The notes under the pieces were generated by a model that saw only the letters and a program-made list of their open reading frames with translations, ran no database searches and was not told where the DNA came from. From Syntrophomonadaceae bacterium (GTDB taxonomy: Bacteria; Bacillota; Dethiobacteria; DTU022; UBA8154), in NCBI GenBank assembly GCA_007131175.1, contig SLRC01000159.1, forward strand, positions 1 to 50,455: a stretch of 50,455 bases of DNA. The letters run 5' to 3'. Below are positions 1 to 50,455 of this stretch, in pieces. Positions within the stretch are counted from its first letter, which is position 1. Each line of letters opens with the position of its first letter. Position numbers and translations under genes: made by a program.

Positions 1-71
1 GCTTAGAAGCCGGTTATGACTATAGTAAAAAATTCTTTATGATACTTCCCGGTTAAATTTTCTCCTCTGCC

Positions 72-100
72 TTGACGGAAAAGATGTGAAAGAGTAGAAT
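72..100 (+). promoter_or_regulatory. sigma-A-type promoter of the SCIFF operon
   Basis: TTGACG (72-77), 17-nt spacer, TAGAAT (95-100), about 50 nt upstream of the SCIFF ATG. Confidence 0.55.
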
Positions 101-151
101 GAAGTGCAGCGTTTATTTCAGTTTACTTAAGCTAAAAGGAGATGTGGCCAG

Positions 152-301
152 ATGCGGCATATCAAAACTGTTAAAAAGGGAAACCTCCAGGAACTGGATA
201 GACGGGGATGCCGGGAATGTCAGGCTTCCTGTCAGTCAGCCTGCAAGACATCCTGTACCGTAGGCAGCCAGCGCTGCCGCCAGGAGGAGCAGGATCGTTA
301 A
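152..301 (+). CDS. scfA: SCIFF six-cysteine ranthipeptide precursor (49 aa)
   Basis: Hand-translated; absent from the ORF track because it is under 60 aa: MRHIKTVKKGNLQELDRRGCRECQASCQSACKTSCTVGSQRCRQEEQDR. AAAGGAG RBS at 135-141. Six Cys spaced C-x2-C-x3-C-x3-C-x3-C-x6-C, with the GC.EC..SCQSACKTSC core typical of the SCIFF family. Lies directly upstream of a radical SAM/SPASM gene. Confidence 0.9.
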   Translation: MRHIKTVKKGNLQELDRRGCRECQASCQSACKTSCTVGSQRCRQEEQDR

Positions 302-372
302 ATTTAGATGATTTAGGTAACAGAAGAAAGGGGCATGCCGTATCGCCTGCCCGGACCACAACGTAAATTAAA

Positions 373-398
373 AGTAGTCCAGCAGGACTGCTTTTTTA
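373..398 (+). terminator. intrinsic terminator/attenuator hairpin between SCIFF precursor and maturase
   Basis: AGTAGTCC (373-380), AGCA loop, GGACTGCT (385-392): an 8-bp stem with one G-U pair, running into a T6 tract. Confidence 0.6.
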
Positions 399-431
399 TT
401 ATTATTAGGTGTATGGAATGGAGGGAAAGGT

Positions 432-1778
432 TTGACCGATTTGCACATGTTTCACTACCGGGACAAGCGCCTGGTCTATGATGTGAACAGCGGCTCACTC
501 CATGAAGTGGACGAACTGGCCTGGGAACTTATTCGCCGAATGTGTAGTGGCGGGGAACTTAATCAAAATGAAGTGTTTTCTTTACAAAGTTACAGCCCAC
601 GGGAAATTGAGCAGGCACAAACGGAGATCAATATTTTGAAGGATGGGCAAATGCTTTTCAGTTTGCCACCTCCAGGTTTGGAGCAACGATCCGGGGGCGG
701 CAGGCTAAAAGCCCTCTGTCTTTTTATGTCCTGCAACTGTAATCTTCAATGCAGCTATTGCTTCGCCCGGCCAATGGAGCAGGGAAAGGATAATAACGGC
801 AATATGAACAGGGATGTGGCCCTCAGGGCAGTGGATTTGCTGCTGGAGCAGGAAGACGGGCATTTTTGCGAAATTGATTTTTTCGGTGGTGAACCATTGC
901 TCAATTTTCCCCTTATCAGGGAAATTGTTGACTATGCCCAAAACGGCGGTGTGCACAAAAACAAAGAATTTACATTCACCCTCACCACCAACGCTCTGCT
1001 ACTTGGAGAAGATGTGTCAGCTTTTTTAAATAAGGAAAATATTAGTGTTATCCTCAGTCTGGATGGCAGACCTGCTGTCCATGATCGTATGCGACGTGCC
1101 GTATCGGGAGAGGAAAGTTATGCCCGTGTGTTGCCCCATATGCACAAATTTCTGCAGGAACGGGGATATAATAACTATTTTATCCGGGGAACATACACAG
1201 CCCATAATCTTGATTTTTGTAAGGATGTGGAGCATCTCGTGGCGGAAGGGTTTGACTCCCTTTCCCTTGAACCTGTGGTGGCTAAGGCCGGGTTGCCATA
1301 CGCGCTGCAAGAAGGTCACATCCCCCGCCTGGAAGAGGAATATGACAGCCTGGTTGAGCTTTACTTAGAGCGTCGTAATGCGGGGCGTCCCTTCCATTTC
1401 TATCATTTTGATATGGACTTGGAAAAGGGCCCCTGTGTTTATAAGCGCCTCAGCGGTTGTGGGGCGGGCATAGAATACCTGGCAGTTGCGGCTGACGGAA
1501 CCCTTTATCCCTGCCACCAGTTTGTGGGAACGGATGAATTCTGCCTGGGCAAGCTGGGTGATGGACCTCTTGAACTGGATCATGAAGGGGGGAAGCGAGT
1601 AGCCTTATCCGCTGCACAGCGGGATGAATGCCCCCATTGCTGGGCCCGTTACCTTTGCGGTGGGGGGTGTGCTGCTGCGTCCTACTTCCTGGCAGGTGAC
1701 CTGTACCGTAATGACAATCTCTACTGCACCCTGCAGCGGATAAGGCTGGAACGTGCCCTCTACCTGCAGGCGGTGTAA
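432..1778 (+). CDS. scfB: SCIFF peptide maturase, radical SAM/SPASM thioether-forming enzyme
   Basis: CNLQCSYC radical SAM cluster motif. C-terminal SPASM cysteines (GCGAG..YPCHQF; CPHCWARYLCGGGC). Adjacent to the SCIFF precursor. Start is TTG 432 or ATG 447. Confidence 0.9.
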   Translation: MTDLHMFHYRDKRLVYDVNSGSLHEVDELAWELIRRMCSGGELNQNEVFSLQSYSPREIEQAQTEINILKDGQMLFSLPPPGLEQRSGGGRLKALCLFMSCNCNLQCSYCFARPMEQGKDNNGNMNRDVALRAVDLLLEQEDGHFCEIDFFGGEPLLNFPLIREIVDYAQNGGVHKNKEFTFTLTTNALLLGEDVSAFLNKENISVILSLDGRPAVHDRMRRAVSGEESYARVLPHMHKFLQERGYNNYFIRGTYTAHNLDFCKDVEHLVAEGFDSLSLEPVVAKAGLPYALQEGHIPRLEEEYDSLVELYLERRNAGRPFHFYHFDMDLEKGPCVYKRLSGCGAGIEYLAVAADGTLYPCHQFVGTDEFCLGKLGDGPLELDHEGGKRVALSAAQRDECPHCWARYLCGGGCAAASYFLAGDLYRNDNLYCTLQRIRLERALYLQAV

Positions 1779-1830
1779 TCACCACCACCTGATTGGAATA
1801 CTGAATTAAAAAAGAAGGAAGTAAGCAACG

Positions 1831-3222
1831 ATGGACATTTTTACTTATAATTGGGATGAGGAGGTGCAAAAAACCGGGCCTTTGGCCAGGCGTATGGCAC
1901 CGCAGAACCTGGATGAATTTGTGGGCCAGGAGCACCTGTTAGGGGCAAACAGTCCCCTGCGACGACTGATTGAAGAGGATCTTCTTTCTTCCGTCATTTT
2001 TCACGGACCACCGGGAACGGGGAAAACGGCCCTGGCTCGCATTATCGCCACACATACAAAGTCCGGCTTTTCCCGCCTTAATGCGGTTACGGCAGGCGTT
2101 AAAGATGTGCGGATGATAATTGATGAAGCACGGGCAGGCAGATCGCTCCAGGGAAAAAAGACCATCTTGTTTATTGATGAAATTCACCGCTTTAATAAGG
2201 TACAGCAGGATGCCCTGCTCCCTTCAGTGGAAGAGGGGCTTATTTACCTAATCGGAGCCACCACGGAAAATCCTTTTTTTTCGCTTGTTCCGCCCCTGTT
2301 GTCCCGTTCTCTGATTTTTACGTTTGAAAGCCTTTCTATTGAAGCCATTAAGCAGGTAATAATAAGAGCCCTGTCTGATCCGGAGCGAGGTTTAGGCCGT
2401 TTTGGTGCGGGCTTAACGGAAGAGGCTCTAAATTACCTGTCAGATATGGCCGAGGGAGATGCCCGCATCGCCCTTAATACATTGGAAGCAGCAGTGGTGA
2501 GTCAGGCCGCTGATAATAAAATGCTTACCGAACCTCTTACAGTGAAACAATTACGGGGAAGCATCGGGCGCAAAACCCTTCGCTATGATGCGGGGGGTGA
2601 TTATCACTATGATATTATTTCTGCATTCATCAAATCAATACGGGGTTCTGATCCGGATGCAGCTCTTTTCTGGTTGGCGCGCATGCTTGAAAGTGGTGAG
2701 GACCCAATGTTTATTGCAAGGCGATTAATTATCAGTGCGAGTGAAGATATTGGTAATGCAGATCCTAAGGCCCTTTCCCTGGCTACTGCAGCTGCACAGG
2801 CAGTGCAGCAAATTGGTCTGCCGGAGGGTCGTATCCCCCTGGCACAGGTGACTACTTATCTTGCTGCAGCTCCTAAAAGCAATGCTGCCTACGTTGCCAT
2901 TAATGAGGCCCAGGCGTTGATTAACAAGGGGCCGCTGGGAGTTGTGCCTCATCACCTGCGGGACGGAAGTTATGGAGGGGCCTCACGTTTAGGTCACGGT
3001 CAGGGTTACCTTTACCCCCACGACTTTCCGGGACATTTTGTGCCTCAAACATACCTGCCACAGGGCCTGGAGAAAAAAATTTTTTACTCTCCCGGGACAG
3101 AAGGGGAGGAAAAGGCACTGGGTGAGCGTTTAAAGCGCTGGCGTATGCTCATGGGGAAAATTAAAGTCGAAAGTCCAACGGCGAAAAGTCAGGAGCAAAA
3201 AAAAGAAAAGTCAAACGAATAA
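1831..3222 (+). CDS. rarA: replication-associated recombination protein A (AAA+ ATPase RarA/MgsA)
   Basis: Walker A GPPGTGKTALAR, Walker B ILFIDEIHRF, and the conserved C-terminal MgsA region (ISAFIKSIRGSDPDAALFWLARML, FIARRL). Confidence 0.93.
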   Translation: MDIFTYNWDEEVQKTGPLARRMAPQNLDEFVGQEHLLGANSPLRRLIEEDLLSSVIFHGPPGTGKTALARIIATHTKSGFSRLNAVTAGVKDVRMIIDEARAGRSLQGKKTILFIDEIHRFNKVQQDALLPSVEEGLIYLIGATTENPFFSLVPPLLSRSLIFTFESLSIEAIKQVIIRALSDPERGLGRFGAGLTEEALNYLSDMAEGDARIALNTLEAAVVSQAADNKMLTEPLTVKQLRGSIGRKTLRYDAGGDYHYDIISAFIKSIRGSDPDAALFWLARMLESGEDPMFIARRLIISASEDIGNADPKALSLATAAAQAVQQIGLPEGRIPLAQVTTYLAAAPKSNAAYVAINEAQALINKGPLGVVPHHLRDGSYGGASRLGHGQGYLYPHDFPGHFVPQTYLPQGLEKKIFYSPGTEGEEKALGERLKRWRMLMGKIKVESPTAKSQEQKKEKSNE

Positions 3223-3315
3223 GTTTTAGGATACCTCAGAGACTGTATATTAGGGTAACGGTACATTTATTTTTAGGTATCATAACACTTGAATGGTTTA
3301 ACAAAGGGGAATTAT

Positions 3316-3960
3316 ATGTTTTGTTATTATACCGTTAAGACTAAGGTGCAAGTGAAAATCGCGGTTGGGGCATGTCGTTTTTATGCATCTATTGCCCCAG
3401 TGGAAAATGAGTCGGAGGTAAAGACCTATCTAAAAGCAGTAGAGGAACAACTTCCCGGTGCCACTCATTATGCAAATGCATTTCGTCTTGGTTTTGGAGA
3501 TGAGATGCTGGCACGCAGTGATGATGATGGAGAGCCGGCAGGAACGGCAGGAACCCCTCTTTTAGCCGTTCTGGAAAAGGCGGAAGTGACAAACGTGATG
3601 TTGGTGGGGACAAGATTTTTTGGTGGTGTCAAACTGGGGATTGGTGGACTGATTCGTGCTTACCGTGCCTGCGGTGAAGCAGGAGTTAAAGCCGCAACCA
3701 TTGTGAAGGAAGAACTTAAGGTTAAGATGAAGTTGTTGGTTCCCTACGGCTACCTGGGCGCAGTGGAGCGGGAAATTAAAGCCTTGGAAGGGGAAGTGCT
3801 TCAGCATAGTTTTGGTGAGCATGTTTCCTTAAATATAATACTTCCCTTACGCAGAATAAACGGTTTTGATGAACGTATCGCAGGAATCAGCCGGGGGGAA
3901 GTTGTGATTAAAGCTAAAGGGATATTTAAACCATATCAGGAGAGTTTATCTGCCAAATGA
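3316..3960 (+). CDS. yigZ: YigZ/IMPACT-family protein (UPF0029)
   Basis: DDGEPAGTAGTPLL and VTRFFGGVKLGIGGLIRAY-like motifs of the IMPACT N-domain. ATG 3316 follows an AAGGGGA RBS; the TTG at 3289 in the ORF track is less likely. Confidence 0.8.
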   Translation: MFCYYTVKTKVQVKIAVGACRFYASIAPVENESEVKTYLKAVEEQLPGATHYANAFRLGFGDEMLARSDDDGEPAGTAGTPLLAVLEKAEVTNVMLVGTRFFGGVKLGIGGLIRAYRACGEAGVKAATIVKEELKVKMKLLVPYGYLGAVEREIKALEGEVLQHSFGEHVSLNIILPLRRINGFDERIAGISRGEVVIKAKGIFKPYQESLSAK

Positions 3961-5102
3961 ACAAAATAAATGATGTGGACGGAAAAAGAGTGATGGTGGC
4001 CATGAGTGGTGGGGTTGACAGCTCTGTTGCTGCGTTGCTACTCAAAATATCGGGTTATGATGTGGTGGGAGTGACTCTGCGGCTCTGGGTTGATCCCCGT
4101 TCCGAAGCGGAAGCCGGTGCTGAGTCCAGGGGGTGCTGTTCCCTGGAAGCGATTACGGACGCACGAAGAGTGGCTGATATGCTTCAAATTCCCCATTATG
4201 TTTTAAACATGCAGGATAAATTTAAAGAACATATCGTCCGTAATTTTACGAGCGAATACATGCAGGGTAGAACGCCCAATCCCTGTATTGAATGTAACCG
4301 TAGCATAAAATTTTCTATGCTTTTGCAAAAAGCCCGGGGACTGGGGATTGGCAAACTGGCCACAGGTCATTATGCCCGTATCCAATACGATACTGCAGCA
4401 GGATATTACAGGCTTTTAAAAGGGCGTGACAAACGGAAAGATCAGAGTTACATGCTATATGTTCTGGGGCAGGCTGAGCTCGCTTCCACTCTATTTCCCC
4501 TTGGTGATATGAATAAGGAGCAGGTGCGGGAATTGGCGGAGGCGAATGCACTGCGTGTGGCTCATAAAAAAGAGAGCCAGGAAATATGTTTCATCCCTGA
4601 TAATGACTATCGTGCTTTTATGGAGCGACAGTGCCCACAGGCTCATCAGCCAGGGGATATCCTTTCCACTTCAGGACGGAAGCTGGGCCATCACAGCGGT
4701 ATTGCCGCGTATACTGTGGGACAGCGTAAAGGACTTGGAATTACCTCTCCCACGCCCCTTTATGTGGTGCACATTGACGCCCACCGCAATATCGTTGTTG
4801 TGGGCGCCGAAGAGGAAACATACAGTGACGGATTATTTGCAGATAATCTGCGCTTTGTTGCTGGTATTGCTCCCGAAAACAAAACAAGGATTCAGGTGAA
4901 AATACGTTACCGGGCTCCAGCGGTCCCCGCTTTTCTTTTCCCCCCCGTGGGGGGCCGGGCCAGGGTTATGTTTGAGAAAGAACAAAAAGCTGTTACCCCC
5001 GGGCAGTCTGCCGTTTTTTACACGGGGGATGAAGTGATCGGAGGCGGTGTAATACAAACTGTACTGCAAAGAGGAAAGACAAGGGTTGGAAGGAAAGATT
5101 AA
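3957..5102 (+). CDS. mnmA: tRNA 2-thiouridine(34) synthase MnmA
   Basis: PP-loop VAMSGGVDSSVAA, catalytic Cys context NPCIECN, and QSYML motif. ATGA overlap with yigZ. Confidence 0.95.
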   Translation: MNKINDVDGKRVMVAMSGGVDSSVAALLLKISGYDVVGVTLRLWVDPRSEAEAGAESRGCCSLEAITDARRVADMLQIPHYVLNMQDKFKEHIVRNFTSEYMQGRTPNPCIECNRSIKFSMLLQKARGLGIGKLATGHYARIQYDTAAGYYRLLKGRDKRKDQSYMLYVLGQAELASTLFPLGDMNKEQVRELAEANALRVAHKKESQEICFIPDNDYRAFMERQCPQAHQPGDILSTSGRKLGHHSGIAAYTVGQRKGLGITSPTPLYVVHIDAHRNIVVVGAEEETYSDGLFADNLRFVAGIAPENKTRIQVKIRYRAPAVPAFLFPPVGGRARVMFEKEQKAVTPGQSAVFYTGDEVIGGGVIQTVLQRGKTRVGRKD

Positions 5103-5130
5103 GGATGAATAGATTCCTTTATTAGATTAT

Positions 5131-5158
5131 GCCCTGATTTTTTATCGGGGTATTTTTA
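5131..5158 (+). terminator. possible intrinsic terminator after mnmA
   Basis: CCCTGAT (5132-5138) / ATCGGGG (5144-5150): a 7-bp stem with one G-U pair and a T5 loop, followed by TATTTTTA. Confidence 0.4.
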
Positions 5159-5228
5159 TCTCTTTTTCTGGAGAATATAGTATTAACTGAGCCTTGGCAG
5201 AGTAATTTTGAAATTAGGAGGAACGCAT

Positions 5229-5465
5229 ATGACCTGTCCGGTCTGTAATGGTAATAACACCGGGAAAATCGGGGGCAATACATATTATTGTGCCAGTTGT
5301 CTGCTGGAATATGAGGAGCAGGACGGCAAAATCAATATTTACTATATTGATCCCGATGGTACGGCTGTATCACTGAAAAATACCGATACAGCGCAAAAGT
5401 TAGTGAGCACTCTGCAGCAGGATGACGAACAGTTACTTTCGTGGGAAGATATAAGACCGAGATAG
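5229..5465 (+). CDS. small zinc-ribbon protein, function unknown (78 aa)
   Basis: AGGAGGA RBS before ATG 5229. CPVC...CASC pair of CxxC motifs. No family recognised. Confidence 0.55.
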   Translation: MTCPVCNGNNTGKIGGNTYYCASCLLEYEEQDGKINIYYIDPDGTAVSLKNTDTAQKLVSTLQQDDEQLLSWEDIRPR

Positions 5466-5486
5466 CCTGGGAGGGGTTGAGCTGCC

Positions 5487-6479
5487 ATGGGGGGAATTGT
5501 GGAGTTTGTAATTACTCCTTTGCTTCTGTCTGTACTGCTGGCTTATCTGCTGGCCCCTCCGGTGCGGTATCTACAGAAAAAGCAGCATCTCACCCGTTCT
5601 TCAGCCATCCTTACTCTCTATATATTTTTTGCAGCCGTGTTTCTTCTTATCTGCCTGAATATTTTCCCCGCCTTACTACAGGAACTGGATGAATTAGCGG
5701 ATCTTTTGCCCGAATACACAGAAAGAACTGTCCTTTTGCTTGAAGGACTGGAAGACCGCTGGAAGCGTTTTGCAATACCACCGAGTGTGCGTGGTGCCAT
5801 TGATGAGAATATACGTGGTCTGCAAAGTATGCTGGCACAGCGGCTGGAAAAACTTGCCTTGTTCATGCTCTCCGTTATCGCACGGATAATCGGCCTTTTG
5901 TTGGTTCCCTTATTTACTTTTTATTTCTTACGAGACAGTGATTATATAAAAAATAAACTCCTTTTGAAGATACCCCGTTCCCTGCGAAGGGAGATGGAGC
6001 AGACACTGGCAGATGTAAACAAGACATTGGGGGCTTACTTGCGAGGGATAATCGTAGTCAGTCTCGCTGTAGGAGGGATGCTCTATCTGGGGTTACTAAT
6101 TCTAGGTGTTGAATTTGCCCTTTTTTTAGGAATATTGAATGCCCTGTTGAATATTATCCCTTATTTTGGGCCCCTGATTGGTGCAGTTCCGGTAGTAATC
6201 ATTGCTTTACTTCAGTCGTCCAGCCTGGCCGGTAAGGCGATACTTTTAATAATCATTGTACAACAGGTGGAAAGTCAGTTAATCACGCCCCGAGTTTTTG
6301 GGCATCAATTAGGATTTCACCCCCTTGTTGTTGTAATTGCACTTTTGTTGGGCGGTATCTATCTTGGGTTTTTTGGACTAGTGTTCATCATTCCCCTGAC
6401 CGCAGTAATATTAATCTTTATAAAGCATTTCTACCCCCTTGTGAAACAATTTATTAAGGAGAAGGAGGGTTGGCTTTAA
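5487..6479 (+). CDS. AI-2E family transporter (PerM/YtvI-like permease)
   Basis: Multi-TM protein with the characteristic NIIPYFGPLIGAVP and QQVESQLITPRV motifs. Confidence 0.88.
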   Translation: MGGIVEFVITPLLLSVLLAYLLAPPVRYLQKKQHLTRSSAILTLYIFFAAVFLLICLNIFPALLQELDELADLLPEYTERTVLLLEGLEDRWKRFAIPPSVRGAIDENIRGLQSMLAQRLEKLALFMLSVIARIIGLLLVPLFTFYFLRDSDYIKNKLLLKIPRSLRREMEQTLADVNKTLGAYLRGIIVVSLAVGGMLYLGLLILGVEFALFLGILNALLNIIPYFGPLIGAVPVVIIALLQSSSLAGKAILLIIIVQQVESQLITPRVFGHQLGFHPLVVVIALLLGGIYLGFFGLVFIIPLTAVILIFIKHFYPLVKQFIKEKEGWL

Positions 6480-6492
6480 CACTTCCTTTTCA

Positions 6493-6521
6493 TTGACAGG
6501 CCCAAATATTGCCGCTATAAT
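6493..6521 (+). promoter_or_regulatory. consensus sigma-A promoter of alaS
   Basis: TTGACA (6493-6498), 17-nt spacer, TATAAT (6516-6521): both hexamers match consensus perfectly, 30 nt upstream of the alaS ATG. Confidence 0.7.
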
Positions 6522-6551
6522 TGTTTTGATCCTTATTTGGAGGCAAATGAT

Positions 6552-9200
6552 ATGAAAAGCAGTGAAATACGGGATTTGTTTTTGCATTTTTTTAAAGAAA
6601 AGGAACACTTGATCCTTCCCAGTTTTCCCCTTGTACCGCAAAATGACCCAACTTTATTGCTTATTGGGGCTGGTATGGCTCCTTTAAAGCCTTATTTTAC
6701 AGGGGAGAAACAACCTCCCAGCACACGTATTGCTACCTGCCAAAAGTGTGTGCGCACACCGGATATAGAGAAGGTTGGCATAACGGCACGACATGCCACT
6801 TTTTTCGAGATGCTCGGTAATTTTTCTTTTGGTGACTATTTTAAAAAGGAAGCAATAGCCTGGGCCTGGGAGTTGATGACGGAAGGATATGCTTTCCCGG
6901 AAGAGCGGTTGTTCGTAAGTATATACGAAGAAGATGATGAGTCCTTTGCCATCTGGCGTAATGATATGGGGCTGCCGGAAGAAAAGATTTTCCGTCTCGG
7001 CAAAGAGGATAATTTTTGGGAGATTGGGCCAGGCCCTTGTGGGCCATGTTCGGAAATATATTACGACCGGGGTTCAAAGTACGGCTGTGATAGCCCTAAT
7101 TGTACTGTTGGCTGCGATTGTGACCGCTATCTCGAAGTGTGGAACCTGGTCTTTACCCAGTTTAACAAGGAACCTGACGGCTCCTACACCCCGTTAAAGC
7201 AGAAAAATATCGATACGGGGGCTGGTTTGGAGCGTTTGGCCGTTGCCTTGCAAGGGGCCTCTTCTCTTTTTGAAATAGATATAGTTAAGCCCCTGCTTGA
7301 TTATTTTGCGAAGCGGGCCGGGGTAGTTTATGGGAAAGAAGATCAAAATGATATTTCACTGCGTGTGATTACGGAGCATTTGCGCAGCGTTACGTTTATG
7401 ATTGCCGACGGGATTATGCCTGCTAATGAAGGACGGGGTTATGTGTTGCGCCGTATCCTGCGCCGGGCTGTCCGGCATGGTAAGATCCTCGGTGTGGATA
7501 CGTCTTTTCTCAATGAAGCTGTTCCCATGCTGGTGGAGCTAATGGGTGATACCTACCCGGAATTGCAACGTAATTGCGATTTTATTACGGGAGTAGTACG
7601 ACAGGAAGAGGAGCGCTTTGGCCGTACCCTGGATCAGGGAATGGAGATGCTTGACGAGCTGGCTGCCAGCCTTAAAGAAAAAAATGAAACAGTGCTGCCC
7701 GGTCGGGATGCTTTTAAGTTGTATGATACGTTTGGCTTTCCCCTTGATTTGACGCGGGAGATAATGGAAGAAAGAAATATTATGGTTGATGAGGAGGAGT
7801 TTGCCCAGGCTCTGGAAGAACAGCGTTTAAGGGCCCGGGCTGCCCTGGTCCAAAACCGTGAAGAAGGTGGGCATACAGATCTTCTCACATCCTTACTGCC
7901 CGGTGTGGAGACTCCATTCCTCGGTTATGAGGTGCTGGAAGTCACTGCTGAGGTGCAGGAAATCATTGAACGGAAAGATGATACTTACATTCGCCAGGAC
8001 AAAATTGCTGGTGATGATGATACATATATACTCCTTGATCGGACTCCTTTTTATGGAGAGAGGGGAGGTCAGGTGGGTGATACGGGAGAAATCCGCTGGG
8101 ATGGAGGCAGGGCAAAGGTAAATGCCACACTTGTCGGGCCATGTGGTGACATATTGCATCATGTGGTTTTGGAGAATGGATTTTTAAAGCGGGGGCAGTC
8201 AGTTCAAGCTGTTGTGGATAGACAGCGTCGCCGCTCAGTAGCCCGTAACCATACAGCAACACACTTGCTTCACCGTGCCCTGAAAGAGGTACTGGGTGAT
8301 CATGTAACCCAGGCCGGTTCTCTCGTATCTCCGGACCGTTTGCGTTTTGATTTCACCCATCTGGCAGCACTTACGGAGGATGAAATTAGGCGTATTGAAG
8401 CGTTGGCTAATGAAGCGGTATTTCACAACTTTTCCGTTAAACCATTTTCAAGCACCCTTCAGGAAGCTTTGGAAATGGGGGCTGTAGCCCTGTTTGACGA
8501 GAAATATGGTCAAATGGTCAGGGTTGTGCGTGTTTCTGATTATTCCATGGAGCTTTGCGGCGGCACCCATGTGGATGCCACGGGGGAAATAGGGATGGTC
8601 AAAATAATCCATGAGGGAAGTATCGGGTCCGGCTTGCGACGTATTGAAGCACTGACCGGGACAGGCGCTTATGAGTACTTGACGCAAAGCGATCGACTGC
8701 TCAAGGAGACGGCTGTCCTGCTTAAGACAACTCCGGATAATTTAACATCCCGGGTCAGTGAGCTACTTGAATCACAAAAAGAGCTGCAGCGAATGGTGAG
8801 AAGCCTGCAACAACAAATAGGCCTTTTTCGTGTGGAAAATCTATTGGAAAACATTAATTATACAACGGGTGTGCCCCTGTTAAGTGCCAGGGTGGAGGCA
8901 CAGGACACGGAGACCTTGCGCGTTTATTTGGATAAATTACGGGATGAAATGAAAAGTGGGGTCATCTTACTCAGTGCCGTAACCAATGGGCGGATTCTAT
9001 TTGCTGCTGCAGTGACTGCGGATCTTGTGAAAAAGGGCTTTCATGCCGGGAAGCTGGTTTCCGAAGTGGCCCGGATTACTGGTGGAGGCGGAGGAGGACG
9101 TCCAGATATGGCTCAGGCCGGTGGCAAAGAACCGCAAAAACTGGATCAGGCCATGGCCCGTGTGCCTGCACTGGTAAGGGAGCAGCACCAAAAGAACTAA
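6552..9200 (+). CDS. alaS: alanine--tRNA ligase
   Basis: Class II AlaRS N-terminus ([32 protein letters not shown]), editing-domain HTATHLL and CGGTH motifs, and a C-terminal DHHA1 GGGGG segment. ATG 6552 after a GGAGG RBS. Confidence 0.97.
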
Positions 9201-9247
9201 GCAGGATATCCAGGCAGAGCTGGCCTGGTGGGGAGGTGGATTGTTCT

Positions 9248-9520
9248 GTGGAAGATTTTAACCACACCATGAAATTTGATGTCCGTGCCGAAGAAGAGAT
9301 TAATGAAGCACAATTGGTGCTGAAAGATGTTTACGAGGCATTGAAACAGAAGGGTTATAACCCGATTAACCAGCTAGTGGGATACCTGTTATCAGGTGAC
9401 CCTGCCTATATTACAAGCTATAACAACGCCCGCAGCACTGTGCTAAAGCTGGAACGGGATGATTTGCTTGAGGAGATGGTACGCTTCTACCTCGACGGCA
9501 AGCTGGAAAAAGAAGGATAG
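9248..9520 (+). CDS. ireB: IreB-family regulatory phosphoprotein (UPF0297, YrzL-like)
   Basis: [22 protein letters not shown] signature. Start uncertain: GTG 9248 after GGGAGGTGG, or GTG 9236 or ATG 9269. Confidence 0.88.
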
Positions 9521-9528
9521 TTAAATCC

Positions 9529-10485
9529 TTGGATTTTTGCGTTTTGGGAAAAACAGGAATGCTTGTTTCCAGGCTTTGTTTTGGCACGCTTACCCTGGGA
9601 CCACTACAAGCCAACCTTCCCCTGGAAGCAGGTGCGGAACTGTTAATTGAGGCACTGGACAAGGGTATTAACTTCTGGGATACGGCGGAACTCTACCGCA
9701 ATTATGCATGTTTGCGACTTGCCCTTAAAAAAACGGGTGCAGAGCCCGTAATTGTGACAAAGACTTATGCTTATGATGCAAAAGGGGCAAAAGCGTCACT
9801 GGAAAAAGCCCGTCACGAGTTGGACCTTGATGTTATACCCGTTTTCATGTTACATGAGCAGGAATCTGGGCTCACGCTGGAAGGGCACAGACGTGCCCTT
9901 GAGTTTTTAAGCGAAGCCAGGGAACGGGGTTATATTAAAGCAGTGGGTATTTCGTGTCATACCATAGCCGCTGTCAGGGCGGCTATTCATTTTCCGGAGC
10001 TGAGTGTTATCCACCCTCTTATTAATTATGGTGGAATCGGGATCAAGGATGGCACTGCTGCAGAAATGATTGGAGCCATACGTGGAGCGCATGAACATGG
10101 TTTGGGAATTTACGCAATGAAAATATTGGGCGGAGGACACCTAAGCGGTGCCCCTGAAAAAGCCTTTAAGTTTGCCCTTAACCTAGATTGCCTTCATGCA
10201 ATAGCGGTGGGTATGGCGAGCCGGGATGAACTGAATGTGAATCTATGTTACATGCAGGGCCTTAAACCTCCTGCACAAGCCATAAAAAGGCTGGCGGGGA
10301 AAAAGCGCCGTCTTAAAGTGGAAACCTGGTGCATTGGTTGTGGTAAATGTGTTGCTGCATGTCCACAGAGAGCCTTGGCATTAAGAGGCCGTGCGAAAAA
10401 GAGCGCCTTCGTGGATATGGAGCGTTGTGTCCTTTGTGGTTACTGCGGTGCAGCTTGTGATGAAATGTGTATTAAAGTTTTTTAG
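9529..10485 (+). CDS. aldo/keto reductase fused to a C-terminal 2x[4Fe-4S] ferredoxin domain
   Basis: AKR tetrad candidates (WDTAELY, VTK, MLHE). C-terminal CIGCGKCVAACP and CVLCGYCGAAC cluster motifs. Confidence 0.85.
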   Translation: MDFCVLGKTGMLVSRLCFGTLTLGPLQANLPLEAGAELLIEALDKGINFWDTAELYRNYACLRLALKKTGAEPVIVTKTYAYDAKGAKASLEKARHELDLDVIPVFMLHEQESGLTLEGHRRALEFLSEARERGYIKAVGISCHTIAAVRAAIHFPELSVIHPLINYGGIGIKDGTAAEMIGAIRGAHEHGLGIYAMKILGGGHLSGAPEKAFKFALNLDCLHAIAVGMASRDELNVNLCYMQGLKPPAQAIKRLAGKKRRLKVETWCIGCGKCVAACPQRALALRGRAKKSAFVDMERCVLCGYCGAACDEMCIKVF

Positions 10486-10497
10486 GAGTGTGTGCTG

Positions 10498-10917
10498 ATG
10501 CGTATCCTGGCCCTAGACCTGGGGGAAAAAAATATTGGGGTTGCCGTAAGTGATCCACTGGAAATTACTGCCCAGGGAGTAAAGGTGATACGCCGCAGCA
10601 ACATGAGTAAAGATTTGGCTCATATCCGGGAACTGGTTAAAGAGTACTCTGTGGAAAAAATCGTTCTTGGGTATCCACTGAATATGGATGGAAGTGCAGG
10701 AGAAAAGGCCCGGGAAACTCTGGTTTTTAAGGAGAAATTGGAAAATGTTTTTTCCCTGCCTGTTGTCATATGGGATGAACGGCTTACCACAGTAGCGGCG
10801 CAGCGCACTTTGTTGGCCGCCGGATTAAGACGTTCAGAGCGAAAAAAGGTGGTTGACAAGGTTGCTGCTGTTCTCATCCTTGAAAGTTACATGCAAAGCA
10901 GACCGTCACGTGGATGA
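10498..10917 (+). CDS. ruvX: Holliday junction resolvase-like / pre-16S rRNA nuclease RuvX (YqgF)
   Basis: ILALDLGEKNIGVAVSD N-terminus, WDERLTT motif, DKVAAVLILESYM C-terminus. ATG 10498 after AGGAGTG. Confidence 0.93.
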   Translation: MRILALDLGEKNIGVAVSDPLEITAQGVKVIRRSNMSKDLAHIRELVKEYSVEKIVLGYPLNMDGSAGEKARETLVFKEKLENVFSLPVVIWDERLTTVAAQRTLLAAGLRRSERKKVVDKVAAVLILESYMQSRPSRG

Positions 10918-11073
10918 TGGGCATGGTCATAGGGTAAAGTAATAAAAAATATCCATAACTCTTCAGGGATTGCGGTTTAAAAATATAAGGTTCATGGGAT
11001 CAGCAAAGAGGCAACAAAAGAAGAGGGTGTAAACTGGCATTCTCTAATCTGACTTTAAAAAGGAGTTGTTTTC

Positions 11074-11424
11074 ATGGATGCGGAGGATCGTATTGTAACG
11101 CTCATTGATGAGGAAGGAGAAGCGTTTGAATTTGTGATTATTGATTGTTTTACAGTGGATGAACAGGAATATGCCATCATGGTACCCATGCAGGAAGAAG
11201 AGTTCGAAGGTGAATATGAAGATGCCATAGATGTTCAAGTGTTGGGTGATGATGATGTTACCCTGGAATCAGACGAGGAAAACCTGGAGGAAGAGGAAGC
11301 GGTGATCTTTCGCCTTTGCCGGGATGAAGAAGGAGAGACTTCTTTCCAGCTTATTGAGGATGAAGAGGAATGGGAGAAGGTATCAACAGTGGCATTTGAA
11401 AGACTTTACCAGAGCGAGGAATAG
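11074..11424 (+). CDS. DUF1292 (YrzB-like) acidic protein
   Basis: Conserved position after ruvX. Strongly acidic, with the IVTLIDEEGEAFEF...EYAIM pattern. AAAGGAG RBS. Confidence 0.8.
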   Translation: MDAEDRIVTLIDEEGEAFEFVIIDCFTVDEQEYAIMVPMQEEEFEGEYEDAIDVQVLGDDDVTLESDEENLEEEEAVIFRLCRDEEGETSFQLIEDEEEWEKVSTVAFERLYQSEE

Positions 11425-11446
11425 AGATTAAGAGGAAGAGCAGGCG

Positions 11447-12514
11447 TTGGAATTGAAAAGAAAATATATGATGGCAGGCGTGGTAATATTTGTTTTTATG
11501 ATGCTGATGCTTACGGCATATTGGAGAGTTACCACACTGCTGCTTCCGGCTGGAACAGGAGCTTATGATGGGGGAACAGAGTATCCTAAGAAAGAGATTG
11601 AAATACCCTTAAAATCTTCTGCCACACGGGTTGCTGCGTTGTTGGAGGAAGAGGGAATTATAAAAAATGCCCTTGTTTTTCGCTTATATGCCCGTTACCT
11701 GGGATTGGACCAGGATCTCCAGGCCGGCCGGTATAAGCTTAGTGCGACAATGAGCATGGAAGAAATCCTGGATGAATTACGCCGGGGGCTTGTTTACAAG
11801 GAAACGGTACGCTTTACAATACCGGAAGGATTTACCACGGAACAGATTGCGGCACGGCTTGCTGCAAACGGGCTGGTGGATGAAGAAAATTTTCTTAAGG
11901 CTTGTGAAGAATACCACAACGATGAGTTTGAATTTCTAACAGCAATTCCACCTGATGTTTATTTTAGGCTGGAGGGTTACCTGTTTCCAGATACGTATGA
12001 AGTGCATGAGGGTGTGGCGGCGGAAGAGATTATTACCCTAATGCTGCACCGTTTTAGTGCCGTTTGTGATAAAGCATATGTAATCAGTGCCGGGGATTTG
12101 GGGTTTTCGCTGCACCAGATATTAACCATTGCCTCACTTGTTGAGAGGGAGGGGCAGGTAGAAGATGAAATGCCCCTTATCTCGGCCGTATTCCACAATC
12201 GTTTAAAAAATGACAGCATGAGTCTTTTACAATCCTGTGCCACCGTGCAATACGCCCTGGGAGAAACAAAACCCTATCTGACGAATGCTGACCTTGAGGT
12301 CGATTCCCTATATAATACATACAATCATCCCGATCTTCCTCCCGGACCCATTGGATCCCCGGGGAAGAAAGCACTGGAAGCAGCAATTAAACCGGCTACT
12401 GTTGATTATCTTTTTTTTGTAAGCAGGGAGGACGGTAGTGGAGCGCATTATTTCAGCACTACACTGCAGGAACACAATAGATACAAGGCAATAGCACAGC
12501 GCAACCGGAACTGA
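11447..12514 (+). CDS. mltG: endolytic murein transglycosylase MltG (YceG-like)
   Basis: N-terminal TM segment. ASLVEREG catalytic Glu motif, YNTY..PGLPPGPI motif, and a conserved C-terminus. Confidence 0.93.
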   Translation: MELKRKYMMAGVVIFVFMMLMLTAYWRVTTLLLPAGTGAYDGGTEYPKKEIEIPLKSSATRVAALLEEEGIIKNALVFRLYARYLGLDQDLQAGRYKLSATMSMEEILDELRRGLVYKETVRFTIPEGFTTEQIAARLAANGLVDEENFLKACEEYHNDEFEFLTAIPPDVYFRLEGYLFPDTYEVHEGVAAEEIITLMLHRFSAVCDKAYVISAGDLGFSLHQILTIASLVEREGQVEDEMPLISAVFHNRLKNDSMSLLQSCATVQYALGETKPYLTNADLEVDSLYNTYNHPDLPPGPIGSPGKKALEAAIKPATVDYLFFVSREDGSGAHYFSTTLQEHNRYKAIAQRNRN

Positions 12515-12569
12515 TCAGCAAAATTCCCGTATAAATTTAGCTTTCTGACAAATAATAGCAGCAAAAGGG

Positions 12570-14246
12570 GTGTTGTCGTTGAATAAGCGGCAGCAGCGTA
12601 TTATTTCCCTTATGCTGCTATTTTCTTTGCTTCTGGTAATACTTGCAGGGCGCCTTGCGCTCATACAGCTTGTACAGGGGAAGCGCTATGCAAGGGAGGC
12701 AGTAAAGCAGCGAGCTCAGGTAGTGGTTCTTAATCATAACCGGGGAGATATTTTGGATCGCCATGGAGAGTCGCTGTTGGGGGGTGAGGAAGGGAAGGTC
12801 TTGGTTGTCTTCCCCTCAATACTGGATCTTATTAACTCGAATATCAGGGATGAATTGATATCTGCAATCCCCCAGGCTGGTGCTGCCAGTGCGCCATTTA
12901 TAGCCCTCGAAGATCTTTCACCTGCAGAAGCCGATTATTTCCGTAACTACCATGATAGCGGACTTATTGTCACAACAGTTTACCGCCGTTATGGCAGTGG
13001 AGCCCTTGCGAACCATCTTGTGGGCCATATCGGCCCTGATGACGGTGAGGGGAAGGTGGGACTGGAAAAATATTTTAACAATGAACTGCAAGGTTATCCC
13101 CATACCCTGGCCGCTCTTGTAGATGGGAAAAAAAGGTTAATCAAGGGCCTGGGATTTCGGCTTTGGCAGGACGAGCAAACGGGGGCTCCACAGGACCTGA
13201 TTTTGACTATTGACAGTCTTATTCAACAACATGTGGAGGCGGTGATGGACAGGGAAATATTTAAGGGAGCCGTGGTGGCAATGGATCCCCACACGGGCCA
13301 TATTTTAGCCATGGCGAGCCGCCCTAATTACTACCAGGCTGAGCTAAGCAATATTCTCAACAATAGGGAAAAATATAAATTCTATCTGGATGCCAAACCC
13401 TTTATTAACCGCGGTCTCCTGAGTTTCCCTCCCGCTTCTATATTTAAGATTGTAGTAGCCGCTGCTGCCTTTGAAGCGGGAGGATACAATTTGTTTGCCC
13501 GGTTTAACTGTGAGGGACATATTCGTGTGGGTGATAGAATATTTCACTGTTCGCTAGGACAGCCCCATGGTGCCTTGGATCTGAGTGAGGCTTTTGCCCA
13601 ATCATGTAATACGGTTTTTATTAAGCTGGCGTTGGAATTGGGAAAAGACACGCTTTATAAATACGCAAATAAAATGGGCCTGGGGGAAAAAACAGGCTTA
13701 TCCCTTGGAAGCATGAAATTTGATGAGGAGTCACCGGGGTTGTTACCCCTGCCGGCAGAGATGGCGTATTTGGGGGAATTGGCATTGATGGCCCTGGGGC
13801 AGGGCAAACTGGAGGCAACTCCCTTGCAGTTGGCACGCCTTACAGCCATTGTGGCTAATGGGGGTTACCTGGTGGAACCCCGCCTCGTGATGGGTTTAAG
13901 GGACGAAGGAGGAAGAATGTCCTTTGATAGAACTTATACTTACCCAAAAAATGTAATTAGTCCCCTTACGGCTAACCGGCTCAAATACCTGATGTTGAAA
14001 GTGGTTGACCAGGGAACGGGGAAAAAGGCTAAAAGCGATAAAATAATCACTGGCGGCAAGACCGGGACGGCAGAAACGGGTTATCAGGATTCCCGGGGGA
14101 ACCCCCAATACTACTCCTGGTTTAGTGGGATTATGCCCCTGCAAAATAGTCGCGCCGTCATTACGGTATTTATAGAGGAACCACAGGGGAAAAGTGCCGC
14201 AATTGTGTTTAAACATATTGCAGAAGCAATTGAGCCCTTTATTTAA
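12570..14246 (+). CDS. class B penicillin-binding protein (PBP2/SpoVD-like transpeptidase)
   Basis: N-terminal TM segment plus PBP dimerisation region. Active-site motifs SIFK, SCN and KTGT. Confidence 0.9.
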   Translation: MLSLNKRQQRIISLMLLFSLLLVILAGRLALIQLVQGKRYAREAVKQRAQVVVLNHNRGDILDRHGESLLGGEEGKVLVVFPSILDLINSNIRDELISAIPQAGAASAPFIALEDLSPAEADYFRNYHDSGLIVTTVYRRYGSGALANHLVGHIGPDDGEGKVGLEKYFNNELQGYPHTLAALVDGKKRLIKGLGFRLWQDEQTGAPQDLILTIDSLIQQHVEAVMDREIFKGAVVAMDPHTGHILAMASRPNYYQAELSNILNNREKYKFYLDAKPFINRGLLSFPPASIFKIVVAAAAFEAGGYNLFARFNCEGHIRVGDRIFHCSLGQPHGALDLSEAFAQSCNTVFIKLALELGKDTLYKYANKMGLGEKTGLSLGSMKFDEESPGLLPLPAEMAYLGELALMALGQGKLEATPLQLARLTAIVANGGYLVEPRLVMGLRDEGGRMSFDRTYTYPKNVISPLTANRLKYLMLKVVDQGTGKKAKSDKIITGGKTGTAETGYQDSRGNPQYYSWFSGIMPLQNSRAVITVFIEEPQGKSAAIVFKHIAEAIEPFI

Positions 14247-14320
14247 AAGTAAGCCTTACATCCAATACCTTTTTTTCCTTAATTGGAAATGATATAATCC
14301 CAGATAGAAAGGAGCCCTGA

Positions 14321-15535
14321 ATGAAGATGAAATATCTTGTTATCCTTGGTGATGGTATGCCCGATTATCCCCTGAAAGAACTTGGGGGAAAGACACCTCT
14401 CCAATATGCCAAAACCCCTCAAATGGACAGGCTAGCCCAAACGGGGGAACTGGGAATGGTGAAAAGTATTCCAAAAGATATGCCTCCGGGAAGTGATGTG
14501 GCAAATCTTTCCATTATGGGTTATGACCCTGCCCGCTATTATACAGGTCGGGCACCCATTGAGGCCGTAGCCATGGGGGTGGACCTGGCAGCAGAGGATA
14601 CAGCCTTTCGCTGCAACCTGGTAACCCTTTCTGCAGAGGATCATTATGCTGACAAAACGATGCTTGATTACAGTGCCGGGGAAATTGTAACAGCGGAAGC
14701 ACATGTGCTCATAAACGAATTGGAAAAACGGCTTGGCAATAATTCTTTCACATTTTATCCCGGCATAAGTTACCGCCATCTAATGGTCTGGCGCGCCGGA
14801 CCACAAGATTTTAAGCTTACACCCCCCCATGACATTTATGGGAAGGTGATTGGCAATTACTTGCCTGCAGGCACAAACAGTGAAAAGCTTCTCACACTGA
14901 TGTTAGACAGCTATACATTATTGTCCACTAATCCCGTAAACCTGGAACGTGTGTCCCGGGGGGTAAAAACAGCCAATTCCATTTGGCTTTGGGGCCAGGG
15001 GCGAAAGCCGTTCCTGGACAGCTTTACAAAAAAATACGGGCTCAGTGGTGCAGTTATATCCGCCGTGGATCTGATCAAGGGGCTCGGTATCTGTGCAGGG
15101 CTGGAAGCGGTGCATTTGCCTGGAGCCACAGGAAACATCCATACTGATTTTAAAGGAAAGGCGAAAAAGGCACTGGAGAAGCTTGAGGAAGGTATGGATT
15201 TTGTTTTTGTCCATGTTGAAGCCCCGGACGAGGCCGGACACCAGGGAGACCTGGAAACGAAAATTAAAGCTATCGAAGAGATCGATGAGAAAGTGGTTGG
15301 GGAAGTATTGCGTGGGCTAAAATACTTTCCCCAAAGCAGGTTAATGGTTCTCTCCGATCATCCAACACCTTTATCTTTACGGACCCATACGGAAGATGCG
15401 GTACCGTACTGCATATACAAAGGTGGCTCGGTCGCGGTTACTCCAGGAGCCACTTTTTCGGAGGCAAATGCAGCTAAAGGCCCCTTCTTTCCACTGGGCC
15501 ACCTCCTGATGGACTATTTTATTAAGAAAGTCTAA
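14321..15535 (+). CDS. apgM: cofactor-independent phosphoglycerate mutase, archaeal-type ApgM family (also annotated 'proposed homoserine kinase')
   Basis: ILGDGMPD N-terminus, HVEAPDEAGHQGD metal-binding motif, SDHPTP motif. Confidence 0.85.
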   Translation: MKMKYLVILGDGMPDYPLKELGGKTPLQYAKTPQMDRLAQTGELGMVKSIPKDMPPGSDVANLSIMGYDPARYYTGRAPIEAVAMGVDLAAEDTAFRCNLVTLSAEDHYADKTMLDYSAGEIVTAEAHVLINELEKRLGNNSFTFYPGISYRHLMVWRAGPQDFKLTPPHDIYGKVIGNYLPAGTNSEKLLTLMLDSYTLLSTNPVNLERVSRGVKTANSIWLWGQGRKPFLDSFTKKYGLSGAVISAVDLIKGLGICAGLEAVHLPGATGNIHTDFKGKAKKALEKLEEGMDFVFVHVEAPDEAGHQGDLETKIKAIEEIDEKVVGEVLRGLKYFPQSRLMVLSDHPTPLSLRTHTEDAVPYCIYKGGSVAVTPGATFSEANAAKGPFFPLGHLLMDYFIKKV

Positions 15536-15536
15536 T

Positions 15537-15580
15537 CCCAGCTCTTCCCAGCTCCCCATGGTGCTGGCACCATGGGGAGC
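15537..15580. repeat. CCCAGCTC direct repeat followed by a perfect 14-nt-arm inverted repeat (no U-tract)
   Basis: CCCAGCTC at 15537-15544 and 15547-15554. GCTCCCCATGGTGC (15551-15564), TG, GCACCATGGGGAGC (15567-15580). Confidence 0.8.
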
Positions 15581-15655
15581 AAAGACAAATCGGGTAACAC
15601 AGGGAGTATTCCATCAACCAGTGGGATGCCAGTATGATATTAAGGGGGTATCCCC

Positions 15656-18600
15656 ATGACAATGCGTCTGCTTATAGGGCGGGCAGGGAGCGGCAAAACC
15701 ACCCTCTGCCTGCAAGAAATAGAAGAGGAGCTGTACCGCAATCAGGACGGCCCTTCCCTTATCTACCTTGTACCGGAACAGGCGGCCTTTGAGGCCGAAT
15801 ATGCCCTGGCATCGCTGCCGGGTCTGGGGGGAACAATACGGGCGCAGGTCCTAAGTTTTCGCCGCCTGGCTTGGCGGATTTTACAGGAAACGGGGGGCGG
15901 GAGGCGCCTTTTTATTGATGATACGGGTAAAGGTATGGTCCTGCGTAAAGCTTTGGAAAGGCACAAGTCTTTATTGCAAATCTTGCGTGATGCGGGAGAT
16001 AAACCTGGTTTTTTGCAGGATCTGGTAAACCTTTACAATGAACTGCGTCGCAACCGTATCTCCATATATCATTTAAAAGAAGCATGGAACAGGGAAACGA
16101 AAAACAAGGGCGGGGGAGGACTGCTGGGAAAGAAGTTAGGGGAAGTTGCCTTGGTCATGGAAGAAGCGGAGCAGGAACTTAGTGCTCATTATGTGGATGC
16201 TGAGGATACACTGTTAATGTTGGCACTGAAACTGCCCCAATCCAATTTTGCCCGTGATGCTTTACTGTGGGTTGATGGTTTTTATGGATTTACCCATTTA
16301 GAGTTTTTCGTACTTGAATCCCTTTTGCAACATGCCAGAGAGATGACCGTTACCCTTTGCCTGGACCGTTGTTATACCATGGGGGAAAAGGTGGACGAGC
16401 TTAATCCTTTTTATAATTCTGCGGTTACATGTAAGCATTTACAGCAGCTTGCCGCAGCACGGGGAGTAGCCACCACAAAAATATTATTACCTCAAAATGG
16501 CTGTGCTTACCTGCCCCGTTTTAAGAACAATCCTCATCTGTCCCACCTGGAGAAGCATTTGCACAGTTACCCCACCATCCCGTTTTGCGGTGAACATTAT
16601 TCATCCCTGCCACTCCGCCTGGTGGCGGCACCGGGCCGCCGCAGTGAGGTGGAGGCCGTGGCCCGTGAAATTATCAGGCTGACACGGGATGAGCATTACC
16701 GTTACCGGGAGATTGCTGTAGTTGCCCATAACCTGGAGCAGTATGCAGATTTAATTGTCCCTGTTTTTAATGATTACAACATTCCCCTATTCCTTGATCA
16801 GAAGCGTACGATTTTGCATCACCCCCTGGTGGAATTTATCCGCTCAGCCCTGGAAGTGGTTAACGGCAATTGGCGTCCGGAAACAGTTTTTCGCTGCATT
16901 AAGAGTGGCTTTTTATTTCCTGCTGATGGGGATCAAAAACAGTTTCAAAAGTGGCGTGACCTTGCAGCGATGCTGGAAAATTATGTTCTCGCTTATGGGA
17001 TCAGGGGAGCGCACTGGAAGGATGATCAGAGGTGGAAATATTTCAGAAGGGACACCCTGGAAGAAGAGGATCCCGGGCCTTCCATAGATGAAGCTGCCTT
17101 TTTGGATCAAATTGATAAGACGAGACGCCTTTTAAGCGGACCGCTTTTACAGTTTCAGGATAAATATGGGGCTGCCTCTACAGTAAGGGAACGGGTAAAA
17201 GCGGTCTATGAGTTGCTGGAAACAGTAGCTGCCGGACAGAAGTTACTTCTTGCCGCAGAGCAGGCTCGGGAACGGGGAGAGCCGGAAAAGTCCCGCGAGC
17301 AGGAGCAGGTCTTCCAGGGGATCATCAACTTGATGGATCAGCTTGTGGAGATTACGGGAGAAGAGAAAGTTGCACCTGCCTTATTTGCCCGTTTGATTGA
17401 TTCAGGCCTGGCAGCACTGCGCCTGGGGCTTGTCCCCCCGTCTTTGGACCAGGTCCTTGTTGGAAATTTGGAAAGGACAAGAGCCGGCAATTTGCGTGCA
17501 CTATTTCTTTTGGGAGCTAATGATGGGATTCTTCCATCCCGTCCCACTGGGGAGGCAATATTTTCTGAAGAGGAACGGGATACACTTGAAGCCCGGGGAT
17601 TTACCCTTTCTCCAGGACCGCGGCGAAGACTGTTTGACGAGGAGTTTTTCATCTATATTGCCCTTACAGGTGCTAAAGAGCTTTTATGGGTCAGCTATTC
17701 CCTTGCCGATGAAGAAGGAAGAGCCCTGTTGCCCGCCTTGCTTATCAGTCGCTTACAGGAGATGTTTCCTGGCTTAAGGGAGGAGGTGCCCGTAATTGAT
17801 AAGGAAGAAAGCTGTTCCAATGAGACCGCAACAAACAATGAATCTGGTGCTGCCAATCTATTGCTTCCCTTTATTATTCATCCCCGTCAAACTCTTAGTC
17901 ATCTGGCCCTTCAGCTGGGCCGCTGGAAGGAGGGCGCAGTTTTGCACCCTTTATGGTGGGAAGTATACAATTGGTATGCCTGCGGCGGCGGGGATAAAGA
18001 AGATACAAAGCGTCTTTTGGCGGGCATTTTTTACGAAAACACGGAAACAGCCATTAATGAAAAGACGAGTTGTGAACTCTACGGTTCCCCGCTTCAGGCA
18101 AGTGCTTCCCGTTTAGAACGTTTTCGTAATTGTCCTTTTGCCCATTTTGCTGCTTACGGACTGCGTTTACAGCAGCGTGTGCAATACGGGCTTGAAGCTC
18201 CTGATACAGGTAGATTTTTCCATGTAGCACTGCGCAATGTGGCCCGTGTTTTGGAGACGCAGCAGCGACATTGGGGCGATTGCAAAAAGGAGGAACTGCT
18301 GCAAATCGTCTCCGCAGAAGTCACCCGTTTGCTTCCCCGTGTCCAGCAGGAAATACTGCTCAGCTCCCAACGCTACCTTCACCTGGCAAAAAAAATCGAA
18401 GAAACTGTGGGGCGAGCGGTCCTATATCTTGCAGAGCAAGATCGCCGCAGCGAATTTAAACCCATAGCCGTTGAGATATCATTTGCGAAGGATGGAGAAC
18501 TGCCTCCATTGCACCTGACGCTTGAGAACGGCACGCCAGTGAATATAGTGGGGCGTATTGATCGTTTAGACGGTGCCATTTCTGATACGGGCAGCATCTA

Positions 18601-19192
18601 TCTGCGGATAATAGATTACAAATCGGGCGCGGCAGATCTTGATCTTATGGAAGTATTGCATGGCCTATCTCTCCAACTGTTCATTTACCTTGACGCAGCC
18701 CTTACCAACGCCTCTATGCTGCCACAAATCCGTGAGTTACCTGTTTATCCGGCTGGAATTTTTTATTTCCGTGTTTACGATCCCCTGCTTCGGAGCAGGG
18801 GACCCCTGACACCGGATGAAATTGAGACGGAGATGCTTAAACTTTTTAAACTGAAAGGAAAAGTGCTGGCTGAGCCGGCGGTAGTTAAGTTAATGGATAA
18901 AGAACTCATCTTCGGTTATTCCAATGTGATACCTGTGGGTATGACGAAGGAAGGGGAGCTTTATCGTAATGCCAAATCTTTGTTAACGGCTGAGGAATTT
19001 GAAAAGCTTCACAATCACATTCGCTGCATCATAGCAGATACGGCTGCAGAAATTATGCAGGGTTCCCTAAAAATAAGCCCCTTCAAGCTGGGCAGAAAAA
19101 AGGCCTGTACGTTCTGCCCATTTAAAGCAGTATGCCAGTTTGATCTTTTACTGAAAGAAAATAATTTTCGTTTGCTGGGAAGCGGTGCATGA
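15656..19192 (+). CDS. addB: helicase-exonuclease AddAB, subunit AddB
   Basis: N-terminal GRAGSGKT P-loop. C-terminal RecB-type nuclease with Fe-S cysteines (CPFAHF...CTFCPFKAVC). Directly upstream of addA. Confidence 0.95.
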   Translation: MTMRLLIGRAGSGKTTLCLQEIEEELYRNQDGPSLIYLVPEQAAFEAEYALASLPGLGGTIRAQVLSFRRLAWRILQETGGGRRLFIDDTGKGMVLRKALERHKSLLQILRDAGDKPGFLQDLVNLYNELRRNRISIYHLKEAWNRETKNKGGGGLLGKKLGEVALVMEEAEQELSAHYVDAEDTLLMLALKLPQSNFARDALLWVDGFYGFTHLEFFVLESLLQHAREMTVTLCLDRCYTMGEKVDELNPFYNSAVTCKHLQQLAAARGVATTKILLPQNGCAYLPRFKNNPHLSHLEKHLHSYPTIPFCGEHYSSLPLRLVAAPGRRSEVEAVAREIIRLTRDEHYRYREIAVVAHNLEQYADLIVPVFNDYNIPLFLDQKRTILHHPLVEFIRSALEVVNGNWRPETVFRCIKSGFLFPADGDQKQFQKWRDLAAMLENYVLAYGIRGAHWKDDQRWKYFRRDTLEEEDPGPSIDEAAFLDQIDKTRRLLSGPLLQFQDKYGAASTVRERVKAVYELLETVAAGQKLLLAAEQARERGEPEKSREQEQVFQGIINLMDQLVEITGEEKVAPALFARLIDSGLAALRLGLVPPSLDQVLVGNLERTRAGNLRALFLLGANDGILPSRPTGEAIFSEEERDTLEARGFTLSPGPRRRLFDEEFFIYIALTGAKELLWVSYSLADEEGRALLPALLISRLQEMFPGLREEVPVIDKEESCSNETATNNESGAANLLLPFIIHPRQTLSHLALQLGRWKEGAVLHPLWWEVYNWYACGGGDKEDTKRLLAGIFYENTETAINEKTSCELYGSPLQASASRLERFRNCPFAHFAAYGLRLQQRVQYGLEAPDTGRFFHVALRNVARVLETQQRHWGDCKKEELLQIVSAEVTRLLPRVQQEILLSSQRYLHLAKKIEETVGRAVLYLAEQDRRSEFKPIAVEISFAKDGELPPLHLTLENGTPVNIVGRIDRLDGAISDTGSIYLRIIDYKSGAADLDLMEVLHGLSLQLFIYLDAALTNASMLPQIRELPVYPAGIFYFRVYDPLLRSRGPLTPDEIETEMLKLFKLKGKVLAEPAVVKLMDKELIFGYSNVIPVGMTKEGELYRNAKSLLTAEEFEKLHNHIRCIIADTAAEIMQGSLKISPFKLGRKKACTFCPFKAVCQFDLLLKENNFRLLGSGA

Positions 19193-19233
19193 TATGACTA
19201 TATACGTTTTCTAAGACGGGAGTGAACTCACGC

Positions 19234-22200
19234 ATGAAATACAGTGAGCATGGCCATTATAAACCAAAGCGTCCACCCGGTGAAGAAGACTGGACCGAAG
19301 CGCAGTGGCGTGCAATCAAACAGGACGGGCACAATATCCTGGTTACAGCCGGTGCCGGAGCGGGAAAAACAAGGGTGCTGGTGAAACGCCTGCTTGAACG
19401 GATTAGTAATCCTGAAGCACCGCTGGAGGTTGACAAGCTTTTGGTTGTCACGTTTACCAACGCTGCAGCTGCTGAGATGAGAAAACGCTTGGCTGCCGCC
19501 CTGGAAGAAAAGATCCGGGAAAATCCCAATGCAACCTGGTTGCGTCGCCAGCTATTGTTGTTAAATAAAGCCCAGATCAGTACGGTTCATTCTTTTTGCC
19601 TGGAAATAATAAGGGAATATCACCATCTTATAGGGCTGGATCCATCTTTTCGCATGCTGGACGAAGGAGAGGCCCTTTTATTACAGCAGGAACTGTTGGG
19701 AGACCTTTTAGAAGAATATTACGGGGTACAGGGTCTTAATAGTCCGTTTTACCGGTTGGTAGAAAGCTACAGCGGAGTAAGTGGCGGCGATCTACCCCTT
19801 CAGGATCTGATCCTCAGGCTTTACCACTTTTCTTTAAGCCATCCTGAACCATGGGAATGGCTGCATGAAAAAGCAACCGCATTTGAACCCCTCCCTAAAA
19901 ACGGGGAAAGACTTTCAGCCTGGCTGGAAATCATGCAGGAAGATTGTCGATGGGAACTGAGAAAAATGTTGCGGAGGCTGCAATTGGCTTTAGAGACTTC
20001 TGAAAGACCTGGAGGGCCAACTCCGTATCGTGAAAACCTGTTGCGGGAAATAGCTTTGCTGGAAAGGGCATTGCAGGCCTCATTTGCCTCACTTCCTGAT
20101 CTATACGAGGCTGTAATGGAAATCAGCTTTGCCAAGCTCAAGCCCTGCCGCGGTGATGTTTATGAAGAATCGATACGCAAAAGGACAACAGCGCTGCGGA
20201 ATCGCTGTAAAAAAGATCTGGCAAGCCTAAAGGAGCAAATATTTTCCCGTAGCCTGGAAGATCAGGAGGCAGAACTGAGTCGCCTTGCTCCATTGATAAA
20301 GATCCTGGTTGACCTGGTGCAGGATTTTCACAGACGTTATCTTACTTTAAAAGGTGAGCGGGGAGTGGCTGACTTCAATGATTTGGAGCATTTCGCCCTC
20401 CAGATCCTGCGAGAACAAAAGTCCCCGCCTGGCGAGAATCTGCCCTCGGTTGCAGCCCAGTCATACCAAAAGCGTTTTGCCTGTGTGCTGGTAGATGAAT
20501 ACCAGGATATCAACCAGCTGCAGGAGAGCATCATTAACCTTGTTTCCCGTAATAAACCGGGGAATATTTTTATGGTAGGTGACGTAAAGCAGAGTATTTA
20601 CCGTTTTCGTCTGGCAGAGCCGGAACTATTTTTGCAAAAAATGCGCGGTTATAAAAACGGCATGCTTCCTGGTGAAGCCATTCACTTGAGTCACAATTTT
20701 CGCAGCCGCAGGGAAGTGATTGATGCAGTAAATTATCTTTTCCGTCAAATAATGGATGAGCCTGTGGGAGAGGTTGCTTACGACAATGATGCAAGGTTGC
20801 GGTGTGGTGCTCTCTACCCTGAAAATATCTCTTCTGATAATACGCACGAAAACAAATACAATAATTATGTGGCAGAAATGCAGTTTATCTCATTGAACGA
20901 AATCACAGAGCAAAACTGTAACGGGGAAGATGCAGTTGCCAGGGGTGAACGTGATGCTGATGTGGGGGAAAATGAAAATAATGAAAATAAAGAAGTAAAT
21001 GAGGGTGAAGATGCCACTGTCGGGGGGATGGAAGCGGAGGAAGAGTGGGAACTTGCCGCATTGGAAGGAAAGCTGATCGCACGACGGATCAGGGAAATAC
21101 GTGGCGAAGGAGAAGAAAGGGCCCTTTATTTATACAATAAAAAGACTGGTACATATGGCCCCCCCGCTTATCGTGATATGGTTATCCTGCTTCGCTCTTA
21201 TAAAAACTGTGCCCCGGTGATTTTGGAAGAGTTGCAGCGATTTGGTATACCTGCATATGCGGAGTTGGCCACAGGGTATTTTGCGGCTACGGAAGTGGAA
21301 GTGATCATCTCTTTGCTAAAGATTATTGACAACCCCTACCAGGATATTCCTTTTGTTGCGGTGCTCCGTTCACCCCTGGTGGGAATGCGTGGAGAGGAAC
21401 TGGCACAAGTACGTACTGCCGCACCCAACGCTCCCTTTTATGAAGCTGCAAAGGCATTTGTTTCTGCTGCGGGAAAGACAGTTGAGTCTGACCTGACAAA
21501 AAGAAATATTTACTCATTTCTGGAACAACTATACCGCTGGCAGGAGAAAGCGCAGCAAGAGTCACTGGGATCCCTAATCTGGCAGCTTTACAGTGAAAGC
21601 GGTTATTACGACATGCTGGGTGGGATGGCCGGTGGCAGACAACGGCAGGCCAATCTTCGTGCCTTATATGATCGGGCCAGGCAGTATGAATCCACTTCTT
21701 TCCGCGGGCTTTCCCGTTTTTTGCACTTTGTGGAACGCTTGCGCGAGCGTGGTGTTGACCTTGGTGCAGCACGTGCTCTAGGGGAACAGGAGGATGTTGT
21801 GCGCATCCTGACAGTACATAAAAGTAAGGGATTGGAATTTCCGGTAGTGTTTGTGGCTGGTCTTTCCCGTAAGTTTAACATGCAGGAACTGGGTCGTAAT
21901 TTCCTTTTACATAAAGAACTGGGTTTCGGACCCAAATTTATTGACCCTAAGCTGCGTATTACCTATCCGACCCTTCCCTGGTATGCCTTACAAAAAAGAC
22001 TCCGCCTGGAGCTCCTTGCTGAAGAGATGCGTATATTGTACGTGGCCCTGACACGGGCCGAACAAAAATTAATTCTTGTGGCTGCAGTGAAGGATCTTGA
22101 AAAGAGTTTGTCACAATGGGCAGAGCAGGCCAGGGAGGCCGATGGGTTGCTGCCCGTTTTCGACCGTGCTGCTGCACGCAGTTTTATGCATTGGCTTGGA

Positions 22201-23142
22201 CCGGTAATGCTTTCCCATCCCGGGTATTTTTTGCAGGAGCAGAACCGGAAACAGGACCAAATCCAGGCAATTTCCTCAGAACAGTCAGTCTGGCAGGTTA
22301 AGGTGAGCAGTGCCGTCTCCCTGTGTGCAGCAGAAACGGCATACAAAGAAGCTGCAGCTGCCAGCTCATTGAAGGAACTGTCTGAACTTGAACGGCTTAA
22401 GCCTGTGCCCGTTTCCCTGCAGTGGTATGAGGAAATTGCCCGTCGCCTGCAGTGGCATTATCCTTATATTGATGCAACCAGCAAATTTGCCAAACTTTCC
22501 GTTTCCGCCTTACAACGCTTGCAAAATGCCGGCTTTCAGGGTGTGGACGGGGATAAACCCCGTTGGAGCGAAGCGAATCACCTGGAACTGTTCAAACGCC
22601 CACGCTTCCTTACCGGGACAAAACCGGGGATGGCTGAGCAGGGAACAGCCTACCACGTTGTGATGCAGTGCCTTAACTTGAAGCATGGTCTGGATGAATT
22701 ATCTATTGCGGAACAAATTGAAGATATGGTTAAAAGGGAACAGTTAGCACCACAGGAACGGGACATGGTAGATCTCCGTCTGATTGTCTCTTTTTTTCAG
22801 AACCCCCTGGGTCAAAGGCTTCTTAAAGCCCGGCAACTCTGGCGGGAGCTTCCCTTTACTTTAACCTTACCGGCCATGCAGTTATTCCCGGAATGGCAGG
22901 GCGGGGAAGAAAAGGTATTAATCCAGGGAGTGATCGATTGTCTTTTTCAGGAAGATGATGGGCTTGTGCTTATTGATTATAAGTTAAGCAGCAAAGATAC
23001 CTTACGGGAGCCCCCGCAGGAGCTGTACCGACTGCAGCTCACCTATTACTCCCGTGCCATAGAACAAATCCGAAAAGAACGGGTTAAGGAAACATATCTT
23101 TATTTAATCAATCGGGAGGAAATTGTAAAGGTAAATATTTAA
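19234..23142 (+). CDS. addA: helicase-exonuclease AddAB, subunit AddA (UvrD/Rep-type helicase plus nuclease)
   Basis: AGAGAGKT Walker A, VDEYQD, TVHKSKGLEFPVV and YVALTRA helicase motifs. C-terminal GVIDCLF...LIDYK nuclease motif. Start is ATG 19234 or GTG 19222. Confidence 0.96.
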   Translation: MKYSEHGHYKPKRPPGEEDWTEAQWRAIKQDGHNILVTAGAGAGKTRVLVKRLLERISNPEAPLEVDKLLVVTFTNAAAAEMRKRLAAALEEKIRENPNATWLRRQLLLLNKAQISTVHSFCLEIIREYHHLIGLDPSFRMLDEGEALLLQQELLGDLLEEYYGVQGLNSPFYRLVESYSGVSGGDLPLQDLILRLYHFSLSHPEPWEWLHEKATAFEPLPKNGERLSAWLEIMQEDCRWELRKMLRRLQLALETSERPGGPTPYRENLLREIALLERALQASFASLPDLYEAVMEISFAKLKPCRGDVYEESIRKRTTALRNRCKKDLASLKEQIFSRSLEDQEAELSRLAPLIKILVDLVQDFHRRYLTLKGERGVADFNDLEHFALQILREQKSPPGENLPSVAAQSYQKRFACVLVDEYQDINQLQESIINLVSRNKPGNIFMVGDVKQSIYRFRLAEPELFLQKMRGYKNGMLPGEAIHLSHNFRSRREVIDAVNYLFRQIMDEPVGEVAYDNDARLRCGALYPENISSDNTHENKYNNYVAEMQFISLNEITEQNCNGEDAVARGERDADVGENENNENKEVNEGEDATVGGMEAEEEWELAALEGKLIARRIREIRGEGEERALYLYNKKTGTYGPPAYRDMVILLRSYKNCAPVILEELQRFGIPAYAELATGYFAATEVEVIISLLKIIDNPYQDIPFVAVLRSPLVGMRGEELAQVRTAAPNAPFYEAAKAFVSAAGKTVESDLTKRNIYSFLEQLYRWQEKAQQESLGSLIWQLYSESGYYDMLGGMAGGRQRQANLRALYDRARQYESTSFRGLSRFLHFVERLRERGVDLGAARALGEQEDVVRILTVHKSKGLEFPVVFVAGLSRKFNMQELGRNFLLHKELGFGPKFIDPKLRITYPTLPWYALQKRLRLELLAEEMRILYVALTRAEQKLILVAAVKDLEKSLSQWAEQAREADGLLPVFDRAAARSFMHWLGPVMLSHPGYFLQEQNRKQDQIQAISSEQSVWQVKVSSAVSLCAAETAYKEAAAASSLKELSELERLKPVPVSLQWYEEIARRLQWHYPYIDATSKFAKLSVSALQRLQNAGFQGVDGDKPRWSEANHLELFKRPRFLTGTKPGMAEQGTAYHVVMQCLNLKHGLDELSIAEQIEDMVKREQLAPQERDMVDLRLIVSFFQNPLGQRLLKARQLWRELPFTLTLPAMQLFPEWQGGEEKVLIQGVIDCLFQEDDGLVLIDYKLSSKDTLREPPQELYRLQLTYYSRAIEQIRKERVKETYLYLINREEIVKVNI

Positions 23143-23186
23143 TTTTAATTAACTGAAAACTGAATGCTTTATTTTATGGGACACGC

Positions 23187-23214
23187 ACCAAAACCCCTTG
23201 ATCTCCATATACTT
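23187..23214 (+). promoter_or_regulatory. possible mother-cell (SigK/SigE-type) promoter of sigK
   Basis: AC (23187-23188), 17-nt spacer, CATATACTT (23206-23214). This only approximates the AC-N17-CATA---TA pattern. Confidence 0.3.
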
Positions 23215-23247
23215 ATACAGTGATTTCTTTTTCTAAAAAGGTGGGGG

Positions 23248-24012
23248 ATGAAAGGGATGTTTGCGCTTCTGGCAGCCGCAGCAGCATTATTACGGGGTGT
23301 AATGCTCCTCGTTTCTTACATTACCAGCGAATCTTTTCCCCAACCCCTGAGCAGCGCTGAAGAAAAAAAATTCCTTGAGTTGCTGGGCAAGGGAGATGTG
23401 GCTGCCAGACGGATTCTGATCGAACATAATCTGCGCCTGGTGGCTCATGTTGCCAAAAAATTTGAAAACACAGGAGAAGATAAGGAAGATCTCATTTCCA
23501 TTGGTACCATAGGCTTAATTAAGGCAATTAACACATTCAATGCAAAAAGAGGCACAAGGTTGGCCACCTACGCTGCACGCTGTGTGGAAAACGAAATCCT
23601 CATGCACATCCGCTCCCGTAAAAAAATAAAACAGGATATATCCCTGCATGATCCCATCGGCATCGATAAAGATGGTAATGAAATAACACTGGAGGATGTC
23701 CTTGGAAGCAACCCTGATGTAGTGTTAGATGAGGTTGAATCCATTATCCTGAATGAAAAATTACAGCGGGTGATTGCCAAACTGAAAAAGCGGGAACGTA
23801 AGGTCCTGCTAATGCGGTATGGTCTTAATGGTCGGCGACACACCCAGCGGGAAGTTGCAGTGGAACTAAATATCTCCCGTTCCTACGTGTCCCGTATCGA
23901 AAAAAAAATTATCTCCCATATTTCAGAAGAATTTGCCTTGGACGGCTATCAGACCAGGCGTTGTGCGAATGAACAGCAAGGATGTCAAATAGCAGGAGCT
24001 AAGAAAAAATAA
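23248..24012 (+). CDS. sigK: sporulation sigma factor SigK (pro-sigma-K), uninterrupted
   Basis: Pro-sequence plus SFPQPLS cleavage context. IEHNLRLVAHVAKKFENTGEDKEDLISIGTIGLIKA and ATYAARCVENEILMH closely match the SigK signatures I recall. A single continuous ORF with no skin-like insertion. Confidence 0.93.
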   Translation: MKGMFALLAAAAALLRGVMLLVSYITSESFPQPLSSAEEKKFLELLGKGDVAARRILIEHNLRLVAHVAKKFENTGEDKEDLISIGTIGLIKAINTFNAKRGTRLATYAARCVENEILMHIRSRKKIKQDISLHDPIGIDKDGNEITLEDVLGSNPDVVLDEVESIILNEKLQRVIAKLKKRERKVLLMRYGLNGRRHTQREVAVELNISRSYVSRIEKKIISHISEEFALDGYQTRRCANEQQGCQIAGAKKK

Positions 24013-24204
24013 AAAGGAAATTCTCTATTTCTGCAGAATTTTACCGTTATATGTTTTTTTTGTGACAAAGGAAAGACAAGCCCCCTCTTTAAAAATCCTT
24101 TTTTCAATTGCATACAGGCACGTTTATAATAAATTAAATGGAAAAACTATAAAATAGAGTAACAGGGACTAACCGTAATAAAACAAATTTGGGAGTGAAT
24201 ATTG

Positions 24205-24708
24205 ATGCAGCTTTTATGCCCGCGTCTTTATGTGAACAGCGTACATAAAATAGATCTTAACGCCCTTAAACAGGCCGGGATCAAAGGTATTATTGTAGAT
24301 CTTGATAATACCCTGGTGCCCTGGAATGAAGATGCCGAGTTCCCTAAGGCGGTTGAATGGTTAAAAATCGTAAAGGATGCAGGGATGAAAGTCTGTATCG
24401 TGTCCAATAACCATCCTCGCCGTGCAAAAACACTGGCTGGCGCATTCGATATCCCTTTTATCTGGCAGGCGGTCAAGCCGCGTCGCCGCGCTTTTCGTAA
24501 AGCCATAAGCCTGATGAAGCTTAAAAAATCCCAGACAGCGGTGGTGGGAGACCAGGTATTTACAGACATTCTGGGTGGCAACCGGTTAGGACTTTATACT
24601 ATCCTGGTTAGGCCACTGAAAAAACAGGAGTTTATTGGGACAAGGCTGGTCCGGCAGATCGAAAAGGTTATTCTCTACACACTGCGTCGACGCGGGCACT
24701 TAAAGTAA
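24205..24708 (+). CDS. YqeG-family HAD-IIIA phosphatase
   Basis: VDLDNTLVPW, VSNN, KP and VGDQVFTDILGGN HAD motifs. Confidence 0.88.
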   Translation: MQLLCPRLYVNSVHKIDLNALKQAGIKGIIVDLDNTLVPWNEDAEFPKAVEWLKIVKDAGMKVCIVSNNHPRRAKTLAGAFDIPFIWQAVKPRRRAFRKAISLMKLKKSQTAVVGDQVFTDILGGNRLGLYTILVRPLKKQEFIGTRLVRQIEKVILYTLRRRGHLK

Positions 24709-24783
24709 AAACAGGTTGACAGATGTCTTTCACCGAAGTTTTTTTCATCCCACAGTTTATGGAGATGGGGGAAAATCTTTCTA

Positions 24784-25557
24784 ATGAATGCTCCATTTTT
24801 ATTAATGCACCTGCTCACATATCTTTTTCTTGTCCTCATTGGGTTGATAATTGGCAGTTTCCTCAATGTTGTTATTTCCCGTTATCCCCGTGGTGAATCT
24901 CTTCTCTTGCCTCCATCTCAATGTGTGCAATGCAATAAAGTGTTACAAGCTTATGATCTCATCCCCATATTCAGCTTTATTTGCCTCAAGGGACGGTGCC
25001 GCCACTGTGGTGTTACCATCTCCTGGCGTTATCCCCTTGTGGAGTTCCTAACAGCCCTGATCTTGATCAATACCTACTTTTATCATGGACTTAGCCTTTT
25101 GTTTTTTAAGTATGTATTCATATTATGTCTACTGCTTGTTATCTCTTTTATCGATCTGAATAAAGGCATTATACCCAACCGCCTTGTTTTGTTCTTATTT
25201 TTATGGAGTGTGGCCTGGCAGGTTTTCTACCCTACCATTTCACTGGCAGCAGCAGGAATTGGATTGCTGGCAGGCGGAGGATTGTTTTACCTTATTGCCG
25301 TACTCAGTAAAGGGGGTATGGGAGGAGGAGATATTAAGCTGATGGCAGTACTTGGATTTGCCGTTGGTTGGCCCCTTGTCCTTATCCTTTTTCTACTGTC
25401 TTTTCTGCTGGGTGCTGCCATTGGCCTTGCCCTCATGCTTATTGGGAAAAAAACACGCCGGGACCCCCTGCCTTTTGGACCTTTTCTTTCCCTGTCATTT
25501 TTTATCTCTGTTATTTGGGGGTTGCAAATCTGGGACTGGTACATGCTTTATCTGTAG
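24784..25557 (+). CDS. pilD: prepilin peptidase (A24 family, PilD/ComC-like)
   Basis: N-terminal CVQC...CRHCG zinc motif. Polytopic membrane protein with the GGGDIKLM catalytic Asp motif. Confidence 0.92.
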   Translation: MNAPFLLMHLLTYLFLVLIGLIIGSFLNVVISRYPRGESLLLPPSQCVQCNKVLQAYDLIPIFSFICLKGRCRHCGVTISWRYPLVEFLTALILINTYFYHGLSLLFFKYVFILCLLLVISFIDLNKGIIPNRLVLFLFLWSVAWQVFYPTISLAAAGIGLLAGGGLFYLIAVLSKGGMGGGDIKLMAVLGFAVGWPLVLILFLLSFLLGAAIGLALMLIGKKTRRDPLPFGPFLSLSFFISVIWGLQIWDWYMLYL

Positions 25558-25578
25558 ATTAAAGGGGGCAAAACATGA

Positions 25579-26808
25579 ATGAGCAATAGTGATGAGATGC
25601 TCAGGGAGTGGAAGGTGGCTTCGGGTAACGGTTCAACGGCTGAAGAAAACATAATCGGAATTGTAGATGGAATTCTACAGGAAGGAATTAACCGTTTTGC
25701 CAGTGATGTTCACCTGGAACCGGTGGAAGACGGGCTGGCAGTACGCCTGCGTGTTGATGGCATGCTTTACCCGTTGTGCCGGTATCCTAAAGAACTGACA
25801 CCCCAGATCATCTCCCGCTTAAAGATCATGGCAGGGATGGATATTGCAGAAAAAAGGCTGCCCCAGGACAGTAATATATATATATCCAGGAAATCTCAAA
25901 AAATAAATATCCGAGTCTCCACGCTGCCTGTTATATACGGAGAGAAAATTGTTCTGCGTATCCTCAATCCTGCAGGCATGATTATGGCCCTGGACGACCT
26001 GGGTTTTAACAAAGAAAACAAAGAAAAATATCTTAAATTCTTAGAACATGCCTGGGGTATGATCCTGGTAACGGGCCCGACGGGGTGTGGGAAAACAACA
26101 ACCCTTTATTCCACGATGCAATATCTGAATAATCCACAGGTTAATACCATAACAGTTGAAGATCCTGTGGAATATCGTTTGCCCAATGTAAACCAGGTTC
26201 AGGTTAATACAAAAACGGGTCTGACTTTTGCCCGGGCGCTACGCACTGTTTTACGGCAGGACCCTAACGTGATCATGGTGGGTGAAATTCGGGACAGGGA
26301 AACGGCGGAAATTGCCACCAGGGCTGCACTTACTGGTCATCTTGTTTTCTCCACATTACATACCAGTGATGCACCACGGGCTGTGACGCGCCTTCTTGAT
26401 ATGGAGGTGGAACCTTACATGCTCAATTCTTCCCTCGTTGGGGTTGTTACTCAGCGCTTAATCCGTTTGAACTGCCAAGAATGTCGGGAAGAGGATAATC
26501 CTTCACCTTCTGCCCTTTCCCTTTACCGTGAAACTTGTGGAAAGGGTGATTTGCCTGTATTTTTTCGGGGCCGCGGCTGTACAAGCTGTAACCACACAGG
26601 ATTTAAAGGCAGGACAGCCATTCATGAAATTATGCCTGTTGATGAAAGAATACGCAGCCTCACTCAAAAAGCGCACAGCGGGCAGGAAATACGCAAATAT
26701 GCTGTGGCAAACGGGATGAAAACACTGCTGCAGGATGGTCTGGAACAGGCCGCCAGCGGTGCGACAACTTTACAGGAGGTAATTCGGGAAACTTTTTATG
26801 CTTTTTAG
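25579..26808 (+). CDS. type IV filament assembly ATPase (GspE/PilB/ComGA-like, short form)
   Basis: Walker A GPTGCGKTTT, Asp box LPQDS, Walker B VIMVGEIRD, His box FSTLHT, and a tetracysteine CQEC...CTSC motif typical of extension ATPases. At 409 aa it lacks the long N-terminal domain. Confidence 0.9.
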   Translation: MSNSDEMLREWKVASGNGSTAEENIIGIVDGILQEGINRFASDVHLEPVEDGLAVRLRVDGMLYPLCRYPKELTPQIISRLKIMAGMDIAEKRLPQDSNIYISRKSQKINIRVSTLPVIYGEKIVLRILNPAGMIMALDDLGFNKENKEKYLKFLEHAWGMILVTGPTGCGKTTTLYSTMQYLNNPQVNTITVEDPVEYRLPNVNQVQVNTKTGLTFARALRTVLRQDPNVIMVGEIRDRETAEIATRAALTGHLVFSTLHTSDAPRAVTRLLDMEVEPYMLNSSLVGVVTQRLIRLNCQECREEDNPSPSALSLYRETCGKGDLPVFFRGRGCTSCNHTGFKGRTAIHEIMPVDERIRSLTQKAHSGQEIRKYAVANGMKTLLQDGLEQAASGATTLQEVIRETFYAF

Positions 26809-26899
26809 CAGGAGTGGCTGTTTCTAAGGAAGTAAACCCAGGTTAAAGTGTGCAATGTGATTCGGGATTAATGCTTATCTTGATAAAGGAGGGCAAGGT

Positions 26900-27364
26900 A
26901 TGGGTCAAAATGGAACCCCCGGAGTGAGCAACAACCAAAAAGGTTTTACCCTGCTGGAGCTGTTGGTGGTTGTGGTGATCGTGGGAATATTGACAGCTAT
27001 GGCAGTTCCCAGGATCGGAAATCTAACACAAAACGCAGAAAGGTCTGCTGTTGAGGCGAATTTACGGACAATTGATTCTGCCATCATGATGTACCGTTCT
27101 GAAACAGGTTCTTACCCCGAAAACCTTGATGTCTTGAAAGATTATTTACAAGATGTGCCTGGGGGTCCTGGAAATGCAGTTTATGGAATAGCAAGATACA
27201 AAGAATATCTTGAGTATCGGGCTTATGTTTGGGCCAGTGAGGGAAAAGAACTGGTAGTAGGTGGAGGAAGCTTTGCCAGAGATGGGAATACAGGGTATTT
27301 TTTACCCATTGATTGGGAAGCTGATGCAGAGGGACATGTAAATATTATTGAGGATATCTCATGA
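26900..27364 (+). CDS. type IV pilin / pseudopilin (probable major subunit)
   Basis: Class III signal NNQKG|FTLLELLVVVVIVGIL with Glu+5. AAGGAGG RBS. Confidence 0.9.
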   Translation: MGQNGTPGVSNNQKGFTLLELLVVVVIVGILTAMAVPRIGNLTQNAERSAVEANLRTIDSAIMMYRSETGSYPENLDVLKDYLQDVPGGPGNAVYGIARYKEYLEYRAYVWASEGKELVVGGGSFARDGNTGYFLPIDWEADAEGHVNIIEDIS

Positions 27365-28494
27365 GTACTGCCTATCCTGGCGAAAAAGAAGGTTTAATAT
27401 TGCGTTTAACAAGAGTATTGTACCAGCCTTTAACCTATTCCCCTTTATTTTTTTGGGGACGTCCCGGTGCACAGGATATGATGAGTTTTTGTCACCAGTT
27501 TGCCGCTTTGCTAAATGCCGGCATTCCCATATTAAAAGGCCTGCTAATACTGGAAAAACAAGCTAATAATCCACGCCTCAAACATGGTATCAAAAAGGTT
27601 GCCTTACACGTGGAAAATGGTCACTCCCTGACAGAAGCAATGGCACAGGTGCAAGAAGTGTTTTCCCCTTTTTGTGTGGGCATGGTTGATGCAGGTGAAA
27701 TGGGTGGCAAGCTGGATAAAACGATGCATCGCTTGGCTCTCCATTATGAAAAAAAGAATCATCTGGAAAAAAAGATTAAGACAGCAACGGCTTACCCTAA
27801 ATTTATATTATTAGTTATCCTTGGAGTGGTTGTTTTTTTGCTTTCATCTGTACTACCCTCCTTTGCCGGGACTTTTAGCAGTATGGGGGTGGAACTTCCT
27901 CTGTCCACCCGGGTTATCATGAGTTTGGGAATGTTGATCCAAGTGTCCTGGCCATATTTACTGATCGGAGGGGCAATGGCGTACCTGGCTTCGTACTTGT
28001 TGCTTAAAATGGATAAGGTTGCCTATTATGCAGGTCATATGCAATTGCATCTCCCCCTTTTTGGTATCCTTTATCGCAAATTGTTAGTGGCACGTTTCTG
28101 CCGCACTTTCAGTATCTTGCTTGGTAGTGGCGTGACACTCTTAACTACCCTGGAACTGTCGAAGAATGTTGTTGTCAACCGAGTTTTTGTGGAGCGTGTT
28201 GCAGAAATGCGAAATGCCGTCATCAGGGGTGAATCAGTGGCATCGGCCCTGTCAGCGACAAAATTATTTCCCCTGACGGTAATCGGAATGGTGGATGTGG
28301 GTGAGCAGTCCGGCAAACTGGATGATATGTTGAGCCGGGCTGCAGATTTGTATGAATCTGAGGTTAATTATGTGGTGGACCGGCTTGGCTCATTACTGGA
28401 ACCTGCATTGGTAATATTGCTTGCGGTGGTGGTTGGTGGCATTGTCCTTTCTGTATTTTTGCCTCTTTTTGGGGTGTTTGAGCTTTATTTATAG
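27361..28494 (+). CDS. pilC: type IV filament platform protein (GspF/PilC/ComGB family)
   Basis: Two GspF-type repeats, three TM segments, ATGA overlap with the pilin gene. Confidence 0.9.
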   Translation: MSTAYPGEKEGLILRLTRVLYQPLTYSPLFFWGRPGAQDMMSFCHQFAALLNAGIPILKGLLILEKQANNPRLKHGIKKVALHVENGHSLTEAMAQVQEVFSPFCVGMVDAGEMGGKLDKTMHRLALHYEKKNHLEKKIKTATAYPKFILLVILGVVVFLLSSVLPSFAGTFSSMGVELPLSTRVIMSLGMLIQVSWPYLLIGGAMAYLASYLLLKMDKVAYYAGHMQLHLPLFGILYRKLLVARFCRTFSILLGSGVTLLTTLELSKNVVVNRVFVERVAEMRNAVIRGESVASALSATKLFPLTVIGMVDVGEQSGKLDDMLSRAADLYESEVNYVVDRLGSLLEPALVILLAVVVGGIVLSVFLPLFGVFELYL

Positions 28495-28509
28495 AAGGAG
28501 GATAGGATA

Positions 28510-28944
28510 TTGAACCGCTCTGAAAAGGGCTTAACACTATTGGAGGTTGTATTGAGTGTAGCGATTCTGAGCATCGTTTCCCTTACTTTTATTAATCTTT
28601 TTGGCAGCAGCTTTGCTGTCTCCGTACAATCGGGAAGGACAAGCAGGGCAACCGCACTGGCTCAGGGAAAAATGGAGGTTCTGCTGGCAAATAGTTTTGA
28701 AGAATTGGCTCAAATGGGTTCTGAGCTAAACATTGGAGTTAATTCCTGCCCCATGATGGCAGGCTCTTCTGTCCCCGTTTTCATTAAAGATTACGACGAA
28801 TTAGCATACTATTATAACATTCACAGCCATGAAATGAAGTTTGACGGTTACACAGTAAAGGGCCTACGCCTGGAAGTGGCAATTCTACAGAGGGAGGAAC
28901 GGGAGCTTGTCCGTATTACCACATTTGTTCCCGGCGAATTATAA
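28510..28944 (+). CDS. minor pilin (prepilin-type N-terminal cleavage/methylation domain)
   Basis: SEKG|LTLLEVVLSVAIL signal. AAGGAGGA RBS before TTG 28510. Confidence 0.8.
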   Translation: MNRSEKGLTLLEVVLSVAILSIVSLTFINLFGSSFAVSVQSGRTSRATALAQGKMEVLLANSFEELAQMGSELNIGVNSCPMMAGSSVPVFIKDYDELAYYYNIHSHEMKFDGYTVKGLRLEVAILQREERELVRITTFVPGEL

Positions 28945-29401
28945 AACAAAACAGGAAAATGGGTTTACCCTGATAGAGGTTCTTGCGGCCATAACCCTTT
29001 ATGCTGTCCTTTTAGGTTCTTTTTTCAGCCTGTACATTTATAGTGTTAATACGTACAGGGTAGGCTCTAATCTTTTGGATCTGCAGCAAAATGTGCGCGT
29101 GGCGACAGATTTTATCACCAGGGAGCTGCGGTATGCCCACGCGCTGCAGCTTATTAATGACCATGAAATACGATACAGTTGCCCTGCTGGCATAAAAAAT
29201 ACAATTAAATATAAAAACGGGGAAATTGTTCAGCTAATCAGCAATACAGAGACAAAGATTGCTTACGATATGGAAGGGCTTATCTTTGACTGGGATGAAG
29301 AGCGTAAAATTCTTCATTTTGTGATAAAGGGTGTAAGTGAAGGGACTGCATATACTGTTCAGTCCGCAGTATGCATACAAAACCTTCGTAAAAGGTGGTA
29401 G
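28925..29401 (+). CDS. minor pilin (PilW/ComGF-like)
   Basis: QENG|FTLIEVLAAITLYAV signal. Start uncertain (TTG 28925 or TTG 28907). Overlaps the preceding gene. Confidence 0.75.
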   Translation: MFPANYKTKQENGFTLIEVLAAITLYAVLLGSFFSLYIYSVNTYRVGSNLLDLQQNVRVATDFITRELRYAHALQLINDHEIRYSCPAGIKNTIKYKNGEIVQLISNTETKIAYDMEGLIFDWDEERKILHFVIKGVSEGTAYTVQSAVCIQNLRKRW

Positions 29402-29411
29402 GGGAGTAGAG

Positions 29412-30278
29412 ATGCTTTCTTCGCAAAAGGGTTCAGCGCTTATAATGGTTATGCTTGTGGCTGCAGTCCTCCTGCTGCTGTGTACATCATTAATTGACCT
29501 CAATAACGTGGATATGCAAATCTCCCTTAATCAGCGGGACAGTCTGCAAGCTTATTATCTTGCAGAAACGGGTATGGAAAGCGCCCTTTATGTACTGAAG
29601 AAATATGACCCATATTACACGGGTATTAGCACAACAGGATTTCCGGAAGGGAACGTTACCGTAAGTGTAAGTGCACAGGAAGAAGGGTATTGTGGGCGCA
29701 GTATTACTATAATATCCACTGGGAAAGTAGGCCGGGTACGGGAGCAAATAAGTCTTCAATTCCAATCTTACCCTTCATGTAAGGGCGCAACAGGAGGGTC
29801 TGCCCTGGGTTGGTATGACGAAACAGGGGGAATTATCGTACCGGGGAAGCATTTGAGTGGAGAAGAGGCCATAACGCTCGGTTTACCAGGGAGGAACTTT
29901 CCCATAGTTCTCGAAAAGAGTGAAGAGGAGAGTCATGCCCATTTTTCAGCGGCAAAACTCTATTTTATCAGTAAACCAACCAGCCTGGTTGTGGAAGAAA
30001 CCCTGGAACTAAGTACCGCTAAAGCAGTATTCCTGGGAAGGGTAATTTTGTGCCCCCAGGGCGGTAACCTGCACTTTATGCATCCCACAAACGGACCGGT
30101 GCATGTTTATTTTCGTGATTCCATAGTTACTATGGAACAACGTGTGGTGCTTGAAGCGGGAGTTTATCATTTTCCCCATGGCTACAATATTGGAGGAACT
30201 GCAAATCCGTCAGAACTGGGATATTTCCGGGTGCTACCTGCAGTTCCGGGAACGATGATGCGATGGGGCAGGGAGTGA
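29412..30278 (+). CDS. PilX/ComGG-like pilus-associated protein (288 aa)
   Basis: ATG 29412 after a GGGGAG RBS. N-terminus MLSSQKGSALIMVMLVAAVLLLL resembles the non-cleaved PilX-type N-terminus. Confidence 0.65.
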   Translation: MLSSQKGSALIMVMLVAAVLLLLCTSLIDLNNVDMQISLNQRDSLQAYYLAETGMESALYVLKKYDPYYTGISTTGFPEGNVTVSVSAQEEGYCGRSITIISTGKVGRVREQISLQFQSYPSCKGATGGSALGWYDETGGIIVPGKHLSGEEAITLGLPGRNFPIVLEKSEEESHAHFSAAKLYFISKPTSLVVEETLELSTAKAVFLGRVILCPQGGNLHFMHPTNGPVHVYFRDSIVTMEQRVVLEAGVYHFPHGYNIGGTANPSELGYFRVLPAVPGTMMRWGRE

Positions 30279-30285
30279 AAATACG

Positions 30286-30777
30286 CTGTTAAAACCGATT
30301 TGCGGATTAATAAAGCAAAAGCCCATACATTGCTTTGCCGGATATACTTTAATCGAGCTGCTTGCAGTCTTAGCCCTTATGGGAGTGCTGAGCGCACTTG
30401 CTATTCCCCGTATCACACTTCAAGCCAATTGGCAACTGGAAGTTATTTCACGCCGTATGGCTGCCGACTTGCGTTTGGTACGCCAGTCAGCTATTTTCTA
30501 CGGAGAACCTTGCCGAATAGATTTTTATATTCATATGAACCGATATACCTTGAAATTGCCTGATGAAACCCAACAGGTCGATCTCCCTGAGGGAGTCTCC
30601 TTTGACGGTAACACAACATTTCCTGGAAAGCCACCTACTATTCAGTTTAACAGTTTGGGTCGGCCTAGCAGCGGGGGTACAGTTATCCTGAAAGCCGGAA
30701 AAACTTATCGTTATATTATTGTCACACCTGTTACGGGAAGGGTAAGAATTTCCCGAATCCCGCCACAGCACTGGTAA
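30286..30777 (+). CDS. GspH/FimT-like minor pilin; start codon unresolved
   Basis: The frame is open from 30259 and encodes ...FAG|YTLIELLAVLALMGVLSALAIP upstream of the first ATG (30379). No ATG, GTG or TTG occurs in frame before the signal peptide. Candidates are CTG 30286, ATT 30298 and ATA 30310. Confidence 0.6.
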   Translation: MLKPICGLIKQKPIHCFAGYTLIELLAVLALMGVLSALAIPRITLQANWQLEVISRRMAADLRLVRQSAIFYGEPCRIDFYIHMNRYTLKLPDETQQVDLPEGVSFDGNTTFPGKPPTIQFNSLGRPSSGGTVILKAGKTYRYIIVTPVTGRVRISRIPPQHW

Positions 30778-31020
30778 GTTTGACTAATTGTCACGTTTCT
30801 TCTATAAATTCACTTTTTTTCTTTTTTTTTGGGCAGGAATTTTACTTTAAAAAGTGGAATTAAGAAAAAAACGCGGGGAAAAGTAAATGCAGGACGTGAA
30901 ACAGCACAAAATAGTGTAAATTTGAAGCAGAAACGAAAATGCTCCCTGCCCTACCCCATGTTTCTGCCAGCATGGATGTGCTTATCTTATTAACCCATTA
31001 CCTAATTTGCCTGGGGGTGC

Positions 31021-32109
31021 GTGCCTGTTTTTAAAGATAGGGTGGAAAAAATACGTTGTAAAATGGAGCACAGGGGCATTTCAGCTTTTTTGATAAGTCA
31101 TCCCCCCAACATACTTTATGGAAGCGGGTTTACAGGCAGCAGTGCCTGGCTGCTCCTTACGATGAACCGGGTCATTCTTTATACTGACTTTCGCTATATC
31201 CAGCAGGCAACAGAAGAAGCACCATTCTGCGAAATTACAAAACTGGATAGTTCTGTAACACCTTCGCTGTTTCTTAAAATATGGGAGGTGTTAATGGAAG
31301 AAACCGTATCCGCTATTGGTGTTGAGGAAGCCAGGTTGACACTAAAGGAGTACAATCAGCTAAAAGATGTTGCAAACGGGCTGGAGATAATCCCTTGCAG
31401 CGGTTTGCTGGAAGGGATCCGTTCAGTTAAAGAAGAAATGGAGATCGATAATATTACCAAAGCCGCTCGCATTGCAGACAGCGTTCTTAAAGATACACTG
31501 CCGTTGTTAAAACCGGGTATGAGTGAACGGGAATTTGCCGGGGAATTGGAGTACCGTATACGTCTTGCCGGTGCGGAAGGAATGGCTTTTCCCACAATTG
31601 TTGCTTCAGGACCCCGTTCCGCCCTGCCTCACGGGATAGCCACCAATCGGAACCTGGTTGAAGGCGAATTAATTGTTTTGGATTTTGGGGTAGTTTGGCA
31701 AGGCTACTGCTCCGATATGACACGAACTTATATTTTGGGAGAACCGACAGCGCAGCAGGAGCGGATTCACAAGATTGTATGCAACGCCAGGTCGATTGCT
31801 TTGCAAACAATAAAAGTGGGTGACCGGACAGCAGCAATTGATGCTGTGGTTCGTCAATACTTACAGGACGAAGGTTACGGTGACGCTTATGGTCATGGGT
31901 TGGGACATGGAGTAGGCCTGGAGGTTCATGAGCGCCCGACCCTTTCCCCCCGTGGTGAAGATGTATTACAGGAAAACATGGTATTCAGTGTGGAGCCTGG
32001 TATTTATCTGGAGGGGCAGGAAGGCGTAAGGGTGGAGGACCTGGTGGTGTTGCGCTCAGATGGACCACAGGTAATTACTGGTAGCAGGCGGGAGCTAAAT
32101 ATGATATAA
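31021..32109 (+). CDS. pepP: Xaa-Pro aminopeptidase / M24 family peptidase (YqhT-like)
   Basis: Creatinase-like N-domain. M24 metal ligands are present (LDFG..YCSDMTRT, HGLGHGVGLEVHE, VEPGIY, VEDLV). Conserved position upstream of efp. Confidence 0.9.
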   Translation: MPVFKDRVEKIRCKMEHRGISAFLISHPPNILYGSGFTGSSAWLLLTMNRVILYTDFRYIQQATEEAPFCEITKLDSSVTPSLFLKIWEVLMEETVSAIGVEEARLTLKEYNQLKDVANGLEIIPCSGLLEGIRSVKEEMEIDNITKAARIADSVLKDTLPLLKPGMSEREFAGELEYRIRLAGAEGMAFPTIVASGPRSALPHGIATNRNLVEGELIVLDFGVVWQGYCSDMTRTYILGEPTAQQERIHKIVCNARSIALQTIKVGDRTAAIDAVVRQYLQDEGYGDAYGHGLGHGVGLEVHERPTLSPRGEDVLQENMVFSVEPGIYLEGQEGVRVEDLVVLRSDGPQVITGSRRELNMI

Positions 32110-32203
32110 TTGACAAAGTCTGAAAGGGGAACGGGAGAAATTTTAAACTGCAAAGACAAATGTTAAAGGCAATTTAATTATGGTCGGAGGGGTGATTGGA
32201 TGG

Positions 32204-32761
32204 ATGATTTCTACAAATGATTTTCACACGGGCTTAACAATCGAACTTGATGGAGAAGTGTACACCATAATTGATTTTCAACACGTTAAACCGGGGAAAG
32301 GTGCTGCTTTTGTCCGCTCTCGTTTAAAAAACGTGCGCTCCGGTTCCACAACTGAGAAAACCTTTCGGGCAGGAGAAAAAATATCCCGTGCTATGATTGA
32401 AAGGAAAGAGATGGAATACCTTTACAATAACGGGGAAGAATATATTTTAATGGACACGGAAAGCTACGAACAAGTTTCTCTTAGCGCGGAGCAGCTTGGT
32501 GAAAACATTCGCTACATGAAAGAAAACATGCGTTTGACCATGATGGTTTATAAAGAAGAAAGCATAGGTATAGAGTTGCCTCACTCTGTGGAATTAACCG
32601 TTGTGGAGACAGATCCGGGTTATAAAGGGGATACTGCTGCCGGGGGAAGCAAACCGGCTAAGCTGGAGACAGGGCTGGTAGTTCAGGTTCCTTTTTTTAT
32701 TAATGAAGGAGATGTCCTTCGTATTGATACACGTAGTGGCTCTTACCTGGAACGGGCTTGA
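32204..32761 (+). CDS. efp: translation elongation factor P
   Basis: [20 protein letters not shown]...[17 protein letters not shown] with the conserved KPGKG loop. 185 aa from ATG 32204. Confidence 0.97.
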
Positions 32762-32930
32762 TTTTAGGGTATACCCCCATGCCAGTCCCGCAGCACCGGC
32801 TCCAGCAGAGCTTTAAAAATGGATGCAAAGGTTGCCTGCAAATTTAGAGTAAGACCTTTACACCGGTGCCACAAGTTATTGAAGACAGTTTGGTAATTAT
32901 CTACAGTTAATAACAAAGGAGGTTTATCAC

Positions 32931-33434
32931 GTGGAAGATCTGCGTGGCAGGTTGGGTTATTTAAGAGGCCTGGCAGATGGGCTGGGAGTCGGCGAAACGA
33001 CAGGTGAAGGCAAAGTTATTCAGCATATTATAACTGTTCTTGATGAGATGGCTGACTCCCTGGAGGAACTGCAGGAAGATTACGAGGAACTATTTTCTTA
33101 CATGGAAGCCATCGATGAGGATTTGACTGAACTGGAAGACGATATCATGGAAAAAGATGATGAGGATGATCTTGGTTTTGACGATGATGATGACTATTAT
33201 GATGACGGCGACGATCTTGATGAAGAGGATATTTGTTTTACTGTAGAATGCCCTGAATGCCGTCATGAGGTAGTTATTGACGAGGATATCCTGGAAGACG
33301 AGGAATCGCTGGAAGTGCTCTGTCCCAAATGCGGGAGGGTCGTATTCATTAACGACGAGGAATGGGACGATGAATTGGATAATGATCTGGTTGACGTTGA
33401 TGCTGACGAAGACGATAACGCAGACAAAAAGTAA
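32931..33434 (+). CDS. hyper-acidic zinc-ribbon protein (resembles the clostridial 'CD1247 N-terminal domain' family)
   Basis: AAAGGAGG RBS before GTG 32931. The N-terminal LGYLRGLADGL...VLDEMADSLEEL helix is followed by long D/E tracts flanking CPEC...CPKC. Confidence 0.7.
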   Translation: MEDLRGRLGYLRGLADGLGVGETTGEGKVIQHIITVLDEMADSLEELQEDYEELFSYMEAIDEDLTELEDDIMEKDDEDDLGFDDDDDYYDDGDDLDEEDICFTVECPECRHEVVIDEDILEDEESLEVLCPKCGRVVFINDEEWDDELDNDLVDVDADEDDNADKK

Positions 33435-33482
33435 AGTAACACCATGTAATCACACACTTCAAAAGGGATTCATAAAATTCCC

Positions 33483-33518
33483 AAAAATCCCCGGCTAAAA
33501 ACAGCCGGGGATTTTTTA
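33483..33518 (+). terminator. intrinsic terminator
   Basis: ATCCCCGGCT (33487-33496), 6-nt loop, AGCCGGGGAT (33503-33512), then T6. Confidence 0.88.
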
Positions 33519-33537
33519 TGTTAACGGCGTTCTATTC

Positions 33538-33567
33538 GTCATAAATATGAAATCATTGCCATAGTTA
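33538..33567 (+). promoter_or_regulatory. possible SigE-type promoter of the spoIIIA operon
   Basis: GTCATAAA (33538-33545), 14 nt, CATAGTTA (33560-33567). Resembles the kmATATT / CATACA-T mother-cell pattern. Confidence 0.3.
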
Positions 33568-33642
33568 TTTCTAAGAGCAGGGATGGGCCAAGGCGTAACC
33601 AAATATGTATCTCTGTCACTTTTGAGGTGGGTGGTGCTTAAA

Positions 33643-34635
33643 TTGTTTAATCGTCATCACAGTATAATAAGAGATATTGGCCTTTTTCTGCCACCACGTA
33701 TCCGCTGCCTGGTCCAAAAACTGCCCGCTGAATTTTTGGAAAAGACACAGGAACTTCGCCTGCGCCATTCCAGGCCTTTGATGCTGCATTGGAGCGACGG
33801 TGAAGCCTGTCTCGGACACTGCGGTGTTGTGGAAAAAGCAAAAGATGCATATATCATCAGGGGGGAAGACCTGGAAAAAACGCTGGAGTTAATTAGCAAT
33901 CATTCCCTCTATGCTTTTGAGGAAGAGTTAAGACAGGGATATATTACGCTGCCCGGAGGGCACCGGGTGGGACTTGCCGGCAAAACGGTTGTGGAGAAGG
34001 GAACCATTAAAATTATATCCAATATAAGCGGGTTAAACATTCGTTTCGCAAGGCAGGTTAAAGGGACGGGTGAACGGGTACTGCCTTTTCTCGTGGACCG
34101 CCTAAGTGGACGTTTGTATCACACACTTATTATATCGCCTCCTCAGGGTGGAAAAACGACTATGCTAAGGGATCTGGCCCGTCTAATCAGTGATGGTTCC
34201 GGTATTCTGGTGCAAGGAAAGAAAGTGGGAATTGTGGACGAGCGTTCGGAAATAGCCGGCTCCTTTAGGGGAGTGCCGCAGCTAGAAGTGGGGATGCGTT
34301 CGGATGTACTTGATGCCTGCCCCAAGGCTGAGGGTATTATGTTAATGTTGCGCTCCCTTTCCCCGCAGGTTATTGTCACTGATGAACTGGGGCGTGAAGC
34401 TGATGTGGAGGCTGTTACGGAAGCAATGCACTGTGGGGTAACGGTAATTAGTTCGGTGCATGGTTCCAATTTAGAAGAACTTTGCCGTCGCCCCGTACTA
34501 GAAAAACTTTTAAAAAACAGTTATTTTGAACGACTTGTGTTTCTCAGCAGTGCACGGGGCCCGGGAACACTTGAAAGCATTGTGGAGGGGGAACGGGGAT
34601 TGCCCCTTTTTTCGTCGCACAGCAAAGGGGAGTAA
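33643..34635 (+). CDS. spoIIIAA: stage III sporulation protein AA (ATPase)
   Basis: GYITLPGGHRVGLAG, Walker A SPPQGGKTTMLRDLAR, IVDERSEIAG, DVLDACPKAEG, VTDELG. Start uncertain (TTG 33643 after GAGGTGG; the ORF is open from 33583). Confidence 0.93.
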   Translation: MFNRHHSIIRDIGLFLPPRIRCLVQKLPAEFLEKTQELRLRHSRPLMLHWSDGEACLGHCGVVEKAKDAYIIRGEDLEKTLELISNHSLYAFEEELRQGYITLPGGHRVGLAGKTVVEKGTIKIISNISGLNIRFARQVKGTGERVLPFLVDRLSGRLYHTLIISPPQGGKTTMLRDLARLISDGSGILVQGKKVGIVDERSEIAGSFRGVPQLEVGMRSDVLDACPKAEGIMLMLRSLSPQVIVTDELGREADVEAVTEAMHCGVTVISSVHGSNLEELCRRPVLEKLLKNSYFERLVFLSSARGPGTLESIVEGERGLPLFSSHSKGE

Positions 34636-34641
34636 AATTAA

Positions 34642-35163
34642 TTGATTGTTAAATTAATGGGGGCAATCTTGATTGTTTTTACTGCATACTGCTATGGTTG
34701 TTCCATATCCTCTGTGTATAAAAATCGCGTAAAACGTCTGGAAGAGCTGCTCTTGTCTCTGGAAATATTCAAAGCGGAAATAAATTACGGCCTTTCCATG
34801 CTTCCGGAAGTTTTTCTTTCAATAGGTAAAAAACTGCACAGCCCTATTGGAAGCCTCTTTAGAAAAAGCGAAATATATATGAATAAACAAGAGGGATTCA
34901 GCGCGGCAGATTGCTGGCTTAAATCCCTGACGGAGATGCGTAAGGAACTGGAGTTGGATGAAGAACAGTTTACATTGCTTAAAAAAATGGGGCTAATCTG
35001 GGGCAAAGGGGATAAGGGTGATCAGCTCAGGCAGGTGGCACTTATGCAGGAGTTATTAAGACAGGCCCTGAAGGAAGCACGGGAAGAAAGGGAAAAAAAC
35101 GAAAAAATGTGGCGTTACCTGGGATTGCTGGGGGGTTGTACCATCGTAATACTGTTACTGTAA
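34642..35163 (+). CDS. spoIIIAB: stage III sporulation protein AB
   Basis: Position in the operon, N-terminal TM segment, size (173 aa), C-terminal TM segment. Confidence 0.85.
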   Translation: MIVKLMGAILIVFTAYCYGCSISSVYKNRVKRLEELLLSLEIFKAEINYGLSMLPEVFLSIGKKLHSPIGSLFRKSEIYMNKQEGFSAADCWLKSLTEMRKELELDEEQFTLLKKMGLIWGKGDKGDQLRQVALMQELLRQALKEAREEREKNEKMWRYLGLLGGCTIVILLL

Positions 35164-35255
35164 CGGTAATAGAACATATAAGCAGGGGCAGAGCAGTGTT
35201 GCTCAGGGGTATTTGATTACTAGCGCTCCACATCTGCCCAGAAGGGGGTTTGCAT

Positions 35256-35462
35256 ATGGAAAACCTCAGGATAGATCTTTTATTTCAAATTGCCGGCATC
35301 GGCATCTTTATTTCCGTGCTTAACATTGTTCTTAAACAGGCAGGTAAGGAAGAGCAGGCTCAAATGCTCACGCTTGTGGGGGTTGTTATTGTCCTGCTGC
35401 TGGTCTTACAATTGCTTGCAGACCTGTTTAACAGCATCAGGGTTATTTTTAATCTATATTAG
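35256..35462 (+). CDS. spoIIIAC: stage III sporulation protein AC
   Basis: 68-aa two-TM protein with LFQIAGIGIFISVLNIVLKQAGKEE. ATG 35256 after GAAGGGGG. Confidence 0.9.
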   Translation: MENLRIDLLFQIAGIGIFISVLNIVLKQAGKEEQAQMLTLVGVVIVLLLVLQLLADLFNSIRVIFNLY

Positions 35463-35501
35463 ATTTGTGCTAACTACTACGGCTTACCGGATGTGTAAAA
35501 A

Positions 35502-35888
35502 ATGGAAATAACACAGGTTGTTGGTTTTGGAGTTATGGCTACAATCTTTATCCTATTTATTCGTCAAAGCCGCCCGGAGATTGCGCAGCTTCTTTCCATT
35601 GCTGTAGGTATTGCTCTGATCTTTTACCTTCTTGGTTACCTTAAATTAATTGTGGATATGGTTACTGAATTGGCCCTGGAAGCGGAGGTAAATGCCGTGT
35701 TCCTGCGAACGCTTCTACGGGTCATCGGTGTTGCCTACCTGGCAGAGTTTGGCGCCCAAATATGCCGCGATGCAGGAGAGGGTAATATAGCCCTTAAAAT
35801 AGAATTTGCAGGAAAGTTAATCATCCTGGTAATGACTGTACCTGTTTTAATGTCGGTTCTTGAAAGTATTGTGAATATTATACCCTGA
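35502..35888 (+). CDS. spoIIIAD: stage III sporulation protein AD
   Basis: 128-aa polytopic protein. Position in the operon and the AYLAEFGAQICRDAGEG motif. Confidence 0.9.
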   Translation: MEITQVVGFGVMATIFILFIRQSRPEIAQLLSIAVGIALIFYLLGYLKLIVDMVTELALEAEVNAVFLRTLLRVIGVAYLAEFGAQICRDAGEGNIALKIEFAGKLIILVMTVPVLMSVLESIVNIIP

Positions 35889-35915
35889 GTGTTATGGAAG
35901 TCCGGGAGGTAAATA

Positions 35916-37160
35916 GTGGATAAGAAAAGAAAGAGGGGAACGGTTCATGTTGTCCTAAACATATTTTTATTTGTGCTGCCACTTACCTTCGTTTTCATTA
36001 CCCCTTCCAGTGGGACAAGAGTTCTTGCAGTTTATCCCGAAGTTGACTTGCCGGACAAAGTTGCGCCCACAATGGCTGAAGAAAAAGGCGATCCATATGA
36101 GGTAGAGGGATGGAGGGATGTGGAGGATTACTGGCACGAACTGGAACAGGAGCTGGGTGATTATCTGCCTTCCTGGAGCATTCAGGATCTCTATCGTCAC
36201 GAAGGGGAAAGGTTTATCCCCGGTCTGGGAGAGCTATTTACGGGACTGGTTCGGTTTTTTCTAAGGGAATTGTTGGCAAATATTAAGCTCATGGGCCAAC
36301 TACTTCTGCTGGCTGTGGCTGCAGCGTTATTAAAGAGCCTGCAGGGAGCATTTGGAAGTCATGAGGTGGCCCGCTTAACAGAGGCTGTAGTATTTTTTGT
36401 TTTACTGGGTATTGCCCTTGGCAGCTTTTCACTTGCCCTGGATATTGGCAGGGAAGCCATTGAAAGCATGGTTAACTTTATGTTCGCCCTACTGCCCGTA
36501 CTCCTAACATTGATGGCATCCCTTGGCCATATTACCTCTGCTGCCCTATTTCATCCACTAATTATAGTTTCTGTTAACGTGATGGCTTCACTGGTACGCA
36601 ATGTGTTCTTCCCGTTAATTTTATTTGCCACGATCCTGTACTTGCTCAACCATTTTTCTCCCGATTTTAAGATTAACCGACTGGCATCCTTTTTAAAAGA
36701 TGTCAGTATCTGGGGAATTGGCCTTATGCTAACCATATTTGTTGGAATTACGGGAGTACAGGGGGTGGCAGGCAGCATTGGTGACGCTGTATCACTGCGC
36801 ACGGCAAAGTTTATGACCGGAGCTTTGATCCCTGTAGTGGGAAAAGCAATGTCCGATGCTGTGGAAACGGTTCTTGGATATTCGTTGTTGCTCAAAAATA
36901 GTGCTACCATAACCGGATTAATTATTCTGGCAATGATAATTGTTTTTCCCCTGATTAAACTGCTTGCCCTGATCATGATCTTTAAGTTTGCAGGAGCAAT
37001 AGTTCAGCCCCTTGGGGAAAACAATCTTGCAGATGCGCTTGATACAATGGGCAGTTGCCTGACCTTAATATTTGCAGCTGTAGCCACAGTAGCCCTGTCC
37101 TTCTTTATCGGTATCACCATAATCATTGGAGCGAGTAACATGGTGATGATGCTACGCTGA
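35916..37160 (+). CDS. spoIIIAE: stage III sporulation protein AE
   Basis: 414-aa polytopic membrane protein at the expected position. GGGAGG RBS before GTG 35916. Confidence 0.9.
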   Translation: MDKKRKRGTVHVVLNIFLFVLPLTFVFITPSSGTRVLAVYPEVDLPDKVAPTMAEEKGDPYEVEGWRDVEDYWHELEQELGDYLPSWSIQDLYRHEGERFIPGLGELFTGLVRFFLRELLANIKLMGQLLLLAVAAALLKSLQGAFGSHEVARLTEAVVFFVLLGIALGSFSLALDIGREAIESMVNFMFALLPVLLTLMASLGHITSAALFHPLIIVSVNVMASLVRNVFFPLILFATILYLLNHFSPDFKINRLASFLKDVSIWGIGLMLTIFVGITGVQGVAGSIGDAVSLRTAKFMTGALIPVVGKAMSDAVETVLGYSLLLKNSATITGLIILAMIIVFPLIKLLALIMIFKFAGAIVQPLGENNLADALDTMGSCLTLIFAAVATVALSFFIGITIIIGASNMVMMLR

Positions 37161-37363
37161 GACTAAGAGCAGACGTTCATATCGACCCAATAACAGCGGT
37201 TGATGAATAAAATGCACAACGTTGTGCCAAGTGTAGACAGATTATTTTCGAAAGTCCCATTATGCATCCCCATACGTCCCTGGCATATATAGGGAGCCGG
37301 TCAAGTGCTTCAAAAAAGGATCTACAGAAAAAAATCTTGGAGAGACGGGATGTTGGAGATATT

Positions 37364-38017
37364 ATGATTGAAGCAATGGGAAACTTAATAAAACACATCG
37401 TTATTCTCATATTTTTGTCTACATTCCTGGAAATGATTTTGCCCCATGGCCAGTTCCGCCGTTATTTACGCATACTTGTTGGAATTCTGCTGATCCTTAC
37501 CATACTCTCCCCTATTCAGAATATAATGCGCCTGGCCCCGGGGTGGGATGCCCCCGTATTTCTGGCTGCACCCACGGGGCAGGAAGAGCTTGCATTGATT
37601 TTGCACAGAGGTGAGCAATTGCGGGAAAAAGGTTACAAAGACGCTGTAGATAACTACCGTTATCACATATTTACAATAGTAAACAATCTTCTAAACCGGG
37701 AATTTTCAGCAGAACTTCTGGAGTTGCAAGTAACCCTTGATGAAGATCCTAAGAGCAGAGAGTTTGGAAGAATAAAAAAAATGGTGGTGGTGGCCCGGGA
37801 GAACAGGAGCGCTTCTGCACCTTTGCCAGATGGGCCGGTTGAAAAGATAGAAATTTATGTTAAACGAGGGGAAGAAGAAGCCATATTGGAAAAAGAAAAT
37901 ACACAAACAGATACGCATATTCATTCTGACAGGGAAAAAGAAATAAAGATGGGGAATTTTTTGGCCCGTTATTTTCTGCTTCACGAGGAGCAGGTGGATG
38001 TTCACTTTAATTCCTAA
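37364..38017 (+). CDS. spoIIIAF: stage III sporulation protein AF
   Basis: ATG 37364 after GGAGAT. N-terminal two-TM region HIVILIFLSTFLEMILP...YLRILVGILLILTIL, size and position. Confidence 0.85.
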   Translation: MIEAMGNLIKHIVILIFLSTFLEMILPHGQFRRYLRILVGILLILTILSPIQNIMRLAPGWDAPVFLAAPTGQEELALILHRGEQLREKGYKDAVDNYRYHIFTIVNNLLNREFSAELLELQVTLDEDPKSREFGRIKKMVVVARENRSASAPLPDGPVEKIEIYVKRGEEEAILEKENTQTDTHIHSDREKEIKMGNFLARYFLLHEEQVDVHFNS

Positions 38018-38020
38018 GAG

Positions 38021-38650
38021 GTGATTGATTTGGAAGGAAAAAATAATATTAACACTACAGAGAACAAACTGCTTTCCATGTGGCGGGATTTTACTCGTCC
38101 GGCTGGGGGAGAGCATAAGCATAAAAAGAACCTTTTTTTGTTATTAATCCTCCTTCTGGGAATAATATTAATGTTTGCCGGACCCTATCTCACTTTGCCA
38201 AAAAAACCTGAAGCAATGAAAGAAGTTTTGGATGCACAACCGGCAAACAGTGACTCTGAAACAGATTTGGCCCGCGCATTGGAGCAGATCCTGGAACATA
38301 TAGATGGAATTAGTGAAGTAAAGGTATTTATAAACTATGCTGGCAGCAAAGAGGGGATTTACGCCCGTTCATATGAAGAAAGTACCCGTAATACGCTGGA
38401 AGTGGATCGAGAAGGGGGTACCAGGGAAATTGAGGAGCTAAACCGGCGCGAAGAGCATGTTCTCTTGCGGGATGGAGGAGGAGGTGAAGAAGCGCTCCTG
38501 TTAAAAGAGATTATGCCTGAGATTAAAGGAGTCCTGGTGGTAGCCAGGGGGGCGGAAATTAGTTATCTTCGGCTGGAAGTGGTGCGGGCAATTCAAAGTG
38601 TTCTCGATCTGCCAGTACACCGCATTGCATTTCTTCCCTATGGAAGTTAA
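38021..38650 (+). CDS. spoIIIAG: stage III sporulation protein AG
   Basis: N-terminal TM segment plus a C-terminal ring-building-motif-like domain (EIKGVLVVARGA...VVRAIQSVLDLPVHRI). Position in the operon. Confidence 0.88.
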   Translation: MIDLEGKNNINTTENKLLSMWRDFTRPAGGEHKHKKNLFLLLILLLGIILMFAGPYLTLPKKPEAMKEVLDAQPANSDSETDLARALEQILEHIDGISEVKVFINYAGSKEGIYARSYEESTRNTLEVDREGGTREIEELNRREEHVLLRDGGGGEEALLLKEIMPEIKGVLVVARGAEISYLRLEVVRAIQSVLDLPVHRIAFLPYGS

Positions 38651-38682
38651 TCCGCTGAGAAGTTAGCTGTAAAGGAGGTGGC

Positions 38683-39222
38683 TTGGGGGCAATGGACAGG
38701 AAGAAGCTATGGTTGATTGGTGTTATTCTGGGTTTGATGGTTATTTATCTCCTGGTAAATGTTCTGGAAAAAGAGATGAGCCTCATCGAAGTGACGCCTG
38801 ATGAATCGACAATCTCCCCGTTATTAGCCGAAGAACTGCCTGAAGATCCGACTCGATGGAGGTTTGATGATGCCCATGCTTTTTTTGTGGAATATCGTTT
38901 GGAGCGGGATCGGGTGCGGGGTCAGGAACTTGAGATGCTCAATGACATTATCAGCAATCCTCAGGCCGGAGTAGAAACCAGGCGGGAAGCGGAGCTGCAA
39001 ATCTTAAATCTGGTGGAACTAATGGAAAAGGAACTCATTGTGGAAAATATGTTAAAAGCCCAGGGATATCCCGATGCCATATACTTTGGTGGGAAGGATG
39101 GGGTAACCGTGATGATCCATACCGCTCAATTAAACGAAGAAGAGTTCTTTCGTATTTCTGACATGGTATCTGCTGTTGCCGGCGTTTCCCGGGAAAAAGT
39201 TCAGGTTATTCAACAGGACTAG
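38683..39222 (+). CDS. spoIIIAH: stage III sporulation protein AH
   Basis: N-terminal TM segment, FFVEYRLERDRVR motif, C-terminal YscJ/FliF-like fold region. Last gene of the operon. Confidence 0.85.
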   Translation: MGAMDRKKLWLIGVILGLMVIYLLVNVLEKEMSLIEVTPDESTISPLLAEELPEDPTRWRFDDAHAFFVEYRLERDRVRGQELEMLNDIISNPQAGVETRREAELQILNLVELMEKELIVENMLKAQGYPDAIYFGGKDGVTVMIHTAQLNEEEFFRISDMVSAVAGVSREKVQVIQQD

Positions 39223-39269
39223 CTTATCGTTTCAGCAAGGCAACAGGTGGCTGTATTCAACAGCAACAT

Positions 39270-39298
39270 TTGTAAGTTATAACATCTTATGCTACAAT
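39270..39298 (+). promoter_or_regulatory. sigma-A-type promoter of asp23
   Basis: TTGTAA (39270-39275), 17-nt spacer, TACAAT (39293-39298). Confidence 0.5.
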
Positions 39299-39346
39299 AA
39301 CATCATGATCAGATTTAAAAATTCAAATTTTTAGGAGGGATGTTAT

Positions 39347-39739
39347 ATGGATGAAGGTCGCACTTTACCTTCTGAACTGGGAGCCATTCGTATAGCTGAC
39401 GAAGTTGTCTCCATTATTGCCGGTCTTGCAGCTACGGAAATTGAAGGAGTAGCCAGCATGAGCGGTGGCATCGTCGGGGGTATTGCTGAAGCCCTTGGCC
39501 GTAAAAATTTATCCAAAGGTGTAAAAGTAGATGTGGGCGAGCAGGAAGCCGCTGTTGATCTATACCTTATTGTCAGTTATGGTTCTCGTATCCCTGATGT
39601 GGCGTGGGCGGTTCAGGAGAACGTGAAAAGAGCCATTGAAACGATGACCGGCTTATCAGTAGTTAATGTAAATGTTCATGTTCAGGGTGTTAGTTTCCCC
39701 CAGCAGAAAGATAATGAAACGGAAGAAGAAACTAAGTAA
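39347..39739 (+). CDS. Asp23/Gls24-family envelope stress protein
   Basis: IADEVVSIIAGLAATEIEGVASM...GVKVDVGEQEAAVDLYLIVSYG..IPDVAWAVQENVK, typical of the Asp23 family. Confidence 0.92.
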   Translation: MDEGRTLPSELGAIRIADEVVSIIAGLAATEIEGVASMSGGIVGGIAEALGRKNLSKGVKVDVGEQEAAVDLYLIVSYGSRIPDVAWAVQENVKRAIETMTGLSVVNVNVHVQGVSFPQQKDNETEEETK

Positions 39740-39746
39740 CAATAGT

Positions 39747-39790
39747 AAAGCCAACCTGCGGGGGGATATCCAGCAGGTTGGCTTTACTTT
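39747..39790 (+). terminator. strong hairpin / partial terminator between asp23 and amaP
   Basis: Perfect 13-bp arms AAAGCCAACCTGC (39747-39759) / GCAGGTTGGCTTT (39773-39785), followed by the interrupted U-tract ACTTTG. Confidence 0.6.
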
Positions 39791-39808
39791 GTGGAAGGGA
39801 GAACGACA

Positions 39809-40372
39809 ATGACAGGTGTGCGGACTTTCTTTACTGTTATGGGTTTAATATTGTTGATCGGAGGTCTGCTTTTTGCTTTTTTAACACTGGGCGTGTTCCA
39901 GGGGACAATGTTTCTTGGATTTGATCTAAGCCACCTGGTTAACAATTATACTTTTACGTCCCTCGGTTTTCTTGTATTGATCGTGGGAATTTTGCTGATT
40001 GCCCTCTCTACCTCCAAACGCAGCAGTGTTAAAGAGGAGGATCAAAAAAAAGAAGGGGGCAGCATAGTAAGTTATACCGAAATCGGAGAAGTGCGTATTT
40101 CTTTGAAGGCAGTTGAAAACATGGTATTGTCCGCTTCACGCAAGGTAAATGGCATCCGTGAAGTATCCACCCGTATAGACGCTAACGAGCAAGGCTTGCT
40201 GATTTATATAAAAATAAAAGCAATACCGGAGACTCCCATTCCTGCACTGGCAGGGGAGCTGCAGAACAAAGTGCGGGATTATGTTCAGGAGATAAGCGGG
40301 TCAAATGTGAGTGAAGTCAAAGTGCTTGTGGAAAACATTGCCCAGGACAAAATTCAAAGGAATCCCCGCTAA
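39809..40372 (+). CDS. amaP: alkaline shock response membrane anchor protein AmaP
   Basis: Two N-terminal TM segments plus an Asp23-like C-terminal region. Conserved partner downstream of asp23. ATG 39809 after GAAGGGAG. Confidence 0.8.
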   Translation: MTGVRTFFTVMGLILLIGGLLFAFLTLGVFQGTMFLGFDLSHLVNNYTFTSLGFLVLIVGILLIALSTSKRSSVKEEDQKKEGGSIVSYTEIGEVRISLKAVENMVLSASRKVNGIREVSTRIDANEQGLLIYIKIKAIPETPIPALAGELQNKVRDYVQEISGSNVSEVKVLVENIAQDKIQRNPR

Positions 40373-40384
40373 GGGTGTGATCAT

Positions 40385-40606
40385 ATGAACAGCGATAACA
40401 ATCAGTTTTTTGATATGCACAAGGAAAAGATTATTGGTGGTATTATTGGGTTGATTTTGGCTTTGCTTTTTGTTATTTTCGGTCTCTGGAATGCCATATT
40501 TATTATAGCCTTTGTTCTGATCGGAATATTCTTAGGCAGCCGTGAAGAGTTACGTAATGAGCTGCAAAACTTGTTTAATAGGTTATGGTACGGCCGGGAA
40601 CGTTAA
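40385..40606 (+). CDS. DUF2273 small integral membrane protein
   Basis: 73-aa two-TM protein, the third member of the asp23-amaP module. Confidence 0.75.
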   Translation: MNSDNNQFFDMHKEKIIGGIIGLILALLFVIFGLWNAIFIIAFVLIGIFLGSREELRNELQNLFNRLWYGRER

Positions 40607-40612
40607 TTTCTT

Positions 40613-40640
40613 TCACCGCCCCTGCGGGTGGTTTTTTTTA
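40613..40640 (+). terminator. intrinsic terminator
   Basis: CACCGC..GCGGGTG GC-rich stem followed by T8 (40632-40639). Confidence 0.75.
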
Positions 40641-40678
40641 TTTAATTTTCCCATAGGGGGAAATAAGGGAAGGTTATC

Positions 40679-40707
40679 TTGCCTGCCATAAATTTATGTT
40701 GTATATT
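40679..40707 (+). promoter_or_regulatory. sigma-A-type promoter upstream of nusB
   Basis: TTGCCT (40679-40684), 17-nt spacer, TATATT (40702-40707). Confidence 0.45.
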
Positions 40708-40768
40708 TATTCAGGCAACCTTACTTCCCCGCTTTTAATTTGTGCATTTTTTAGAGGAGGCTGCGGGA

Positions 40769-41194
40769 TTGAAAAGAAGAATTGCCCGGGAATGTGCCCT
40801 AAAGGTTCTATTTATGGTGGATATGGGTGCCAACGATGTTGAACAGGCTTTGCAATATATTTTAAATACCTCCTGTGAAGGGAAGGATGTTTTACAACCG
40901 CGGGAGCAGGACTTCTGCGCCACACTGGTACGGGGAGTTGTGTCAAAAAGGGATGAGTTAAGCAGTATGCTCACCCCTTTTCTAATAAACTGGCAGTTGG
41001 AGCGCCTTGCACCTGTTGTACGGTTGATCATGCATATGGCCCTATTTGAGACACTCCATATGGATGATATCCCTCCCGCCGTTACCATAAACGAAGCGGT
41101 GGAACTCTCCAGGCAATACCAGGATGAGGAATCAGCGCGCTTTGTCAACGCTGTCCTTGATAACATTCGCGTAAGCAGAGAAAAGAGCGATTAA
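40769..41194 (+). CDS. nusB: transcription antitermination factor NusB
   Basis: RRIARECALKVLF N-terminus, W.LERL and INEAVELSR..QDEESARFVNAVLD motifs. TTG 40769 after GGAGG. Confidence 0.93.
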   Translation: MKRRIARECALKVLFMVDMGANDVEQALQYILNTSCEGKDVLQPREQDFCATLVRGVVSKRDELSSMLTPFLINWQLERLAPVVRLIMHMALFETLHMDDIPPAVTINEAVELSRQYQDEESARFVNAVLDNIRVSREKSD

Positions 41195-41322
41195 GAATAT
41201 TGCGAATATTTGACGGGAAGAGGAAATTTGGACCTCATGCCGAAATAGAAACGAGGCGGGGTTATTGCCTCTGAAACCGCCTTCTTTGATAGATCAGAAA
41301 TATAATAAAGGAGTTGTTGCTT

Positions 41323-41835
41323 ATGGCTACATCGGCTAAAACATTGGAGGTTGGTGCGATTCCTTATGATGAGATCGACACAATCATTGGGAATTACAAG
41401 GGGGATTCCAGCGCTATTATACCTATTCTCCAGGATATCCAGGAAATAATAGGCTACGTTCCCAAGGATGGCATCGCTTACATGGCAGAAAAGCTTGAGG
41501 TTTCAGCGGCGAAAATATACGGTATTGCCACTTTTTACGCGCAATTCCGTCTTCAACCTGTGGGCAAGCATATCATTATGCTTTGTGAAGGAACGGCCTG
41601 TCACGTTAACGGAGCCAAGCTAATCGCCGGTGCAATTACGGACGAGCTGGCTATACGGGGAGGAGAAACCACCCCTGATGGCCTGTTCACTTTTGAGAAG
41701 GTTGCTTGTATTGGATGCTGCAGCCTTTCTCCTGTAATGGTGATCAGCGGGGAAACATATGCCAAACTGACTCCTGATGCCACCCGCAAGATAATAAAAG
41801 AATACCAGGAAAAAGAAGCAGCAGCACAAAATTAA
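41323..41835 (+). CDS. NuoE/HydC-like [2Fe-2S] subunit of a flavin-based bifurcating (Bfu/Stn-type) complex
   Basis: Thioredoxin-like 2Fe-2S motif CEGTAC...CIGCCSLSP. AAAGGAG RBS before ATG 41323. Confidence 0.88.
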   Translation: MATSAKTLEVGAIPYDEIDTIIGNYKGDSSAIIPILQDIQEIIGYVPKDGIAYMAEKLEVSAAKIYGIATFYAQFRLQPVGKHIIMLCEGTACHVNGAKLIAGAITDELAIRGGETTPDGLFTFEKVACIGCCSLSPVMVISGETYAKLTPDATRKIIKEYQEKEAAAQN

Positions 41836-41860
41836 AGTGAGGGAGCGAGGAGGTGTCTGA

Positions 41861-43630
41861 ATGGAAGAGCATGGAAAGACAGTTATTAAGGTAGGCCTTA
41901 GTACCTGTGGCATCGCCGCGGGGGGAACTAAGACATATGAAGCCCTTAAAGCAGCCATCAAAGAGAATAAACTTGATGTGGTGCTGCAGAAAACCGGTTG
42001 CATTGGTATGTGTTACCAGGAGCCAATTGTTGACGTGATAACTCCTGACGGCAATCTTTATTCTTACGGAGCTGTAGATGAAGAAACAGGCCGCCGTATT
42101 CTTGCTGAGCATGTTAAGGGTGGCACTCCAGTACAGGATTCTCTGATCAGCGAAGAGAGGGAATCTATTGTAGGTGGACAGGTACGGATATCTTTGCGTA
42201 ATTGCGGCATCATTGACCCTGAATCTTTGGAAGATTACCGTGCCAGCGGTGGTTACCAGGCACTGGAAAAAGCGCTTAAGGAAATGACTCCGGAGCAAGT
42301 CATTGAGGAAGTGCTCCGTTCAGGGTTGCGAGGCCGTGGCGGTGCCGGCTTCCCCACGGGGCTAAAATGGCGCTTTACCCGTATGAACGAAGGGGATCAG
42401 AAATACATTATCTGTAATGCCGATGAGGGTGACCCGGGTGCATTCATGGATCGCAGCATAATTGAGGGTGATCCTCATGCTGTGGTTGAAGGTATGATGC
42501 TTGCCGGTTATGCCATTGGAGCCTCCATGGGCCATATTTACTGTCGGGCTGAATACCCCCTTGCCATCGTACGCCTTGAAAAAGCAATGCAAGATGCCCG
42601 GAATGCCGGATTATTAGGTAAAAATATCCTTGGTTCGGGGTTTGACTTTGAGCTAAAGGTAAAGAAGGGAGCCGGCGCTTTTGTTTGTGGCGAAGAGACG
42701 GCCCTGATTGCATCTCTAGAAGGGGAACGGGGAATGCCACGCCTTAAACCTCCTTTTCCTGCGGAACAGGGTCTTTGGCGTAAACCCACCAGTATCAATA
42801 ACGTGGAAACATTTGCCAATGTCCCCTGGATCATATCAAATGGAGCGGACAAGTACGCCGCTTACGGAACAGAAAAGAGCAAGGGAACAAAGGTTTTTGC
42901 TTTGGCCGGTAAGATGAACAATGGTGGACTGATTGAGGTTCCCATGGGAGTTACTTTGCGAGACATTATTTTTGGAGTAGGTGGAGGCGTCCGGGATAAC
43001 AAAAAGTTTAAAGGAGTGCAGTTGGGCGGGCCTTCGGGGGGCTGTATTCCTGAGAGTCTGCTGGATACGTCGGTGGAATACGAGTCACTTACCCGTACCG
43101 GTGCCATCATGGGTTCAGGCGGAATGATCGTTATGGATGAGACGACCTGTATGGTGGACATGGCCCGTTATTTCCTTGACTTTGTGCAAAACGAGTCCTG
43201 TGGCAAGTGTGTCCACTGCCGTCTCGGGACAAAGCGCATGCTCGAAATTCTTACCCGCATTACCGAGGGGAAAGCAGCGCCGGAAGAGCTGGACTTACTG
43301 GAAGAATTAGCATACAACGTTAAGGAAGGTGCCTTATGCGGATTAGGGCAGACAGCCCCGAATCCTGTACTGACAACCCTCAAATATTTCCGTGACGAAT
43401 ATGAAGCACATATTCACGACCGCTGTTGTCCGGCCAAGTCATGTCCCGAGCTTCTTACCTATACCATTGATATGGAACTCTGTAATGGATGCCGTCGTTG
43501 TGCCAAACATTGTCCCGCTGAAGCCATAACTGGTGAAAAGAAAGAACCCCACGTTGTGGACCAGGAGAAGTGCATTAAATGCGGCAACTGTATTGATGCT
43601 TGTAAATTCGATGCAATAATGGCAGAATAA
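41861..43630 (+). CDS. NuoF/HydB-like FMN- and NADH-binding subunit with extra Fe-S domains
   Basis: N-terminal 2Fe-2S (STCG...CIGMC), GLRGRGGAGFPTGLKW and CNADEGDPGAF FMN/NADH motifs, SCGKCVHCR N3 cluster, C-terminal CNGCRRCAKHCP and CIKCGNCIDAC. Confidence 0.92.
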   Translation: MEEHGKTVIKVGLSTCGIAAGGTKTYEALKAAIKENKLDVVLQKTGCIGMCYQEPIVDVITPDGNLYSYGAVDEETGRRILAEHVKGGTPVQDSLISEERESIVGGQVRISLRNCGIIDPESLEDYRASGGYQALEKALKEMTPEQVIEEVLRSGLRGRGGAGFPTGLKWRFTRMNEGDQKYIICNADEGDPGAFMDRSIIEGDPHAVVEGMMLAGYAIGASMGHIYCRAEYPLAIVRLEKAMQDARNAGLLGKNILGSGFDFELKVKKGAGAFVCGEETALIASLEGERGMPRLKPPFPAEQGLWRKPTSINNVETFANVPWIISNGADKYAAYGTEKSKGTKVFALAGKMNNGGLIEVPMGVTLRDIIFGVGGGVRDNKKFKGVQLGGPSGGCIPESLLDTSVEYESLTRTGAIMGSGGMIVMDETTCMVDMARYFLDFVQNESCGKCVHCRLGTKRMLEILTRITEGKAAPEELDLLEELAYNVKEGALCGLGQTAPNPVLTTLKYFRDEYEAHIHDRCCPAKSCPELLTYTIDMELCNGCRRCAKHCPAEAITGEKKEPHVVDQEKCIKCGNCIDACKFDAIMAE

Positions 43631-43697
43631 GGGCGTTAAATATGGAGGCGGCATATAAGAGACTAAATTTACACAGTAAAGGGGTTGAGCTAAGCGC

Positions 43698-46600
43698 ATG
43701 AGTTGCCTGCGAATTAATATTAACGGACGGGAACTATGTGGCCATGGGGACCAGACGATTCTGGAAATAGCCACGGCCAATAATATTCATATTCCCACCC
43801 TTTGTTTTAGCGGCGATCTGGAGGTGTACGCTTCCTGTGGCCTTTGCCTGGTAGAGGTAAAGGGAATGCCACGCTTGCTGCGGGCCTGTGCCACAAAGAT
43901 TGCCGATGGTATGATTATCCAGACTGAAAATGAAAAGATTAGAAAAGCACGGAAGCTGGCTCTGGAACTTATACTTTCCGATCACCGCGGTGACTGCCGT
44001 GCTCCCTGTGTAATGGCATGCCCGGCCAACTGTGATGCCCAGGGCTATGCTGCGCTGGTGGCGAATGGTGATTATAAAGGGGCGCTTAAGTTAATCAAGG
44101 AGTTTATGCCATTTCCCTCTTCCATTGGGCGGGTTTGTCCTGCACCCTGTGAAGATAATTGCCGAAGGAATCTGATGGAAGGGCCCGTCTCCATCCGTTA
44201 TTTTAAACGTTTGGTGGGCGACTTGGATATGGCCAGCGATGATCCTTACGTGCCGGAAGTGGCTCCTGATACGGGTAAGAAAATTGCTGTTATTGGTTCC
44301 GGACCGGCCGGATTGACTGCCGCGTTCTTTCTGCGCCGTCGCGGTCATGCCGTTACTGTTTTTGAGGCGTTGCCGGAGATGGGTGGTATGCTCCGTTATG
44401 GTATTCCTGAATATCGTCTTCCCAAAAAGGTTTTGGGAGCTGAAATTCAGCAGATCCTGGATCTGGGTGTGGATGCGCATACCAATGTGCAGTTAGGAGA
44501 AGATTTTACCATCGATTATCTTTTTAAGAACGACTATGATGCCGTTTATATAGCCATTGGTGCCCAGAACAGTAAAAACATGGGCGTAACCGGTGAGGAA
44601 ATGCCTGGAGTATTGGGTGGCACTGAATTTTTACGGGCAGTTATGCTTAATGAAGAAGTTGTTCTGGGAAGCCGTGTTGCGGTTGTCGGTGGCGGTAACA
44701 CAGCCATGGATGCGGCACGGACAGCCAAGCGCCTCGGTGCGGATGAGGTTACTGTTGTTTATCGCAGGGCCCGGGAACAAATGCCCGCTCAGCCTATTGA
44801 GGTTGAGGAAGCGGAAGAAGAAGGTGTGGAATTCAACCTCCTTGCTGCTCCCATCAAGATAGAGGGGAACGGCAAGATTGAAAAGATGGTTTGCCAGAAG
44901 ATGCAACTGGGTGAACCGGATGCATCGGGCCGCCGTCGTCCTGAACCTATACCAGATGCATATTTCACTCTTGATGTGGACACTGTAATCGCTGCTATTG
45001 GTCAGGATGTGGACGTTGAGAATATTAAGAAAGATGTGGCTGTTAACCGCTATCAAACAATCGAAGCAAAAGACGGGACATTTCTTACCAGTGTTCCCGG
45101 TGTATTTGCCGGCGGGGATGCAGTAACGGGACCGGGGATTGCTATCGAAGCTATTGCCGCCGGAAAGCGTGTGTCAGAGGTTATAGATAACTACCTGCAG
45201 GGAAAATTGTCTCCGTACCGCACCTATTTTAATATCATCAGGGAAGGGCTCACGGAAGAGGATTTTGCTGATAAACCGCGGCAGGAAAGAGTAAAAATGC
45301 CTGTTGTGGAACCGGAGGTACGGGTTAATAATTTCCGTGAGATCGAACAGGGCCTCCTGCCGGATGATGCCACGAAGGATGGAGTTCGTTGCCTGGAATG
45401 CGGCTGTTTTGATGTTTTTGAATGCAAACTGCGTGACTATGCGACTAAATACGATGCAAAACCGGAGCGCATTGTAGGTGAAAAACACGATTATGAACTG
45501 GAGCTCCACCCACTGATCGTGCGTGATCCGAATAAATGTATCCTCTGTGGGCTTTGCGTGCGCACCTGTGCCGAAATCATCGGTGCAGAGGCACTGGGTT
45601 TGGTTAACCGGGGTTTTAACGCTTATGTAAGCCCCTCCCTTGACCTTCCCCTGGAAAAAACGACTTGTGTGGCATGTGGGCAGTGTGTTGCATCCTGTCC
45701 CACCGGTGCCCTTGTGGAAAACATGCCTTTCGCTAAACCTGCCCCCTGGGAACTTCAGGTGACATCAACCATTTGCGGTTATTGCGGTGTAGGTTGTAGC
45801 ATGCATGTGGAAACTGTGGGAGATAAAATAGCCCGTGTAGTTCCGCTCAATGGACCGGTTAATAATGGCATTCTCTGCAAAAAAGGGCGTTTTGGTTTTG
45901 AGTATGTAAACAGTGAGGAAAGACTAAAAAATCCTCTCATTCGTGAGGATGGGGTTCTAAAGGAGACAACCTGGGACGACGCCCTGCTTCATATCGCCAA
46001 GAAGGCCAAATCGCTTAAAGCCCGTTACGGGGGTAATTCCTTGGCTGTATTTGCTGCAGCACGTTACAGCAATGAAGAGAGTTATCTTATTCAAAAATTT
46101 GCCCGTGCCGTACTGGGGACAGATAACCTGAACAGCTTTAATGAGCCGGCAAACCCTCTAACGGCCCAAATTGGTATGGGAGCTTCTACAAATTCCTTTG
46201 AAGAATTTGCTTCAGCCGATTTTATCTTAGCCGTTGATGTGGATTTTGACGATTACCCTATTGCTGTACTGCAAATTAGGCAGGCTGCGGAGCAAGGAAC
46301 GGCCCTCTGGATTATTCATGAAGGGGAAAGCAAACTTGCAAACTATGCAAAGCAGACGCTGAAGATTAAGGAAGGGGCGAATACAAACTTCCTGGCTGCC
46401 CTGCTCATTGTAGCCTGTGAAAATGGCCTGGTAAACAGGGACTTTGTCGAGCAGTATACAGAAAACTACGAGGAACTTGCAGCATTGTTGAAAGAGCGCA
46501 GTGCAGAAGAAATGCTCCAGGGCAGCGGCCTGACCAAGGATGAAATTCAAGCCCTCTTGGAAGCTTATGCCGGGGCAAAAAGCCCGCTGCTCGTTCTGGG

Positions 46601-47417
46601 TAGCCGTAACTTGAGCGGTGAAGCAAATGCATTACTGTCAAACCTGGCACTATTGCTGGGCAAAGTGGGCGCACCACGCCAGGGAATCATTAACTTGCGG
46701 GGGCGCTGCAATAGCCAGGGACTTTTCGATATGGGAATTACTCCGGGGTACTTGCCCGGATATCAGAAGATCGAAGCTGAAAAAGTCAGGGAAAGGTTTG
46801 AACATGCCTGGCGTGCCCCCTTGCCGGTAACAGCAGGCAAGCACATGGATAAAGTTATGGAAGGTCTGGATGATGGGACGATTAAAGGCGTGTTTGTTTT
46901 CGGTGAGGATCCTTCTGCAGAAATGGTGGAAAAACTGGCAAAAGCAGACTTATTGGTGGTACAGGATCTCTTTCTTACGGAAACAGCACGCCGTGCAGAC
47001 GTCGTGTTACCCGCCGTAAGCTTCGCGGAAACGGAAGGCAGTTTTGTCAACAGTGAAAGGCGTGTCCAACAGCTTAATCCTGCTATCAGCCCCGTTACAG
47101 GACGGCAAAACTGGCAAATATTACTTGAACTGATGGAGCAGATGGGTTATTACCAGAAACCGCAGTCTCCGGAGCAAATCTGGCAGGAAATGAAATCTTT
47201 AACCCCATCTTTTAGCACTATCAACTATAATTCACTGAAAAACGCTCCATTCTGGCCGGGAGAACCGGTGTGCAATGTTGATTCAATGCTGGCTGCTGTA
47301 GGCCGTTTGAAGTTTATTTTACCATCCGGTGATACCCCCGCTTTTGTGGAACGTGACTCTGCCGACAGTGTGGGAAAATGGTTCAAAGCCTTTCTATGGG
47401 AGAGAGGTTTGGAATAA
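43698..47417 (+). CDS. 1239-aa fusion of 2Fe-2S ferredoxin, GltD/NfnB-like NADPH:FAD oxidoreductase, 2x[4Fe-4S] and a degenerate formate-dehydrogenase-like module (StnC-like)
   Basis: N-terminal NuoG/HydA-type 2Fe-2S fold. GltD cluster motifs (CRAPCVMACPANC, GRVCPAPCEDNC). VIGSGPAGL FAD and VVGGGNTAMD..YRR NADPH folds. CILCGLCVRTC / CVACGQCVASCP. MopB-type CGYCGVGC...CKKG cluster. No Sec/Cys-His catalytic pair, no C-terminal MGD-cap domain, no H-cluster motifs. Confidence 0.85.
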   Translation: MSCLRININGRELCGHGDQTILEIATANNIHIPTLCFSGDLEVYASCGLCLVEVKGMPRLLRACATKIADGMIIQTENEKIRKARKLALELILSDHRGDCRAPCVMACPANCDAQGYAALVANGDYKGALKLIKEFMPFPSSIGRVCPAPCEDNCRRNLMEGPVSIRYFKRLVGDLDMASDDPYVPEVAPDTGKKIAVIGSGPAGLTAAFFLRRRGHAVTVFEALPEMGGMLRYGIPEYRLPKKVLGAEIQQILDLGVDAHTNVQLGEDFTIDYLFKNDYDAVYIAIGAQNSKNMGVTGEEMPGVLGGTEFLRAVMLNEEVVLGSRVAVVGGGNTAMDAARTAKRLGADEVTVVYRRAREQMPAQPIEVEEAEEEGVEFNLLAAPIKIEGNGKIEKMVCQKMQLGEPDASGRRRPEPIPDAYFTLDVDTVIAAIGQDVDVENIKKDVAVNRYQTIEAKDGTFLTSVPGVFAGGDAVTGPGIAIEAIAAGKRVSEVIDNYLQGKLSPYRTYFNIIREGLTEEDFADKPRQERVKMPVVEPEVRVNNFREIEQGLLPDDATKDGVRCLECGCFDVFECKLRDYATKYDAKPERIVGEKHDYELELHPLIVRDPNKCILCGLCVRTCAEIIGAEALGLVNRGFNAYVSPSLDLPLEKTTCVACGQCVASCPTGALVENMPFAKPAPWELQVTSTICGYCGVGCSMHVETVGDKIARVVPLNGPVNNGILCKKGRFGFEYVNSEERLKNPLIREDGVLKETTWDDALLHIAKKAKSLKARYGGNSLAVFAAARYSNEESYLIQKFARAVLGTDNLNSFNEPANPLTAQIGMGASTNSFEEFASADFILAVDVDFDDYPIAVLQIRQAAEQGTALWIIHEGESKLANYAKQTLKIKEGANTNFLAALLIVACENGLVNRDFVEQYTENYEELAALLKERSAEEMLQGSGLTKDEIQALLEAYAGAKSPLLVLGSRNLSGEANALLSNLALLLGKVGAPRQGIINLRGRCNSQGLFDMGITPGYLPGYQKIEAEKVRERFEHAWRAPLPVTAGKHMDKVMEGLDDGTIKGVFVFGEDPSAEMVEKLAKADLLVVQDLFLTETARRADVVLPAVSFAETEGSFVNSERRVQQLNPAISPVTGRQNWQILLELMEQMGYYQKPQSPEQIWQEMKSLTPSFSTINYNSLKNAPFWPGEPVCNVDSMLAAVGRLKFILPSGDTPAFVERDSADSVGKWFKAFLWERGLE

Positions 47418-47444
47418 ACAGGAGCATTATAAGGAGGATACATT

Positions 47445-48329
47445 ATGACAGCAAAGATTATTTCCGGTAACGAAGTGGCGGCGGAGATCAGAAAAGAGCT
47501 TACGGCAAGGGTGGCAGAATTAAAAAATAAGGGTATAGTTCCCGGTCTGGGTGTGGTTCTCGTAGGTGAAGATCCCGCTTCCGTTTCCTATGTTACCAGC
47601 AAGGCAAAAGGATGCCAGGAGATCGGCATGTTTGAGGAAACAGTCCGTCTGCCTGCAGATGTGCCTGAAGAAGATGTGCTAAAAACTATTGACCGCATGA
47701 ATAATGACCCCAAAATAAGTGGCATCCTGGTACAATTACCCTTACCAAAGAACATCAGTGTGGAAAAAGTGATCGGCTTTATTTCCCCTGAAAAGGATGT
47801 GGACGGTTTTCACCCTGTTAACCTGGGTAAACTGTTAAGGGGTGAACCATGTCCCCTTCCCTGTACCCCCCATGGTGTGAAACAATTGCTGGTCCGTTCC
47901 GGCAATGATCCTGCTGGAAAGCATGTGGTTATCTGTGGCCGCAGTAACATTGTGGGCAAGCCGCTTTCAGCCATATTGATGCAGAAGGAAGCTGGAGCCA
48001 ATGCCGTGGTAACGGTGGTGCATACAGGCGCAAGCGATATTAAACACTATACACTGCAAGCAGATATTCTTGTGGCTGCCATGGGCGTTCCCGAGTTTAT
48101 TACTGCTGACATGGTTAGAGAAGGCACTGTTGTTATCGATGTGGGCGTGAACCGGATTCCCGATGCTACCAAGAAAAAAGGTTTCCGACTGGCAGGAGAT
48201 GTGGAATATGGACCTGTTGCAGAGAAGGCATCGTTTATCACCCCGGTTCCCGGTGGTGTGGGGCCAATGACGGTTACCATGCTTCTTTATAATACTGTTG
48301 AAGCAGCGATCAGACTGAACGAAGCATAG
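47445..48329 (+). CDS. folD: bifunctional methylenetetrahydrofolate dehydrogenase/methenyl-THF cyclohydrolase
   Basis: Full-length 294 aa: SYVTSKAK catalytic Lys motif, VQLPLP, DVDGFHP, GRSNIVGKP Rossmann loop, PVPGGVGPMT. AAGGAGG RBS. Confidence 0.95.
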   Translation: MTAKIISGNEVAAEIRKELTARVAELKNKGIVPGLGVVLVGEDPASVSYVTSKAKGCQEIGMFEETVRLPADVPEEDVLKTIDRMNNDPKISGILVQLPLPKNISVEKVIGFISPEKDVDGFHPVNLGKLLRGEPCPLPCTPHGVKQLLVRSGNDPAGKHVVICGRSNIVGKPLSAILMQKEAGANAVVTVVHTGASDIKHYTLQADILVAAMGVPEFITADMVREGTVVIDVGVNRIPDATKKKGFRLAGDVEYGPVAEKASFITPVPGGVGPMTVTMLLYNTVEAAIRLNEA

Positions 48330-48343
48330 GAGGTAAACGATAT

Positions 48344-48835
48344 ATGCCCGCCAAACTGATTAAGGGAGACAAGGTAGCCGACCGCTTGCGGGAAGAGATG
48401 GCTGCAGAGCTTAAAGATATTTATGCTGAGACGGGTCAGTTTCCAGGTTTGGCGGTTATTATCGTGGGAGAAGATTCCGCTTCCCTATCTTACGTAACGA
48501 ATATTGAAAGCAAGAGTAACGCCCTGGGTTTTAATGTAATGATACACCGGTTATCCGTTGATGTTTCGGAAGGGGAACTGCTGCAATTGATCGAAGAATT
48601 GAACTACAATGATAATGTTCATGGCATCATGATACAGCTACCCCTTCCGGAACATATAAACCTACATGTTGTTCAGGAGGCTTTGGACCGGGAAAAAGAC
48701 GTTGATGTTGTCCATGATGTTTTGATTGCTGCCACAGGGAAACCGGGGCTTGTTAAAGAAGACTGGATTAAGCCTGGGGCTATGGCAATAGCCATGTTGT
48801 TGGACAATTTGATTAAGGCTGCCCGGAGCTCATGA
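48344..48835 (+). CDS. internally deleted FolD paralog (163 aa; pseudoenzyme or decaying gene)
   Basis: The N-terminal about 120 aa align with FolD (PGLAVIIVGEDSAS, IQLPLP, EKDVD). The DGFHP-to-GRSNIVGKP region and the PVPGGVGP region are missing. The catalytic Lys position reads SYVTNIES. The stop overlaps the xseA ATG (ATGA). Confidence 0.75.
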   Translation: MPAKLIKGDKVADRLREEMAAELKDIYAETGQFPGLAVIIVGEDSASLSYVTNIESKSNALGFNVMIHRLSVDVSEGELLQLIEELNYNDNVHGIMIQLPLPEHINLHVVQEALDREKDVDVVHDVLIAATGKPGLVKEDWIKPGAMAIAMLLDNLIKAARSS

Positions 48836-50067
48836 TCGAAAGACAGGTCTTTACGATTACAAAGCTAAGCCAGTATTTAAAAGATTTGTTTTGGCAGGAC
48901 GATCTACTGCAGAATTTGTGGGTAAGTGGCGAAATCTCAAATTATAAATGCCACAATCCTTCCGGCCACATATATTTTACATTAAAAGATGAGCAGAGTG
49001 TCCTGCGCTGTGTTTATTTCCGGAAAAAGAATGCTTTGTTGAGGTTTGCTCCCACGGAGGGAATGAAAGTTATGGTCCGGGGGAGTGTTTCACTTTATGA
49101 ACGCAGTGGCTATTACCAACTTTATGTGGAGGAGATGGAACCGGAGGGTCTCGGTGCTTTATTTCTTGCATATGAACAATTAAAAGCAAAATTATCACAG
49201 CAAGGGCTTTTTGATGAACAGTGCAAAAAGCCCTTGCCCTATGTTCCACAAAAAATTGGGTTGATTACTTCTCCATCTGGTGCAGCAGTCAGGGACTTTC
49301 TCACAACGCTTAAGCGCAGATTTCCCTGTGTACAGGTACTACTTTACCCCGTTGCGGTGCAGGGAAAGGAAGCACCGTTGCAGATCAATAACGCTCTTCA
49401 GGAATTGGATAAACGGGGGCTTGATGTAATTGTGATGACCAGGGGTGGAGGCTCTTTGGAAGAACTCTGGTGTTTTAATGATGAAACGGTGGCACGTTCA
49501 GTCTTTATGCTCAAGACACCACTTGTCAGTGCCATTGGTCATGAGACTGATTACACTATTGCCGATTTTGTTGCAGATAAAAGGGCATCCACCCCTACGG
49601 CTGCTGCTGAATTAATTGCCCCTGAACAATCAGAGTTGCTCCGTTATCTGAACATGCAGGAACAACTTATGGGCAGTATCATATTTAAAAACATGCAAAA
49701 AAAAAGATATTTATTGGAACAGTTTGCTGCATCAGGTGCATTGAAACATCCACGGGAAAAGATAAACCTGAACCATCAACGGATGGACGAACTGTGGTCC
49801 CGGCTCAATCGGGCTATGGAACTGTTTATGCGTAATAATTTAACAAAACTTGAAAGATCTATAGAAAATCTTGAAGCCCTAAGTCCTTTGAATGTGCTTA
49901 TGCGCGGCTATACCCTTGTGTTTGACCCAGAGAAAAACCGTCCCCTTAAAGCATTGCACAATGTAAAGAAAGGACAGGGACTAAAAATACTATTTCATGA
50001 CGGGAATGCTTACTGTACCGTGAATAAAGTGGAAAGGAAAGAAGAGGATATAATTGACAGAAAATAA
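48832..50067 (+). CDS. xseA: exodeoxyribonuclease VII large subunit
   Basis: N-terminal OB fold (WVSGEISNYK..SGHIYFTLKD), TRGGGSLEELWCFN and AIGHETDYTIADFVAD motifs. Confidence 0.95.
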   Translation: MIERQVFTITKLSQYLKDLFWQDDLLQNLWVSGEISNYKCHNPSGHIYFTLKDEQSVLRCVYFRKKNALLRFAPTEGMKVMVRGSVSLYERSGYYQLYVEEMEPEGLGALFLAYEQLKAKLSQQGLFDEQCKKPLPYVPQKIGLITSPSGAAVRDFLTTLKRRFPCVQVLLYPVAVQGKEAPLQINNALQELDKRGLDVIVMTRGGGSLEELWCFNDETVARSVFMLKTPLVSAIGHETDYTIADFVADKRASTPTAAAELIAPEQSELLRYLNMQEQLMGSIIFKNMQKKRYLLEQFAASGALKHPREKINLNHQRMDELWSRLNRAMELFMRNNLTKLERSIENLEALSPLNVLMRGYTLVFDPEKNRPLKALHNVKKGQGLKILFHDGNAYCTVNKVERKEEDIIDRK

Positions 50068-50275
50068 ATTAACCTTTGAAGAAGGACTGGAAAAGCTGGA
50101 GAAGCTGATCTCCAATCTGGAGAAAGGTGATCTCACTCTGGAAGAATCCCTTTATAAATTTCAAGAAGGGATGGAACTAACCCGTCATTGTCGAAGTTTA
50201 CTTACGGATGCGGAATACCGAGTGGAGATGATCCTGCAGGATGGGGAAAGAGGCGAGGTTAAACTGGAGGGTTAA
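50054..50275 (+). CDS. xseB: exodeoxyribonuclease VII small subunit
   Basis: LTFEEGLEKLEKLISNLEKGDLTLEESL..FQEGMEL typical XseB helix pair. TTG 50054 overlaps the end of xseA. Confidence 0.9.
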   Translation: MTENKLTFEEGLEKLEKLISNLEKGDLTLEESLYKFQEGMELTRHCRSLLTDAEYRVEMILQDGERGEVKLEG

Positions 50276-50455
50276 TTTAGGATAGACGGACATGCCGCCC
50301 TCTATGTTGCCGGCACCATTAGATAAATGAAAATGCACAAGAGGGGTGCAAGGTTGGCTGTGAGCAACCGTTCAGGCTCGATGAAAAGGCTTTACCGGAA
50401 CGGGGTTGCCACATTTTACTGTCTGAGCGCAGCGAGTTTAAAATGTGTGCCGGGA

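Follow-up and report, generated by a model that had tools for sequence, protein, structure and literature searches.

Which redox enzyme is encoded by the three consecutive forward-strand genes at positions 41323-47417 of the window, the 50,455-nucleotide stretch of a Syntrophomonadaceae bacterium contig analysed here? The preliminary description had predicted an electron-bifurcating transhydrogenase of the Stn/Bfu type. PDB matches, sequence identity, fold, cofactor ligands and a dead formate dehydrogenase (FDH) domain all concur with that prediction, and we consider it about 88% probable that their product is an electron-bifurcating transhydrogenase of the Bfu family (NfnABC/StnABC), flavin-based and heterotrimeric. 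Different laboratories use the names NfnABC, Nfn-Bfu and StnABC for the same enzyme.

All three open reading frames are intact, with the tight spacing and the lengths described previously and intergenic gaps of 25 and then 67 nt (Table 1). The order small, NuoF-like, large subunit is kept in all 21 related loci that were fetched and cover the module. Two starts were considered for the small subunit, ATG 41323 and TTG 41314, the latter being the mechanical ORF call. The ribosome-binding site AAAGGAG (41307-41313) abuts the TTG but is 9 nt 5' of the ATG, and because of this spacing the ATG is the better choice, as the preliminary description had it; the small-subunit orthologue in a related locus (L001) is likewise 170 aa long.

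Table 1. Features of the predicted transhydrogenase locus and sites within its subunits
Feature	Window coordinates	Strand	Residues or motifs	Remarks
Conserved non-coding block	41189..41246	+		Directly after nusB stop, 5' of small-subunit gene
Small-subunit gene	41323..41835	+		170 aa; NfnC (Adams/Li naming) = StnA (Mueller/Schuller naming); BfuC/HydC/NuoE-like
B-subunit gene	41861..43630	+		589 aa; NfnB/StnB; BfuB/HydB/NuoF-like
B5 site, B subunit			C16, C47, C51	N-terminal, thioredoxin-like domain
FMN/NAD(H) core, B subunit			GRGGAGFPTG, NADEGDPGAF
B1 [4Fe-4S] cluster, B subunit			C447, C450, C453, C493
B2 Zn site, B subunit			H517, C523, C528 assigned	Linker; reference site = 3 Cys + 1 His
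B3/B4 2x[4Fe-4S] ferredoxin-reducing domain, B subunit			C541-C551, C571-C581	C-terminal
Large-subunit gene	43698..47417	+		1239 aa; NfnA/StnC (BfuA)
N-terminal [2Fe-2S] domain, large subunit	43698..43991	+	1-98	A1 (Nfn naming) = C4 (Stn naming)
GltD/NfnB-like module, large subunit	43992..45227	+	99-510	Pfam Fer4_20, Pyr_redox_2
Three [4Fe-4S] sites of NuoG-like wire, large subunit	45375..45737	+	560-680	Pfam Fer4_Nqo3, Fer4_7
Vestigial formate-dehydrogenase-like domain, large subunit	45753..47417	+	686-1239	Pfam Molybdop_Fe4S4, Molybdopterin
folD (paralog 'folD-1')	47445..48329	+		Bifunctional methylene-THF dehydrogenase/methenyl-THF cyclohydrolase; NCBIfam FolD models ~1e-105

The reference structures are Caldicellulosiruptor saccharolyticus NfnABC (9BOV) and Sporomusa ovata StnABC (8OH5), both experimentally proven electron-bifurcating transhydrogenases using NADPH, NAD+ and ferredoxin (PMC11829005, PMC10482914). 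For each of our three proteins, HydABC hydrogenases and NAD-dependent formate dehydrogenases ranked below these complexes among PDB matches. The large subunit matched 9bov_A and 8oh5_C over residues 1-1237 (E = 0; 1125 and 1013 bits), the B subunit matched 8oh5_B (5e-274) and 9bov_B (1.5e-262), and the small subunit matched 9bov_C (2e-58) and 8oh5_A (6e-52), so that chance matches are not an issue. Full-length BLASTP identities to NfnABC/StnABC were 42-45% for the large subunit (44.7% to 9bov_A, 41.9% to 8oh5_C), 64-66% for B (65.5% and 63.6% to the two enzymes) and about 55-59% for the small subunit (59.5% to 9bov_C, 54.7% to 8oh5_A). Pfam domain calls fitted the family architecture in all three proteins.

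Parts of this assembly are shared with HydABC-type bifurcating hydrogenases and with NuoEFG of respiratory complex I. Matches to HydC and HydB reach 1e-46 for the small subunit and 1e-219 for the B subunit, and under NCBIfam these two subunits would be named NuoE (NF005722, score 157, cut-off 141) and NuoF (NF010120, score 395, cut-off 389). However, the Nfn/Stn subunits outscore their Hyd/Nuo counterparts for all three proteins, HydB reaching just 5e-219 for the B subunit, and the GltD insertion of the large subunit is found in neither HydA nor NuoG. Pfam found no hydrogenase H-cluster domain in any of the three proteins, as had been noted when a HydABC hydrogenase was first discounted, and there are no further nuo genes nearby. 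A hydrogenase or a complex I fragment is therefore highly improbable.

The two smaller proteins carry the sites expected for bifurcation. The 170-aa protein, previously called a NuoE/HydC-like 2Fe-2S protein, is a Pfam 2Fe-2S_thioredx member (5e-51) and is predicted to hold the mobile [2Fe-2S] cluster C1 (motifs LCEGTACH ... ACIGCCS), all ligands of which are present in comparison with the reference enzymes. In the 589-aa protein, Pfam identified Complex1_51K, SLBB, NADH_4Fe-4S, two Fer4 domains and a weak N-terminal thioredoxin-like 2Fe-2S match, which together with the PDB matches bears out its earlier reading as a NuoF/HydB-like protein with FMN/NADH motifs and 2x[4Fe-4S]. It keeps every Cys common to both reference enzymes, and the ligands of B1, B2 (Zn, Cys/His), B3, B4 and B5 are all present; B2-B5 are absent from non-bifurcating homologs (PMC11829005). 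The "extra 2Fe-2S" domain proposed for this protein stands as a site (B5) whose occupant may be either [2Fe-2S] or Zn, since the identical ligand pattern holds [2Fe-2S] in the S. ovata enzyme and Zn in that of C. saccharolyticus (PMC11829005).

The large subunit is best described, from its domains, as a NuoG/HydA-type Fe-S scaffold with an inserted GltD/NfnB-like NADPH:FAD module and a catalytically dead FDH-like domain. Pfam (Fer2_4, Fer4_20, Pyr_redox_2, Fer4_Nqo3, Molybdop_Fe4S4 and Molybdopterin) agrees with the chain of NuoG-type 2Fe-2S, GltD/NfnB, Fe-S and molybdopterin-oxidoreductase-like domains initially read from the translation. The AF2 model (pLDDT 86.4) gave Foldseek TM scores of 0.89/0.91 to 9bov_A and 0.88/0.90 to 8oh5_C, compared with 0.68/0.84 to Thermococcus sibiricus NfnA and ~0.5 to formate dehydrogenases. 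All 27 conserved Cys, the family-specific K170, R240 and the YRR NADPH motif are present, and K170 and R240 are invariant in 122 of 122 homologs. The A1/C4 domain (Fer2_4, 5e-17) uses C36, C47, C50 and C64, four residues kept in 99% of these homologs, and the NuoG-like wire has 12 Cys ligands (C565/568/570/576, C614/617/620/624 and C657/660/663/667), each at least 99% conserved. The GltD/NfnB-like module matches NfnB (4ylf_B, 3e-91; 5jca_L, 7e-80). It includes two [4Fe-4S] clusters (C100, C104, C108, C147, C151 and C155, plus Lys170; A7 ligand identities were taken from PMC11829005), an FAD motif GSGPAGL with R240, and NADPH motifs GGGNTAMD ... YRR; the motifs listed previously are thus all in the translation.

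The C-terminal 550 residues match FDH alpha subunits (E 1e-80 to 1e-110), several homologs are named "formate dehydrogenase major subunit" by JGI, and one homolog (P0068) has an apparently intact FDH module, which raises the question of a formate dehydrogenase of the Fdh-Bfu type, linked to NAD(P)H and possibly bifurcating. The domain has its own [4Fe-4S] cluster (C693/696/700/727) and keeps R1001 (FdhH R333). Residues 1016-1052, an FDH-like segment of 37 residues, are also kept here but lost in the characterised short-form enzymes, so that the clade of this enzyme holds extra FDH-like sequence. Nevertheless, an active site was looked for in alignments to Escherichia coli FdhH and M. extorquens FDH, and the Sec/Cys-His pair falls in a 5-residue deletion. 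The pterin-capping domain IV is also missing, with 12 of 130 FdhH columns aligned and Molydop_binding (PF01568) not found by Pfam, and the NCBIfam Fdh-alpha score of 423 bits is below the cut-off of 666. With the catalytic pair and domain IV lost, the FDH reading, already rejected in the preliminary description for want of a catalytic Sec/Cys, is effectively refuted by the sequence. In the S. ovata structure the counterpart domain holds no cofactor and has no catalytic activity, and in that species it is required for tetramer assembly (PMC10482914). The domain here is non-catalytic and is probably a scaffold for assembly and tetramerisation.

The window copy is assigned to a "long-form" clade, uncharacterised so far. 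Its large subunit is less similar to the two characterised ones than these are to each other (51% identity). Around the first cluster after the FAD the protein is remodelled, with clade-diagnostic residues C112, A114, A149, R167, Y168 and L172 (T112C, C114A, H149A, A167R, W168Y and F172L relative to the studied enzymes). Cys114 of S. ovata, mutation of which halves activity, is Ala here. Redox tuning could therefore differ from that of the characterised enzymes.

This unlike environment of the A7 cluster also suits a different acceptor for the same architecture, either in an NADPH-dependent sulfur/polysulfide or Fe(III) reductase (Nso- or SfrAB-like) or in a non-bifurcating NADPH oxidoreductase. 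Cultured Dethiobacter respire sulfur compounds and Fe(III) (PMC10376724), and some database homologs (P0028, P0047) carry the label "NADPH-Fe(3+) oxidoreductase subunit beta", but such database names are automatic transfers. An archaeal relative was first named NADPH-dependent sulfur oxidoreductase, Nso (PMC10482914, PMC7483475), but Kremp et al. argued that Nso is really Nfn (PMC7483475), the Thermococcus homolog proved a tightly coupled Nfn when properly assayed (PMC9304861), and strong dye/diaphorase side-activities are typical of Nfn/Stn-type enzymes. The bifurcation-specific B2, B3/B4, C1 and NAD(H)/FMN sites are all kept and would be superfluous to a plain NADPH reductase, which makes this alternative unlikely.

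As a bifurcating transhydrogenase, by homology to the solved enzymes, NADPH would pass a hydride to the FAD of the GltD-like module. From there, electrons would travel singly via the [4Fe-4S] cluster ligated by Lys170 and along the chain of NuoG-type clusters to the N-terminal [2Fe-2S] (A1), and on through B1 to the FMN of the 589-aa subunit. Bifurcation would occur at the B1-FMN-C1 "flavobicluster", with high-potential electrons reducing NAD+ at the FMN and low-potential electrons passing through the mobile [2Fe-2S] of the 170-aa subunit to B3/B4 and ferredoxin. The net, reversible reaction would be 2 NADPH + NAD+ + Fd(ox) <-> 2 NADP+ + NADH + Fd(red).

We also found a candidate metabolic partner. 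The folD gene, which has a ribosome-binding site of its own, starts 27 nt 3' of the large-subunit gene; no terminator was detected in the gap, and folD is probably co-transcribed with the module. Counting the window, 15 loci of at least 61% identity continue beyond the large-subunit gene, and in all 15 the module is directly followed by one to three folD copies; nusB lies 5' of the module at every such locus whose upstream flank is present. The folD linkage is absent from loci of 54% identity or less. FolD is likely the NADP(H)-linked partner of the predicted transhydrogenase, although the linkage may instead stem from a single ancestral insertion into a conserved nusB-folD-xseA cluster and not from selection for co-expression. 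The non-coding block after nusB has many invariant columns in an alignment (A1) of five relatives with 83-89% large-subunit identity. Neither an Rfam match nor a significant RNA fold (z = -0.84) came up for the block, and it may be a promoter or operator.

The Wood-Ljungdahl gene cluster of S. ovata is closely followed on its 3' side by the stn genes, and the methylene-THF dehydrogenase of that species uses NADP specifically (PMC7483475). The Wood-Ljungdahl pathway is present in lineages related to Dethiobacter (PMC6146748, PMC10376724, PMC10608574), and the window holds none of its genes besides folD. The NfnABC/StnABC family, already known biochemically and structurally (2020-2025), balances the NADPH, NADH and ferredoxin pools of the cell, and the member added here comes from an uncultured Dethiobacter-like bacterium. 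Most likely, the enzyme would link the NADH and ferredoxin pools of this Dethiobacter-like spore-former to C1/Wood-Ljungdahl metabolism at the NADP(H)-dependent step catalysed by methylene-THF dehydrogenase, supplying NADPH in the reductive direction and, in the oxidative direction, converting NADPH from FolD to NADH and reduced ferredoxin.

We identified a three-gene module at 41323-47417 which is predicted to encode an electron-bifurcating transhydrogenase of the NfnABC type (also known as type 1 Nfn-Bfu or StnABC), a reading to which we assign a probability of roughly 0.88. PDB searches with all three subunits were topped by the same two complexes, the NfnABC complex of Caldicellulosiruptor saccharolyticus (9BOV/9BP5; Li et al. 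2025, PMC11829005) and the StnABC complex of Sporomusa ovata (8OH5/8OH9; Kumar et al. 2023, PMC10482914), and the Nfn-Bfu complex of Thermococcus sibiricus (9N5U; PMC12018979) was third-best. Experiments have shown that all three complexes use NADPH to reduce NAD+ and ferredoxin through flavin-based electron bifurcation. The large subunit (NfnA/StnC/BfuA) matched 9BOV/9BP5 at E = 0 with 1125 bits and 8OH5/8OH9 at E = 0 with 1013 bits, the matches to 9bov_A and 8oh5_C spanning residues 1-1237. For the B subunit (NfnB/StnB/BfuB) the corresponding values were 1.5e-262 and 5e-274, and for the small subunit (NfnC/StnA/BfuC) 2e-58 and 6e-52. Hydrogenase subunits scored below the Nfn/Stn chains (HydB, 5e-219; HydC, 2e-46), and formate dehydrogenase alpha subunits matched only the C-terminal half of the large subunit, at about 1e-110.

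Using reference sequences rebuilt from printed alignments, BLASTP identities to C. saccharolyticus were 44.7% for the large subunit (full length), 63.6% for B and 59.5% for the small subunit; those to S. ovata were 41.9% (full length), 65.5% and 54.7%, respectively. In addition, an AlphaFold2 model of large-subunit residues 1-1200 (mean pLDDT 86.4, pTM 0.76) was superposed by Foldseek over some 1190-1200 columns on 9bov_A (TM 0.89/0.91) and 8oh5_C (TM 0.88/0.90), compared with 0.68/0.84 for the archaeal NfnA and about 0.5 for NAD-dependent formate dehydrogenases. The preliminary description had proposed a Stn/Bfu-type bifurcating transhydrogenase, and database matches, identities, fold and ligand conservation all support that assignment.

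Genes of the predicted NfnABC-type module
Feature	Position	Strand	Description
Small-subunit gene	41314/41323..41835	+	intact ORF; 170 aa from ATG 41323
B-subunit gene	41861..43630	+	intact ORF, 589 aa
Large-subunit gene	43698..47417	+	intact ORF, 1239 aa

The three genes are tightly packed, with gaps of 25 nt between the small-subunit and B genes and 67 nt between the B and large genes. An AAAGGAG ribosome-binding site at 41307-41313 is followed 9 nt further on by ATG 41323, whereas the mechanically called TTG 41314 abuts the site. Since the spacing fits the ATG, ATG 41323 is the credible start of the small subunit; the orthologue in the closest relative (locus L001) also has 170 aa, and the start taken in the preliminary description is thus backed on both counts. 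Pfam identified a 2Fe-2S_thioredx domain in the small subunit (5e-51), a weak thioredoxin-like 2Fe-2S match followed by Complex1_51K, SLBB, NADH_4Fe-4S and two Fer4 domains in the B subunit, and Fer2_4, Fer4_20, Pyr_redox_2, Fer4_Nqo3, Molybdop_Fe4S4 and Molybdopterin domains in the large subunit. ORF calls and Pfam confirm in every particular the three co-directional ORFs and the domain chain first described, and the nucleotide-binding motifs GSGPAGL and GGGNTAMD...YRR are intact in the large subunit. As in NfnA and StnC, the large subunit runs from an N-terminal [2Fe-2S] domain through an inserted GltD/NfnB-like FAD/NADPH module and NuoG-type clusters to a C-terminal domain resembling formate dehydrogenase.

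The cofactor sites were compared residue by residue, with conservation in the large subunit scored on an alignment of 122 homologs. The window protein has all 27 Cys residues that are at least 99% conserved: C36/47/50/64 and C100/104/108/147/151/155 in the first half, and C565/568/570/576, C614/617/620/624, C657/660/663/667 and C693/696/700/727 in the NuoG-type and formate dehydrogenase (FDH)-like part. This set suffices for one [2Fe-2S] and six [4Fe-4S] clusters, as in both bacterial structures. The lysine ligand of the first [4Fe-4S] cluster after the FAD (A7 in Nfn naming, C7 in Stn naming), K170, is present and invariant (122/122). It is an unusual fourth cluster ligand, strictly conserved in StnC, essential by mutagenesis and replaced by Glu in NfnB (PMC10482914, PMC11829005). 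R240 at the FAD site, likewise invariant (122/122), aligns with S. ovata R239, and both K170 and R239 of S. ovata have been found to matter by mutagenesis (PMC10482914).

The B subunit keeps every Cys and His common to both reference enzymes. These are C447, C450, C453 and C493 for B1; C541/544/547/551 and C571/574/577/581 for the C-terminal B3/B4 clusters; C16, C47 and C51 for the thioredoxin-like B5 site at the N-terminus; and H517, C523 and C528, assigned as the His and two of the Cys of the B2 Zn site, which in the reference consists of three Cys and one His. The B2-B5 sites are missing from the non-bifurcating NuoF and FdsB homologs (PMC11829005). In the small subunit, the ligands of the C-terminal [2Fe-2S] cluster C1 (LCEGTACH...ACIGCCS) align with those of NfnC and StnA. 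The sole tested NfnABC/StnABC feature that differs in the window proteins is S. ovata Cys114, which is Ala114 here, with Cys112 instead (ANCDA vs xxTDC). Cys114 lies next to C7/A7 and is not strictly conserved according to the authors, who found that the C114A mutant retains 50% activity (PMC10482914). The covarying C112/A114 switch occurs in 40 of the 122 homologs, including all 38 sequences of the long form, an uncharacterized group of large subunits to which the window protein belongs.

The C-terminal domain of the large subunit belongs to the fold family of Rhodobacter capsulatus FdsABG, Methylorubrum extorquens Fdh1 and Escherichia coli FdhH, and automatic annotation would name the three proteins NuoE, NuoF and ‘molybdopterin-dependent oxidoreductase / formate dehydrogenase major subunit’. 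A Mo/W-bisPGD formate dehydrogenase was nevertheless rejected. To examine the active site, we aligned the protein with HMMER to M. extorquens FDH and, independently, with MAFFT to FdhH. In both cases the catalytic Sec/Cys-His pair (FdhH U140-H141) falls inside a 5-residue deletion common to the window protein, StnC and NfnA; only 12 of 130 FdhH domain IV columns align, so cap domain IV is absent, and Pfam found no Molydop_binding domain (PF01568) in the large subunit. The NCBIfam Fdh-alpha model reached 423 bits against a cut-off of 666. The [4Fe-4S] cluster of the formate dehydrogenase domain, K44 (here K729) and the conserved Arg R333 (here R1001) are retained, and since the Sec/Cys-His pair and domain IV are gone, the window protein has no pterin site. 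FdsB and FdsG are homologous to the window B and small subunits, although these B homologs lack the B2-B5 sites and are non-bifurcating.

In the [FeFe]-hydrogenases of the HydABC type from Thermotoga maritima, Acetobacterium woodii and Thermoanaerobacter kivui, the bifurcating BC core is homologous, and the same FMN/B1/C1 mechanism of bifurcation with a mobile C1 domain has been proposed. The third substrate of HydABC, however, is H2 at the HydA H-cluster, whereas the window complex has a GltD-type NADPH:FAD insertion and a dead FDH domain instead. Pfam found no hydrogenase H-cluster domain or Fe-hydrogenase large-subunit domain in any of the three proteins, and HydA matches reach only the N-terminal Fe-S domains. 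The Sec/Cys-His deletion, the missing domain IV and the missing H-cluster thus rule out both a formate dehydrogenase and a hydrogenase. Both negative statements of the preliminary description, on the catalytic Sec/Cys and on the H-cluster, stood: the first was put to its own refutation test, and the active site proved to be gone on both alignments.

The NfnAB/NfnSL enzymes of T. maritima and Pyrococcus furiosus catalyze the same net reaction, and their NfnB/NfnL subunit is homologous to the NADPH:FAD and 2x[4Fe-4S] module of the window protein (4ylf_B, 3e-91; 5jca_L, 7e-80). This classical bifurcating transhydrogenase is nonetheless unrelated: it has two subunits, one of them the FNR-like NfnA/S, and bifurcates at the FAD of NfnB/NfnL, whereas in Stn/NfnABC the FAD of the GltD module is non-bifurcating and bifurcation occurs at the B-subunit FMN (PMC10482914). 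We rejected it for the window because there is no adjacent NfnA/S-like gene, the cluster ligand is Lys170 instead of Glu, and only the GltD-like module is homologous. The best NCBIfam match, ‘putative NADPH-dependent glutamate synthase small subunit’, was also set aside, at 690 bits against a cut-off of 916, and complex I was considered and rejected on the family tests above.

Based on homology to the solved enzymes, the predicted NfnABC-type complex would work as follows. NADPH would reduce the FAD of the GltD-like insert, from which single electrons would move along the Lys170-ligated cluster and the clusters of the NuoG-type chain as far as the N-terminal [2Fe-2S] cluster, and onward to B1 and the FMN of the 589-aa subunit. 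At the B1-FMN-C1 flavobicluster, high-potential electrons would go to NAD+ at the FMN, and low-potential electrons would be carried by the 170-aa subunit's mobile [2Fe-2S] domain to B3/B4 and from there to ferredoxin. The net, reversible reaction would be 2 NADPH + NAD+ + Fd(ox) <-> 2 NADP+ + NADH + Fd(red).

Compared with the individual relatives, the window complex shares its subunits and full-length architecture with C. saccharolyticus NfnABC, which tops the PDB matches of both the large and the small subunit. The ligand sets A1-A7, B1, B2 (Zn), B3, B4, the B5 site and C1 are identical, and the A7 ligands Cys108, Cys147, Cys151 and Lys170 even carry the same residue numbers. The FDH-like domain of this NfnA is likewise dead. 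It is about 60 residues shorter, however, whereas the window protein keeps the FDH-like segment 1016-1052 and R1001 (Thr in C. saccharolyticus), and the A7 environment differs (ANCDA and A149 in the window; AHTDC and H149 in C. saccharolyticus). C. saccharolyticus is a thermophilic sugar fermenter in which NfnABC makes biosynthetic NADPH. S. ovata StnABC, the best PDB match for the B subunit, shares the subunits, the cofactor sites and the gene order (SOV_1c07740-07760) with the window (PMC7483475, PMC10482914), although StnC has larger deletions in its FDH-like domain and S. ovata is a Negativicute acetogen, whereas the window comes from a Dethiobacter-like spore-former. The stn genes of S. 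ovata lie just downstream of its Wood-Ljungdahl cluster, and the methylene-THF dehydrogenase of this organism is specific for NADP (Kremp et al. 2020, PMC7483475). The T. sibiricus complex (PMC12018979, PMC9304861) has the reaction and BfuBC core of the window complex and matches its large, B and small subunits at 1e-209, 1e-249 and 9e-50, but the archaeal large subunit is about 280 residues shorter, with a truncated FDH-like domain and one cluster fewer.

Assembly of the tetramer of heterotrimers in S. ovata depends on the dead FDH-like domain with its side-branch clusters (PMC10482914). This domain is present in the window protein and modeled with high confidence by AlphaFold2, and by analogy we assume that it plays the same tetramer-assembly role. 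As a remote possibility, the ‘dead’ domain might retain some function in regulation or ligand binding through the clade-invariant Cys1004, the retained Arg1001 and the additional FDH-like segment. A 1356-aa homolog (P0068; L022 2564-6634) from a Clostridiales MAG (JAAYHT010000049.1) is 45% identical to the window large subunit and is encoded in the same NuoE-like/NuoF-like/large arrangement. Unlike the window protein, it has an apparently intact FDH module, with the Cys-His motif NCARLCHSSSV, LRGQNNVQGACDMG and domain IV (PF01568). It may resemble the ancestor of StnC/NfnA, or it may be part of a Bfu enzyme acting on both NADPH and formate.

The long-form clade comprises 39 sequences of 1235-1244 aa that are at least 52% identical, and both characterized bacterial enzymes sit in a separate short-form clade of about 1190 aa. 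At 44 positions, the long form has an invariant residue that is seldom seen in the short form. Six of these positions ring the first [4Fe-4S] cluster (T112C, C114A, H149A, A167R, W168Y and F172L), and another is Cys1004, within the vestigial FDH motif ‘RGQNNVQ’. The 37 residues of segment 1016-1052 are kept in the long form and lost in the short form. The closest relatives of the large subunit (61-89% identity) all come from uncultured MAGs labeled Dethiobacter sp., ‘Syntrophomonadaceae bacterium’ from soda-lake sediment, and Bacillota.

The window itself is a housekeeping stretch of a spore-forming Firmicute (scfB, rarA, mnmA, alaS, ruvX, mltG, PBP, apgM, addBA, sigK, comG-type pilus genes, pepQ, efp, spoIIIAA-AH, asp23/amaP and nusB, with folD and xseA after the module). 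At its left end, 432-1778 (+) encodes a radical SAM/SPASM thioether peptide maturase of the SCIFF type, which clears the TIGR03974 cut-off with 457 bits. Three ORFs of 257-318 aa at 9529-10485, 24784-25557 and 29337-30278 (+) have no NCBIfam match at E <= 1e-10, and the latter two lie within or beside a comG/type IV pilus-like cluster (25579-30777). GC content is 0.48-0.50 across the three module genes compared with 0.445 in the immediate flanks, but since other housekeeping parts of the window reach 0.49, GC offers no evidence for recent transfer of the module.

The arrangement nusB-folD-xseA-xseB-ispA-dxs is classical in Firmicutes, and the module appears in effect to be inserted into this cluster. 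The order of small, NuoF-like and large genes is the same in all 21 related loci examined that cover the module. Among loci with at least 61% large-subunit identity, all 15 that extend past the large gene, the window included, have the order small-B-large-folD with one to three folD copies; locus L018 ends inside the large-subunit gene and lies outside this count. In these loci, xseA follows folD wherever the contig reaches and nusB precedes the module wherever the upstream flank is present. At 54% identity or below, the module is found elsewhere: beside a convergent DHFR gene (once), near parAB (once), and with other neighbors in C. formicaceticum and T. oceani. The DHFR_1 gene (L007 11711-12304, -) overlaps the 3' end of the large gene of a 54%-identical long-form relative in which folD is not adjacent, so that another NADPH-dependent folate enzyme is the neighbor there. 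In three loci with the same large subunit (L002, L003 and L013; P0010), a TsaD-like gene stands between nusB and the small-subunit gene, at 4437-5384 of L002/L013 in Dethiobacter sp. SURF_39; 12714-14171 of L002/L013 holds a second folD paralog, which in one gene call encodes 485 aa, including an added adenosine/AMP-deaminase (A_deaminase) domain.

In the window, folD-1 (47445-48329) starts 27 nt past the large-subunit stop, behind a ribosome-binding site of its own, and a terminator was not detected in this gap. This tight junction is not universal, since one 89%-identical relative has an insert of about 300 nt at this point (L010 9718-10034). In the insert the motif CATTGCGA[A/G]CG...GCGCGGCAATCT...CCAACCTGAGATCGCC occurs twice, and the whole resembles a small repeat or an element of the MITE type. 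In relatives, as many as three full-length folD genes stand in tandem between the large gene and xseA (L001 11769-14449; L010 10035-12698), with similar arrays in L014, L015, L017 and L019 and a copy number that varies from one to three among genomes. In folD-3, the paralog nearest to xseA, the N-terminal motif is aberrant, with VVVRSPFARIHVARLKER in place of LVGEDPASVSYVTSK, which suggests altered or lost catalysis. According to a published genome analysis, ‘Ca. Contubernalis alkaliaceticus’ has three folD-type genes in a row (PMC10608574), in keeping with the tandem array of these relatives. A 163-aa ‘folD’ ORF in the window (48344-48835, +) is a decayed mosaic: residues 1-124 correspond to the folD-2 N-domain (76-78% identical to the intact copies of 285-286 aa in relatives), followed by a stretch matching folD-2 residues 205-228 and, in the last ~15 residues, the folD-3 C-terminus (IAMLLDNLIKAARSS vs ...ARNS). 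The ORF has lost the Rossmann core that binds NAD(P) (GRSNIVG), and nothing else of folD-3 is left. The only intact folD in the window organism is folD-1. The GRS motif is common to NADP- and NAD-dependent FolD/MTHFD enzymes, and we therefore do not predict the cofactor preference of FolD-1 from its sequence.

Promoter and terminator scans of 40300-50455 gave 20 promoters against 14.5 +/- 4.0 in shuffled sequence and 17 terminators against 11.3 +/- 3.7, which is not clearly above expectation. The scan yielded no convincing promoter between nusB and the small-subunit gene, and the only strong terminator in this region, at 40615-40632, is upstream of nusB; on this outcome, the predicted transcription unit is left as probably running from nusB through xseA. 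Rfam identified no RNA families, either in the whole window at gathering thresholds or in the spacer between nusB and the small-subunit gene at E <= 1. The spacer fold is no more stable than that of shuffled sequence (z = -0.84), and hence we claim no riboswitch or leader. Right after the nusB stop there is a conserved non-coding block (41189-41246, +; AATATTGCGAATAT ... GGAAGAGGAAATT ... CCTCATGCCGAAAT), many columns of which are invariant across five relatives, whereas the rest of the spacer diverges; it could be a promoter or protein-binding site.

Dethiobacter-related lineages carry the Wood-Ljungdahl pathway, running forward or in reverse, and the terms Nfn, Stn and transhydrogenase have zero occurrences in four published genome analyses of related organisms (PMC10608574, PMC6295475, PMC10376724, PMC6146748). 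It is a reasonable inference that the complex connects the NADH and ferredoxin pools with a FolD step that depends on NADP(H). However, the synteny may stem from a single ancestral insertion, and is thus weak evidence for functional coupling. We consider it a tentative and rather unlikely proposal that long-form NfnABC is a dedicated, co-expressed partner of methylene-THF dehydrogenase in Dethiobacteria, one which in the syntrophic acetate oxidizers of this class, where the Wood-Ljungdahl pathway runs in reverse, would convert FolD-derived NADPH to NADH and reduced ferredoxin.

In conclusion, the locus belongs to an enzyme system that is already well understood and leaves knowledge of the family itself unchanged. 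Discovery of the Nfn-Bfu/Stn family dates from 2020; its assignment to the Bfu superfamily came in 2022, and three cryo-EM structures followed in 2023-2025. Stn clusters have been found in 20 of 48 acetogen genomes and in several phyla, and Stn and Nfn proved almost mutually exclusive among acetogens (Kremp et al., PMC7483475). Two aspects are modestly new, namely a long-form subclade with a remodeled second shell around its first electron-accepting cluster and its fixed site upstream of tandem folD. The subclade could provide natural variants with which to test the tuning of the Lys-ligated cluster. Bfu-type transhydrogenases set the balance between NADPH, NADH and ferredoxin in anaerobes that live near the thermodynamic limit, and a mislabeled operon would hide this key redox-balancing enzyme in Dethiobacter-like soda-lake and subsurface lineages. 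The operon fixed upstream of folD in this lineage offers a tie between electron bifurcation and C1-folate metabolism that is concrete and can be tested, and that the four genome analyses cited above do not mention. If the proposed partnership were true, it would add an unrecognized step feeding H2 or formate production, one that is missing from published energy-conservation models of these syntrophic acetate oxidizers.
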